Below are positions 1 through 64,000 of a stretch of 64,000 nt of DNA, one piece after another. Origin of the DNA: Octopus sinensis (lineage: Eukaryota); NCBI RefSeq assembly GCF_006345805.1, contig NW_021824836.1, forward strand, positions 1-64,000. The letters are read 5' to 3'. Every line of letters starts with the position of its first letter. Within the stretch, counting starts at the first letter, position 1. Made by a program: the position numbers and the translations under genes. Below the pieces are notes generated by a model. The model saw only the letters and a program-made list of their open reading frames with translations. It did not search any database and was not told where the DNA came from.

Positions 1-115
1 ACGTTGATATTGCAATTATGTAGTAATTAACTGTAGACCCCTTTATCTCCATAATTATTACGATGACATATTCGTGAATCTGTGTTTGTTCATACGCAAA
101 GACACACACACACGC

Positions 116-515
116 ATGTATGTATGTATGTATGTATGTATGTATGTATGTATGTATGTATGTATGTATGTATGTATGTGTGTGTATGTATGTATGTATG
201 TATGTATGTATGTATGAATGTATGCATGTATGTATGTATGTATGTATGTATGTGTGTGTATGTATGTATGTATATGTATGTATGCATACATGTATGTATG
301 TATGTATGTATGTATGTATGTATGTATGTATGTATGTATGTATGTCTGCATGTATGTGTGTGTATGTAGATATGTATGTAAGTATGTATGTATGTATGTA
401 TGTATGTATGTATGTATGTATGTATGTATGTATGTATGTATGTATGTATGTATGTATGTGTGTATGTATGTATGTTTGTATGTATGTATGTAATGTATGT
501 ATGTATGTATGTATG
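116..515. repeat. (TATG)n microsatellite
   Basis: About 400 bp of near-pure TATG with a few interruptions; explains ORFs 58..533. Confidence 0.97.
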
Positions 516-974
516 GGTTTCTATATTTACTAGTTGTTTACGCGAACAAAAATACTAAATATTAAGATAGATAGAGTAGAATATATAATATACTCCGTTA
601 AAGATTATCAATTTTCTGGCGATAAACAAAACCGTTCTCTAAGGAAAAAAGAAAGAAAATGCATAAACAAAATTCATAAACAGTGTGGCATACTGTATTT
701 AAATGTTATATGTAGTGTAATGTGTGAAGATCTCAATCAAAAATTAAAAAAAAAAAAGCAAAACAAGAAAAAATTACATGAAAGATAAATATTTCAAAGA
801 ACGTTTTCCTAACATTCGTATCCATTCAGCACAAAAGAAACATCTACTGCACTGTAAAGTATATATGGAACCTGAAAGACATCGGCAAAATTCGGGTCAA
901 AAGCTCAGTTATAGAAATCGCAACCTTCTAAAATCATGGATTCAAATGCTTTCTCTGTTAGTCTGATAAGTCAT

Positions 975-1291
975 GGCACTCCGTCGGTTACGACGACGAG
1001 GGTCCCTATTGATTCGATCAATGGAACAGCCTGATCGTGAAATCAACGTGCGAGTGGTTGAGTATTGCACAGGCACGCGTACCCTTAAAGTAGTTCTTAG
1101 GGAGATTCAGCGTGACGCAGGATGTGACAAAGGTGGCACTTTGAAGTACAGATACTACTCATTTTTACCAGCTGGGTGAAGTGGAGCAACGTGAAATAAA
1201 TTGACTTGCTCAAGGACACAGTACACCGCCGGGAATCGAACTCACCACCTTACGATAATGAGCCGAAAACCCCTAACTACAAAGCCACATG
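975..1291 (-). mobile_element. tRNA-derived CORE-type SINE (family B, tail 1)
   Basis: Minus strand has A-box/B-box (GTTCGATTCC), then TGTCCTTGAGCAAG...TTTCACGTTGCTCC (MIR/CORE-like), then a tail ending CCCTCGTCGTCGTAACCGACGGAGTGCC that recurs elsewhere in the window. Confidence 0.85.
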
Positions 1292-1404
1292 TTTGAAAAG
1301 TAAAATATACTGATTCACCAGCATAATTTGTTAAACTCAGCGTTAGAATTCGTCACTTCTTGTCCTGATAAGAGGAAATATATTTTAAGATTTATTTCCC
1401 TTGT

Positions 1405-1621
1405 GTGTCACGATATGACAGAAGGCCAGCAATTTCGAGAGTGGGGAGGCTTGTTGATTACATTGACTCCGGTGCTTGACTGGTGTTTATTTTGTCGACC
1501 CAGAAAGAAAGAAAAGCAAAGTCGACTTCGGTGGAATTTGAATTCAGAACGTAAAAAAGCCGGAACAAATACCGCGAAGCATTTTCCCGACGCCCTAACG
1601 ATTCTGCCATCTTGCTACCTT
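1405..1621 (-). mobile_element. SINE family D, old diverged copy
   Basis: Degenerate match to GCAAAGTCGACCTCGGCGGAATTTGAACTCAGAACG seen in many copies. Confidence 0.75.
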
Positions 1622-2194
1622 TATATATTACGCAATTATATATAATGCAGTAATAAATTTATAATTTATGTAGATTGTTACTCTGCAGCTTTTTACATAT
1701 ATTCTTGGAACATATATTCTCGGACAATATTAGGCATATCCTCAAAGCACACCCTCTTTTATAGCTACAGACGGTTTTTCTGTAACCGATTTCATGCTCG
1801 ACAAACATGAAATGAATTCATGTTAGGAGCAATAAGACGATTGCCAAAAGGAACGGACACTAGAAAATAAAATCATACCATGCACATTAAGGTAATTATA
1901 CATTCATATTAAATATATCTTCTCTGGACACGAACGTACTTTTCAAGAAATGGTATTAGTAAAATTAAATATGAATATATTTCATGGTTATTAAGCTCTC
2001 TGCTATCATCTCTCTTACATGAAAAAGACATTTTGGTTAGGTTTGTGAGATGTTCATTCCTATTATTAATATAATGTTCATATCTCTAAGTTGATTTGTA
2101 ATCGATTTTTTTAATGCTAACTTCCATTACACCGTATAACAGATGTTTGTCTTTGTGTAGCAGCTGTTATTTCCTATTTGCTTACTCAGAGAAA

Positions 2195-2576
2195 GGAGGC
2201 GCAATGGCCCAGTGGTTAGGGCAGCGGACTCGCGGTCATAGGATCGCGGTTTCGATTCCCAGACCGGGCGTTGTGAGTGTTTATTGAGCGAAAACACCTA
2301 AAGCTCCACGAGGCTCCGACAGGGGGTGGTGGTGATCCCTGCTGTACTCTTTCACCACAACTTTCTCTCACTCTTACTTCCTGTTTCTGTTGTACCTGTA
2401 TTTCAAAGGGCCGGCCTTGTCACTCTCTGTGTCACGCTGAATATCCCCGAGAACTACGTTAAGGGTACACGTGTCTGTGGAGTGCTCAGCCACTTACCCG
2501 TTAATTTCACGAGCTGGCTGTTCCGTTGATCGGATCAACCGGAACCCTCATCGTCGTAACCGACGGAGTGCTTCCA
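2195..2576 (+). mobile_element. SINE family A (tRNA-Arg-like head), full length
   Basis: GGAGGCGCAATGGCCCAGTGGTTAGG A-box, TTTCGATTCC B-box; 12-bp TSD ACTCAGAGAAAG on both sides; near-identical copies at 6432, 20356, 36263, 62046. Confidence 0.92.
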
Positions 2577-3077
2577 CCACTCAGAGAAAGCATGTAAAAT
2601 GTCTAATGTTTCCTTCAGACTTTGCCTTTGTTATATTTATTCAAACCCCACAAAATCCTTCTGAACACACGAATATGATGCTCTCCAAACTATTCCTGCT
2701 CACAATCAGAAATGCACATATTGTCAGCCACAAAGGGACATGCTCAAGTGGTTAAGATCAAACAACTGACAAGCAAATCTGTGGTATTGAGCAGAATACT
2801 TGCTAAAACGATATTTCTGCTTCAGTAACTCAGCGCTGAATCTGTTCGAAATGTAATGGAAAATTGGTCAGTTTCAAAACAGTGATGTCCAGGTGACAAA
2901 AGCAAAGTTTGAAGGGAATAGTAGTCACTTCCTTTGATTTCTTTATAGAAACAAATAGGAAATAACTCTTTCTGACCAAAGACGAAAAAAAAACCCATTA
3001 AAATCTTGTCACATCTTAGAGCTCATGAAGACACATTCATACACAAATATACACGCATGCTTACTTACAAACATATA

Positions 3078-3445
3078 CTCTTTACTCTTTTACTCTTTTA
3101 CTTGTTTCAGTCATTTCACTGCGGCCATGCTGGAGCACCGCCTTTAGTCGAGCAAATCGATCCCGGGACTTATTCTTTATAAGCCAAGTACTTATTCTAT
3201 CGGTCTCTTTTGCCGAACCGCTAAGTGACGGGGACGTAAACACACCAGCATCGGTTGTCAAGCAATGCTAGGGGGACAAACACAGACACACAAATAGACA
3301 CACACATACATATGTATACATATATATACGACAGGCTTCTTTCAGTTTCCGTCTACCAAATCCACTCACAAGGCATTGGTCGGCCTGGGGCTATAGCAGA
3401 AGACACTTGCCCAAGATGCCACGCAGTGGGACTGAACCCGGAACA
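3078..3445 (-). mobile_element. SINE family C (CORE-type with internal AT/GT microsatellite), 5'-truncated
   Basis: Reverse complement of the family C copies at 18538, 19702, 37348; (GTAAAAGA)n tail. Confidence 0.9.
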
Positions 3446-3450
3446 ATGTG

Positions 3451-3517
<67 letters not shown>

Positions 3518-3586
3518 ATATTGATAAAAATGGTAGGACAACAAATGAAAGAAAGAGACCTCGATATTATGTAAATAGAGGAATTT

Positions 3587-3811
3587 ATCTGTAAATGTAA
3601 TATGTGGCAATTATTCGGTAGCCATGATAAAACTGCGAGTTTCGGATGCCGAGGTGGAAATCCACGCCGCTATCTCTTCAGTTATCCGGCCATCGGAAAG
3701 ATGCTGATGGCTGGAGAACTGAAGAGATGGCGGCGTGGATTTCCACCTCGGCATCCGAAACTCGCAGTTTTATCATGGCTACCGAATAATTGTCACAAAT
3801 TACATTTACAG

Positions 3812-3813
<2 letters not shown>
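3587..3813. mobile_element. Near-perfect 227-bp fold-back element (MITE-like palindrome)
   Basis: Arms of about 108 bp starting ATCTGTAAATGTAA are reverse complements with about 5 mismatches; loop of about 11 nt. Confidence 0.85.
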
Positions 3814-3968
<155 letters not shown>

Positions 3969-4084
3969 CTACATATGTGGAAAATCGGTGTATGTCTGTT
4001 TGTGGCTTTGTTAGCTAACTCCTCCTACATCGTTTTATTGATTTTGATGAACCTTGACAGGTGAGTAGAACTCATGTCTGGAAA

Positions 4085-4600
4085 CCTTGTGACATACTTA
4101 GATTGTTGTGATGGTGTTGGTTGTTGTGGCGGTGTTAATAGTTGTGGTGCTGGCTGCTGTTAGAGTGGTAATGATGATGGTTGAAGCGTATGCGATGATT
4201 GCAGTGCTGGCGGTAGTTGTAGTGGTGATATTGGTGGGTGGTTATAGTACTGACGATGGTTTTGATAACAAGGGTGATTGCGGTGGTGATGGTGATCGGA
4301 GTGGTGTTAGTGGTTGTGGTGGTGATGATAGTTGTGGCGGTGATGGTGGTTGAAGTGGTGATGGTTGTCTTAATGATGGTTGTGGTGGTTGTAGTGGTGA
4401 TGCTTGTTGAGTGAGGTGGTAGTGGTAGTTTATTACGGCGCCAATGGGACGTGTTGGAGTAGTGTTGCGGCGGTAGTAGAAATGATTGGTAGCAAGGATA
4501 GTGGTGATGGTGGTGACGGTTGTGGTAGTATTAAGATTTATCGGGGGCGGTGTATAGACGATTATGTGGTAATGCTTATAGAAACCAGTGCGTGAGAATT
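4085..4600. repeat. Degenerate GTG/GAT low-complexity tract
   Basis: Decayed trinucleotide repeats giving Val/Gly-rich ORFs. Confidence 0.8.
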
Positions 4601-5497
4601 AGTGGTATGAAGTGGTTAGAGGACACTTAGTAGGAAGGATCTGGGTTTACGAGAGCTTAATGTGGGAATTAGACCCATAAAAGTCGTTTAGCAAGATGTT
4701 TAATTCAATTCCGTTAACATACAGTTGTCACCTCTCATTGGCAACGTCTTCAGGTTCTGGCATTAAAAACAAAACCCCGTTCGTGTTTATCTCCCCTGAT
4801 GAAAACCTGGCATACACAAATAGATGGCAGAGATTCATTCTTCTCTGATGAAGCTGTAGAAATAATTATTTCTGATTTAAGCACAATTCCAGCAATTTTG
4901 AAGGGAAGGGTTTAGTTGAAGTTATCGATCTCAATACTTGACTTGTACTTTATTTCATCGCTCCCGAAAGGATGAATTGTAAAGTCAAGTATGGTGTCAT
5001 TGAGAACCCAAAGAGCTAACGAGAGGCCCATGTATATATGACGGTGCCTCGCCCTAAAGAAATGAATGAATAAAAAAGGCCCTTTGAATTTTCAGAGGAC
5101 CCGGCGTCGCACGTGGGGTTTAAAAACAGTCATGTGCTACTTTGCTAAATTTTTCTAAGAAGCACTGCACTCACACCCATATGAAACACGAAACACACAG
5201 CAAGTAACACTACTGAGTATTATATACATTACTTAGAACACATTCAATACAACAGTAAAAATATTATCACGAAACGAAATAAATAGCCCTCGTAATCACG
5301 GTACACAGAGCTGCCTTCTCTTGCGTAATGAATGCACGTGGTAACAATAAAGCTACCTTGAAAGAGCAAAAGGCGAAGTTGAACTCAGCGAGATTTGAAC
5401 TCAAAGCTCAGAAAGTGAGGGCAAATGGCGCGTGGTTTCTCATCCAATGGTGTAACGACTCAGCCAATTTGCTGTTTATTTAGTCTCAGGTAGTAAA

Positions 5498-5816
5498 AGC
5501 GCGTACCTTAGTGGTTAAAATATTCAGCTCTCGATCGTAAGGTCGTGGGTTCGATTCCCGAAGGCACGCTGTACCCTTGAGCAAGACACTTCATTTCACG
5601 TTGCTCCTATCCACTCAACTATCAAAAATGAGTAGTACCTGTATTCCAAAGGGCCAGCCTTGTCATATTCTGTGTCACGCTGAATCTCCCTGAGAACTAT
5701 GTCAAGGGTACGCACGTCTGTAGAGTTCACAGCTACTTGCACGTTAATTTTACGAGCAGGCAGTTTCGTTGATCGGATCAAATGCAACTCTCGTCATCAT
5801 GACCGACGGAGTGCCA
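5498..5816 (+). mobile_element. CORE-type SINE family B
   Basis: B-box GGTTCGATTCCC, CCTTGAGCAAGACACTTCATTTCACGTTGCTCC, tail 1. Confidence 0.85.
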
Positions 5817-6431
5817 CTTTTTGTCCCGGGTCAGTCATGACCGAGCAGAACTGCAAATCAAAGACGTACGAGTCACGATCAACTCGCATTTTTTTTAAAT
5901 TTTCACTTTGGAAAAGTGTATCCCAGACTAGTTAATCCAATGTCTTTTTTTTTTAAGATGGTAGATTAAACGTGGTATGAGGGAAATTTGGACGCTATTT
6001 ATAGCTTCAGACAATCGCACAGAGACTCTCGTTGGCTCACACAGATATATATAGCCATGGGTGTTTGCTTATCAAGAGGCTGGCCTTTTGTGTATGTTTT
6101 TCTGAATGTGTGTGTATGTATGTGTGTATGCGTGCGCGCACGTGATTGAAGTGAGACAAACTCCAAGCACACAGTGTACATGCTTCAGTCTCGCTCGATG
6201 TAATTCCCAAATCTTCCAATTCAGCGAACACAATGTTGTCATTGGTCAATCATTTTCTTATTTTTCATGGTGGTGACCACCTAAGAGTCACTTCAGGCAT
6301 TATTTCTAGTAGTATCATGAGCATGTTGCCTACCTTAGCTCTAAAATGCTAAAATAATTTCCCATAAAAAGAAACTATAGTCTTATTTCTTGTATATATA
6401 ACCATAACAAATCATGTTTGTGTCGCTCTGA

Positions 6432-6814
6432 TGGAAGCATCCGTCGGTTACGACGACGAGGGTTCCGGTTGATCCGAATCAACGGAACAGCCTGCTCGTG
6501 AAATTAACGTGTAAGTGGCTGAGCACTCCACAGACACGTGTACCCTTAACGTAGTTCTCGGGGATATTCAGCGTGACACAGAGAGTGACAAGGCCGGCCC
6601 TTTGAAATATAGGTACAACAGAAACAGGAAGTAAGAGTGAGAGAAAGTTGTGGTGAAAGAGTACAGCAGGGATCACCACCATCCCCTGCCGGAGCCTCGT
6701 GGAGCTTTTAGGTGTTTTCGCTCAATAAACACTCACAACGCCCGGTCTGGGAATCGAAACCGCGATCCTATGACCGCGAGTCCGCTGCCCTAACCACTGG
6801 GCCATTGCGCCTCC
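6432..6814 (-). mobile_element. SINE family A, full length
   Basis: Reverse complement of 2195-2576; TSD TTGTGTCGCTCT. Confidence 0.92.
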
Positions 6815-7217
6815 ACTAGGATTGTGTCGCTCTACACGTACCTAAACATGCAATTCATTATTAAAGTAATTGTTATAAATGCAGCAGAAATTTTTCATAA
6901 ATTCATAGGAGAAAAGATTTATGAATCCACTTTCATACTACAGATATTCAAAGCTTTGTTTACTTATTTACCAACTGTTGCAGTTTGCCAGGAAATAATG
7001 AATCAGCCATCGGCTTCAGATGAATGAATAAGGCAAATTCATATAATCTGATTGGACAATAACAGTGCAGAAAACTCCACTGTATGATGAATCTAACTGG
7101 TTTCTATTATCAAATTTTTATGAATTACTAATCTGCTGCACTCTATCTCCCTAGCCGCGCACTCTCCCTTCCCCTTCCCTATCTCCCGCCGCTCACAAGC
7201 ACACTTTCTCTCTTATA

Positions 7218-7299
7218 TGTATGTTTGTGTGTGTGTGTGTGTTTGTGTGTATTTGCGTGTGTGTGTGTTTGTGTGTTTGTGTGTTTGTGTGTGTGTGTC

Positions 7300-7335
<36 letters not shown>

Positions 7336-7628
7336 TGTGTTGGTGTGTGTGTTTGTGTGTGTGTGTCTGTGTGTGTGGTGTTGTGTGTGTATTTGCGTGT
7401 GTGTGTGTGTGGTGTGTGTGTGTGTTTTGTGTGGTGTGTGTGTGTGTGTGGTGTGTGTGTGGTGTCTGTGTGTGTGTGTGTGTGTGTGTGAGTGTGTGTG
7501 TGTGTTGTGTGTTTGTGTGTGTTTGTGTTGTGTGTGTGTGTGTGTGTGGTGTGTGTGTGTTGTGTGTGGTGTGTTGTGTGTGTGTGTGTTTGTGTTGGTG
7601 TGTGTGTGTGTGTGTTTGTGTGTGTGTT
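7218..7628. repeat. Degenerate (GT)n tract
   Basis: Direct reading. Confidence 0.95.
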
Positions 7629-7865
7629 ATACCCGGATAGCAAGTCAAAAGGAGTGGCCGGCGCTTATAAAATAAGAAATATTGGCAAACTCTGGAAATA
7701 ATCGTGCTGGTGGCATGAGTCATATCTGATGAGTCGGTTGTGAGATGAAGATAACATTGATATACGCTGTCGTCAGGTCGAATCCTAGCGAATCTTGCAT
7801 ATAAAAAATTTGTAAGCAAAATATGGAAAATGAAGTTGCATATTATTCAACATATTGAAAATAGT

Positions 7866-8151
7866 TTCTCTCTCTCGCTCACTCTCTCTCTCTCACTCTC
7901 CATCTCTCTTTCTCTCCCTTTCCTCTTTCTCTTCCTCTCTCTCTCTCACTCATTCCCTCTTTCTCTCCCTCTCTCCCTCTTTCTCTCCCTCTCTATTTTC
8001 TCTTTCTGTTTGTTTTGTTTTTATCTTCCCTCTCTTCCTTCCTCTCCATATTTCTTTAGAAAGTGTGTGTGTGTGTGTGTTGTGTGTGTTTGTGTGTGTG
8101 TGTGTCTGTGTGTGTGTGTGAGTGTGTGTATGTGTGTGTGTGTGTGTGTGT

Positions 8152-8187
<36 letters not shown>

Positions 8188-8192
8188 TGTTT
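7866..8192. repeat. (CT)n followed by (GT)n tracts
   Basis: Direct reading. Confidence 0.93.
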
Positions 8193-8606
8193 GCAAGAAA
8201 CGTAACGGGTTAAAACTAAAGACAGCAAAGTATTTTGTCTGGCACTGCACCGATTCTGTCGATCCACCGCCCTTGATGACATGAAATAATCTCAAACATA
8301 TTGCTCAACGTCACAGGTTTTAATGTTTCCAAATATACACAACTGCAGCATTTTGCTGGCTGATCGACTCCACAATGAAGAAAGTCTAAATCGACTCTGT
8401 CGGCATTGGATCTCAACGTTATGGGAAATCTTACTTACGTAAGGCGCTGCTATGGTATCGAACCTGAAACAATATTGTTTCGAAGGGAATTTCTCAATCT
8501 CTCAGATATGCCTACAACAAGTAATATGAAATGGCATTTTGTCTGTCATCCACCACAACTTCATATAGGGTTATAGACGTTGGTATTCCTTTGGCTAAAC
8601 CATATA

Positions 8607-9247
8607 GGTAGGTATGTATGTATGTATGTATGTATGTATGTATGTATGTATGTATGTATGTATGTATGTATGTATGTATGTAGTATGTATGTATGTATGT
8701 ATGTATGTGTGTATGTATGTTGTATGTATGTATGTATGTATGTATGTATGTATGTATGTATGTAGTATGTATGCATGCATGCATGTATGTATGTTGTATG
8801 TATGTATGTATGTATGTATGTATTATGTATGTATGTATGTATGCATGCATGTATGCATGCATGCATGTATGTATGTATGTATGTATGTATGTATGTATGT
8901 ATGTATGTATGTATGTATGCATGTATGTATGTATGTATGTATGTATGTATGTATGTATGTATGTATGTATGTATACTGTTCTGTTTTAGAAAATTCGACA
9001 AAAAAGTAGTCTATTTGGTGAGAGACAATAAATGTCTTTAAGAGCTACTAATAGTTCTATATGTTGAGAAGTATGTATGTATGTATGTATGTATGTATGT
9101 ATGTATGTATGTATGTATGCATGTATGTATGTATGCATGTATGTATGTATGTATGTATGTATGTATGTATGTATGTATGCATGTATGTATGTATGTATGT
9201 ATGTATGTATGTATGTATGTTTGTGTGTGTATATGTGTGTATGTGTG

Positions 9248-9330
<83 letters not shown>
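8607..9330. repeat. (TATG)n tracts (8607-8974, 9070-9330) ending in (TA)n
   Basis: Direct reading. Confidence 0.95.
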
Positions 9331-9332
<2 letters not shown>

Positions 9333-9427
9333 TCCAAAAAAGAGGAAAAACACAATTAAAAAACAACAACCCCAGGACATGGTACATGCAAAGTATTAGC
9401 AGACGTTCATAGAAGGAAAGAAAAGTA

Positions 9428-9462
9428 GTTTTACGTTTCGTGCAAAGCCCTTCATCAGAAAG
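9428..9462 (-). ncRNA. Penelope-type minimal hammerhead ribozyme motif
   Basis: Minus strand reads CTTT-CTGATGA-A-GGGCTTTGCAC-GAAA-CGTA-AAAC: intact CUGANGA and GAAA cores, short stem II, palindromic ACGT helix III. Confidence 0.6.
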
Positions 9463-9570
9463 AGGAGACGGAGGAAAGTCCAAGAGAAAAGGAAGACGTA
9501 TAAATACGTATAGAAATATTTACCATGATAGATCGCTAGCCACTGCACATTCTTTATTTTCTCTCCTTAT

Positions 9571-9711
9571 TTCTTTCTGTATTCCTTTCTGTAGAAGTGC
9601 GTAGGCTCGAAACGTTAAAGACATTTTCACTTCCCGAGCGTTATACTAAAACATCTGTTTGTTGTCTACACCACCTGTGTTCGTCTTTTTGTTTTTTGTG
9701 AATTCTCCCTG

Positions 9712-9806
<95 letters not shown>

Positions 9807-9955
9807 ATATATTCCTTGTTTCTTTCTGTGTTCCTTTCTCTGAAAGAGCGTAGGCTCGAAACGTTAAAGACATTTTCACTTCCCGAGCGTTATACTAAAA
9901 CATCTGTTTGTTGTCTACACCACCTGTGTTCGTCTTTTTTTTCCTAAATTCTCCC
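9571..9955 (+). repeat. Tandem pair of ~140-bp units separated by (TA)n, each with a degenerate Penelope-type hammerhead motif
   Basis: Units 9571-9711 and 9820-9955 are nearly identical; motif CTG(TAGA/AA)A-GAGC-GTAG-GCTC-GAAACGTT at 9589-9616 and 9840-9866. Confidence 0.65.
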
Positions 9956-9996
9956 TATATATATATATATATATATTTATATACAAACACAAACAA

Positions 9997-9997
<1 letters not shown>

Positions 9998-10093
<96 letters not shown>
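9998..10093. repeat. (GATA)n
   Basis: Direct reading. Confidence 0.95.
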
Positions 10094-10434
10094 TTGATGA
10101 TGCAAACAGGGAAACAGTACACAAAATATGAATAGATGTATGTTTTTTTTTTCGTAATATTTAGAAGCAACAGAGTGACTCAAGAACCAAGATGGTCCCA
10201 AGCGCAAGCAAAAGATTCCCAAAATGTCCAATGCCTTTTCCTGAATACCCGGTATAACAGGACGACGTTCTATAAACATACATACGTGCATGCGCGCGTG
10301 CACACGCACACCCACATATACACGCGCGCACACAAGCATGCACGCACAGACACACACGCGCGAGCACACACATAAATTAGCATATAAATGTACTTTCTTC
10401 GCGATTTTAAGCTCACACTCACAGGTACAGTATT

Positions 10435-10735
10435 GTCGGATGGTTGACAAGTTCTCTTCACAGCCATAAGGTCCCGATTCGATCCATCTTGGGCAAATTT
10501 CATCATGTATAGTTTTTTTAATGAAATTGTATAGAAGACCATCAGATGATTTGCACCTGCAATTCAAAAGGTGCAGTCTTGTCACTCAGTGAGTCATGTT
10601 GATCCTGCCTGGTAATTACGTTGAAGACACTCATCATTGTGGAATGCTCAGCTACTTAAAAGCTAATTAAGCGAGGCAGGTAACACAGTTGATCAAACAG
10701 CTAAATCCTCATCGTCGAATGACGGAAATCCACCA
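10435..10735 (+). mobile_element. Old, highly diverged CORE-type SINE with tail 1
   Basis: TGGTTGACAAG...GATTCGATCC head, CTTGGGCAAA CORE-like segment, degenerate tail 1 from about 10565. Confidence 0.55.
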
Positions 10736-10740
10736 TGAGC

Positions 10741-10741
10741 G

Positions 10742-10805
<64 letters not shown>

Positions 10806-10988
10806 TTGTCTATCTGTCTGTCTGTCTGTCTGTCTATCTGTCTGTCTATCTGTCTGTCTGTCTGTCTGTCTATTGGCTTATCTTTTTAACTATTTATCTG
10901 TCTGCCTCTCTGTCTATCTGTCTGCCTATCTCTCTATCTTTCATAGACAAACAAACGGTCAGGCAGACAGACAGACAGACAAATGAAT

Positions 10989-11079
<91 letters not shown>

Positions 11080-11150
11080 ATAGATAGATGGACAGACAGA
11101 TAGTTCTATCAGTCTATTTATCTGTCTGTCTGTCTGTCTATCAGTCTGTC
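10741..11150. repeat. (TATC/TGTC)n and opposing (GATA/GACA)n tracts
   Basis: Direct reading. Confidence 0.93.
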
Positions 11151-12321
11151 TGCTGTCTTTTAAGTTGACCCTATTATTTTTTTAGTATATGCTTCATTAA
11201 CCAAGGAGGAACGAAATATAATTTCATACCAGAAATATAGAAGCGCATGAACTTGAGACGCGTCAAATTTAAAATGCATCTACACATGTCAGTTTTAATT
11301 CAACGCAAGCTAAAGTTAATGTGTCATTTGGACTAAAGAAACAACAAACATTTACAAATATCAAACAAGTATCATCACCAAAAATAACGTCTGCACCAGA
11401 GAGGATTGATACTAGGGTAGTAAAGGCAGAAACGGCCTTCAGAATTCCCTTTAGAGTCCTCTAAAGATATCCGGAAAGTGCATTGGCATGGTATGTTAGA
11501 TCTCTGAGGTTAAAAAAAAAATAGAACCCTCAGATATGCACAAGTAGGGTTAGGTTGGCGGAGCATCAAATCAATTTATATTATAATAAGAGCAGTGTTC
11601 TTCACCCCATCCGCTCGTGTCTGTCACGCGCTATTTCAATGATCTCATAAAACAAAACCTTATTTTTTTTTGTAGAATTTGAGAAATGTTCTTTTATGAT
11701 GTCATTTCAATCATGATTTTCCAATACAGAAAATAAAAGGAAGGTATTATTATATTTGATATATTTTCATTTGCTCTGTGTTTCGTCTGAAAATTTCGAT
11801 CCATTTCTATTATGACGTAATAATTTGCCGATTTCCCTTATAAATATGCATGCGGTTAATAATTTTCGAGTAATTTTTTTTGGAGAAAAGAAATAAAAAG
11901 AAAATTTTTTTCCATTTATTCATTGAATTCACATATGTAACATAAAGAAAAATCAGTTTTGTTTCATTCTTTGGTCATAATTCTTTTTTCTTAACATGCC
12001 ACCGAAAAAATAGCCATATGCAAGTAAAAGATCAAGGACAGGGAGACTGGAAGTATTAGAAAGGCAATAAAAATAGCGATAGATTTACTAAAGCTCTCAA
12101 TCAGTAAAACAGTTGATTCTACTGCAAACTTATTTTGATCTATTTATAAAATTTGAGGCTACATATTTTTGAGATGAACAAACAATTTTACAAAAATATT
12201 CTTCTCATTAAAATGGACAATTCTGTTGGTCTTAAGGTAATTTATTACTTTCCACTTAAATATTCGCTGATAAACAACAATTGTTGAAATTTAAATAGCA
12301 AAAAAGTGGAAACGTTCAATA

Positions 12322-12720
12322 TCTTTATATATAAAAGAGAGGTTGTATGTCTGTCTCCTACGATTTAGATTCCTAACTACTCCCACATTTTGCGGTGCAG
12401 TTTAACCAAAACCGGGTATCTTATAGTCGTGATTCATATCGAGCCCTTCTGGGTATTAGCGCGCGTCTACGATGAGTCTACGATTTAAAAAAAAAATTTA
12501 CCATAATTTTTTTCCATTTTAATGCATTTTTTCGCTATTATATAAGGGAAGTAACTCTCTAAAAATGTCTACGATGAGTCAACGATTAAAAAAAAAATTT
12601 ACCATCATATTTTTTCCATTTTTAATGCATTTTTTTGCTATTTTTTTGCTATAACTCTCTAAAAATGCTTATATAGTTATTTCCCTTACAAACCCGAGCA
12701 ACGCCGGGCGATACTGCTAG
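12322..12720 (+). mobile_element. Non-autonomous Helitron-type element
   Basis: Starts A|TCTTTATATATAAAA, ends with CCCGAGCAACGCCGGG hairpin and CTAG|T; second copy at 27306-27703; internal ~110-bp duplication. Confidence 0.8.
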
Positions 12721-14248
12721 TTATGAATAAAAATAACTCATTGAAACTTATCATTTACCACTCTGTTTATGTATGAGAATGTTTTGGCTAAGATATTTCA
12801 CTGAAATGTTACGTTAATACTGTGGATATAATTGTTAGGCAAACCAATCCTTCTAACATTCATCTGCCATAGTTGTTACTTAGTATACACTCACAAATTC
12901 ACAAATGTGAAAGCCTTTATGTGGCTACGCAATTGCTAGAAATAGCAACTAAATCTTCTTTATCTGCTATCTAGCCAGAATGATACATAACGGTGAAAAT
13001 AGTACCTTGCCTTAGAATGATGTTTATGGAGAACTCATGTTAGAAAATGTAAATATTGTTCAATGTATGTATATTCTATCTAAAAAAATGTTTAATATTT
13101 TTGAAAATGAAGTCTTTACTTAGTATTAAAAAATTTTTAAGAGTTCATTGTGGAAAACAACATAATAGAATACCTTTGAAAATGGAGTCTTTAGTTTATA
13201 TTAAAAGGTAATTTAAAAGCTCACTGAGGAAAACAGCCATATAATATATTTTCCAAAATGAAGTCTTTAGTTAATTTCAAAAGGTTAATGAGTTCACGGA
13301 GCAAAACAACCTAAATTTCTATCATTTACCCGATTATAAAGCGCCTAATATAACATCTAATCTGTTTCTTTTTAAATGAAAATGATAATAACTTTTTTAA
13401 TTCTTTTTCAGATTTTTCCCATTTAAACTGATTATATCATTAAAAGTCGTATTTTAAATCCGCAAATAATTTCAGTTAAAATTTTGACCTTTTGCCATTG
13501 ACAAAGCGAATAGTATCGAACTAGTGCTCCTAATGTGTAAGAATTGAGACACAAGAAAGTCTGCCTAGCATCTCTAAACGGAGAAAGCTTTACCCCGGCC
13601 ACAGACGTCGGAAAGCAATCGGTTGTGCTAATACAAAAGGCTTTGAAAGGAAAAAATAAAGATAACCGGAAAGGAGGAAAATGGCTCGGTTAAAAGGTTA
13701 TTGAACATGTTAAACATATAACTCAATACAACTGGAACATTTGCTTGATAAGGGACAGAAACGGATAGTGTACCATATAAAAGAGGATGGGTCTGTTTGA
13801 ACAAAGCAAATTAAAATTTTTTTCGCTGCTTTCGTGGATTTCCATGACTCTGTCGCCATCCAATTCCATTATTATGAATTCGAATTGGGAGTTTGAGTCA
13901 CAGTGAATCTTTCATTAGCTGAATACACAATCATGGATTCCACCCCTATGGATGCGTTGCAGTTACTCTCTTAAGAGCTTGGTGATCCTGACCGTTGATC
14001 TAGGATTTCTTCGCTCAGCGTCAATGGAAGAAGCAACGTTGGCTCATTTGAGTTCTTCCGCTATCTCTTCACGATCAGCCATACTGCAGTCCCATGACTT
14101 CGCTGCATTTCTGGCAGGGTGGCTGAACGGAAGACATATCTTACCAAAGGGCAGCCGTAACTATGCAGTTGGTGTTAAACAGTGGCGTGCGAGACTTGTG
14201 GACCGCACCGGACGGCCACTTACATGCGTTTACTGTAGTCAAAGATAT

Positions 14249-15370
14249 TGTTGTGAGTTCAACTTAAGGACAGTTGGTTGCGACCTACTTTGGCATAAAC
14301 CGATTGTTCTGTCGGATTCACGAAGGAGTAATGAGCTTTTAGGGGACATTTGGCCTTGTGCCGGTCAGGGAAAGTTCGTTGTAAACACCCCTTAAAAGGG
14401 AGGAACTTTGAGCTGTAAACACAGTCGGCCGGAAGTCGAGGACAGAGCAAGTTGTTTCTGCTGTGAGAGATGAAAAGGCAGTTGAGAGTTCCAGCCGAGA
14501 GATTGGGGTAGTAACATGCCAGAAGGAAGCACAGAGAAAGACAGACACACAGTCATGAGAGATAGTGACAGGACAGTGTTGAGAACGACAGGAGACAGTG
14601 AGGGGATGAGGGGCTGAGGAAGACATACACAGAGGATTAAGCAGCTAATAGAGATGGACTACAGTGTGAGGCATTGGCTGTTGTACGGTATATGTTTAAT
14701 TGTGTTGATATGTGAATTATATAAAGAGACTATAACGAACTGTTACAGAAGTGAGTAAAGGACTTGTTGATGTGTTAATGAATTAATGTGAAAAGAAATG
14801 AGACAGTAAAAAGACATTTTGAATTAAGGAAAGAAAAAAAAGTGTTGTTGAATTGTATTGATACGTGTTACAAAAAAAAGAAGGAAAAAGACAAGAAAAG
14901 AACTATGAACTGTATCGTTAATGTGTACGTTAATTGAACATTGATTTGTAACGTGAACTTATTTGTCTATGAACATTGTATAATGCATTGATGGTTTGAG
15001 TCGACGTGTATATTGTATCTGCATATTTAAATGCTTTGATCTGTTGTATACCTGTTTCTTGATTTGTTGTTTTCTTTAAATGCTGTTGTTATATTGCATC
15101 TGCATGCTGTTGATTCTGTTGCTTGTACTTACCTTGATTTACCTGATGTATCACATTGTATTTGTTGTAATAGTCATATAAACTAGTAGGTTAAATGTAA
15201 GCCGATTGCCTCTGTGTCTCTTCCTGATGCTGTTGTTGTTGTTGTTGTGTCTCTCCTCTCAGGGTTCCGTGCCGAACATCACCGATCGATCGAGCCTGGT
15301 CAATCGTCGTCGCTCGACTTGTTGGGATCCCGGGTTCGAGTTTGAGCGACGGCAGGTGGGATTCCTAACA
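14249..15370. mobile_element. Solo LTR (Gypsy-like), ~1.12 kb
   Basis: Starts TGTT, ends AACA, flanked by 4-bp direct repeat ATAT (14245-48, 15371-74). Confidence 0.6.
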
Positions 15371-15639
15371 ATATGTTACATTTAGGAAGAGGATGTTAAA
15401 ATGCTGTGTCACTGGGGTTGAAATACAGCGTCCACAGGAAAGAACCACTTAACTTTCTCCAGACTTACTTTCACTTTCCGTCTTGTCACTCATATAGTAT
15501 CAACCACATCCCATCCCGGGTCCCGCACTAACCAATTATTCAATCTTGCTTCATCTGAGCCACGGCTCTTTGGAATTCTATACGTACATACATACATACA
15601 TACATACATACATACATACATACATACATACATACATAC

Positions 15640-15751
15640 ACGTGAGATGAAGTGTTTGCTCAAGAACAGAACCCATCACCCGGCCAAGGAATTGAAACCA
15701 CGATATCGTGATGGTGAGTTCAACACTCTAACCACTAGGTCATGCGCCCCC

Positions 15752-15752
<1 letters not shown>
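15640..15752 (-). mobile_element. CORE-SINE head fragment
   Basis: GTGTTTGCTCAAGAAC, GGAATTGAAACC, CTAACCACTAGG on plus strand. Confidence 0.7.
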
Positions 15753-15822
<70 letters not shown>

Positions 15823-15841
15823 TATATATATATATATAAAT

Positions 15842-16082
15842 AATTGCAGCGTGGAAGGTGTTTATAAGCCATTTAAGAAGCAGACAAAAACCGTTAGATT
15901 CATTTCAACATTTAAATTTAATTTGTTCACTGCTGAGATGCAGCACGGATTTTTGTCAGTGAACAGGTCGCGGTCTCAAAGCGACGAAAATATTTTGACA
16001 ATTTAAATTTAAATGTTGAAGTGAATCTAATGAATTTTGTGTGTTTCTTAAATGGCTTATAAACACCTTCCGCGCTGCAATT
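15842..16082. mobile_element. MITE with ~80-bp terminal inverted repeats
   Basis: AATTGCAGCGTGGAAGGTGTTTATAAGCCATTTAAGAA... is mirrored at 15997-16082. Confidence 0.85.
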
Positions 16083-16142
16083 GTTTTCGTTCCAGCACAC
16101 GATCTCAGATCAGGTCACTTGCTATGCAAGTACATCTCCGTA

Positions 16143-16215
<73 letters not shown>

Positions 16216-17162
16216 TATATATACACACATACATATATATGTATGTGTATATATAAATATACACATAGATACATACATACATACATACATACATACATAC
16301 ATACATACATTCATACATATACATACATACGCATACACACGCACATACACACACACACATATAGATATATGTATGTCATTATTCAGTTTTATTTCAAAAT
16401 GTCTTGTCAATAGAGAAAGAGCCGGTTTCTAACTTAGATCCAAGCTCCTGCGTTGGAATTTCAACATCAACAACAGGTATTTTTGTATGTATGTATGTAT
16501 GTATGTATGTATGTATGTATGTATGTATGTATGTATGTACGCATGTATGTATTATGTATGAATGTATGTTATGTATGTACGTATGTATATATGTACACGA
16601 CAGGTTTTCACTCAGTTTCTGTCTACCAAATTCACTTTAAAAAGAACCCCACAGCCTCTATCCAACATAAGCCTATCAATGCAAACCTATATAGAACAGC
16701 CAGTTATATGAACGTAAGCTGTCTATTGGTGAGAGATATCGGATAAGAAGTGTTATTGGCACAGTTAGCGTATTGCACTGGCTAAACGAAACAACTTATA
16801 AGTTAGATAAAAAAAAAAAAAAACCCTATTATAAAAGCACTCTTTATACTCATAAATATGTCTTGCCACAACTGCAAAGCATTGATAAACATTTTACATT
16901 CCTTTATGTATTTCAAATGAAATAGAGTTTCAATTTGGAGATTGTAGTAAATAAAATAACTGCCCGTGGCTGATGTTTAGAAAGTATTTGACAAGTAATA
17001 TCGTTCGGGTTATGTTTAGAAAATAACTAATGAGTGGAGCAAGTGAAAGTTAAATTGTGACAGAAGGTTTTAATTGAAATATGAAAAACTTGAAAAAAAA
17101 GTGTCTGTGTGTGTCTGTGTCTGTGTGTGTCTGTGTTCCCCCCTTCGCCATCGCCTGACAAC

Positions 17163-17384
17163 CTATTTCTGTATTACCCACAAGGGGCTAAACATAGAGG
17201 GGACAAACAAGGACAGACATAGGTATTAAGTCGATTACATCGACCCCAGTGCGTAACTGGTACTTAATTTATCGACCCCGGAAGGATGAAAGGCAAAGTC
17301 GACCTCGGCGGAATTTGAACTCAGAACGTAACGGCAGACGAAATACGGCTAAGCATTTCGCCCGGCGTGCTAACGTTTCTGCCA
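17163..17384 (-). mobile_element. SINE family D nested in a family C tail
   Basis: TSD GACAAC on both sides; host family C sequence (17095-17560) resumes across it. Confidence 0.85.
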
Positions 17385-17567
17385 GACAACCGATGCTAGT
17401 GTGTTCATGTCCCCGTAACTTAACGGTTTGGTAAAAGAAACCGATAGAATAAGTACTAGGCTTACAAAGAATAATTCCTGGGGTCGATTTCTTCGACCAA
17501 AACCCTTTAGGGCGGTGCTCCAGCATGGCCGCAGTCAAACGACTGAAAAAAAAGAATAAAAAATATA

Positions 17568-17741
17568 GGCGCAGGCGTGCCTGCATGGTAAGAAGCTTAC
17601 TTCCCGACCACATGGTTCATGGTTCAGTCCCACTGCGTGGCACCTTGGACAAGTGTCTTCTACTATAGCCACGGGCCGACTAAAGCGTTGTGAGTTGATT
17701 TGATAGGCAGAAACTGAAAGAAGCCCCTCGTGTATATGTGT

Positions 17742-17811
<70 letters not shown>

Positions 17812-18018
17812 TGTGTGTGTGTATCTATGTGTGTATATCTTTTTATCTGTGTTTGTTCCCCATCACCACTTGACAACCGGTGTTGTCCCCGTAACTTAGC
17901 GGTTCGGCAAAAGAGCACGATAGAATATGTACCAGGCTTTAAAAAAAGTCCTGGGGTCAGTTCATTCGACAAAAAAAAATCAAGGCGGTGCCCCAGCATG
18001 GCCGCAGTCTAATGGCTA
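17568..18018 (+). mobile_element. SINE family C
   Basis: Head GGCGCAGG...GGTTCAGTCCC, CORE CCTTGGACAAGTGTCTT, internal (GT)n, conserved tail. Confidence 0.88.
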
Positions 18019-18537
18019 AGAATCACAGAACAAGCGATAATCTCAAGCAAGTTGGAATCAAATAGATGTTAAAGAACAATTTCCCGCTAGCCGTAGTTTA
18101 TTGGTCTTTATATAATGAAGATCTTAAGCATAAGCGGGCAGAAAGTCAATTATGGCTGCTTTGACTGTTTGAACGCGTACATAACACTGGCTCTATTTCC
18201 AGCTACAAACTGGTAGAAAATCTCATTTGTGACGAGTGTTGGCTATTATCGGACAAGCAACAGCGAACAGCCGATTGATAGTAATTCTCTCGGCTGGTTG
18301 TTGTATCTGCTACTAAACTGGCTGCGTGCATTAAGGCAGTAGAACATGCGTTTTTAGTATCCGTTAAGAAATCCAATCCTTTAACAGGCCTTTTAGAATT
18401 AACATCATCGTCCACAGACCGGGAAAGGAGTAACACAATATGCATAAGAACGTGTGTGTGTGTGTGCGCGCGCGCGGATGTGTATGTAAAACATGTATGA
18501 TCGTATGTGTGCATGCGTGTGCGTGTGTTTGTGTGTT

Positions 18538-18935
18538 GACTGTGTGGTAAGTAGCCTGCTAACCAACCACATGGTTCCGGGTTCAGTCCCACTGCGTGGC
18601 ATCTTGGGCAAGTGTCTTCTGCTATAGCCCCGGGCCGACCAATGCCTTGTGAGTGGATTTGGTAGACGGAAACTGAAAGAAGCCTGTCGTATATATATAT
18701 ATGTGTGTGTGTTGTGTGTGTGTGTTTGTGTGTCTGTGTTTGTCCCCCTTGCATTGCTTGACAACCGATGCTGGTGTGTTTACGTCCCCATCACTTAGCG
18801 GTTCGGCAAAAGAGACCGATAGGATAAGTACTGGGCTTACAAAGAATAAGTCTCGGGTCGATTTTGCTCGATTAAAGGCGGTGCTCCAGCATGGCCGCAG
18901 TCAAATGACTGAAACAAGTAAAAGAGTAAAAGAGA
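18538..18935 (+). mobile_element. SINE family C
   Basis: Near identical to 19702-20100. Confidence 0.9.
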
Positions 18936-19084
18936 GATATATATATATATGAAAATTATGCGGGCATGCATTGGTATGTAGATGTGTCCCAGGGGCAGCC
19001 GTCGGCTTTGACTGTAAAACCATTGTAAGAGTAGTTGTAGAATAAATAAACGGAGACGGGTCCTAAGTCTGCGACGCATCTGCT

Positions 19085-19690
19085 CACTTCGGAGAGTATG
19101 ATGTCCTCCAGTTTATCAATATGTTTACATTTGTTGGAAATTTCGGATCTGTTATTAAGCAGTATGGTGGGATCCTTATATCTAAAAGGATATGCAATCA
19201 TTCAGCTACGCATAAGTTGCATCTCTTAGATCCATTATCATATGCCATGGATTTTTCTACGATTTTCCACCTGACTGCCTGTGGTGTGGGGTTGGTCTTC
19301 AAACCCCATTCGTGGCTAGCCAACTTAGTGGTTTTACTTTTGACGATGGCTGACCACGGATGGGGGTTTGAAGACTTAATAATCCTATAAATAATACAGC
19401 AAATATTCATGTCCATATGTCTCTAAATTGTGTAATTGTCCAAATAATATTCTCTACCCTCTTAATCATTTATGCCTCACTTAGATATTATCTATAGATG
19501 TGTTGTCAAAACTAATCTAACCACGTTTACCTACACCTGTTCAATTGCTTGCGAATATAAGCAATTTTATAATTTTAATATATGTGATAAAGCTAAGGGT
19601 ACGTCACACGCGGAAAAAAAGTTGGGTATTAAAAGACTTAGGGTAAAATGCTCATACTACATTAGAAACACATTCCTATACTTCAAGCAT
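19085..19690 (-). pseudogene. Penelope-like element GIY-YIG endonuclease remnant
   Basis: Translations CIIYR..., KLASHEWGLK...WKIVEKSMAYDNGSKRCNLCVAE and LLNNRSEISNKCKH match the PLE GIY-YIG C-terminal pattern; frameshifted. Confidence 0.7.
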
Positions 19691-19701
19691 GTTATCTAAT
19701 A

Positions 19702-20100
19702 AGTGGCTGTGTGGTAAGTAGCTTGCTAACCAACAACATGGTTCCGGGTTCAGTCCCACTGCGTGGCATCTTGGGCAAGTGTCTGCTGCTATAGCCCCGG
19801 GCCGACCAATGCCTTGTGAGTGGATTTGGTAGACGGAAACTGAAAGAAGCCTGTCGTATATATGTATATATATTTGTGTGTGTATATGTTTGTGTGTCTG
19901 TGTTTGTCCCCCTAGCATTGCTTGACAACCGATGCTGGTGTGTTTACGTCCCCGTCACTTAGCGGTTCGGCAAAAGAGAACGATAGAATAAGTACTGAGC
20001 TTACAAAGAATAAGTCCCGGGGTCGATTTGCTCGACTAAAGGCGGTGCTCCAGCATGGCCTCAGTCAAATGACTGAAACAAGTAAAAGAGTAAAAGAGAG
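19702..20100 (+). mobile_element. SINE family C
   Basis: Full head-CORE-microsatellite-tail structure. Confidence 0.9.
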
Positions 20101-20355
20101 AGAGTATGTCTCTAACCTCTAAGCATTTAACCTATGCTTTGTAACTTAGAAATTCATACCAGCTTTGTTAGTCTCCTACCTCCAGCACCCGCCCTTTCTC
20201 CGTCTATCAAGCGCTTTCATTGTGTCGTTTACCACCCGGTTTATGTATCCTTATTATATCAGCTTGCAACTTTATGTCCATAGATTTGTGAAATATCTGA
20301 TAGTCCGGTGTATGACTTCCAAATTCCTTCGTCGTTATCTGTCTATTTATTATGA

Positions 20356-20738
20356 GGAGGCGCAATGGCCCAGTGGTTAGGGCAGCGGACTCGCGGTCGT
20401 AGGATCGCAGTTTCGATTCCCAGACCGGGCGTTGTGTGTGTTTATTGAGCGAAAACACCTAAAAGCTCCACGAGGCTCCGGCAGGGGATGGTGGTGATCC
20501 CTGCTGTACTCTTTCACCACAACTTTCTCTCACTCTTACTTCCTGTTTCTGTTGTACCTGTATTTCAAGGGCCAGCCTTGTCACTCTCTGTGTCACGCTG
20601 AATATCCCCGAGAACTACGTTAAGGGTGCACGTGTCTGTGGAGTGCTCAGCCACTTACACGTTAATTTCACGAGCAGGCTGTTCCGTTGATTCGGATCAA
20701 CCGGAACTCTCGTCGTCTTAACCGACGGAGTGCTTCCA
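20356..20738 (+). mobile_element. SINE family A, full length
   Basis: Near identical to 2195-2576. Confidence 0.92.
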
Positions 20739-21459
20739 TAACGATACTCTAATTTAGATAAGTAAATTTAAATAGTTTTGATCTCTCAGCTCCTTTATCC
20801 GTTTTAGCCACACCTTCTAATTCTCTATATATTCGAACATTAGGTTTTAATAAACTACTGTCCCAACTGACGTTGGATTGATGTAAGATATCTTACGTCT
20901 TTAAAATTTTATCTGAAGATAGTGGATGTATGTTATGAATGCATTAATAAGATTCTACCGAAACAGCTGTCGTAAATTTTAAACGGGGATATAGTAGGAT
21001 ACACTTGCCCAAGGAGCCAAACCGTGCGAGTGAACCCAGAACCCTGCGGTTGGGAAGTAAACTTCTTTATTTCAATGAATTTGCCACACACAGCCATTCC
21101 TGCGCTTACATATACATACATACATACATACATACATACATACATACATACATACATACATACGTACATACATACATATAAAATCGCTGACGTGGCCGAT
21201 GACCGTACCGCCTGATTGGCACTCGTGCCAGTGGAACGTTAAAGTCACATCCGGGCGTGATCGTTGCCAGGGCCAAGGATTGGCTCCCGTGTCGGTGGCA
21301 CGTGAAAAGGACCATTCGAGCGTAATCGTTGCCAACGTCGCTTTACCGGCACATATCTCAAACATGCATATATATATATATGTACGTACGTACATATGTA
21401 TGTATGTATGTATGTATGTATATGTATGTATGTATGTATGTGTATGTATGTATGTATGT

Positions 21460-21499
<40 letters not shown>

Positions 21500-21689
21500 A
21501 TGTATGTATGTATGTATGTATGTATGTATGTTGTATGTATGTGTGCATTGTGAAATAAACTCGTTCGTTTCTTTCCTGTGTTATTTGAATCAATATTTTA
21601 TTGTAATATTTTTATGAGATTTTTTTTGTGGCTCTATTCTTCTTCATCCACAACTTTTGTTTATCATTTTGGAATTTTGTATAAATTTT

Positions 21690-23035
21690 ACCTCTTTCAG
21701 ACGTATGTTGATAGAGTGCCAAGTAGATAAGGTAAATGAGCATTTTCGCTACCTGCTTCTCTTCGATTTCAATCAAGGTTCCATATCTTCCAAAGTCTCT
21801 CGGGACATCTGTACTGTGTATAGAGAAGGCGCTTGTTACTGAAAAAACTACACAAACATGGTCTTCGCGCTTCAAGGAGGAGAAATTCGGCCTCACAAAC
21901 TATCGCATTCCGGCCGATTTGTTCAGTTTAATGAAGATCGATTGAACGAGTTTATCCGCAATGATTCGCACTGATCCACTTGCGAATTGGCCCAACAGTG
22001 GAATACTTTCATGAAGCTGTTGCCCCTCATCTTCACTCGGTCCAAAAAATCGGTGTATGGGTGATACCAGTAACATTGCCAGGTTCTAAAAGTTAGGAGG
22101 AGCGGGCACATAAAAAAGGTGTCGTGAACACATACCAAACAATTTTGAACTCATTTCTCCTATATTACATGAAATAATTCGTTAGTTATATTATACGTAA
22201 TTGTATTTTATATTCATTGATTTCATGTTTCAATAACAACGTTATTATGTATGAAACTAAGAACTACTGATATAGTTAACGAAAGAGTTTTTTTTAAATG
22301 TTGGAAAGGCATTGATTTTGAAAATTGTGTTTGCGGGAAGCAGTCGCTCCCCTTACTTCCCTATTAGCTATGCTACTGGGTTCCTCATGTTCTAAGCAAA
22401 AGAGACAAGTTCTAGCGCTTCTCTATCGCTGCTTGTTTGTTTGCTCGACACCTGGCTACTCGTAGACGCAAAATTTCTTTAACGTATTGTCCCCAGCTAT
22501 GAAAAATGATGATTTACGTCAGTGTGAAGTAGAAAAAAGAATGGCTGAGACCCGACAAGTAAGCAACACCTCGAACCAAGCCAGAGCTGCACCCACGCTA
22601 GACAATAATCTGTATTTGGTGGGATTGGAAAGGGCTAATTCTCTACGAAATGCTTGAAAACAACCACACGGTCAATGCAGAGCTTTACGTTCGGCAAATC
22701 CATCTGAAATGACTCTACCGGCGAAATGGCGTGCTTCTTCGACACGACAACGCTCGCAACCACATTGCTACTTTGACCAAAATCCCTTTTCGAGAGCTCG
22801 GTTGGGAAGTTCTATCGTACCCACAGATTTCTCCTGGTATAGCGCCTTCAGATTATCTTTTTTGATCGCTCTCCAACAGTCTGCGAGATGTTTTATTTAA
22901 GACCAACGTGGAGCTGACAACGTGGCTTGGTGATTTTCAACAAGTTAAGACTCGGTCAAGGCATTGACAAGCTAGAGGAACGTTAGCAAGGAGTCGTGAA
23001 CAATGAAGAATATTTTATTGAATGATTTGTTAAAA
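21690..23035 (+). pseudogene. Mariner (DD34D) transposase pseudogene
   Basis: EHFRYLLLFDFNQG N-terminus, WVPH, WWDWKG, HDNAR, LGWEVL..APSDY motifs; stops and frameshifts; ~300-bp insertion at 22067-22378. Confidence 0.88.
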
Positions 23036-23119
23036 TTATTAATGAAAAAATAAGGATTAAATAAGGATTAAATAAATAAGGATTAAATAAGGATTAAAGT
23101 AGATAGATAGGTTATTATA

Positions 23120-23262
23120 CAGACGATCTCCAGTGCTCGTCTATTGTCGATAGTTTGCTAGTTTGACACCAGGATACTCCTGATCACAAGCAAAAATTTC
23201 GTTACTGTATCGTCACCAGCGATGACAAATGGTGTCTTTACGTTAATACGAAGTCAGAAGAA
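23120..23262 (+). pseudogene. Second mariner fragment (first catalytic Asp region)
   Basis: HKQKFRYCIVTSDDKWCLYVN resembles IVTGDEKW. Confidence 0.7.
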
Positions 23263-23354
23263 AGAATTCAATGCTGTTTCCTCCAAAAGCGACATAGGCA
23301 CCATAATGTTACTTAGTAACTGGTACTGTAGAAAACCGGGTGAGAGAGAGGGGG

Positions 23355-25061
<1,707 letters not shown>

Positions 25062-25559
25062 CTTATACAGACACACTGCCATTCCAGTGATGCTGTTTTC
25101 TCCGAGAGAGACGTAACAATATCATGTTGCCTAGCAACAGTTGTACGCGGAAGAGATAGCAAGAGAAAGTCGAGAGGAGAGGCATTTAAGACAGAGAAAG
25201 TGAGAGAGACTGGGGGGAAGTGAGATGCCTGCGTCGATATAGTCATGACTACTTTGGGGATTATAAAAGATCTGATTTAATGACTATTGTTAGATGAAAA
25301 AATTAATTAAGAAATTAACGGAAGTGAAGGACTGACAGAATGAAAGAAAAGAAGAGGAAGGTGGGTGGGAGAGAGGGAGAGCAAGAGGCAGAGAGATAGG
25401 GGAGGGAGGGAGAGGGAGAAGGGTCGGACTAACAAAAAGATAGGAACGATTGAAAGAAAGAAAAGAAGAATGAAAGAGGAAGAAAGAACAATGAAAGAAA
25501 AATTCGAAAGAGAAAGAAAGAGAAATACTAAAAGAAAGAAATAAAGAAAGATTAAAGAG

Positions 25560-26690
25560 ATTAACTCTACAGGAATGGAAGCGCCGTCAGCCGGGCCTAC
25601 TCGAGATGCACGCAGAGCGATGAAACTGCTCTGCACGCACTCGTCCAGTGCTTGAGCATTACTGACTCGTGGATAAGGCGGCGAGCTGGCAGAGTCGTTA
25701 GCACGCCGGGCGAAATGCGTAGCCGTATTTCGTCTGCCGTTACGTACCGAGTTCAAATTCCGCCGAGGTCGACTTTGCCTCTCATCCTTTCGGGGTCGAT
25801 AAATTAAGTACCAGCTACGCACTGGAGTCGATATAATCGACTTAATCCGTTTGTCTGCCCTTGTTTGTCCTCTCTGTGTTTAGCCCCTTGTGGGTAGTAA
25901 AGAAATAGGTATTTCGTCTGCCGTTACGTTCTGTGTTCAAATTCCGCCAAGGTCGACTTTGCCTTTCATCCTTTCGGGGTCGATAAATTAAGTACTAGTT
26001 ACGCTATGGGGTCGATATAATCGACTTAATCCGTTTGTCTGTCCTTGTTTGTCCTCTCTGTGTTTAGCCCCTTGTGGGTAGTAAAGAAATAGGTATTTCG
26101 TCTGCCGTTATGTTCTGTGTTCAAATTCCGATTTCGGGGTCGATAAATTAAGTTCCAGTTACGCAATGGGGTCGATATAATCGACTTAATCCATCTGTCT
26201 GTCCTTGTTTGTCTCCTCTGTGTGTAGCCCCTTGTGGGCAGTAAAGAAATAGGTATTTCGCCCGTCTTTACGTTCTGAGTTCAAATTCCACCGAGGTCGA
26301 CTTTGCCTTTCATCCTTTCGGGGTCGATAAATTAAGTACCAGGGAAACACTGGAGTCAGTATAATCGACTAGTCCCCTCTTCCCCCAAAATTTTAGGCCT
26401 TGTGGCTTTAGTAGAAAGGATTACTGGCTCGTGGGTTTATCTCGAACATGTGCAGGACGGATCCGGCTATCGGTTGAGTCCAGAGTGAAGATCGTCACGT
26501 CGCCTTCTTTGGACCGGGAAGGACAGGCAGTGTTTATGTGTTTATTGGCCTTAGCGAAAGAGGTTGTGTGGTGGACTAGATTCAAAGAACTTTAAGTCAA
26601 ACACTTTCGTCTTTGGCCAAGCCCTCATCAGCTTTTTCAAGTTTCACTTGAAATGGAAAACGAAAATGGAAAGGAAAGTGCCTGTTAAGT
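25560..26690 (+). mobile_element. L1/Tx1-like LINE ORF2 3' remnant interrupted by a SINE-D array
   Basis: RC..SDETALHALVQC (CCHC knuckle) before the SINE; LLALAKEVVWWTR and ALISFFKFHLK after it. Confidence 0.6.
25677..26420 (+). mobile_element. SINE family D tetramer (three young units and one older-subfamily unit)
   Basis: One head, then repeats joined at AAAGAAATA|GGTATTTCG; outer TSD ATTACTG(A/G)CTCGTGG. Confidence 0.88.
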
Positions 26691-27305
26691 ACTGTGGCCT
26701 CTCCCCAAGTTTCTTGTCTTGTGCCTATGTTAGGAACATGTCACATCATCATCATCATCATCATCATTGGCGTCATCATCACCACCGTTTCAGCCGACGC
26801 AGCCGCTGCCACCGTAGCCACCACCACCACCCACCACCACCACCACCACCACCAAAACAACAGCAACAGCAGCAGCAACAACAGCCGTTGAAGAATTTGG
26901 ACCTGGAAATCTCCATCTCCAGCGACTTCGAGGGCCACCTCCCAGTGGTGTCGGGCGTCAACGAAGGGCCCTCGACTACAACAAGACGACCAAAGTTTTT
27001 TTCTTCCCCCTCCCAAGATCTGGGGTCTCCTGCCTCTAAGCCCTAGACCATCACCTAATCACCCTTACCCGTCTTGTTGCTTAACAACAATAACAACAAC
27101 AGCAGCAGTAGTAGCAGTAGTAGCAACAACAACAACAACAAGAACAGCCGGCAGAATCATCGAAATCGCTATCATTACTTACACAGCCATCATCAGACGG
27201 TTCTAACATCATATCCAAAGGAGAGAGTTTTATCTCTTACTTGCTATGGAAACTGCAGTTAAGTCCCGGCCAAAAGGATTCGTTATGAAACTAGAAATAG
27301 AATAA

Positions 27306-27703
27306 TCTTTATATATAAAAGTGAAGCTGTGTGTGTGTCTCCTACGATTTAGATTCCTAACTACTCCCACATTTTGCGGTGCAGTGTAACCAAAAGCGGG
27401 TATCTTATAGTCGTGATTCATATCGAGCCCTTCTGGGTAATTAGCGCGCGTCTACGATGAGTCTACGATTTTAAAAAAATTTACCATAATTTTTTCCCAT
27501 TTTTAATGCATTTTTTTGCTATTATATAAGGGAAGTAACTCTCTAAAAATTTATTATTAAATCTCAGAACGTAAAAAGCTACAGTAACACCCACCCCCCT
27601 TGTGGTTAGCCATATTGAGATGGCTATTATACTTTACATCTCTAAAAATGCTTATATAGTTATTTCCCTTACAAACCCGAGCAACGCCGGGCGATACTGC
27701 TAG
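27306..27703 (+). mobile_element. Non-autonomous Helitron-type element, second copy
   Basis: Same termini and most of the body as 12322-12720. Confidence 0.82.
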
Positions 27704-27959
27704 TATAAAATAAAATAAACAACAATAGCAGCAAAGGATTCTAACTTTATCTAATTCTCAAGTCTGTTTGGGGAGGGGGGTTATCCTTCCTGTAATCCAT
27801 ACGATACGTAAGATGGTTTTCCCTCTTCCTTAACTCCGGGATTTGATAAGAAGATCAAGTGTAACCGACAGTCTGAAGCAGTAGGAAATGTTTACTCGAC
27901 TTTATAAGTGCAACTGAAAGTCGGTATAACCTGCATTTCCTTATTTAAAACTCATGGTT

Positions 27960-28570
27960 TAGAGTCATCTTCACCCTCATCATCATCTCCATAGTCACCT
28001 TTTTCCGTTTCTTCTCTTTTATTTTTCTTCCTCTTCCACCAGCTCCTCTTCTTCTTCTTCTTCTTCTTCTTCTTCTTCTTCTTCTTCTTCTTCTTCTTCT
28101 TCTTCTTCTTCTCTTCTTCGTCTTCTTCTTCGTCTTCTTCTTCGTCGTCGTCTTCGTCTTCTTCTTCTTCGTCTTCTTCTTCTTCTTCTTCTTCTTCTTT
28201 CTTATGCTTATCCTCCCCTCCTGTTCCTCCTCCCCTCCTCTCCTTAACCTCCTCATCCTCCTCTTTCTTCTTCCTTTCCTTTTCTCCTTCTTCTTCTTCT
28301 TCTTCTTCATCATCATCCTTATCCTTATCCTCCCCCTCCTCATCTTTCCTCCTCTTCATCCTCCCATCCTCTCCTTATCTTCTTCATCCTCCTTCTCTTT
28401 CTTCTTCCTTTCCTTTTCTTCTTCTTCTTCTCTTTCTTCTTCATACTCATCCTCATCCTTATCCTCCCTTCCTCCTCCTCCTTTTTTCTTCTTCCTTTCC
28501 TTTCCTTTCCTTCTCCTCCTCCTCCACCTCCTTCTTCTTCTCTTTCTTTCTTTCTTTCTTTCTTTCCTTT
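27960..28570. repeat. (CTT)n/CT-rich polypyrimidine tract
   Basis: Direct reading; internal ~130-bp duplication. Confidence 0.93.
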
Positions 28571-28942
28571 TATTTTATTTCCCATTTCCAAAATACTTCT
28601 GCAGTACTTTCCAACATTGAAACGGTAAAAGTTCTTCATCCTTATAACATTGGCGATGTAACAATCTTCCCCAGTCTACGCTCACATTATTTATTTACTT
28701 GTTTATTTATTCACTTACCTATTTTATTTATTTATCTATGTATTTATTAATTTATTTCTTATCTTTGTTGTAAGGTATCGCTTTACAATTTGCCAACCGT
28801 GTATCTTGTAGTAGAATCTATAGACGATATTTGAAATATTTCTGTTTCAAAAGATCAGGATACAAGATAAATTATTTATTCTACAGTGTGTGCGCCTAGG
28901 TGTTATTTGAAGATTGATAACACTCACTCCTTCTCTGTGTGT

Positions 28943-29018
<76 letters not shown>

Positions 29019-29685
29019 TGTGTGCAAGGAAGCAGTGTTACACACACATGCACACACACGTATATATAATTTCCTTATACGATTTTTCTATTTTGGCGTT
29101 GTTTCTGCGAGCTATCCAAATGATATTAGATTATTGGTCTCTCTATTCCTCTCTCTCCCCTCCCCTTCCTCCGCCTTGTACCTCCGTCTCCTACTCCTCT
29201 CCCCTACTCTCTTCCGCACTTTCTTTCCTTCTCTCTCTTACTCACTATCTCCTTATCTCTTTCTTTTTTCTCCCACCTCTCTCTATCTTAAATTGACCCC
29301 GAAGTAAAGTTGCATAGCAACGCCAGTGACATACATACAAGTTGCTAAATGGCTGACAATTCTTTGGTTTTTTTTTTTGGTTTTTTTTTTTCTGTTTGCC
29401 ATTATTTATTCATGAGGGTTTTTTTTCTTCTTTTCCTTCGGTTATTATCATTTCAAATCTCAGAAAAACAAACGAACAAATGAAACAAGACACAATTAAA
29501 TATATTTTCTTTAAATATTGTTAATGGCAACAATAGTTCCACCATTGAATAACTATTCTGAGAGTTCATCAGTTATTTTAATGGAAAATCTTGATGAATT
29601 GTTTCTGTCTCACTCATGGAGTATATAAATATATACATACGTACCTACATGAATTCATACACACATACATACACACATACATACA

Positions 29686-31010
29686 CATCATCATCATCAT
29701 CATTGTTCGACCGTGGTCGAGACAATGGAATTTACCATGTTGCGCCAGACTTCACGGTCCATCATAGCATTTCGGAGGTCCTGTTGCTGGATGCCTGTAT
29801 CCCTGGAGATTACATCAGGGTAGGAGAGTGTGCGCCCTCTGGTGTTGCGAGTAGATGGCTTCCAGAGGAGAAGAGTAGAAATTACTTCTTTTTCAGCTCT
29901 ACAACAATGTCCAGCAAACTGGACTCTCCTACCTTTCACAAGAGATGACACAGGTGGTAATTTCCATATATTTGCATTTTAGTTGGATGGCGCCTCCACG
30001 AGAGATTTTGAGCTCATAAGGAGGCGAGTGTAGGTTCCATCCAACCGCCTCTCAAGCTTCTTTGATAACGTCCAGGTTTCTGAGCCATATAGTAGGATTG
30101 GTTCGACTGTGGCTTTGAATATTTCAAGTTTGAAGTCTCTACTTAGATTGATGACCAGATCTTATGCATGTCATACAGGCTGACCAGGCCATACCCTTTC
30201 TAGTTAGAAAGTCTTTTCCAGATGATGATATGTATGACCCAAGATATTTATAATCAGAAACCATATTTAAGGGCGTGTTGTGAGAGTATGGATGATGCAA
30301 TCACTGTTGGACAGGCACTTGTTTATGTATTCAGTTTTGGCCTCATTGAGGTAAAGACCTACACAATTGAGGCTTGTTCAAGAGATTGTAAAAGAGACTG
30401 GGCATTGAAGAGAGAATCACTGATAAGAGCGATGTCGTCAGCAGTCAAAGTCAGTGTCTGTCAAGTACTCAGCTGGGTGTCTGGAACTTCTTCTTGGTTT
30501 TATTTCAAAGCCCTTGCCAGAGATGGTATCAACTGACATACGTAGCACATAATCAACAACAATGATGAAAAGAAATGGGGCGAGTGTGTCTCCCTGCAGT
30601 ATTCCGGCCTCGATCGAGAAAGATGATGTTTCTCCATCAGGGGTTAAGATGGTTGAAGACGTATCTGTGTAGAGGACCTTGATGGCAGAAATAATTTGTC
30701 TGGTATCCCATAGAGCTTAAGGATTTCAAACATCTTGTACCTATCTACAGAATCGAACGCTTTAGAAAAGTCTACAAATACCATTGCAAGATCGCGATTA
30801 AATGCTTTTGATTCTTCAATAAGTCTGCGCAGGCATAGTATCAGGCTCAGCGTTGAGCGCCCATGTCTGAATCCATTTTGGTTTGGTTCTTTCGGAGCAA
30901 AGGTTCAACAAAAAGGACAAGACGATTTGGGATCAGTTTGTTTTCCAGTTTTGCAGCAATTGACATTAGAGATATGCCCCTGTAGTTGGTGACGAGGGAC
31001 AAATCGCCAT
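29686..31010 (-). mobile_element. RTE-clade LINE (RTE-X-like), 5'-truncated RT remnant
   Basis: NYRGISLMSIAAKL RT motif; C-terminus RRVQFAGHCCRA..LLLWKP..DTG..AMMDREVWR; (GAT)n tail at 29686-29703. Confidence 0.85.
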
Positions 31011-31061
31011 ACATACACACACACATACATACATACATACATACATACATACATACATACA

Positions 31062-31092
<31 letters not shown>

Positions 31093-31138
31093 GTACATAC
31101 ATACATACATATATACATATGTACATACATATGTGTAA

Positions 31139-31368
31139 GGCGCCGAGCTGGCAGAATCGTTAGCACGCCGGGCGAAGTGCTTCGCGGTATTTCGCCCGTC
31201 GCTACGTTCTGAGTTCAAATTCCGCCGAGGTCGACTTTGCCTTTCATCCTTTCGGGGTCGATAAATTAAGTACCAGTTACGCACTGGGGCCGATGTAATC
31301 GACTTAATCCGTTTGTCTGTCCTTGTTTGCCCCCTCTATGTTTAGCCCCTTGTGGGTAGTAAAGAAAG
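31139..31368 (+). mobile_element. SINE family D monomer
   Basis: Head GGCGCCGAGCTGGCAGAATCG, B-box GAGTTCAAATTCC, TSD ACATATGT. Confidence 0.9.
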
Positions 31369-31669
31369 ACATATGTACATTGACTTATTACATTGGCACA
31401 AAAGGACAATATAAGAATTATTGTCGATCAAACTGATTCAAAATATCTTCTGAGACTGTTTTTGTTCGAATGTGATCTCAAATGGTCTTATGTAAAAGCC
31501 AAATGTTTCCTCCCTTTTTAAGGTCTTTATCAACATATTTGATGATGGTAAAAGTTCCTTAGTTCAAACATCACGAGGAAGAGAGGCACTCCCTCAAGTT
31601 GCTATATAAACTCGTCTTTGACGCTGTAGCACATTTCTTTCTACCTGCATCAAGTATTTTAAAAGTGAG

Positions 31670-31992
31670 ACCTAGACCGCGCAATCCGATTCGCTCTTTA
31701 AGCTTGGAGGTCTGCCCTTATTGGCTCAGTGGGCAGAGATAGCTGCAGTGACCAGCAAGCAATAGGTTTTACATCGGAGTGGCCTTCTCCTTGATGAATT
31801 GTTTTACAGAGCTGGACAGCTCCACCTACCCTGGAGTTGCCGGAAGGATGTCAAAGAGGGCACCAGATTTGCTGTGGAGACTGATTCCCCTAGCCTCTTC
31901 TTTCCTAAGACACTCACAAGGCAGCGAAGCTTTGTGCTTAGAATGCTAATCAACCCATAGCTGGGGACCCTGACTAATCAAGTAGTAAAAAG
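31670..31992 (-). mobile_element. Repeat resembling an RTE LINE 5' region
   Basis: Reverse complement of 63366-63592; contains a GGAGAAGG..ACTC motif remembered from RTE 5' UTRs (unverified). Confidence 0.5.
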
Positions 31993-31994
31993 AT

Positions 31995-32329
31995 AAAGAC
32001 CCCTTCAGTCATGATTGACCGTGGGGTTGCACCTTCAAAGTTCCCTTCCAAAACACAAGTCCGGGCAAAGTTGTTTATGAAAGACTAGCAGTCACCCATG
32101 CATACCAGCCTCTCCTCTCCATACCACCGATGTTATCTAAAGGAAAGGCAAACCCCGATACAGCTTGACGCCAGCGACGTCGCTACTCATTTCTACAGCT
32201 GAGTGAACGGGAACAACGTGAAATAAAGTGTCTTGCTCAAGAACACAACACACGGCTTGGTCCGGGAATTGAACTCACTAACATATGCTTGTAATCCCGA
32301 CTGTCTAACCACTGATCCATGCGCCTTCA
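31995..32329 (-). mobile_element. CORE-type SINE with tail 3
   Basis: Head, CORE (TTGAGCAAGACACTTTATTTCACG) and tail ending CATGACTGAAGGGGTC; related copy at 63039. Confidence 0.85.
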
Positions 32330-32594
32330 GGTATGTGTAATTGATTAAATCCCTCTCTTCAGAATTACTGACGTTGTGCCTAAATTACAAATAATATTTA
32401 AGTACGGTGAACTTTCAGAATCGGTAGATCATCAGATAGGATGGCTTGTGTATTTATTCTGGCTCTTTGTATTCTTCCAAATAATCCTTTCTACTATAGG
32501 CACAAGTAGCGCTGGATTAACCATTGGGCAAAATAAGCACGTGCTTAGGGCATCAAGGAAAGCGGTGTAGGTACTACAGAAATGGTGAATGGCT

Positions 32595-33026
32595 TACAAA
32601 CTGCCGGTTTGACCGGCAGTTTTTTCTAGCGGTGTCATATGAAATTGTCACCCATAATTATGACCCTAGTATTGATCTATTGCATTTCAATCTGTTTTAG
32701 GGTTAGGGTTAGGGTTAGGGGTGGAGTGAAAGGTATCTTTTTTTCTTCAGAAATGTAAATAAACTTAATCTGTTTCTTAAACGAGGGACATATTCATACA
32801 GCACAGGATGTTTTTTTTTACCTCAATAGACGTCATTGGTTGGTTGAAATTGCAGAAATTGAAGAAAAAAAACAACAACAAATATCTTACAAACTATAGA
32901 ATTTTGTCAATAAATCCAAGAGAAAAATATATTTTATAAACACATCCTACCAGTATACGAAGTTTAAAAGTGTTTAGTTACGTGGAAATTATTTTTAAAA
33001 ACTGCCGTTCAAACCGAAAAGATCCT
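32595..33026. mobile_element. Non-autonomous element with inverted subterminal repeats, terminal hairpin and internal (TTAGGG)4
   Basis: AAACTGCCGGTTTGACCGGCAGTTT palindrome at left; AAAACTGCCGTTCAAACCG at right is the reverse complement of CGGTTTGA.CGGCAGTTTT. Confidence 0.55.
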
Positions 33027-33589
33027 ACAGCACAAATAAAAAATAAATAAATCACATGAAACTTGTTTAATTACCAAAACCCTATTCGTCTTCCGCCATC
33101 TTTCACTTACATAAATGGCAGAGTAACTCTATAAAAAACCTGAAAATAGCAACAAAACCAGACATTTGTTGTATCGCGTAAACATTTTCAGAAGTGGTCG
33201 CTGGTGGTCAGGTGAAGTTTGGGAGAGGCTGAAGGGAAACAAAAATGAATCCTCATCAAATATGTATCAATGGTTTCATCCTGGGACTCTTGCACGTGCG
33301 TACGCTACAGGGTCTTTCCGCTGACACATTTCTTGTGTCATTTTGTCCGGCTAACAATTAACATATACAGAAGCACATACATTTATAAACACACATACAC
33401 ACTTCAGTACACACGCACGCGCACACACACATTACACGCACACGCACTCACGCACACACACACACACACACTCCATATCAATATCTTATGAATTTTTAAA
33501 ACGAAACGTGTGCTCGAATCACATAATAGTGTAGATGATGAGCGGAGATTTATGATAACACTATTGATTTGCAACATAGTCACAATGCC

Positions 33590-34150
33590 TCGAATTTCTG
33601 GAAGGAGGAATAGTTGTATATATCGATCATAATTGCTTGCCAGGTACGGTTCCTCATCAATCTAGGAAATATGAAAGATAAAGCTGACCTCGGTGGATTT
33701 GAACTCAGAACGTAGACAGACAGAACTAAATACTGCTTTGTCGATTCTGATAAGAATTTCTGATATAGGCACAAAGTCACAAAATGTTGAGATGGGATAT
33801 TGTTTTTTAGATAGATCCCAGAAGATTGAGAGGTAAAGTCAATCTTGGTAGGATTGAACTCAGAACGTAAGATATAACCATAAAACATTTGTCCAATTCT
33901 CCCGATTCCGGAAACCTACCCGTCTCCAAAGCTAATGATAAGGATTTCTGATCTAGGAACATTTCTGAGGGGAAGAAATTAATCGATTACACCGACCCCA
34001 GTACTAATCTGATATACAATTTGATCAACCCAGAGGGATGAAAGGTGGGGTTGATATCAGCTGGATTTGAACTAAGAACCTAAAGAGCCGTAACAAATAT
34101 CATACGGTATTTTTTCCAACGCTCTTACACTTCTTCCAGCTTGTTGCCTT
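33590..34150 (-). mobile_element. Several old SINE-D fragments
   Basis: Repeated degenerate GGATTTGAACTCAGAACG motifs. Confidence 0.65.
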
Positions 34151-34260
34151 TCAGAGCTAATAATAAAATTTAAGGTTCCAAATATGTAAAACAAAATGTA
34201 TAATACAAAGAGAGCAAAAACTTTTCCCAATATATTTAAACAGGTTCAAAATTCAATATA

Positions 34261-34860
34261 TATCTCTTTACTGCCCACAAGGGGCTAAACATAGACATAG
34301 AGGGGACAAAAAAGGACAGACAAACGGATTAAGTCGATTACATCGACCTCAGTGCGAAACTGGTACTTTATTTATCGACACCAAAAGGATGAATGGCAAA
34401 GTCAACCTCGGCGTAATTTGAACTCAGAACGTAACGGCAGACGAAATACCTATCTCTTTACTACCCACAAGGGGCTAAACACAGAGAGGACAAACCAGAC
34501 AGACAAACGGATTAAGTCGATTATATCGACCCCGTGCGTAACTGGTACTTATTTATCGACCCGAAAGGATAAAGGCAAAGTCAACCTCGGCGGAATTTGA
34601 ACTCAGAACGTAACGGTAGACGAAATACCTATTTCTTTACTGCCCACAAGGGGCTAAACACAGAGGGGACAAACAAGGACAGACATAGGTATTAAGTCGA
34701 TTACATCGACCTCAGTGCGAAACTGGTACTTAATTTATCGACACCAAAAGGATGAATGGCAAAGTCAACCTCGGCGGAATTTGAACTCAGAACGTAACGG
34801 CAGACGAAATACCGCTAAGCATTTCGCCCGGCGTGCTAACGTTTCTGCCAGCTCGCCATC
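34261..34860 (-). mobile_element. SINE family D trimer
   Basis: Three units with one head; 23-bp TSD AAACAGGTTCAAAATTCAATATA at 34238-60 and 34865-87. Confidence 0.9.
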
Positions 34861-35217
34861 TTTCAAACAGGTTCAAAATTCAATATACAAAACAAATGGT
34901 TCCCTAACTCACTAAATGCAAAGTTGCTGCGTAGGTAAGATTACAGCAGCCCACATCTCTGATCAGTTTCCGTTCCATTCACTTTCTATAACTGGGTCCT
35001 CCGAAACTGCTCGTCTACATCTAATTTTAACTGAACTATCGCACTTCAGCCGTGCAGTATATCAGGGTACCCCACATTATTTCTGACCAAATTGATGCGG
35101 AGTTTCAATTACGAAGCAAAGCTGGCCTAACCATTAAATTTCAACTACGGTATGTAAAAGCTCCTTAGTACACATATAAATCTCAGCTCATCCTAGACAT
35201 TACTATCCATAGCAAAA

Positions 35218-36250
35218 GGCGGTGTGGTGGCCGATCGTTAGCACGCTGGACAAAATACTTAGCGGCATTTCGTCCAACTTCATGTTCTGAATTCAGATAC
35301 CGCCGAGGTCGACTTTGTCTCTCATCTTTTTCAGGTCGATGAATTAAGTACCAGTTACGCACTGGGGTCGACATAATCGAGTCGTCCTTCGCCCAAAATT
35401 TCAAGCCTTGTGCTTATTATAGAAAGGATTATTATCCATAACAAAGGCGGCGAGCTGGCAGAAACGTTAGCACGCCGAGCGAAATGCTTAGCGGTATTTC
35501 GTCTGCCGTTACGTACTGAGTTCAAATTCCACCGAGGTCGACTTTGCCTTTCATCCTTTCGGGGTCGATTAAATTAAGTACCAGTTACGCACTGGGGTCG
35601 ATGTAATCGACTTAATACCTATGTCTGTCCTTGTTTGTCCCCTCTGTGTTTAGCCCCTTGTGGGTAATAAAGAAATAGGTATTTCGTCTGCCGTTACGTA
35701 CTGAGTTCAAATTCCACCGAGGTCGACTTTGCCTTTCATCCTTTCGGGGTCGATTAAATTAAGTACCAGTTACGCAATGGGGTCGATGTAATCAACTTAA
35801 TCCGTTTGTCTGTCCTTGTTTGTCCTCTCTATCCTTAGCTCCTTGTGGGTCGTAAAGAAATAGGTATTTCGTCTGCCATTACGTTGTGAGTTCAAATTCC
35901 GCCGAGGTCGACTTTACCTTTCATCCTTTCGGGGTCGATAAATAAAGTACCAGTTACGCACTGGGGTCGATGTAACCGACTTAATCCCTTTGTCTGTCCT
36001 TGTTTGTCCCCTCTATGTTTAGCCCCTTGTGGGCAGTAAATAAATAAGAATCATTAATGCGTCGGACAAAAGGCTTAGTGGCAATTCTTTCCGGCTTATT
36101 ATGTTCTTTGCTCAAATCTTGCCAAGATCAACCAAGTTTCATCCTTTCGGGGTGGGTAAAAATTAAAAATACCAGTTGAGAACTGGAGTTCATGTAATCG
36201 GCTATCCTTCTCCCACGAAATTTCAGGCCTTATGTTTATAGGAGAAATAA
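35218..36250 (+). mobile_element. SINE-D nest: old copy (35218-35428), young trimer (35446-36048), old remnant (36050-36250)
   Basis: Heads at 35218 and 35446; junctions AAAGAAATA|GGTATTTCG at 35677 and 35862. Confidence 0.85.
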
Positions 36251-36262
36251 TTATTCTCCATG

Positions 36263-36592
36263 ATTTCGATTCCCAGACCGGGCGTTGTGAGTGTTTATTG
36301 AGCGAAAACACCTAAAGCTCAACGAGGCTCCAGCAGGGGATGGTGATGATCCCTGCTGTACTCTTTCACCACAACTTTCTCTCACTCTTACTTCCTGTTT
36401 CTGTTGTACCTGTATTTCAAGGGGCCGGCCTTGTCACTCTCTGTGTCACGCTGAATATCCCCGAGAACTACGTTAAGGGTGCACGTGTCTGTGGAGTGCT
36501 CAGCCACTTACACGTTAATTTCACGAGCAGACTGTTCCGTTGATTCGGATCAACCGGAACCCTCGTCGTCGTAACCGACGGAGTTCTTCCAC
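36263..36592 (+). mobile_element. SINE family A, 5'-truncated at the B-box
   Basis: Starts TTTCGATTCCCAGACC; rest matches family A. Confidence 0.9.
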
Positions 36593-37132
36593 ATTATCCA
36601 TGACAAAAATGACAATAGTGTGTTAATTATCGACATAACAATACCAAATTATTATAATGTTGCGCATTAGTGAGCTGAAAACCTAAGAAATTACACCGCC
36701 CTAGTAGTTGACTTAAAAACACTATGGCAATTAAGGATTGTATCAATTATCCCATTTGTAACTGACACAGTTGAAGTGATCTATATACAACTATTCCTTT
36801 AGGACATTGACAGGTTATCGAAGGAAAAACATAGGAAGGTTCCATTTGGTTCAGGCATGGCTGTGTGGTTAACAAGCACCCTTTGCAATCACAAGGTTTC
36901 GGGTTCAGTTCCACAATGCGGTACCTTGTGGAGGTGTCTTATACTAGTAGACCCAAGCAGACCAATGCCTTGTGAGCGAATTTGTGAGACGGAAACTGTT
37001 ACGAAGCATGTCGTACATATATATATATATATATATAAGTTCAGCAAAAATTTAGATTCAAATGAATATGGTACTTAATTTAGATGCACCAGAATTCTGT
37101 ATGGTGTTATCCATAAAAATCCATGGGGTGAT

Positions 37133-37334
37133 TATAATCAAAATATGCAACAAGAATGACTCCGGTAATTTGTTACGATCGTTTCGTACTACATCATTTT
37201 ATTACAGCCAATTGGCTGATGAGTACTCAGCATCTTAAATCTGTTGTAATACTTACAACATTTAATAAAATGATGTCGTACGAAACGATCGTACCAAATT
37301 ACCGGAGTCATTCTTGTTGCTTATTTTGATTATA
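37133..37334. mobile_element. MITE with ~70-bp TIRs
   Basis: TATAATCAAAATATGCAACAAGAATGACTCCGGTAATTTG... is mirrored at the right end; TA flanks. Confidence 0.85.
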
Positions 37335-37347
37335 TATATATATATAT

Positions 37348-37738
37348 AGGCGCTGGAGTGGCTGTGTGGTAAGTAGCTTGCTAACCAACCACATGGTTCC
37401 GGGTTCAGTCCCACTACGTAGCATCTTGGGCAAGTGTCTTCTGCTATAGCCCCGGGCCGACCAATGCCTTGTGAGTGGATTTGGTAGACGGAAACTGAAA
37501 GAAGCCCAATTTATATATGTATATATATTTATGTGTGTGTGTATGTGTTTGTGTGTCTGTGTTTGTCCCCCTAGGATTGCTTGACAACCGATGCTGGTGT
37601 GTTTACGTCCCCGACAAAAGAGACCGATAGAACAAGTACTGGGCTTACAAAGAATAAGTCCTGGGGTCGATTTGCTCGACTAAAGGCGGTGCTCCAGCAT
37701 GGCCGCAGTCAAATGACTGAAACAAGTAAAAGGGAGAA
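37348..37738 (+). mobile_element. SINE family C
   Basis: Full structure. Confidence 0.9.
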
Positions 37739-37772
37739 AAAGATATATATATATATATATTATATATATATA

Positions 37773-37810
<38 letters not shown>

Positions 37811-37854
37811 ATAATAAATATTAGGGAATATATCTTATCCAGGACTTCATCGCT

Positions 37855-38095
37855 TCTAAACGAAGAACTCCTCCCTGGATCCTTTCAATTCACGTTGTCT
37901 ATCTCTGGCCAGTCGTGGCCATGTAGGACCCAAGTAGTAGGTGAGATCATCTCACCATCTTGTCTCTGGTCTGCTTCCTTATCTTGTCCACTGTCTTGGT
38001 GCCCATTCCATCACTCTGATTGTTTATCTGTTGTCCTTCAGTCGCGCAGTGTGGATTGCACATTCATATTTGTTCTTCTTGATGGTTGACGGAGA
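37855..38095 (-). mobile_element. RTE-like LINE 3' coding remnant
   Basis: Minus-strand translation is frameshifted and degenerate but resembles the RTE C-terminal W.GH.AR..DNRW..RV.EW.P...R.RGR...RW pattern. Confidence 0.5.
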
Positions 38096-38129
38096 GCAAC
38101 CATGCCACACACACACACACACACACACA

Positions 38130-38379
38130 CCTATATATATATAATATATATATATAATATAATATATATATATATATATATACGTATATATGTATTATGT
38201 ATATATATGTATATATATATATATATATATCTAATAATATATACATATATATATATATATAATACACAATATAATATATATATATATATATAATATCTGT
38301 CCTTATATATATATATATTATATAAATATATTATACATATATATATATACATATATATAATATCTATTATATATATATC

Positions 38380-38465
<86 letters not shown>

Positions 38466-38495
38466 TATATATATGTATAAAAAATATATATAAAA
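38130..38495. repeat. Long interrupted (TA)n
   Basis: Direct reading. Confidence 0.95.
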
Positions 38496-38956
38496 ATACA
38501 CAATGGGACAAGAACGCAAAACATTCAAAAGATGACACAAAAAATGGACGGGTCATTCAAAGCCTCTAATCTTCAGTCAAGAACCGGATCATCCTCGCAA
38601 TTTCGGATATATATACACACATGTCTATTGATACAAATATAAAGACATATTTACTCACGTGTACATTTACACACGCACGCACGCACGCACACATGCATAT
38701 ATATTGATCATACAAAAACAGACACCTGCTTTCACACACACGCACGCGCTCAAAACTCACCTACTCTTACATACATACCCTACATAATAGGAAACGTTAC
38801 ATATGGGTTTTTAAAATGAAATGTCTACTCTTATCGACTCGAAGTATAGACTGATGGTTCAGTAAATATGCTGGGATAACGATTACATTAATAACGATGA
38901 CAACCACCCAACACGATGATGATGACGACGACATTGACGACAGTGACAACAACTAC

Positions 38957-40393
38957 GATGGCGGTGGTGGTGGTGGCGGTGGCGGCGGCGGCGGTGGTGG
39001 TGGTGTCGGCGGCGGCGGCGGTGGTGGTGGTGGTGGTTTTGGTGGTGATGGTGGTGGTGGTGGTGGTGGTGTGGTAGTGTCGGCGGCGGCGGTGGTGGTG
39101 GTAGTGGTGGTGGTGGTGGTGTCGGCGGCGGTGGTGGTGTCGGCGGTGGTGGTGGTGGTGGTGGCGGTGGTGGTTTTGGTGGTGATGGTGGTGGTGGTGG
39201 TGGTGGTAGTGTCGGCGGCGGCGGTGGTGGTGGTGGTGGTGGTAGTGGTGGGGTGGTGGTGGTCGGCGGCGGTGGGGGGTGGTCGGCGGCGGTGGTGGTG
39301 TCTGGCGGCGGTGGTGGTGGTGGTGGTGGTGGTGGTGGTGGTGGTGGTGTCGGCTGCGGCGATGGTGGCGGTGGTGGTGGCGGTGGTGGTGGTGGTGGTG
39401 GTGGTGGTGGTAGTGTCGGCGGCGGCGGTGGTGGTGTCGGCGGCGGCGGTGGTGGTGTCGGCGGCGGTGGTGGTGTCGGCGGTGGTGGTGGTGGTGGTGG
39501 TGGTGGTGTCGGGCTGCGGCGATGGTGGCGGTGGTGGTGGCGGTGGTGGTGGTGGTGGTGGGGTGGTGGTGGTGGTGGTGGTGGTGGTAATGATGATGAG
39601 AGTGATCATGGCGCGGTAGTGGTATTCATGATGATAATGATGATGATGATGAGAATAAGAACAGCTGCGACAGTAGCAACAGCAACAACAATAACACCAA
39701 CATCCATGCTGTAGCAATATTACACGACAATCACTGGCAGCGTCTCAGTTAATGATGCACCTAATGCAATACTGCAATGGTGTACGGTGAGACAATGACG
39801 ACGATGATGATGATGATGATGATGATGACGAGGAGGAGGATGAGGAGGATGAGGAAAAATAAGAGAAGGATATAGATAAGGATTCTGGTATTGATGATGA
39901 TGGTGGTGGTGGTGGTGGTGGTGGTGGTGGTTGGTGCTGTTGGTGGTGGTGGTGGTGGTGATGATGCTGAGGAGGAGGAGGAGAGGAAGAGGAGGAGGAG
40001 GAGAGGAAGAGGAGGAGGAGGAGAGGAAGAGGAGGAGGAGGAGAGGAAGAGGAGGAGGAGGAGGAAAAGATGATAATATGATGATATGATGGTGATCAGG
40101 AGGAGGAGGAGGAGGAGGAAAAGGAGGTGGAAGCGGAGGAGGAGAAAAAGGAAGAAGAAGAGAGGCGGAAGAGGAAAAGGAGGAGGAAGAGGTGGAGGAG
40201 GAGGAGGAAGATGGTGTTGACGACGACGGTGATTACATATCTGTCTGTGGCAAAGATGATCACAACGACGACGACGACGACGATAATGATGATATTGATG
40301 GAGTGGTGGTGGTGTGGTGGTGGTGGTGGTGGCAGACGGCGATTATTAAATGATCGTAGTAATAAAGGAGGTGATAATGATGATGATGACGAC

Positions 40394-40452
<59 letters not shown>

Positions 40453-40453
40453 C

Positions 40454-40493
<40 letters not shown>

Positions 40494-40500
40494 TCGTCGA
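38957..40500. repeat. Trinucleotide island: (GGT/GGC)n, (GAT)n, (GAG)n
   Basis: Direct reading. Confidence 0.93.
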
Positions 40501-40819
40501 CGACGACACAGTTGATGGTACAGTTCTTTATTATTTGCCAGTCAACAAGAAAATTACATCACTAAAGCTTATGAGAAGAATTAGTAGTTATTAAGAGGGT
40601 AACTTTTTTTTTCCTTTTACCATATCAATTTTATCTTTAAGAGATGGAAGAATATTCAATAATTACATCAGATACACTTCGCCTCGCTTTGTTTCATCCC
40701 CGATCATCATCAATGTTTTTTTTAATCCTAGTTTACTACATGTTTCTCTGAGTTTAGAAACAAGAAACTTGTTCAGTCCGGGTCTCTTCTACAACTGCAC
40801 ACACTCAGACAGACAGAAA

Positions 40820-40906
<87 letters not shown>

Positions 40907-40974
40907 GAATTGTGCACCTGGTGACAACCAGAGATATTGAAACCGATCGTAACATGTTATAATAGATGTAAAAA

Positions 40975-41144
40975 ATTCTGTTGTGTCTGGGGAGAGTCAT
41001 TTTCTTTTTGTGCCTTATAATGTAACACACTCACCGGTAAAATTTCCACTTTTTTCTTATCGTTATTGTCCTAAAATTTTACCGGTGAGTGTGTTACATT
41101 ATAAGGCACAAAAAGAAAATGACTCTCCCCAGACACAACAGAAT
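40975..41144. mobile_element. MITE with essentially perfect ~70-bp TIRs
   Basis: ATTCTGTTGTGTCTGGGGAGAGTCATTTTC...ACCGGTAAAATT is mirrored; short spacer. Confidence 0.88.
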
Positions 41145-41589
41145 ATGCTTCAACACACGAACTCATATAAAGAATCTTGCAAACCAAATCCAAAAACGAG
41201 ATGTAAAAAAAAGATGAGTTTAATAGTCTGACGATTTAAAATATTTTTGTGCACGATATAACTAGAATAATACGTTAGAAAACAATACATGTATACTTAC
41301 ATTCATTCATACATATATAATACTTGCATACGTACATATAGACATCGTGTCTGTGAACTCGTAGACAACTATGCCAATCGATGAATGACAAGTTATCTTG
41401 TCCTAGATGTTACAGACAATTATTGTCAGCAATGTCTGTGCTGAAATTTGAAGTCAATAACATCTTACAAAACACTGCTAAGACTTTCGTCTACAAAGCT
41501 AAGAAGTCTAGAAACAAGTTAGAACAAGATCTCCGGCTTTGCAATAATGTGGATGTTATTTCGTTATTTCCTTTTCCTAGATAACGATA

Positions 41590-41908
41590 AACGTCGCCCT
41601 TTTCAAGCCAAGACAGGCTCATGGGCCCGGTTTCCCGGTTTCCCGGTTTCTGTGGCGTATGTGTTCCGCCCAGCTGGACGGGACGCCAGTCCATCGCAGC
41701 GTTACTCAAGAAACAGCAAGAGAGAGTGAGAGAAAGTTGTGGTGAAAGAGTACAACAGGGGTCGCCACCACCACCCCCTGCCGGAGCCTCGTGGAGCTTT
41801 TAGGTGTTTTCGCTCAACAAACACACACAACGCCCGGTATGGGAATCGAAACCGCGATCCTCCGACCGCAAGTCCGCTGCCCTAACCTCTGGACCATTGC
41901 GCCTCCAC
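41590..41908 (-). mobile_element. SINE family A head with an alternative tail
   Basis: Family A 5' half joined to GCGATGGACTGGCGTCCCGTCCAG...; short TSD TTCCTAGA. Confidence 0.8.
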
Positions 41909-42568
41909 CCTATTCCTAGAGAGATGACTAAACAGATACGAGGAGTCTCTCACTCCCCGTTGTTGGATGGCCGTCAACTGTACTGTTTAACAGGTTTCGT
42001 TTTTCGTCCTGTAGGACAGTACTTTTCAAACTATCTGATGTGGCATACCGGCAGCTTTTTCCAATGTGCCAGGGACCGGTAATATTTCTTAGTAATATTG
42101 ATTTATATCGGAAACAATATATATAATGAATATAATAAAAGTTGACAATTTTTTAATTTTATAATTTATTTTGTAAACAAATAATACAATATTACATAAG
42201 CATTTTATAAGCATTTCATAATGTATCTTTCTTTCCTGGAAACTCGCCGCGTAACGGCAACTGATGGCTCGTGGTCCGGCACCAGTCGGCGGACCACAAC
42301 TTTGAATAGCACAGCTCTAGAGTGTCCAACGAAAACAACTCTCCTTACCAAATAAGCTTGTGGGGTTGCCGGTTTAGTGGCCGACGGTCCGACCATGCAA
42401 CATGCTGTCCTGGGTTGCATGTTATCAATAGCATAAGAGTGACTTGATATAACCTGATGATTGCCTCATCTTGTCAGATGATAGCCGTCACACATTCACC
42501 CTGACTGTTTCGTAAAATACTAAACGGATCAGGAAATAAAATGATTGTGAAACAGCTGTACGTCACTG

Positions 42569-42806
42569 GATTTAAGTGACAAAAGATTTAAGTGACAAAA
42601 GATTCAAGTGACAAAAGATTTAAGTGACAAAAGATTTAAGTGACAAAAGATTTAAGTGACAAAAGATTCAAGTGACAAAAGATTTAAGTGACAAAAGATT
42701 CAAGTGACAAAAGATTTAAGTGACAAAAGATTCAAGTGACAAAAGATTAAGTGACAAAAGATTTAAGTGACAAAAGATTCAAGTGACAAAAGATTTAAGT
42801 GACAAA
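42569..42806. repeat. 16-bp minisatellite, ~15 copies of GATTYAAGTGACAAAA
   Basis: Direct reading; T/C variant at one position; one unit has a 1-bp deletion. Confidence 0.95.
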
Positions 42807-43289
42807 TGCCACTCTTGGTCACCATGGTAGGTTCCAGTGACAAGCATTGCAAGATGACTAGGACTCTTTTGACTGCAAGTTTTATGTCAGAGTATCATTC
42901 AACTAGAAGAGCAAGTTTCTCAATGGCAGTGTGAAAAAAATCCATTTAACCCATAGATAAGACTTTCACACGTACTACCGTTCCGAGTCAGAATAAACCT
43001 GGGAGTAATGGTAATTAAGAAGTGAGATTTCACGCTATCTCGCAACTCCAGAATTCCAGAACTCCTGAACTGGTGCCTCATTACATGACACATGACATAC
43101 ATACATACATACATACATGGTGGCTGCCCCCTCGTTATCGAGTATGGCCATTGCACGAAGCTTAATGAATGTTGTTATCGTGCAATGCCTGTGCAAGAAG
43201 ATTCTTTTTAAAGTGAGGAAAGGCTGTGCACTGAGTCAATCCCACTCACTAAGCAACAGCAGCCATAATCCGAAAAGAAGAACAAGTCA

Positions 43290-43655
43290 ACAACATCGGT
43301 AACCACTGAGCCGCTGGTTTTATGTCGAAGTTATCCCAGTTACCTGAGTTACCTTCTCCTAGAAGGATGCCCTAACAAAGGCTAGGAGTCCTTCACTCCC
43401 AATGGTTTAACCGCGCGATCGGGTATTCAGTCCGATTATTTCTATGTCCCTGCGCATGATACAGCCTTAAGACATTATTGGATGGCCGCTGACTCTCAGG
43501 AGTTCCTCCGTCCTTTGACGGTTTTGTTTTTCATCCCCAGGGTGTCCAATAAACACCCTCCTCACCAAGCAAGTTTGGGGGGTTGCCGGTTAGTCGCCGA
43601 CGACCCGACCATGCAACAGGTTGTACTGGGTTACATGTTACCAGTAGCACTCGAC
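43290..43655 (-). mobile_element. Repeat resembling an RTE 5' UTR (related pieces at 42300-42435 and 45600-45910)
   Basis: Three copies of GACCATGCAACA.G.TGT.CTGGGTT.CATGTTA; minus strand contains CTAGGAGAAGGTAACTC. Confidence 0.5.
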
Positions 43656-44019
43656 ATACATACATACATACATACATACATACATACATACATGCATGAT
43701 GCATACATATCTGCATGCATACATACCTGCATGCATGCATACATACATAAATATCAATAACTATTGGTGCACTTGGTTATGTTAATAAACCGGTAGCCAA
43801 ACTCTAGTAAAACTAAACTTTTCAAGCAAAAGAGACTCCTGAACGCTAGATTTACAGATGCAATCTGTAAGAACAGTAAAAATATGCAAGTCTTCTTAAA
43901 GTTTGTTATATAACAATTATTGATATTGTTAACCAGCCTCAAGTGATGAAGCTTCTGTTTCTTTGTTAGAAACAAGCACCCTCTTTCTGGGAAGAATCCT
44001 AATAAATAAATAAAAAGTG

Positions 44020-44032
44020 AAGCACACATAAA

Positions 44033-44066
<34 letters not shown>

Positions 44067-44077
44067 CATACATACAT

Positions 44078-44109
<32 letters not shown>

Positions 44110-44189
44110 CATACATACATTACATACATACATACATACACACATACATACATACATATATACATACATACATTACATACATACATACA

Positions 44190-44220
<31 letters not shown>

Positions 44221-45398
44221 CATACATACATACATGCATACATACATACATACATACATACATACATACATACATACATACATGCATGCATACATACATA
44301 CATACATACACACATACATACATACATACATACATATATACATGCATGCATGCATGCATGCATACATACATACATACATACATACATTCATACATACATA
44401 CATACATACATGCATACATACATTCATACATACATACATACATGCATGCATGCATGCATGCATACATACGTACATACATACATACATACATACATACATA
44501 CATACATACATACATACATACATGCATGCATGCATGCATACATACATTCATACATACATACATAAATGCATGCATGCATACGTACGTACATACATACATA
44601 CATACATACATACAGACATGCATACATACATTCATACATACATACATACATGCATGCATACATACATACATACATACATACATGCATACATACATTCATA
44701 CATACATACATACATGCATGCATGCATACATACATACATACATACATACATACATGCATGCATACATACATACATACATACATACATACATGCATGCATA
44801 CATACATACATACATACATACATACATGCATGCATACATACATACATACATACATACATACATGCATACATACATTCATACATACATACATACATGCATG
44901 CATGCATGCATGCATACATACATACATACATACATGCATGCATGCATACATACATACATACATGCATGCATGCATGTATACATACATACATACATGCATG
45001 CATGCATGCATACATACATACATACATACATACATACATGCATGCATGCATGCATACATACATTCATACATACATACATAAATGCATGCATGCATACGTA
45101 CGTACATACATACATACATACATACATACAGACATGCATACATACATTCATACATACATACATACATACATGCATGCATACATACATACATACATACATA
45201 CATACATGCATACATACATTCATACATACATACATACATGCATGCATGCATACATACATACATACATACATGCATGCATGCATGCATGCATACATACATA
45301 CATACATACATACATACATACATACATACATACATGCATGCATGCATGCATGCATACATACATACATACATACATACATACATACATACATACATACA

Positions 45399-45429
<31 letters not shown>

Positions 45430-45437
45430 CGTACATG
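44020..45437. repeat. 1.4-kb (CATA/CATG)n compound microsatellite
   Basis: Direct reading; source of the 440-aa ORF. Confidence 0.97.
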
Positions 45438-46489
45438 ATGACTGCAAACCCGTGTTCGAGTATTGCCATCGCCTGATCGAAAGTCCTACAACCAGTTATG
45501 TGATAGGTCTTATTCTTGTATTTCAAGCGATACCTGTGCATGATGATTTTTTATAGTGGGGAAAGGATTTGCACAAATCCATCGAATATTATCAGTGTCG
45601 CAGGTTTTCTTTCAGAGTTTCTCTCTCCTAGAGGGATGCTGTGACAACAACAGAGGGACCTCCCACTCCCAGTGAGACAACCGAGCGCCTGGATACCAAT
45701 CTAGGTATTTCTACATCCCCGCATATACATACATGAATACAAATCTATGTACACATATTGTTGAACGGCCGTTGACGGCTCATGAGCTCTTCCACCTTTC
45801 GACAGGTTTTATTTTTCGTTCTGCAGGGGTTGCCAGTTTAGTCGCCGACGACCCGACCATGCAACATGCTGTACTGGGTTACATGTTACCAGTAGTACCA
45901 AGAACGAGCTAACATATATATATACATACATAGATACATATATACATACATACATACATACATACATACATACATACATACATACATACATACATACATA
46001 CATACATACATACATACATACATACATACATACATACATACATACACACACATACATACACACATACATACATACATACATATATACATACATACATACA
46101 TACATACATACATACATACATACATACATACATACAGTAGGTGTAGTATAACCGAATGATAAAGAAGTTTGCTTTACAGTTGACAGGTCCTGGGTTCGAA
46201 CTCCTGTGTGGAGTCTTGAGTAAATGTCATTTTCTATACTCTAGTATTGACACATACCTTGCGAGTAGAATTGAGTACACGGAAAACTGTACAGGAGCCA
46301 GTCGAGGGGTATTGTATCTGCAATTCTAAAGGTACAGCCTTGTTACGCTTTGTGTCACACAGATTTTGCCAAAAGTTAAGGGTACATGAGCCTGTGGAAT
46401 ACTAGACCGCTTACGTGTTAAAATCAGGAGCAGGTAATTCAATTGATCAAACAAGCGAGCCCCTGACGACAAACGACGGGGATCCACTA

Positions 46490-46690
46490 CTACCACCACC
46501 ACTAAACTCACCACCGACATCACCACCATCACCAAAATCACCACCGCCGCCACTACCACCACAACTACCACCACCACCACCACCACCACCACCGCCACCA
46601 CCGCCACCACCACCACCACCACCACCACCGCCGCCGCCGCCGCCACCACCACCACCACCACCACCACCACCACAACGACAACAACAACTC
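46490..46690. repeat. (CCA/CCG)n
   Basis: Direct reading. Confidence 0.93.
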
Positions 46691-47123
46691 TGTTGACTAT
46701 TTTTCCATTCGCTAATGCGACGACATTCCACTTCACCTCTATGGAATTACTTTGACTGTACTTAAAACTTCACGAAGCTGGGATAAAAATAAATAAGAGA
46801 GCTTTTTTAATTCTCTAACGTCAGCTTTTAAGAAGGTGAGCGCGATATCAACATCGCCCAATCAGTCAAGTGACACCACCAAAAGATAAACGAAATAAGT
46901 TAAAGTTTACAATAAATAAATACAGGAAAATAATAGTAACGGGGGTCAAGCATTTTGGAGGACGGTGTTTGATAAAATCGTTACAGAGCTTGACTGGTAC
47001 AGATTTTATCAACCACGGAAGGGATTAGACACAGAATTTAACAGCGTAACTAAATACTAAAAGGCCATTTTTTGTTTCGGGAACTGGTCTCATCTATCAA
47101 GAACACCACCACCAATAATAATA

Positions 47124-47170
<47 letters not shown>

Positions 47171-47171
47171 A

Positions 47172-48140
47172 GAAAATTAATTGCAAAGACAGAAATTTAG
47201 CTAGCAGATGGGAACAGAAACCTCTCCATGGCAAGTATGTGGCCCGTAGCAAACAAGCTGATGTCGACCAGAAACACACGCACCAATGGTTACGAAGCTC
47301 GGGGCTAAAAGCAGAGAGTGAAGGTTTCATATTAGCTGCTCAAGACCAAAGCTTATTAACCCGGAACTACCAAGTCAATGTGATAAAAAATCGAGCTGAC
47401 CCAAAATGCCGATTCTGTAACGATGAGATTGAAACAATAGACCACCTAATCTCAGGGTGTAGAGTCTTAGCACCTGCAGAATATAAAGCAAGACATGACA
47501 GAGTCGGCCACTATTTACATTGGACAATATGTCGGTATTATAAAATCAAAACCGCTGACAAATGGTATAAACACCATCCTGAAGCTGTGACTGCAGGAGA
47601 AAATATGTCGATTTTATGGGACTTCCCCGTACAGACCGACAAAACTATAAAAGCTAATAAACCGGATATTATTATAAAAGATCGGACAAAAAAGATGTGT
47701 TTATTAATTGACATGAGTATCCCTTGCGATCACAATATAGTGGCGAAAGAATTTGACAAGATTAGTAAATATAAAGACCTGCTAATAGAAATTGAAAAAA
47801 TGTGGCATCTCAAGGCGACTACAGTACCAGTGATTGTAGGATCTCTAGGAATGATAAAAAAGGGACTGAAACCTATTTGAAAATGATTCCAGGCTTACCA
47901 TCCCTACAGGAAGTGCAAAAAATCGTTTTAACTGGAACGGCTCATGTACTGAGAAGAGTACTATCACTGTGAAAATAACATCCATCCATGATTTTATTTA
48001 TTTATTAATTTTTAAATACATATTTTATCTGTGAATTTGCGTGTGTAATCTGGGAATGCATACAATGAGCTTCTCTGCCCTAGGTGTATGAAAAACACTC
48101 GGCGAGAAACGGAATAAAATTTGAAGAAAGAAGGAAAAAA
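47172..48140 (+). mobile_element. R4/Dong-like non-LTR retrotransposon 3' fragment (CCHC finger and restriction-like endonuclease)
   Basis: ORF 47239-47880: CRFC..ETIDHLISGC, RHD, KPDIII...LIDMSIP; flanked by (AAT/GAT)n and (AAT)n. Confidence 0.9.
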
Positions 48141-48141
48141 C

Positions 48142-48205
<64 letters not shown>

Positions 48206-48246
48206 TAAAAAGTAATAATGATAATGATAATAATAATAATAACTAA

Positions 48247-48688
48247 GGCGGCGAGCTGGCAGAATCGTTAGCACGCCGGACAAACTGCTTAGTGGCATTT
48301 CGTGCGTCCTTATGCTCTGAGATCAAATTTCTCCGAGGTGGACCTTGCCTTTCATCTTTCCGGATTCGATAAAATAAGTACCCGCTGAACACTGGGTTCG
48401 ATGTAATCCTCTTACTCCCTAGAAATTGATAGCCTTGTACCAAAATTTGAAAATCAATAATCATAATAATAATTGTTTCAAATTTTGGCACAAGGTCAGT
48501 CATTTTCGGAAAGGGAGAATAGTCATTACATCAACCCCAGTACATGACTGGTACTATATTTTATCGAGTTCGTAAGGCTGAAAGGCAAAGTCGACCTCGG
48601 CGGTATTTGATTTCAGAAATTAAAGAGATGGAAGAAATGCCGCTTAACACTTTGTGTGACGCGCCATCGATTCTCACAGTTATCGGCC

Positions 48689-48690
<2 letters not shown>
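48247..48690. mobile_element. Two old SINE-D copies tail-to-tail (+48247-48455, -48490-48690)
   Basis: Heads at both outer ends. Confidence 0.75.
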
Positions 48691-48746
<56 letters not shown>

Positions 48747-48748
<2 letters not shown>

Positions 48749-51435
48749 TCACAGAAAAAGATTTGCCGGAGATAAAGAAAAGCTGAAGCAAGATATCCTT
48801 GCCAAAGCTCAAAGGATCCGCCGGTACGAGAAACGCCAACGCTTCTTTGAACAGAACAAAAAGTTCAACTCCGACCCCAAAAAGTTCTACCAAGAACTGG
48901 GCAAAAATAAAATAGAAGTCACTGCAGCACCAACGGCAGAAGAATTGGAAGAATTCTGGAGAGAAATATGGTCGGCGAACGAACAGCCAAAAAAAAGGAG
49001 TATGAAAATAACAAACTCGGCATCTGAACAACTTTGGACCCCCATAACAACTGAAGAGGTCACCCAGGCACTGCAAAAACTAAACAACTGGAAGGCACCT
49101 GGGCATGACAAGATCCCCAACTTCTGGTTGAAATATCTAACAGGAATGCACAAAAAGCTGGCTGAAAACTTTAACAGCATACTAGCAGAGCCAGAGACAA
49201 TGCCTGAATGGCTCACGAAGGGGAAAACCACCTTAATTCCCAAATCAAATGAAACAACAAAACCAGAAAACTACAGACCAATAACCTGCCTCCCTACTAT
49301 GTTCAAGGCATTTACTGCAGTGATATCGCAAAGGCTGAACAAGCACCTGGACGAAAACAAACTGTTCCCAGAAGAGCAGAAAGGATGCCGCAAGATCAAC
49401 TAATGATTAATAAAGATCAACTAATGATTAATAAAGCCGTAACTGAAGACAGCCACAGAAAGAAGAAAGGCCTCAGTATGGCCTGGATTGACTACAAAAA
49501 GGCGTTTGATAGCATCCCCCACACATGGATCCTCGAAACACTAGCCATTAACAAAGTAGCACCAACAATCATAAAATTCATAGAGCACTCTATGAATAAA
49601 TGGCAACAGTCCTAACCTCCAAACAAAAGAGGGACTCATGAAACCAAAGACATCCCCATTAGAAGAGGAATATTCCAGGGAGACACGCTCTCTCCACTCC
49701 TTTTCTGCTTGGCACTGTCACCTCTATCTGATATGCTAATAGAACTGGATGCGGATATAAATGTTACGGCAAAACGATCAGCCACCTTTTATATATGGAT
49801 GACCTAAAACTATACGCTGCAAATGACAAACAGCTGGAAACACTATTAAAGACAGTTCATGGATTTACCAAAGAAATAGATATGAAATTTGGATTAGAAA
49901 AATGCGCCAAAGTAACCATGAAAAGAGGAAAACTAGTTAAGAGTAACAACATCACACTAGATAAAACCAATGAAATAAAAGAATTAGACCAAAGCCAAAC
50001 TTACAAATACTTAGGAATCCATGAACTAGATAAGACACAACCACCACAAATGAAAGAGAAAATAAAAAAGAATATTATAGACGAGTTAAATCAATACTAA
50101 AAACAGAGCTCAATGCTAAAAACAAGATAATAGGTATCAACACCTTAGCTGTCCCAGTTATAAGTTACAGCTACAATATCCTTAACTGGACACGAAATGA
50201 ACTGTCCAAAATAGATAGGAAAACAAGAAAATACTGACAGGATCTAGGATGCATCACCCAAATCTGACATAAAAAGACTATATATACAACGTATAGAAGG
50301 TGGTAGAGGCCTTATACAGCTGGAAAACTACTATAAAATAACCACCATAGGACTGCAAAAATACCTACTTCAGAAGGAAGGAAAACTGATCCAGATAGCA
50401 GCAAAACACGAGCAAAACAAAAAACTGTTCTCAGTATTTAAGGAAGCTGACAAATACAAACAAGAAATCATACCACCTAATAAACACAAGAAGAAGAAGA
50501 AGATAAAACAACAAAAGCTATAAAACAATGAAATCCAAACTAAAAATAGAACAGCAACGAGCCATGATAAAACGATGGCAAGAAAAGCCCCTTCATGGTA
50601 AATACTGCACTAAACTAAACGCAAAAGAATAGACAAAGAAAAATCCCAGCAATGGTTGAGAAGCTCAGGACTCAAAGCAGAAACAGAGGGATTTTTAATT
50701 GCAGCACAAGACCAAAGCCTCCCCACCAGAAATTACCAAAAACATGTAATGAAAAGAAAAATTACAAGTAACTGCAGATATATGTGGAGATGGACAAGAA
50801 ACAATAAATCATATTATCTCTAGCTGCCCAGTCCTGGCTAAGAAGGAATATATTCACAGACATGACAGAGTTGGAACCTACATACATTGGAAGCTATGCC
50901 AACATTATGGAATAACAACAGAAAAAAAATGGTATAGGCACACACCAGAAAAGGTCACAGAAACGAGAAAGCAACCATACTCTGGGATATGCCGATACAC
51001 ACAGATAGAGAAATTAAGGCCAACAGACCAGATATAGTTGTCAGAGATCATGAAGAAAAAAATGCTTTCTAATTGATGTATCAATACCGGCAGATGACAA
51101 CGTGTCTCTAAAAGAAATGGAGAAACTCTCAAAATACAAAACCTGGAAATAGAGGTAACTAGAATGTGGAACCTGAAAACAGAAACAATTCCTATCATAG
51201 TGGGTGCATTAGGCATGATAAAAAAATATTCAGACAAATACATAACAAAAACACCAGGACTTACAAACACATATAACATACAGAAAATTGCACTACTAGG
51301 CACTGCACACATCCTACGCAGAACACTTTCCATACAATAACCATCAGAGCATCACAACAAATCACAGCACATACCAAGGCACACAGAGCTGCGCTCGGTA
51401 GTGAAGTGAAAGCACGCTATAAAAATATACTACTG
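48747..51435 (+). mobile_element. R4/Dong-like non-LTR retrotransposon, 5'-truncated, frameshifted RT and REL endonuclease
   Basis: WKAPGHDKIPNFWLK, NYRPITCLPT, MAWIDYKKAFDSIPH, YMDDLKLYA, RHDRV, RPDIV; embedded in (AAT)n on both sides. Confidence 0.92.
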
Positions 51436-51606
51436 AATATATAATAATAATAATAATATAATAATAATAATAATATATAAAATAATAATAATAATATAAT
51501 AACATAATAATAATAATAATAATAATATAAGAATAATAATATAATAATATAATAATAATGATAATAATAATAAAATAATAAGAATAATAATAATATATAT
51601 AAGATA

Positions 51607-51638
<32 letters not shown>

Positions 51639-51774
51639 CAATAACAACTAATAATAATAATAATATATGAATACATAATAATAATAATAATAATAATTAA
51701 TGTATGATAATGATAATAATAATATATAATGATAATAATAATAATCCATACTACTCTATACTACTCTAGGTACA

Positions 51775-51940
51775 AGGTACAAGGCCCGAAATTTTGAGGG
51801 AGAGGACCAGTCGATTAGATCGAACCCCCAGTAAGCAACTGGTACTTAATTTATCGACCCCCCGAAAAGATGGAAGACAAAGTCGATCTCGGCGGAATTT
51901 GAACTCAGAACGTAAAACAGACGAAATACCGCTAAGCATA
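51775..51940 (-). mobile_element. SINE family D fragment
   Basis: GGCGGAATTTGAACTCAGAACG motif. Confidence 0.8.
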
Positions 51941-51971
<31 letters not shown>

Positions 51972-52149
51972 GAGAAGAAGAAGAAGAAGAAAGAAAGAAG
52001 ACGAAGAAAGATAGAAGAATACAGAAGAAGAGAAGAAGAAGAAGAAGAAGAAGACTAAGAAGAAGAAGAAGAAGAATAAGAAGAAGAAGAGAAGAAGAAG
52101 AAGAAGAAGAAGAAGAAGAAGAAGAAGAAGAAGAAGAAGAAGAAGATAT

Positions 52150-52558
52150 ACCAGACATCGGAAACCGGATATTATTGTGGTGAATAAAAAAGAAAGAACT
52201 TGCATGATAATCGATATAGCATGTCTCAGTGACAACAGGATCAAAGAGAAAGAAAAAAAAAGAACTGAGCAACTACGACGATTTGAAGAGGGAAACACGA
52301 AGATTGTGGTCAATGAGAAGAGCAGACGTGATACCAGTTGGAAGTATCAGCACTCAACTACCACCATGGCTCAAAAAGATTGGTACAAATGTAAAGATAG
52401 AACATCTACAAAAATCAGCATTGCTTGGAGCTGCAAGAATTCTTCGCGGGGTTCTTGAAGCATGATCAGTAAACAAGTGTCACCTTAGTCTGCTGGCTGT
52501 GGACAGCTGATACTTTCCATCATACCCAGCAAAATAAGCTGAGAGTTTTGATCAAATA
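52150..52558 (+). mobile_element. Third R4-like REL endonuclease 3' fragment (distinct family)
   Basis: PDIIVVNKKERTCMIIDIAC and LQKSALLGAARILR; preceded by (GAA)n, followed by (AAT)n. Confidence 0.8.
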
Positions 52559-52626
52559 ATAATAATAATAATTTCTCTACTAATCGTAAGGGCTTATCGT
52601 TATGTTCAAGGTGTATCAAGGCAGTT

Positions 52627-53192
52627 TACTTTTTTACTCTTTTACTTGTTTCAGTCATTTGACTGCGGCCATGCTGGAGCACCGCCTTTAGTCGAGCAAA
52701 TCGACCCCGGGACTTATTCTTTGTAAGCCCAGTACTTATTCTATCGGTCTCTTTTGCCGAACCGCTAAGTGACGGGGACGTAAACACACCAGCATCGGTT
52801 GTCAAGCAATGCTAGGGGGACAAACACGGACACACAAACACACACATACATATGTATATATATACATATATACGACAGGCTTCTTTCAGTTTCCGTCTAC
52901 CAAATCCACTCACAAGGCATTGGTCAGCCCGGGGCTATAGCAGAAGACACTTGCCCAAGATGCCACGCAGTGGGACTGAACCCGGAACCATGTGGTTGGT
53001 TAGCAGGCTTAAAAGACTCCGCCGGTTACGACGACGAGGGTCCCAGCTGATTAAAGTGTCTTGCTCAAGGACACAACGCGTCGCCGGGAATCGAACTCAC
53101 AACCTTACGATCATGAGCCGAATGCCCTAACCACTAAGCCACGCGCCCTCACCGGTTAGCAGGCTACTTACCACACAGCCACTCCTGCGCCT
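52627..53192 (-). mobile_element. SINE family C with an internally deleted CORE-SINE (53010-53153) inserted in its head
   Basis: 12-bp TSD GGTTAGCAGGCT at 52998 and 53154. Confidence 0.85.
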
Positions 53193-53229
53193 AAAGTTTT
53201 CTAAAGATTTCTTCAATCAACTACTGCAT

Positions 53230-53800
53230 AAAACGTTGATCATGTCTATAGGCTTTGCGTGCTGGGAATGACGTGCTCAGATTCCAATAGCTGGGTCCCT
53301 CTGCCCACGAGTCTTATTTAGATCGACCCTGTACCTTTTGGAAGCTGGCCGGTTGAAATTGCAAAACTCCAGACTATCTTTGTTTGTTGCCCCAGAAAAT
53401 ATCCTATTGAAATACGAGCCGATGCTGTTTTCTCAAAATTAGACATTTGGGATATCCAGTTGTTGCCGGTCAGACAGTTGGAAACATTGAATAGTTTTTC
53501 GAGGCTTTTACAGCTCTCTCCTATCGGCTGACCCCACACAATCCCTTAAGATACCGTTCTAGTCTGTCACTAATGCTGAAAACTAATAACCTCCAAACAA
53601 CACTTCTAAACGCTTGAAGAATTCCGACCGCCGTGTTCTTTTTAGAGTAGAGATGGCCACTAAACTGAGAGCATCGTTTTCGCTACTGATCACGTCCACG
53701 ATCACTGACTTACTAACCGCATCCAGGGAGTTCATCCGTGCCTTGAGATTCTGACCTTTCCGAAGGAACACTGCCACTCCCCCCGATCCCATTTGACTAT
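53230..53800 (-). pseudogene. L1/Tx1-like apurinic endonuclease remnant
   Basis: SGGVAVFLRKG...VIVDV...SLVAI....RRSEFFKRLEV resembles Tx1/L1 APE. Confidence 0.6.
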
Positions 53801-54335
53801 GCACCTTACAGTTAACGAAGATGAGTACAAGAGTGCGCGCGTTTCGGAAATCTTCGTTACACTGATCGCTACTACATCTATATCTAGTGACCTGAAAGCC
53901 TACATCATAAGTATGCCGAATCGGGGTTACCTTAGGGCTAAACTACAACGACTCCACCACCAACTAATCTGTTACTTTGTGACGGTACTTGTTTTATCAA
54001 CCAATACGGGATTAACTCACTGAAGCTAATCCGATTAACTTCAAATTTAATGCTTCTTGGGGATTTAAAACTGATGCCGTTAATTAGGATTATTTCTTAT
54101 TGAAAAGGGGCCATTCGAAAACAGAAGTAGCAGGATCTATTTTATGAACGAAGCATGTTCCCGGCATACATGGAAATCTACACACGTTTCCTACTGACTT
54201 CTTCCGACTAAGCAATAAATATTAATACCAATGAGTGAGTGTTTACATGGTCATACAACTAACATAGAAATAGCAAGCAATTCTCACTCAGATCACCTCT
54301 TACTATCTCATGTGTGCGTTTGTTTATATATATAT

Positions 54336-54370
<35 letters not shown>

Positions 54371-54589
54371 ATATATATATCACGTGATCACGTGACCGAC
54401 CAGGCTATCAGATGTTGCTACACATCGCTGGTCACAATGCGCTTCGCATTGTTTTAGCCTTCAAATGACGCCACCCCGCTGGCTAAGCGAGCAGGCCATA
54501 TATATATATATATATATATATACAGAGAAAGAGAGAGAAAAAGAAAGAGAGAGAGAGAGAGAAAGAGAGAGAAAGAGGGAGAGAGAGAA

Positions 54590-54628
<39 letters not shown>

Positions 54629-54921
54629 CAGACAGAAAGACAAACAAACAAGTCCTACTTATGATCAACGGCGTTCCAGCCTTGACTATAATACTTTTGT
54701 AAAACACCAATATTGAAGCTAGAAATAGTTGTCAAATCGCCCTCAAATCACACACACACACTCAAAAACAGAAGTCCATGTCAGATAATGTAATTAAGTT
54801 TTCTGAAGAAAAACAAATAAATAAAAGACAGCATTATCAAGGTTGGAACATCTGACACGGGTCGACTGGATCAGAGGCGATAGCAACAACGACCGTACCA
54901 AATGCCCTTTCCACAAATACC

Positions 54922-57903
54922 TATTTCTATTTCTTTATTACCCACAAGGGGCTAAACACAGAGGGAACAAACAAGGACAGACATAGGTATTAAGTCGATT
55001 ACATCGACCCCAGTGCGTAACTGGTACTTAATTTATCGACCCTGAAAGGATGAAAGGCAAAGTCGACCTCGGCGAATTTGAACTCAGAACGTAACGGCAG
55101 ACAAAAACCTATTTCTTTATGACCCACAAGGGGCTAAACACAGAGGGGACAAACAAGGACAGACATAGGTTATTAAGTCGATTACATCGACCCCAGTGCG
55201 TAACTGGTACTTAATTTATCGACCCCGAAAGGATGAAAGGCAAAGTCGACCTTGGCGGAATTTGAACTCACAACGTAACGGCAGACAAAATACCTATTTC
55301 TTTATGACCCACAAGGGGCTAACACAGAGGGGACAAACAAGGACAGACATAGGTATTAAGTCGATTACATCGACCCCAGTGCGTAACTGGTACTTAATTT
55401 ATCGACCCTGAAAGGATGAAAGGCAAAGTCGACCTCGGCGGAATTTGAACTCAGAACGTAACGGCAGACAAAATACCTATTTCTTTATGACCCACAAGGG
55501 GCTAAACACAGAGGGGACAAACAAGGACAGACATAGGTATTAAGTCGATTACATCGACCCCAGTGCGTAACTGGTACTTAATTTATCGACCCTGAAAGGA
55601 TGAAAGGCAAAGTCGACCTCGGCGGAATTTGAACTCAGAACGTAACGGCAGACAAAATACCTATTTCTTTATGACCCACAAGGGGCTAAACACAGAGGGG
55701 ACAAACAAGGACAGACATAGGTATTAAGTCGATTACATCGACCCCAGTGCGTAACTGGTACTTAATTTATCGACCCTGAAAGGATGAAAGGCAAAGTCGA
55801 CCTCGGCGGAATTTGAACTCAGAACGTAACGGCAGACAAAATACCTATTTCTTTATGACCCACAAGGGGCTAAACACAGAGGGGACAAACAAGGACAGAC
55901 ATAGGTATTAAGTCGATTACATCGACCCCAGTGCGTAACTGGTACTTAATTTATCGACCCCGAAAGGATGAAAGGCAAAGTCGACCTCGGCGGAATTTGA
56001 ACTCAGAACGTAACGGCAGACTAAATACCTATTTCTTTATTACCCACAAGGGGCTAAACACAGAGGGGACAAACATGGACAGACATAGGTATTAAGTCGA
56101 TTACATCGACCCCAGTGCGTAACTGGTACTTAATTTATCGACCCTGAAAGGATGAAAGGCAAAGTCGACCTCGGCGGAATTTGAACTCAGAACGTAACGG
56201 CAGACAAAATACCTATTTCTTTATGACCCACAAGGGGCTAAACACAGAGGGGACAAACAAGGACAGACATAGGTATTAAGTCGATTACATCGACCCCAGT
56301 GCGTAACTGGTACTTAATTTATCGACCCCGAAAGGATGAAAGGCAAAGTCGACCTCGGCGGAATTTGAACTCAGAACGTAACGGCAGACAAAATACCTAT
56401 TTCTTTATGACCCACAAGGGGCTAAACACAGAGGGGACAAACAAGGACAGACATAGGTATTAAGTCGATTACATCGACCCAGTGCGTAACTGGTACTTAA
56501 TTTATCGACCCTGAAAGGATGAAAGGCAAAGTCGACCTCGGCGGAATTTGAACTCAGAACGTAACGGCAGACAAAATACCTATTTCTTTATGACCCACAA
56601 GGGGCTAAACAGAGGGGACACCAAGGACAGACATAGGTATTAAGTCGATTACATCGACCCCAGTGCGTAACTGGTACTTAATTTATTATCGACCCTGAAA
56701 GGATGAAAGGCAAAGTCGACCTCGGCGGAATTTGAACTCAGACGTAACGGCAGACAAAATACCTATTTCTTTATGACCCACAAGGGGCTAAACAAGAGGG
56801 GACAAACAAGGACAGACATAGGTATTAAGTCGATTACACATCGACCCCAGTGCGTAACTGGTACTTAATTTATCGACCCTGAAAGGATGAAAGGCAAAGT
56901 CGACCTCGGCGGAATTTGAACTCAGAACGTAACGGCAGACAAAATACCTTTTCTTTATGACCCACAAGGGGCTAAACACAGAGGGGGACACAAGGACAGA
57001 CATAGGTATTAGTCGATTACATCGACCCAGTGCGTAACTGGTACTTAATTTATCGACCCCCCGAAAGGATGAAAGGCAAAGATCGACCTCGGCGGAATTT
57101 GAACTCAGAACGTAACGGCAGACTAAATACCTATTTCTTTATTACCCACAAGGGGCTAAACACAGGGGACAAACATGGACAGACATAGGTATTAAGTCGA
57201 TTACATCGACCCCAGTGCGTAACTGGTACTTAATTTATCGACCCTGAAAGGATGAAAGGCAAAGTCGACCTCGGCGGAATTTGAACTCAGAACGTAACGG
57301 CAGACAAAATACCTATTTCTTTATGACCCACAAGGGCTAAACACAGAGGGGACAACAAGGACAGACATAGGTATTAGTCGATTACATCGACCCCAGTGCG
57401 TAACTGTACTTAATTTATCGACCCCGAAAGGATGAAAGGCAAAGTCGACCTCGGCGGAATTTGAACTCAGAACGTAACGGCAGACAAAATACCTATTTCT
57501 TTATGACCCACAGGGGCTAAACACAGAGGGGGACAAACAAGGACAGACATAGGTATTAAGTCGATTACATCGACCCCAGTGCGTAACTGGTACTTAATTT
57601 ATCGACCCTGAAAGGATGAAAGGCAAAGTCGACCTCGGCGGAATTGAACTCAGAACGTAACGGCAGACAAAATACCTATTTCTTTATGACCCACAAGGCT
57701 AAACACAGAGGGGACAAACAAGGACAGACATAGGTTAAGTCGATTACATCGACCCCAGTGCGTAACTGGTACTTAATTTATCGACCCCGAAAGGATGAAA
57801 GGCAAAGTCGACCTCGGCGGAATTTGAACTCAGAACGTAGCGGCAGACGAAATACCGCTAAGCATTTCGCCCGGCGTGCTAACGTTTCCGCCAGCTCGCC
57901 GCC
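54922..57903 (-). repeat. Tandem array of 16 x ~184-bp SINE-D units behind a single SINE head
   Basis: Unit starts about every 184 bp (54926, 55109, 55294, 55477, 55661 ...57675); head at 57856-57903; TSD TTTCCACAAATACC at 54908 and 57905. Confidence 0.95.
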
Positions 57904-58419
57904 TTTTCCACAAATACCACAACAGGAAACTTGTTGTTTCATAGTGGTACTTTTTCTTTTCTTTTTCTTTTTGTTTTTTCAGCTTTGATCGGGCTTGGTC
58001 AGATAGATCTTATTGGCAAAAGGAGTCCAGCTTTGGTCATCCGATCCTTTCATTTCAACGCGGTGTTTGTGAGACCACGTTGTCTAATATCTCCTGTATT
58101 GTGTAAACATGTGTAGTATTTGGAGTCAGCGCCATGTGCAGATTCGTATGTTTTATTTTATGCATTGTATTCTTTTTCAAGACTGTAAGGAAGAGGATTT
58201 AGCTGCTATCTCTAGCATGCCACGCTGTCATGTGAAACTCCTCTCTCTCTCTCTCTTTCTCTCCCTCTCTCCCCACTCTCTCTCTCTCCCTCCCTCTTGC
58301 TTGTGGTTGTTGGTTCAATTGTATAAAAAGTACGATGAACGGAAATCAAAGATATCTAGGACAGCAGAGTTGAACAAAATTCTACTTAGAAAATAAACAA
58401 CTAAGTAACAATGAAAAGG

Positions 58420-58577
58420 AAGTATGTATGTATGTATGTATGTATGTATGTATGTATGTATGTATGTATGTATGTATGTATGTATGTGTGTACGTGCTAT
58501 GTATATATGTATGTATGCATGTATATATGTATGTATGTATGAATGTATGTATGTATGTATGAATGTATGTATGCATG

Positions 58578-58611
<34 letters not shown>

Positions 58612-58641
58612 TGTATGTATGTATATATGTATGTATGTATG

Positions 58642-58675
<34 letters not shown>

Positions 58676-58793
58676 TGTATGCATGTATGTATGTATGTAT
58701 GAATGTATGTATGTATGTATGTATGTATGTATGTATGTATGTATGTATGTATGCATGTATATATGTATGTATGTATGAATGTATGTATGTATG

Positions 58794-58827
<34 letters not shown>

Positions 58828-58971
58828 TGTATGCATGTATGTATGTATGTATGTATGTATGCATGTATGTATGTATGTAGGTAGGTAGGTAGGTGAATGT
58901 GTGGGTGGGTAGGTGTATGTAAGTATGTATGCATGTGTGTATGTTTGTATGTGTGCGTTTATGTATGTATT

Positions 58972-59013
<42 letters not shown>

Positions 59014-59113
59014 CATAGATATATATATATACATACATACATAGATATATATACATACACATACATACATACATACACACACACATACATACATACATAC
59101 ATACATACATACA

Positions 59114-59145
<32 letters not shown>

Positions 59146-59160
59146 CATATATATATTTAT
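58420..59160. repeat. (TATG)n then (TA)n/(CATA)n
   Basis: Direct reading. Confidence 0.95.
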
Positions 59161-59469
59161 GCAATGTAATATATGTACATTAAGTGCATATGTATGTTTG
59201 TATGTATTTACGTACGCTTGTCGGTGTATGTGTATGTAAGTAGGTGTAGCTGTGTGTATAATACGTATGTATGCATGAATGTATATATTTATGAATAATT
59301 TTCATTGACATTATTTAAATTCTTCTTCGCAGAATTCAAGGCGGTCACTAACAAAGTGACAAGGCACCTTTGTTTGAGTCAAGGCAGTTCCAGTTATTTG
59401 TTGTGAATATGTGAGTGCGAGTTGATGTATGCAGATATGTGAGTGGGTGTATGTTTGCATATGTGTGTG

Positions 59470-59527
<58 letters not shown>

Positions 59528-59669
59528 GTGTGTGTGTTTAGATAAATGAGTATGAGTGAATCTGTTTTGCACCCAAGTAATGAATGTATAATAATACACT
59601 TAAGTACACGAATGTGTATTTGCTTTTTATGTATGTATGTATGTATGTATGTATGTATGTATGTATGTA

Positions 59670-59745
59670 CAGCAATCCCTCGACTATTGCGGGTGTTACA
59701 TTCCAAAACCCCGCGCAATAGGTAAACATCCGCGAAGTAGAAACA
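59670..59745 (+). mobile_element. Tigger/pogo-like MITE end
   Basis: TA|CAGCAATCCCTCGACTATTGCGGG resembles Tigger-type TIRs; truncated by the adjacent SINE. Confidence 0.45.
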
Positions 59746-59751
59746 GTACCG

Positions 59752-59977
59752 TACTCTCTTTTACTCTCTTACTCTTTTACTTGTTTCAGTCACTTGACTG
59801 CGGCCATGCTGGAGCACCGCCTTTAGTCGAGCAACTCGACCCCGGGACTTATTCTTTTTGTAAGCCCAGTACATTCTATCGGTCTCTTTTGCCGAACCGC
59901 TAAGTGACGGGGACGTAAACACAACCAGCATCGGTTTCAAGCAATGTTAGGGGAACAAACACAGACACACAAAACAC

Positions 59978-60040
<63 letters not shown>

Positions 60041-60135
60041 CATATATACATTGGGCTTCTTTCAGTTTCCGTCTACCAAATCCACTCACAAGGCATTGGT
60101 CGGCCCGGGGCTATAGCAGAAGACAATTGCCCAAG
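59752..60135 (-). mobile_element. SINE family C, 5'-truncated
   Basis: Reverse complement of family C. Confidence 0.88.
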
Positions 60136-60615
60136 ACAATTCTTGGGGTTTGTATCTACCTGTATTGTTTAATGTACACATATATGCGTACGTGTCAAAA
60201 TAGCACAAAATGTGTGTACGTTTCATTATTTTCTATGTACATGCATACGTGTGTAGATATATGATTCAGTTCATATGTTCTCCCAGGTACATAAAATGGC
60301 GAGTCTCTGAAATGTTTTGCAAATTTTACACTGTTCCGCTAATCGATTGTATCTGAAGAAAGCGAATCAGTTAACTCTGTTGTTTGTTTGTTTTTTAAGA
60401 ACCGAAGTATTTCTAGTCTTTTTTTATTTTTTTGTTAATGCAGGTCTGTTGTTGTACAGATCAGTTGAGTCATGATAATAGGAACAAATGAAAATCTATA
60501 ACCCGGACTTAAAATGTACAACTTTTGTTCCCTGTCCCATACAATTATATCTGACCTGTTGTGCTTACACTGATTGCTACTCTTATGAACGTATATATTT
60601 TATATTTTATATTGG

Positions 60616-60847
60616 AAGGCGGCGAGCTGGCAGAAACGGTAGCACGCCGGGCGAAATACGAAGCCGTATTTCGTCTGCCGTTACGTTCTGAGTTCAAATT
60701 CCGCCGAGGCTGACTTTGCCTTTCATCCTTTCGGAGTCGATAAATTAAGTACCAGTTACGCACTGGGGTCGATGGAATCGACTTAATCGCTTTGTCTGTC
60801 CTTGTTTGTCCCCTCTGTGTTTAGCCCCTTGTGGGTAGTAAAGAAAT
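60616..60847 (+). mobile_element. SINE family D monomer
   Basis: Full head and tail; TSD TATATATTTTATAT. Confidence 0.9.
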
Positions 60848-60999
60848 ATATATTTTATATGTACACACACACTCACACACACGCACGCACACATACACAC
60901 ACAAAGTTTTCATTCGTACCTCAGTGATTAAGCATTCTCCAGTCTTGTATAATAAAATAATGTATTCAAGGAAGAGAAATAATCCTTTATATTATAGGC

Positions 61000-61200
61000 A
61001 CAAGGTCTGAAATTTTAGCGGGAGAGGGTTAGTTGGTTAGATCGACCCCAGTACTCGACTGGTACTTATTTTTATACGACTCCGAAAGAATGAAAGAGAA
61101 AGTTGACCTCCGCAGAATTTGAACTCTGAACGTAAAGGCCGGAAGAAAAGCAGCTAAGCATTTTGTCTCGCTTGTTAACTCTTCTGCCAGCTCACTGCCT
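61000..61200 (-). mobile_element. SINE family D, older subfamily
   Basis: Degenerate body and head. Confidence 0.75.
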
Positions 61201-61389
61201 TCAAGTGAGAGAAATGATAGGAAGACATATATAGCCCTTTATGCAAATCAGAAACTGGAAAATAAGAGATTGATGCTTCTTTGATGAGAATTTATGAATT
61301 GTATGCTGATAAAAGAACCCCCTAAAACGAAGAGTTTCAGACACATGCAAATCTGAGAACAATCTCATTACATTTTCTTTGAAATATAA

Positions 61390-61780
61390 TCTCTATATCT
61401 ATGAACGGCAAAATGTCTGTGTGTCTGTGTATCTGTGTGTCCTTTATACAAATCCACAGTTTTTCATGTAAAAGACTCGCATTTTCTATGGGCTTTCAAA
61501 ACTGTCTGAGGGTGATCGTGAAGATCTTTTCATTTCCCCAGTCACCCCAGAAAGCCATTAAAAAATCGATAAACCGACCCCTTTTGCCCATAAGTTATGG
61601 GCATATGGGCATTGCCAAAGTCCAATGAATATTAATTACTCTCATAAACGACAAAACTGGCCCGGGCTGAAATGTGATAAGAAACTTAGCTCTTGATTTA
61701 GTGAGAAATTTTTTACTGCGACCCGTCAACGAACAACAAGCACTTGCACTAGACCCGGCAACGCCAGGTCATAGTGCTAG
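61390..61780 (+). mobile_element. Non-autonomous Helitron-type element, second family
   Basis: A|TCTCTATATC start; GACCCGGCAACGCCAGGTC hairpin then CTAG|T. Confidence 0.7.
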
Positions 61781-62045
61781 TGTTAATATAAATTCTAAAT
61801 AATCGCTTATTTGTTCAATGAAATCTATGAGAGTTATACAGGATAAAACCTCTAGGATGCGGGGCAAACTCAATCCTCACCTTCAATACATCTAGCTTAT
61901 TTTTCATCTGTTTTTTTTTTTTAATGAAATTAACAATTAAGATACTAGCTTTTCACCAGATGTAGCCATTAATATAACTTTATCGTATTCAGTTGGAGAT
62001 TACCTTCTACGTCAGGATGTCTACACCTTAATACACTTAATCAGT

Positions 62046-62430
62046 GGAGGCGCAATGGCCCAGTGGTTAGGGCAGCGGACTCGCTGTCATAGGATCGCGG
62101 TTTCGATTCCCAGACCGGGCGTTGTGAGTGTTTATTGAGCGAAAACACCTAAAAAAGCTCCACGACGCTCCGGCAGGGATGGTGGTGATCCCTGCTGTAC
62201 TCTTTCACCACAACTTTCTCTCACTCTTACTTCCTGTTTCTGCTGTACCTGTATTTCAAAGGGCCGGCCTTGTCACTCTCTGTGTCACGCTGAATATCCC
62301 CGAGAACTACGTTAAGGGTACACGTGTCTGTGGAGTGCTCAGCCACTTACACGTTAATTTCACGAGCAGGCTGTTCCGTTGATTCGGATCAACCGGAACC
62401 CTCGTCGTCGTAACCGACGGAGTGCTTCCA
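62046..62430 (+). mobile_element. SINE family A, full length
   Basis: Near identical to other A copies; short TSD CTTAATCA. Confidence 0.92.
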
Positions 62431-63038
62431 CCACTCTTAATCAATTTCCATTTGCATACTAAATTTTCACGCGAAACTCGCTCTATACACATGCATATCA
62501 CACATTTCTACACCTTGGTTACCTTCAATTTTGAGCATATCAACAAACCACCACCATATGATGCAAATGCACTTAGTCATCCCGATAATCCACTCCAACA
62601 CAAGCATCAAAAGTAAACGTAAACACAAAACAAAATTCAGCACAATATATCAAGCATACAATATATTTTTACCTCGATTCCATAAAAATAGTTGTTTATG
62701 TTATAAAATGAATTGCTGTTGATTCAAGGAATGCAACATAAGTTTTAAAATATCTGTCTACCGCCTCTTCCCGGCTAAACAAACATTCACTATCGAATTA
62801 CTTTTAAAAAAATCTCATACTACCTGTGACCATTATGTGGACAAATCTGATGATTGCCGGATTAAGATAGCGATAACGTGACTTTAACTATGGTATATAT
62901 CTTCCTCTTAGCATGAACCTTTGGCAGTTTGTTGTAAATAGGAAATTATATATAATATAATTTTAAACATTACTGCATTATATATATATGTGTGTGTATG
63001 TATATGCATGTATTTGTGTGTGTGTGTGTGTGTGTTGT

Positions 63039-63592
63039 GAAGGCGCATGGCTCAGTGATTGGAGCGTCGAGCTTACGATCGTGAGATTGTGAGTTCGATT
63101 CCCGGAACGGGCTGCGTGTTGTGTTCTTAGGTAAGACACTTTATTTCACGTTGCTCCAGTTAACTCAGTTGTCGAAATGAGTTGCGACATCACTGGTGCC
63201 AAACTGTAACGGCCCCTTTGCCTTTCCCTTGGATAACACTGGTGGTGTGGAGAGGGGAGGCCGGTATGCAAAGGCGACTGCTGGCCTTCCACAAACAACT
63301 GTGCCCGGGAGGGTAACTTTCTAGGTGCAATCCCATGGTCATTCATGACTGAAGGGGTCTTTACCTTTTTACTACTTGATTAGTCAGGGTCCCCAGCTAA
63401 GGGTTGATTGGCATTCTAAGCACAAAGCTTCACTGCCTTGTGAGTGTCTTAGGAAAGAAGAGGCTAGGGGAATCAGTCTCCACAGCAAACCTGGTGCCCT
63501 CTTTGACATCCTTCGGAAACTCCAGGGTAGGTGGAGCTGTCCAGTTCTGTAAAACAATTCATCAAGGAGAAGGCCACTCCGATGTAGGGTCT
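63039..63592 (+). mobile_element. CORE-SINE (63039-63365) fused to an RTE-5'-like segment (63366-63592)
   Basis: Inverted counterpart of 31770-32329 with the same junction. Confidence 0.75.
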
Positions 63593-63879
63593 CCTCCCGT
63601 GTGTATGTGTGTGTGTGTATGTGTGTGTGTGATTGAAATTGGTAGATTTTTCGTCTTTATCATTTATCCTCTTCATTTCTGCGACGCTCGTGTTCAAACA
63701 GCTCTCTTGCAACCGAAATGGTTTTGACGCTAGCTTAGTGATTTACTCCTTATTTCCTTAGGTTTTCAGATCATTGTCGGTCTTCTTCAATCGAGTTTAT
63801 CTTTATAACGTCCAAATTATGGGGTCACCACACAGTGTCAATGTCCCGGCAGAACTCAAGGCATTGTAATGCTGTTAAG

Positions 63880-63924
<45 letters not shown>

Positions 63925-63928
63925 GTTA

Positions 63929-64000
63929 GGCGGCGAGCTGGCAGAATCGTTAGCACACTGGGCGAAGTGATTAGTGGTATTTCGTCTGTTGCTACGTTCT
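63929..64000 (+). mobile_element. SINE family D head, runs off the window
   Basis: GGCGGCGAGCTGGCAGAATCGTTAGC after (CTA)n. Confidence 0.85.

What the first reader, a model, noticed from the sequence alone, without database searches (positions are those of the whole stretch)
54908..57918. A SINE that multimerises through one fixed junction inside its own head: 16-unit array within a single TSD
Seen: one tRNA-like head (A-box) is followed on the minus strand by 16 units of about 184 bp, each running from GGTATTT (between the A- and B-boxes) to the tail AAAGAAATA. The whole 3 kb is bounded by one 14-bp TSD. The same tail|GGTATTT junction occurs in independent multimers at 25677-26420, 34261-34860 and 35446-36048. 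On the SINE strand the genomic TSD here also begins GGTATTT, although other TSDs in the window do not. Inference: a shared junction at four loci is hard to explain by random unequal crossover. It suggests either self-targeted insertion with homology-guided 5' joining, or rolling-circle reverse transcription of a circular or template-switched RNA (retrozyme-like), followed by DNA-level expansion. Each unit keeps a B-box, so the array may also be a cluster of TFIIIC sites. The central segment GCCTTTCATCCTTTCGGGGTCGATAAATTAAGTACCAG resembles, from memory, the Meta domain of MetaSINEs.
Basis: partly seen in the sequence, partly recalled or inferred. Interest (0 to 1): 0.8.

Follow-up and report, generated by a model that had tools for sequence, protein, structure and literature searches.

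The report
SINE body amplified into tandem array
One copy of a short mobile element (a SINE) has had its 184-bp body-plus-tail segment multiplied to 16 head-to-tail copies; arrays built this way are already described in clams and reptiles, and how the shared join between copies first forms is still open.

Summary
On the minus strand, 54922-57904 is one SINE head followed by 16 units of 180-188 bp. The whole is flanked by an exact 14-bp target-site duplication (TSD), GGTATTTGTGGAAA. Three other multimers in the window use the same tail|G48 join. The array grew mainly at the DNA level: units repeat with a 6-unit (1.1-kb) higher-order period. The three short multimers are mixtures of body subtypes A1, A2a and A2b, one of them ending in a unit of family B. 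They therefore cannot be rolling-circle copies of one template or simple local duplications of a monomer. No ribozyme or tRNA model matches. G48 is the top base of the 3' arm of a 13-bp head hairpin that is conserved across the related SINE families. Tail-to-internal joins with older SINE families also occur at about position 15 and about position 120. The origin of the join is unresolved among three options: inheritance from multimeric source copies, reverse-transcriptase template jumping, and insertion into a resident SINE. The same architecture, TSD-(SINE)n-TSD, is published for the clam Scapharca broughtonii, and SINE-derived satellites are published for squamates. This is a new member of a known kind, of moderate interest.

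The parts
57905..57918 (-). 5' copy of the target-site duplication (GGTATTTGTGGAAA on the SINE strand)
   Evidence: Exact 14/14 match to 54908-54921.
57857..57904 (-). The single SINE head (consensus positions 1-47). It carries the degenerate A-box region and the 5' arm and loop of the head hairpin.
   Evidence: The hairpin has dG -19.5 kcal/mol, z -2.9, and 0 of 200 shuffles fold as well. Across 16 copies of families A, B, C and X, 82% of cells are paired, against 40-55% for slid registers.
57677..57856 (-). Unit 1, next to the head. It starts GGTATTTCGTCTGCCGCTACG and differs from all other units at consensus positions 55 and 64.
57314..57676 (-). Units 2-3, which correspond to the last two positions of the 6-unit higher-order block.
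   Evidence: u02 = u08 = u14 and u03 = u09, with 0 substitutions.
56214..57313 (-). Units 4-9: first full copy of the 6-unit (about 1.1-kb) higher-order repeat.
   Evidence: Mean substitutions are 1.22 at lag 6 and 1.33 at lag 12, against 2.2-3.3 at other lags; u04 = u10.
55110..56213 (-). Units 10-15: second full copy of the higher-order repeat.
54922..55109 (-). Unit 16, the terminal unit, with a longer tail AAAGAAATAGAAATA. It resembles u04/u10 at the GGGTAAT variant.
54908..54921 (-). 3' copy of the target-site duplication. It begins with the same 7-mer (GGTATTT) that starts every unit.
25675..26419 (+). Independent multimer: head plus three A-type units (the third has a 24-bp deletion) plus a fourth unit with the 3' module and tail of family B. 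All joins are tail|G48. TSD ATTACTG(A/G)CTCGTGG at 25658-25672 and 26420-26434.
34261..34864 (-). Independent multimer: head plus three units (A1-like, A2a, A2b). The 23-bp TSD is exact, at 34238-34260 and 34865-34887.
35446..36249 (+). Composite: head plus three A units (A1, A2a, A2b; 35446-36046). The last tail abuts an older X-type SINE that starts at its position of about 15 (36047-36249). Related copies of one target lie at 35428-35445 and 36250-36263.
17164..17384 (-). A1 monomer, 5'-truncated by about 11 nt. TSD GGTTGTC.
31137..31366 (+). A2 monomer.
60616..60846 (+). A2 monomer. TSD TATATATTTTATAT at 60592-60605 and 60847-60860.

Best explanation
This is a SINE-derived tandem array (a minisatellite) sitting inside one retrotransposon insertion. 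One A1-subfamily SINE, or a short A1 multimer, integrated by target-primed reverse transcription and made the 14-bp TSD. The 184-bp segment from G48 to the tail was then amplified on the chromosome. G48 is the top of the 3' arm of the head hairpin and lies upstream of the B-box. Amplification was by in-register unequal crossing-over or replication slippage, most recently as a 6-unit, 1.1-kb block. This part is shown.

The tail|G48 join is a family-level feature and was not invented at this locus. This part is inferred. A-family multimers probably exist as source copies that lack a T4 Pol III terminator and are transcribed and copied as multimers. That would explain why other loci carry the same join inside a single TSD with units of mixed subtype in the same order.

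At this locus the join was probably seeded by a 7-bp direct repeat: GGTATTT occurs at position 48 and again at the start of the target site. That target may have been chosen through microhomology with a source RNA that continued into ...AAAUA|GGUAUUU. Once a dimer exists, any in-register exchange reproduces the join.
For: Anatomy and TSD. DNA-level growth: substitution distance drops at lags 6 and 12 (1.22 and 1.33 against 2.2-3.3), and u04=u10, u03=u09, u02=u08=u14. All 16 units are subtype A1. Units 2-16 share T or A at position 55 and T at position 64, which unit 1 lacks, as expected if one early second unit was amplified and the edge unit escaped homogenisation.

Family-level join: 4 of 7 A-family loci in 64 kb are multimers with the identical join, 22 joins in all. 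The short multimers contain subtypes that also occur elsewhere as monomers. In their 3' parts, units match units at other loci in the same order: 34k_u1 vs 35k_u1 differ at 2 sites, 25k_u2 vs 34k_u2 at 2, and 34k_u3 vs 35k_u3 at 4. G48 is present in 22 of 22 joins although 3 of 7 head-adjacent units have C48.

Transcription: the consensus, the three monomers and the 35k trimer have no TTTT on the SINE strand, so read-through of several units is possible. This array has TTTT at 13 of 15 joins.

Local DNA exchange also occurs in the short multimers. The 5' parts of 34k u1/u3 and of 35k u1/u2 differ at only 2 sites. The 34k variants create a T4 run that a Pol III template should not carry. The 25k pattern (P,A2a)(Q,A2a)(Q,A2b) is exactly what an unequal crossover within a dimer produces.

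Microhomology: the two A1 insertions that end after a first-unit-type tail have TSDs beginning GGTATTT and GGT.

Precedent: the same TSD1-(SINE)n-TSD1 architecture, with arrays of 4-15 units, is described in Scapharca broughtonii (PMC11481361). In squamates, SINE-derived satellites with one unit shared by thousands of loci are described (PMC10702118).
Against: The census covers four multimers in one 64-kb window, so the evidence for positional correspondence between loci is modest: 34k vs 35k differ by 14.7 sites per unit in register, against 18.5-20 out of register. It is absent for 25k vs 34k. The 5' parts of units group within loci and not between them, so reticulate exchange blurs any descent signal. 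The 25k multimer ends in a B-family unit joined at the same position 48. The 35k and L004 composites show that tail-to-internal joins are formed anew in this genome. That favours a recurrent, retrotransposition-linked process for at least some joins. No multimeric master or multimeric RNA has been observed. A 7-bp repeat is a weak substrate for slippage across 184 bp. The copy number rests on an assembly that has clustered 1-bp indels.
Confidence: 0.55

Rival explanations
1. Reverse-transcriptase template jumping. During a single integration event the LINE enzyme copies one SINE RNA from its tail to G48. It stops there, either at the apex of the 13-bp head hairpin or at the 5' end of an RNA cleaved in the hairpin loop. 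It then jumps to the 3' end of another SINE RNA, and this repeats until a full-length RNA supplies the head. Multimers would then be made anew at each insertion.
For: Each multimer has a single TSD and one full head. Units of different subtypes and families lie in one element, and the 3'-most unit is from the older family B or X in two of four multimers. The join maps to the top of a conserved, stable hairpin. Composite joins occur at other positions with tail-like microhomology: AGAAT at X position 15 and ATAAAT at B position of about 120 in L004.
Against: It cannot account for the 6-unit higher-order repeat of this array. It does not predict the same subtype order in 34k and 35k. If position 48 were copied from donor RNAs, 3 of 7 of which carry C48, G48 should not be invariant. 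The 34k u1/u3 shared variants include a T4 run that is unlikely in a Pol III RNA. The TSD-like copies around the 35k composite differ at 3 of 15 positions, which looks older than its A units. No headless copy starting at G48 is seen in the window.
Confidence: 0.2
2. Self-targeted insertion. The endonuclease nicks a resident SINE just 5' of GGTATTT. A new SINE RNA is reverse-transcribed there. The 5' end is resolved by annealing to the homologous resident sequence. This adds one precise unit with no visible TSD, so units accumulate over time next to the head.
For: A genomic GGTATTT site was nicked at exactly that phase (TSD of this array). Microhomology-guided 5' joining is seen in the truncated 17-kb monomer (GGTTGTC-TGGC / GGTTGTC-AGGC). 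In all three mixed multimers the order from head to tail runs from the youngest subtype (A1: 2-3% pairwise divergence) to older ones (A2: 6.5-9.5%) and then to families B or X. The head-adjacent units of 34k and 35k have 0 private substitutions, against 2-6 in the other units. The A units at 35k have no TSD of their own.
Against: Target choice looks loose: other TSDs start TATATT, GGTTGTC, ACATATG or ATTACTG. Yet this model needs about half of all A insertions in the window to hit the 7-bp internal site of a few resident copies. The 25k head plus u1 carry the C48 haplotype, which is seen contiguously in two monomers. That suggests the head belongs with u1 and not with a resident B element. The start of 25k u1-u3 is A-like and not the B-like CGCCCGTC expected from a duplicated target. 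The model does not explain the higher-order repeat.
Confidence: 0.15
3. Rolling-circle reverse transcription of a 184-nt circular SINE RNA (retrozyme-like) produces the multimers.
For: The unit length is constant and the join is precise. The join falls in or next to a hairpin loop where an RNA could be cleaved and ligated. The join is palindromic, GAAATAGGTATTTC.
Against: Units within the 25k, 34k and 35k multimers differ by linked subtype-diagnostic changes that are shared with other loci, so they were not copied from one template. Every multimer begins with the head, which a circle of positions 48-231 lacks. No hammerhead or other self-cleaving ribozyme matches, at gathering score over the whole window or at E<=10 over two units and the head. 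The homogeneous 16-mer shows block duplication instead.
Confidence: 0.03
4. The 16-copy array, or its length, is an assembly artefact of noisy long reads across a shorter multimer.
For: Single-base indels are concentrated in units 1-8 (1-7 indel columns each) and nearly absent from units 9-15. Tandem arrays are commonly mis-sized in assemblies (PMC10702118).
Against: Both unique flanks, the TSD, the distinct first and last units and a consistent 6-unit variant pattern are present. Three shorter multimers with the same join lie elsewhere in the window. At most the artefact reading would change the copy number.
Confidence: 0.05

Closest known systems
TSD1-(SINE)n-TSD1 tandem SINE arrays of the blood clam Scapharca broughtonii (Mob DNA 2024, PMC11481361)
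   Same: There is one TSD pair around the whole array. The first element has the complete head, the internal repeats are truncated in the head at one fixed position, and the last unit has the same head truncation and the fullest tail. Arrays of 4-15 units occur, some including units of another family. Here there are 16 units, the last tail is 6 nt longer, and the 25k and 35k multimers end in B or X units.
   Different: The host organism is unknown and the SINE family could not be matched to theirs. Here the internal units keep essentially the whole tail. That paper proposes unequal recombination between TSDs. Here the join lies inside the head at a hairpin apex, and the TSD shares 7 nt with it.
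SINE-derived satellites (sSat) of squamate reptiles (Mob DNA 2023, PMC10702118)
   Same: The repeat unit starts in the 3' part of the head and includes box B. One end unit is extended to the SINE terminus. The same unit boundaries recur at many independent loci. Subvariants alternate (higher-order pattern), and longer arrays are more homogeneous.
   Different: The snake unit is 67 nt (positions 42-108) and lacks the tail. Here the unit runs to the very end of the SINE, so each join is tail-to-head. The authors report no true dimeric Squam SINEs.
Dimeric and multimeric SINEs that amplify as multimers (Alu; Dip/B1 multimers of jerboas, cited in PMC10702118)
   Same: Several SINE-derived units lie within one TSD and are copied as one RNA, which is the inferred route for the 25k, 34k and 35k elements.
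   Different: Those consist of complete monomers or of fixed left and right arms. Here only the first unit has the A-box part of the head, and the unit number varies from 3 to 16.
Retrozymes and other rolling-circle retroelements
   Same: They are non-autonomous, mobilised by a borrowed reverse transcriptase, and form tandem units with a precise join.
   Different: No hammerhead or other ribozyme is present. The units are heterogeneous, and a head lies outside the unit.
PcH-sat satellite of the limpet Patella caerulea, derived from a Nin-SINE (PMC11121367)
   Same: It is a mollusc satellite whose monomer derives from a SINE segment that includes a conserved central domain.
   Different: That monomer lacks boxes A and B and forms a centromeric satellite. 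Here the B-box is kept and the array is a 3-kb dispersed locus still inside its TSD.

Membership tests
SINE (Pol III-transcribed, LINE-mobilised short retroposon) | Many dispersed copies with individual target-site duplications | tested here: met
   About 22 loci of the superfamily lie in 64 kb, 7 of them family A. TSDs of 7-23 bp flank 8 or more copies.
SINE (Pol III-transcribed, LINE-mobilised short retroposon) | Internal A and B promoter boxes and no internal T4 terminator | tested here: inconclusive
   A B-box-like GAGTTCAAATTCC is present in every unit. The A-box region TGGCAGAAACG is degenerate. The consensus and the three monomers have no TTTT. This is motif-level evidence only; no transcription data are available.
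SINE (Pol III-transcribed, LINE-mobilised short retroposon) | Head recognisable as tRNA-derived | tested here: not met
   ARAGORN finds 0 genes in the window. The Rfam tRNA model gives no match at gathering score, nor at E<=10 on the head. The head instead folds as an acceptor-like stem plus a 13-bp hairpin.
SINE (Pol III-transcribed, LINE-mobilised short retroposon) | 3' tail shared with a partner LINE | not tested
   Families A, B and X share a CCTTGTG(G/C)C stem-loop and an AGAAA(T/G)... tail. No LINE 3' end with this tail was found in the window; the LINE fragment at 47239-47880 ends in (AAT)n.
TSD1-(SINE)n-TSD1 tandem SINE array (PMC11481361) | One TSD pair around the whole array and none between units | tested here: met
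   The TSD is 14/14 at 54908-54921 and 57905-57918. The joins are direct tail|G48 with nothing between.
TSD1-(SINE)n-TSD1 tandem SINE array (PMC11481361) | The first unit has the full head, the internal units share one head truncation point, and the last unit has the fullest tail | tested here: met
   All 15 joins are at position 48, and the last tail is AAAGAAATAGAAATA.
SINE-derived satellite in the sense of PMC10702118 | Tandem unit derived from part of a SINE, with the same unit at many loci and satellite-like homogenisation | tested here: inconclusive
   The same unit occurs at 4 loci in 64 kb. A higher-order repeat and edge-unit divergence are seen. Genome-wide abundance and chromosomal location are unknown.
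MetaSINE superfamily (PMC4824008) | The 66-bp Meta-domain in the central region | not testable with these tools
   No Meta-domain sequence is available in the held text or supplements. The only finding is that 49 nt of the core (GTCGACTTTGCC...AAGTACCAG) recur at 80% identity in an unrelated SINE-like context on two metagenome contigs. That shows the core is a widely shared domain of some superfamily. From memory it could equally be Nin-DC/Deu-like.
Retrozyme / rolling-circle retroelement | Self-cleaving ribozyme in each unit | tested here: not met
   No ribozyme family matches at gathering score or at E<=10 over two units and the head.
Retrozyme / rolling-circle retroelement | Units of one multimer are copies of one template | tested here: not met
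   Mixed subtypes A1/A2a/A2b/B are present within the 25k, 34k and 35k multimers.

The most novel reading that the evidence does not exclude
The tail|G48 join is re-created repeatedly by the retrotransposition machinery itself. The mechanism would be template jumping or target priming, guided by the head hairpin and by the 7-nt GGUAUUU identity between the RNA downstream of a tail and the internal site. In that case a SINE would carry a built-in, RT-driven route to tandem multimerisation. The target-site microhomology (a TSD starting GGTATTT) would then pass the join on even through monomeric daughter copies, which re-expand on the chromosome into satellite-like arrays.
Probability: 0.25. Interest if true: 0.6.

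Novelty: new member of a known kind. Interest (0 to 1): 0.38.

Why it matters
Tandem arrays that start from SINEs are one of the few visible bridges between dispersed repeats and satellite DNA. The published cases in clams and squamates leave the first step unexplained, namely why the same unit boundary recurs at many loci. This locus offers a compact, testable case. The boundary sits at the apex of a conserved hairpin in the head. The array's own target site repeats the first 7 nt of the unit. Mixed-subtype multimers and tail-to-internal composites lie in the same 64 kb. A genome-wide census could separate inheritance from multimeric masters and recurrent RT-mediated joining. If each unit's B-box binds TFIIIC, such arrays would also be dense clusters of TFIIIC sites, but nothing here tests that.

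Tried and rejected
1. External census. An exact scan with the 20-nt core GTCGATAAATTAAGTACCAG gave 3 metagenome contigs that share only the 49-nt core, or only the 20-mer. It gave 0 viral and 0 prokaryotic-genome contigs.

2. Protein-space route to more copies. The antisense SINE ORF that runs across the join was used as a query and gave one hit. That hit led to a 543-bp ENA contig (L004) with an A-type monomer that is 87% identical. No multimers were found.

3. Organism identification. The LINE ORF has only 69-71% relatives (for example Penaeus indicus and Clytia), which is not diagnostic. Exact look-ups of two window ORFs were not on record.

4. Literature search by sequence strings found nothing relevant. 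No supplementary text is held for the three SINE papers.

5. A tRNA or ribozyme identity for the head or unit was rejected.

6. A simple local tandem duplication of a monomer at each locus was rejected for 25k, 34k and 35k because their units are of different subtypes.

7. I considered treating the B-type last unit of 25k as proof of a second independent join, and then weakened that reading. Its 5' part carries the CGCCCGTC haplotype that is also seen in the A2 monomer at 31 kb. A module swap within the conserved core of an existing multimer is therefore not excluded.

8. The palindromic join (GAAATAGGTATTTC) as a stable structure: it folds only weakly (-8.9 kcal/mol, z -1.2), and the TTTT variant of this array does not form it at all.
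Full report
**Observation**

Tandem Repeats Finder reports an array at 54927-57856 with period 184, 16.0 copies and 96% matches. I read the region on the minus strand. The order is:
- a 14-nt GGTATTTGTGGAAA;
- one SINE head (57904-57857);
- 16 units of 180-188 bp, each starting GGT(A/T)TTT and ending AAAGAAATA, the last ending AAAGAAATAGAAATA;
- the same 14-nt sequence again.

On the + strand the duplication is TTTCCACAAATACC at 54908-54921 and 57905-57918, an exact 14/14 match.

**The family in the window**

I searched the window with a 231-nt consensus (head 1-47, unit 48-231).
- Three monomers: 17164-17385 (minus), 31139-31367 (plus) and 60618-60848 (plus).
- Three further multimers: 25677-26420 (plus), 34261-34857 (minus) and 35446-36046 (plus).
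- In each multimer every internal join is position 231|48, AAAGAAATA|GGTATTTCG.

A profile search finds about 22 loci of the wider superfamily in 64 kb. These include older families, here called B, C and X. They share the head and central core but have other 3' modules and tails.

TSDs were found for most copies:

| Copy | TSD | Match |
|---|---|---|
| 25k multimer | 15 bp | 14/15 |
| 34k multimer | 23 bp | 23/23 |
| 60k monomer | 14 bp | exact |
| 17k monomer | GGTTGTC | exact |

Only the array's TSD begins GGTATTT. The 17k TSD begins GGT.

**What the head is**

ARAGORN finds no tRNA. Rfam gives no tRNA match at gathering score, nor at E<=10 on a full monomer or on the head alone. 'tRNA-like' therefore rests only on box-like motifs.

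The RNA fold gives an acceptor-like stem and a 13-bp hairpin, CGGGCGAAAUGCU-UAGC-GGUAUUUCGUCUG.
- On its own the hairpin has dG -19.5 kcal/mol, z -2.9, and 0 of 200 shuffles fold as well.
- Across 16 copies of families A, B, C and X, 82% of cells pair in this register, against 40-55% in slid registers. The covariation score is reached by 7 of 500 shuffles.
- G48, the first base of every unit, is the top base of the 3' arm, directly after the loop.
- With the tail, the join reads GAAATAGGTATTTC, a palindrome. It folds only weakly, and not at all in the TTTT variant of this array.

**How this array grew**

Substitution distances between units fall at lags 6 and 12 (1.22 and 1.33) against 2.2-3.3 at the other lags. 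In addition u04=u10, u03=u09 and u02=u08=u14. So the array contains two full copies and parts of further copies of a 6-unit, 1.1-kb block. That is the signature of DNA-level unequal exchange or slippage and not of unit-by-unit reverse transcription.

All units are subtype A1. Unit 1 alone has C55 and C64. Units 2-16 share T (or A) at position 55 and T at position 64. This is expected if one early second unit was amplified while the edge unit escaped homogenisation.

The T55 change gives 13 of the 15 joins a TTTT run, which no other A-A join in the window has. A Pol III transcript of this array would probably stop at the first join.

Single-base indels cluster in units 1-8. This suggests uneven polishing and leaves the copy number unverified.

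**What the short multimers say**

Two body subtypes exist. A1 carries AATACCTATG. A2 carries AATCCGTTTG and has sub-variants A2a and A2b. Both occur as monomers. The multimers have these compositions:

| Multimer | Units, head to tail |
|---|---|
| 34k | A1-like, A2a, A2b |
| 35k | A1, A2a, A2b |
| 25k | A2a, A2a, A2b-like (24-bp deletion), then a unit with the B-family 3' module and tail |

The TSD of 25k starts ATTA, like those of other B copies.

In the 3' parts, units are closest to units at other loci: 35k_u1 vs the array differ at 1 site, 34k_u1 vs 35k_u1 at 2, 25k_u2 vs 34k_u2 at 2, and 34k_u3 vs 35k_u3 at 4. In the 5' parts they are closest to a sister unit at the same locus: 34k u1-u3 differ at 2 sites, 35k u1-u2 at 2, and 25k u2-u3 at 5.

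Three conclusions follow.
- First, these multimers are not local duplications of one monomer, and they are not rolling-circle copies of one template.
- Second, DNA-level exchange also acts inside them. The 25k pattern is exactly what unequal crossover within a dimer produces. The variants shared by 34k u1 and u3 include a T4 run that a Pol III template should not carry.
- Third, the same subtype order at different loci suggests one of two histories. Either the multimers were copied as multimers from related masters, or units were added next to the head in chronological order. A1 pairs differ by 2-3% and A2 pairs by 6.5-9.5%. The head-adjacent units of 34k and 35k have no private substitutions, while the others have 2-6.

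**Other joins**

At 35k the last A tail abuts an X-type SINE that starts at about its position 15 (36046|36047).
- The A units have no TSD of their own.
- A sequence related to the 5' flank follows the X tail: ATTATTATCCATAAC against ATTATTCTCCATGAT, 12/15.
- The same target also flanks the B copy upstream (35199-35216 and 35428-35445).

In L004, a 543-bp contig from a related organism, an A monomer (87% identity over 233 nt) is followed directly by a B-type 3' part from about position 120.

Tail-to-internal composites with older families therefore occur at positions 48, about 15 and about 120, each without the older element's 5' part upstream. A|A joins, by contrast, are all at position 48. 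They all carry G48 (22 of 22), although 3 of 7 head-adjacent units carry C48.

**Interpretation**

What is shown: one insertion within one TSD; a family-wide join; DNA-level block amplification of this array; mixed-subtype multimers elsewhere; and a join at the apex of a conserved hairpin.

What is inferred concerns the origin of the join. I favour a combined account, with confidence about 0.55.
- The join is carried by multimeric A-family source copies. Copies without T4 can be transcribed through several units.
- The join is reproduced by in-register exchange.
- This locus began as an A1 monomer or short A1 multimer whose target happened to start with GGTATTT, or was selected to do so by microhomology with a source RNA continuing ...AAAUA|GGUAUUU.
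- That target gave a 7-bp direct repeat exactly one unit apart, which seeded the local array.

The chance of that 7-mer at a TSD start is about 6 in 100,000, so some causal link is likely. The link may be microhomology-guided priming, an endonuclease preference, or seeding of slippage.

The rivals are as follows.
- RT template jumping at the hairpin (0.2). It explains the mixed units and the older 3'-most units. It does not explain the higher-order repeat, the constant order or the invariant G48.
- Self-targeted insertion with homology-guided resolution (0.15). It explains the young-to-old order and the absence of private changes in first units. It needs an implausibly high hit rate given the loose TSD starts, and it conflicts with the C48 haplotype of the 25k head plus u1.
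- Rolling-circle copying (0.03). It is contradicted by unit heterogeneity, by the head, and by the absence of any ribozyme.
- Assembly artefact (0.05). At most it affects the copy number.

**Comparison with what is known**

The architecture matches the TSD1-(SINE)n-TSD1 arrays described in the clam Scapharca broughtonii. There the first element has a complete head, the internal units are truncated in the head, the last unit has the complete tail, arrays reach 4-15 units, and some include other families (PMC11481361).

It also parallels the SINE-derived satellites of squamates. Their unit begins in the box-B part of the head, recurs with the same limits at up to thousands of loci, and shows alternating subvariants (PMC10702118).

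A limpet satellite derived from a Nin-SINE is a further mollusc example (PMC11121367).

Those papers invoke unequal recombination and leave the recurrent boundary unexplained. The present locus adds three details: the hairpin-apex position, the TSD-unit 7-mer identity, and the composites.

The Meta-domain claim could not be tested. The core is certainly a widely shared domain, because 49 nt recur at 80% identity in an unrelated SINE-like context on metagenome contigs.

**Verdict**

This is a real feature and an ordinary kind of object: a new member of the known class of SINE-derived tandem arrays. The mechanistic question attached to it is unresolved and testable. Interest 0.38.

Noticed in passing
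window 33600-36300: A SINE nest. Three older X-type SINEs lie in tandem on the minus strand (about 34150-33633), at least one with its own TSD (TTATTATTAGCT/TTATCATTAGCT at 34155-34166 and 33930-33941). They are followed by the 34k A-trimer (minus), a B copy (35216-35427), the 35k A-trimer and an X remnant. Three related copies of one target (ATTAYTMTCCATRA) lie at 35199-35216, 35428-35445 and 36250-36263. This looks like a target-site triplication, the 'TSD1-(SINE-TSD1)n' pattern.
   Followed up: partly
window 48245-48690: Two SINEs of a further subfamily (tail ...CCTTGTRCCAAAATTTGAAA) lie tail-to-tail in inverted orientation, separated by a short AAT/ATT repeat. This forms a palindromic SINE pair.
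   Followed up: no
window 47239-47880 and 48945-49403: LINE fragments: a C-terminal ORF with a CCHC-like motif, followed by (AAT)n at 48142-48242, and a reverse-transcriptase N-terminal ORF. The closest database proteins are only 69-71% identical (for example Penaeus indicus and Clytia hemisphaerica), so the host organism was not identified.
   Followed up: partly
window, whole: Microsatellite load is very high: 130 TRF rows. Examples are (ACAT)n of 1.4 kb at 44026-45436, (GTAT)n at 8608-9326 and 58422-59006, (TGG)n at 38959-39588, and a 16-bp minisatellite GATTTAAGTGACAAAA x15 at 42569-42806.
   Followed up: no
window 17563-17665, 18541-18624, 19703-19781, 37343-37446, 52938-53009; L004 1-140 (reverse strand): A second, unrelated SINE-like family (...GCCACGCGATGGGACTGAACCTGGAACCATGT...) is present in at least 5 copies at 79-85% identity to the copy on the ENA contig L004. 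L004 therefore comes from a relative of the host.
   Followed up: partly
L004 (ENA ERZ23499442 scaffold_285125), reverse strand about 144-480: An A-type monomer whose tail (CGAAATAAATATA) runs directly into a B-type SINE 3' part starting at about position 120 (TTAAGTTGCCGTTGCGTACTG...). This is a tail-to-internal composite at a position other than 48.
   Followed up: partly
L001 2787-2835, L002 4693-4741: Two JGI metagenome contigs carry a different SINE-like element that shares only 49 nt of the central core (80% identity, ending GTCGATAAATTAAGTACCAG). This is evidence that the core is a conserved domain shared across distant hosts.
   Followed up: partly
window 26092-26251: Unit 3 of the 25k multimer has a 24-bp internal deletion that removes the 3' end of the B-box region and the start of the core (TTCCG|ATTTCGGGG).
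   Followed up: no
window 56400-57900 versus 55100-56400: Single-base indels are concentrated in the head-proximal half of the array: 1-7 indel columns per unit in u01-u08, against 0-1 in u09-u15. This suggests uneven consensus quality in the assembly.
   Followed up: partly
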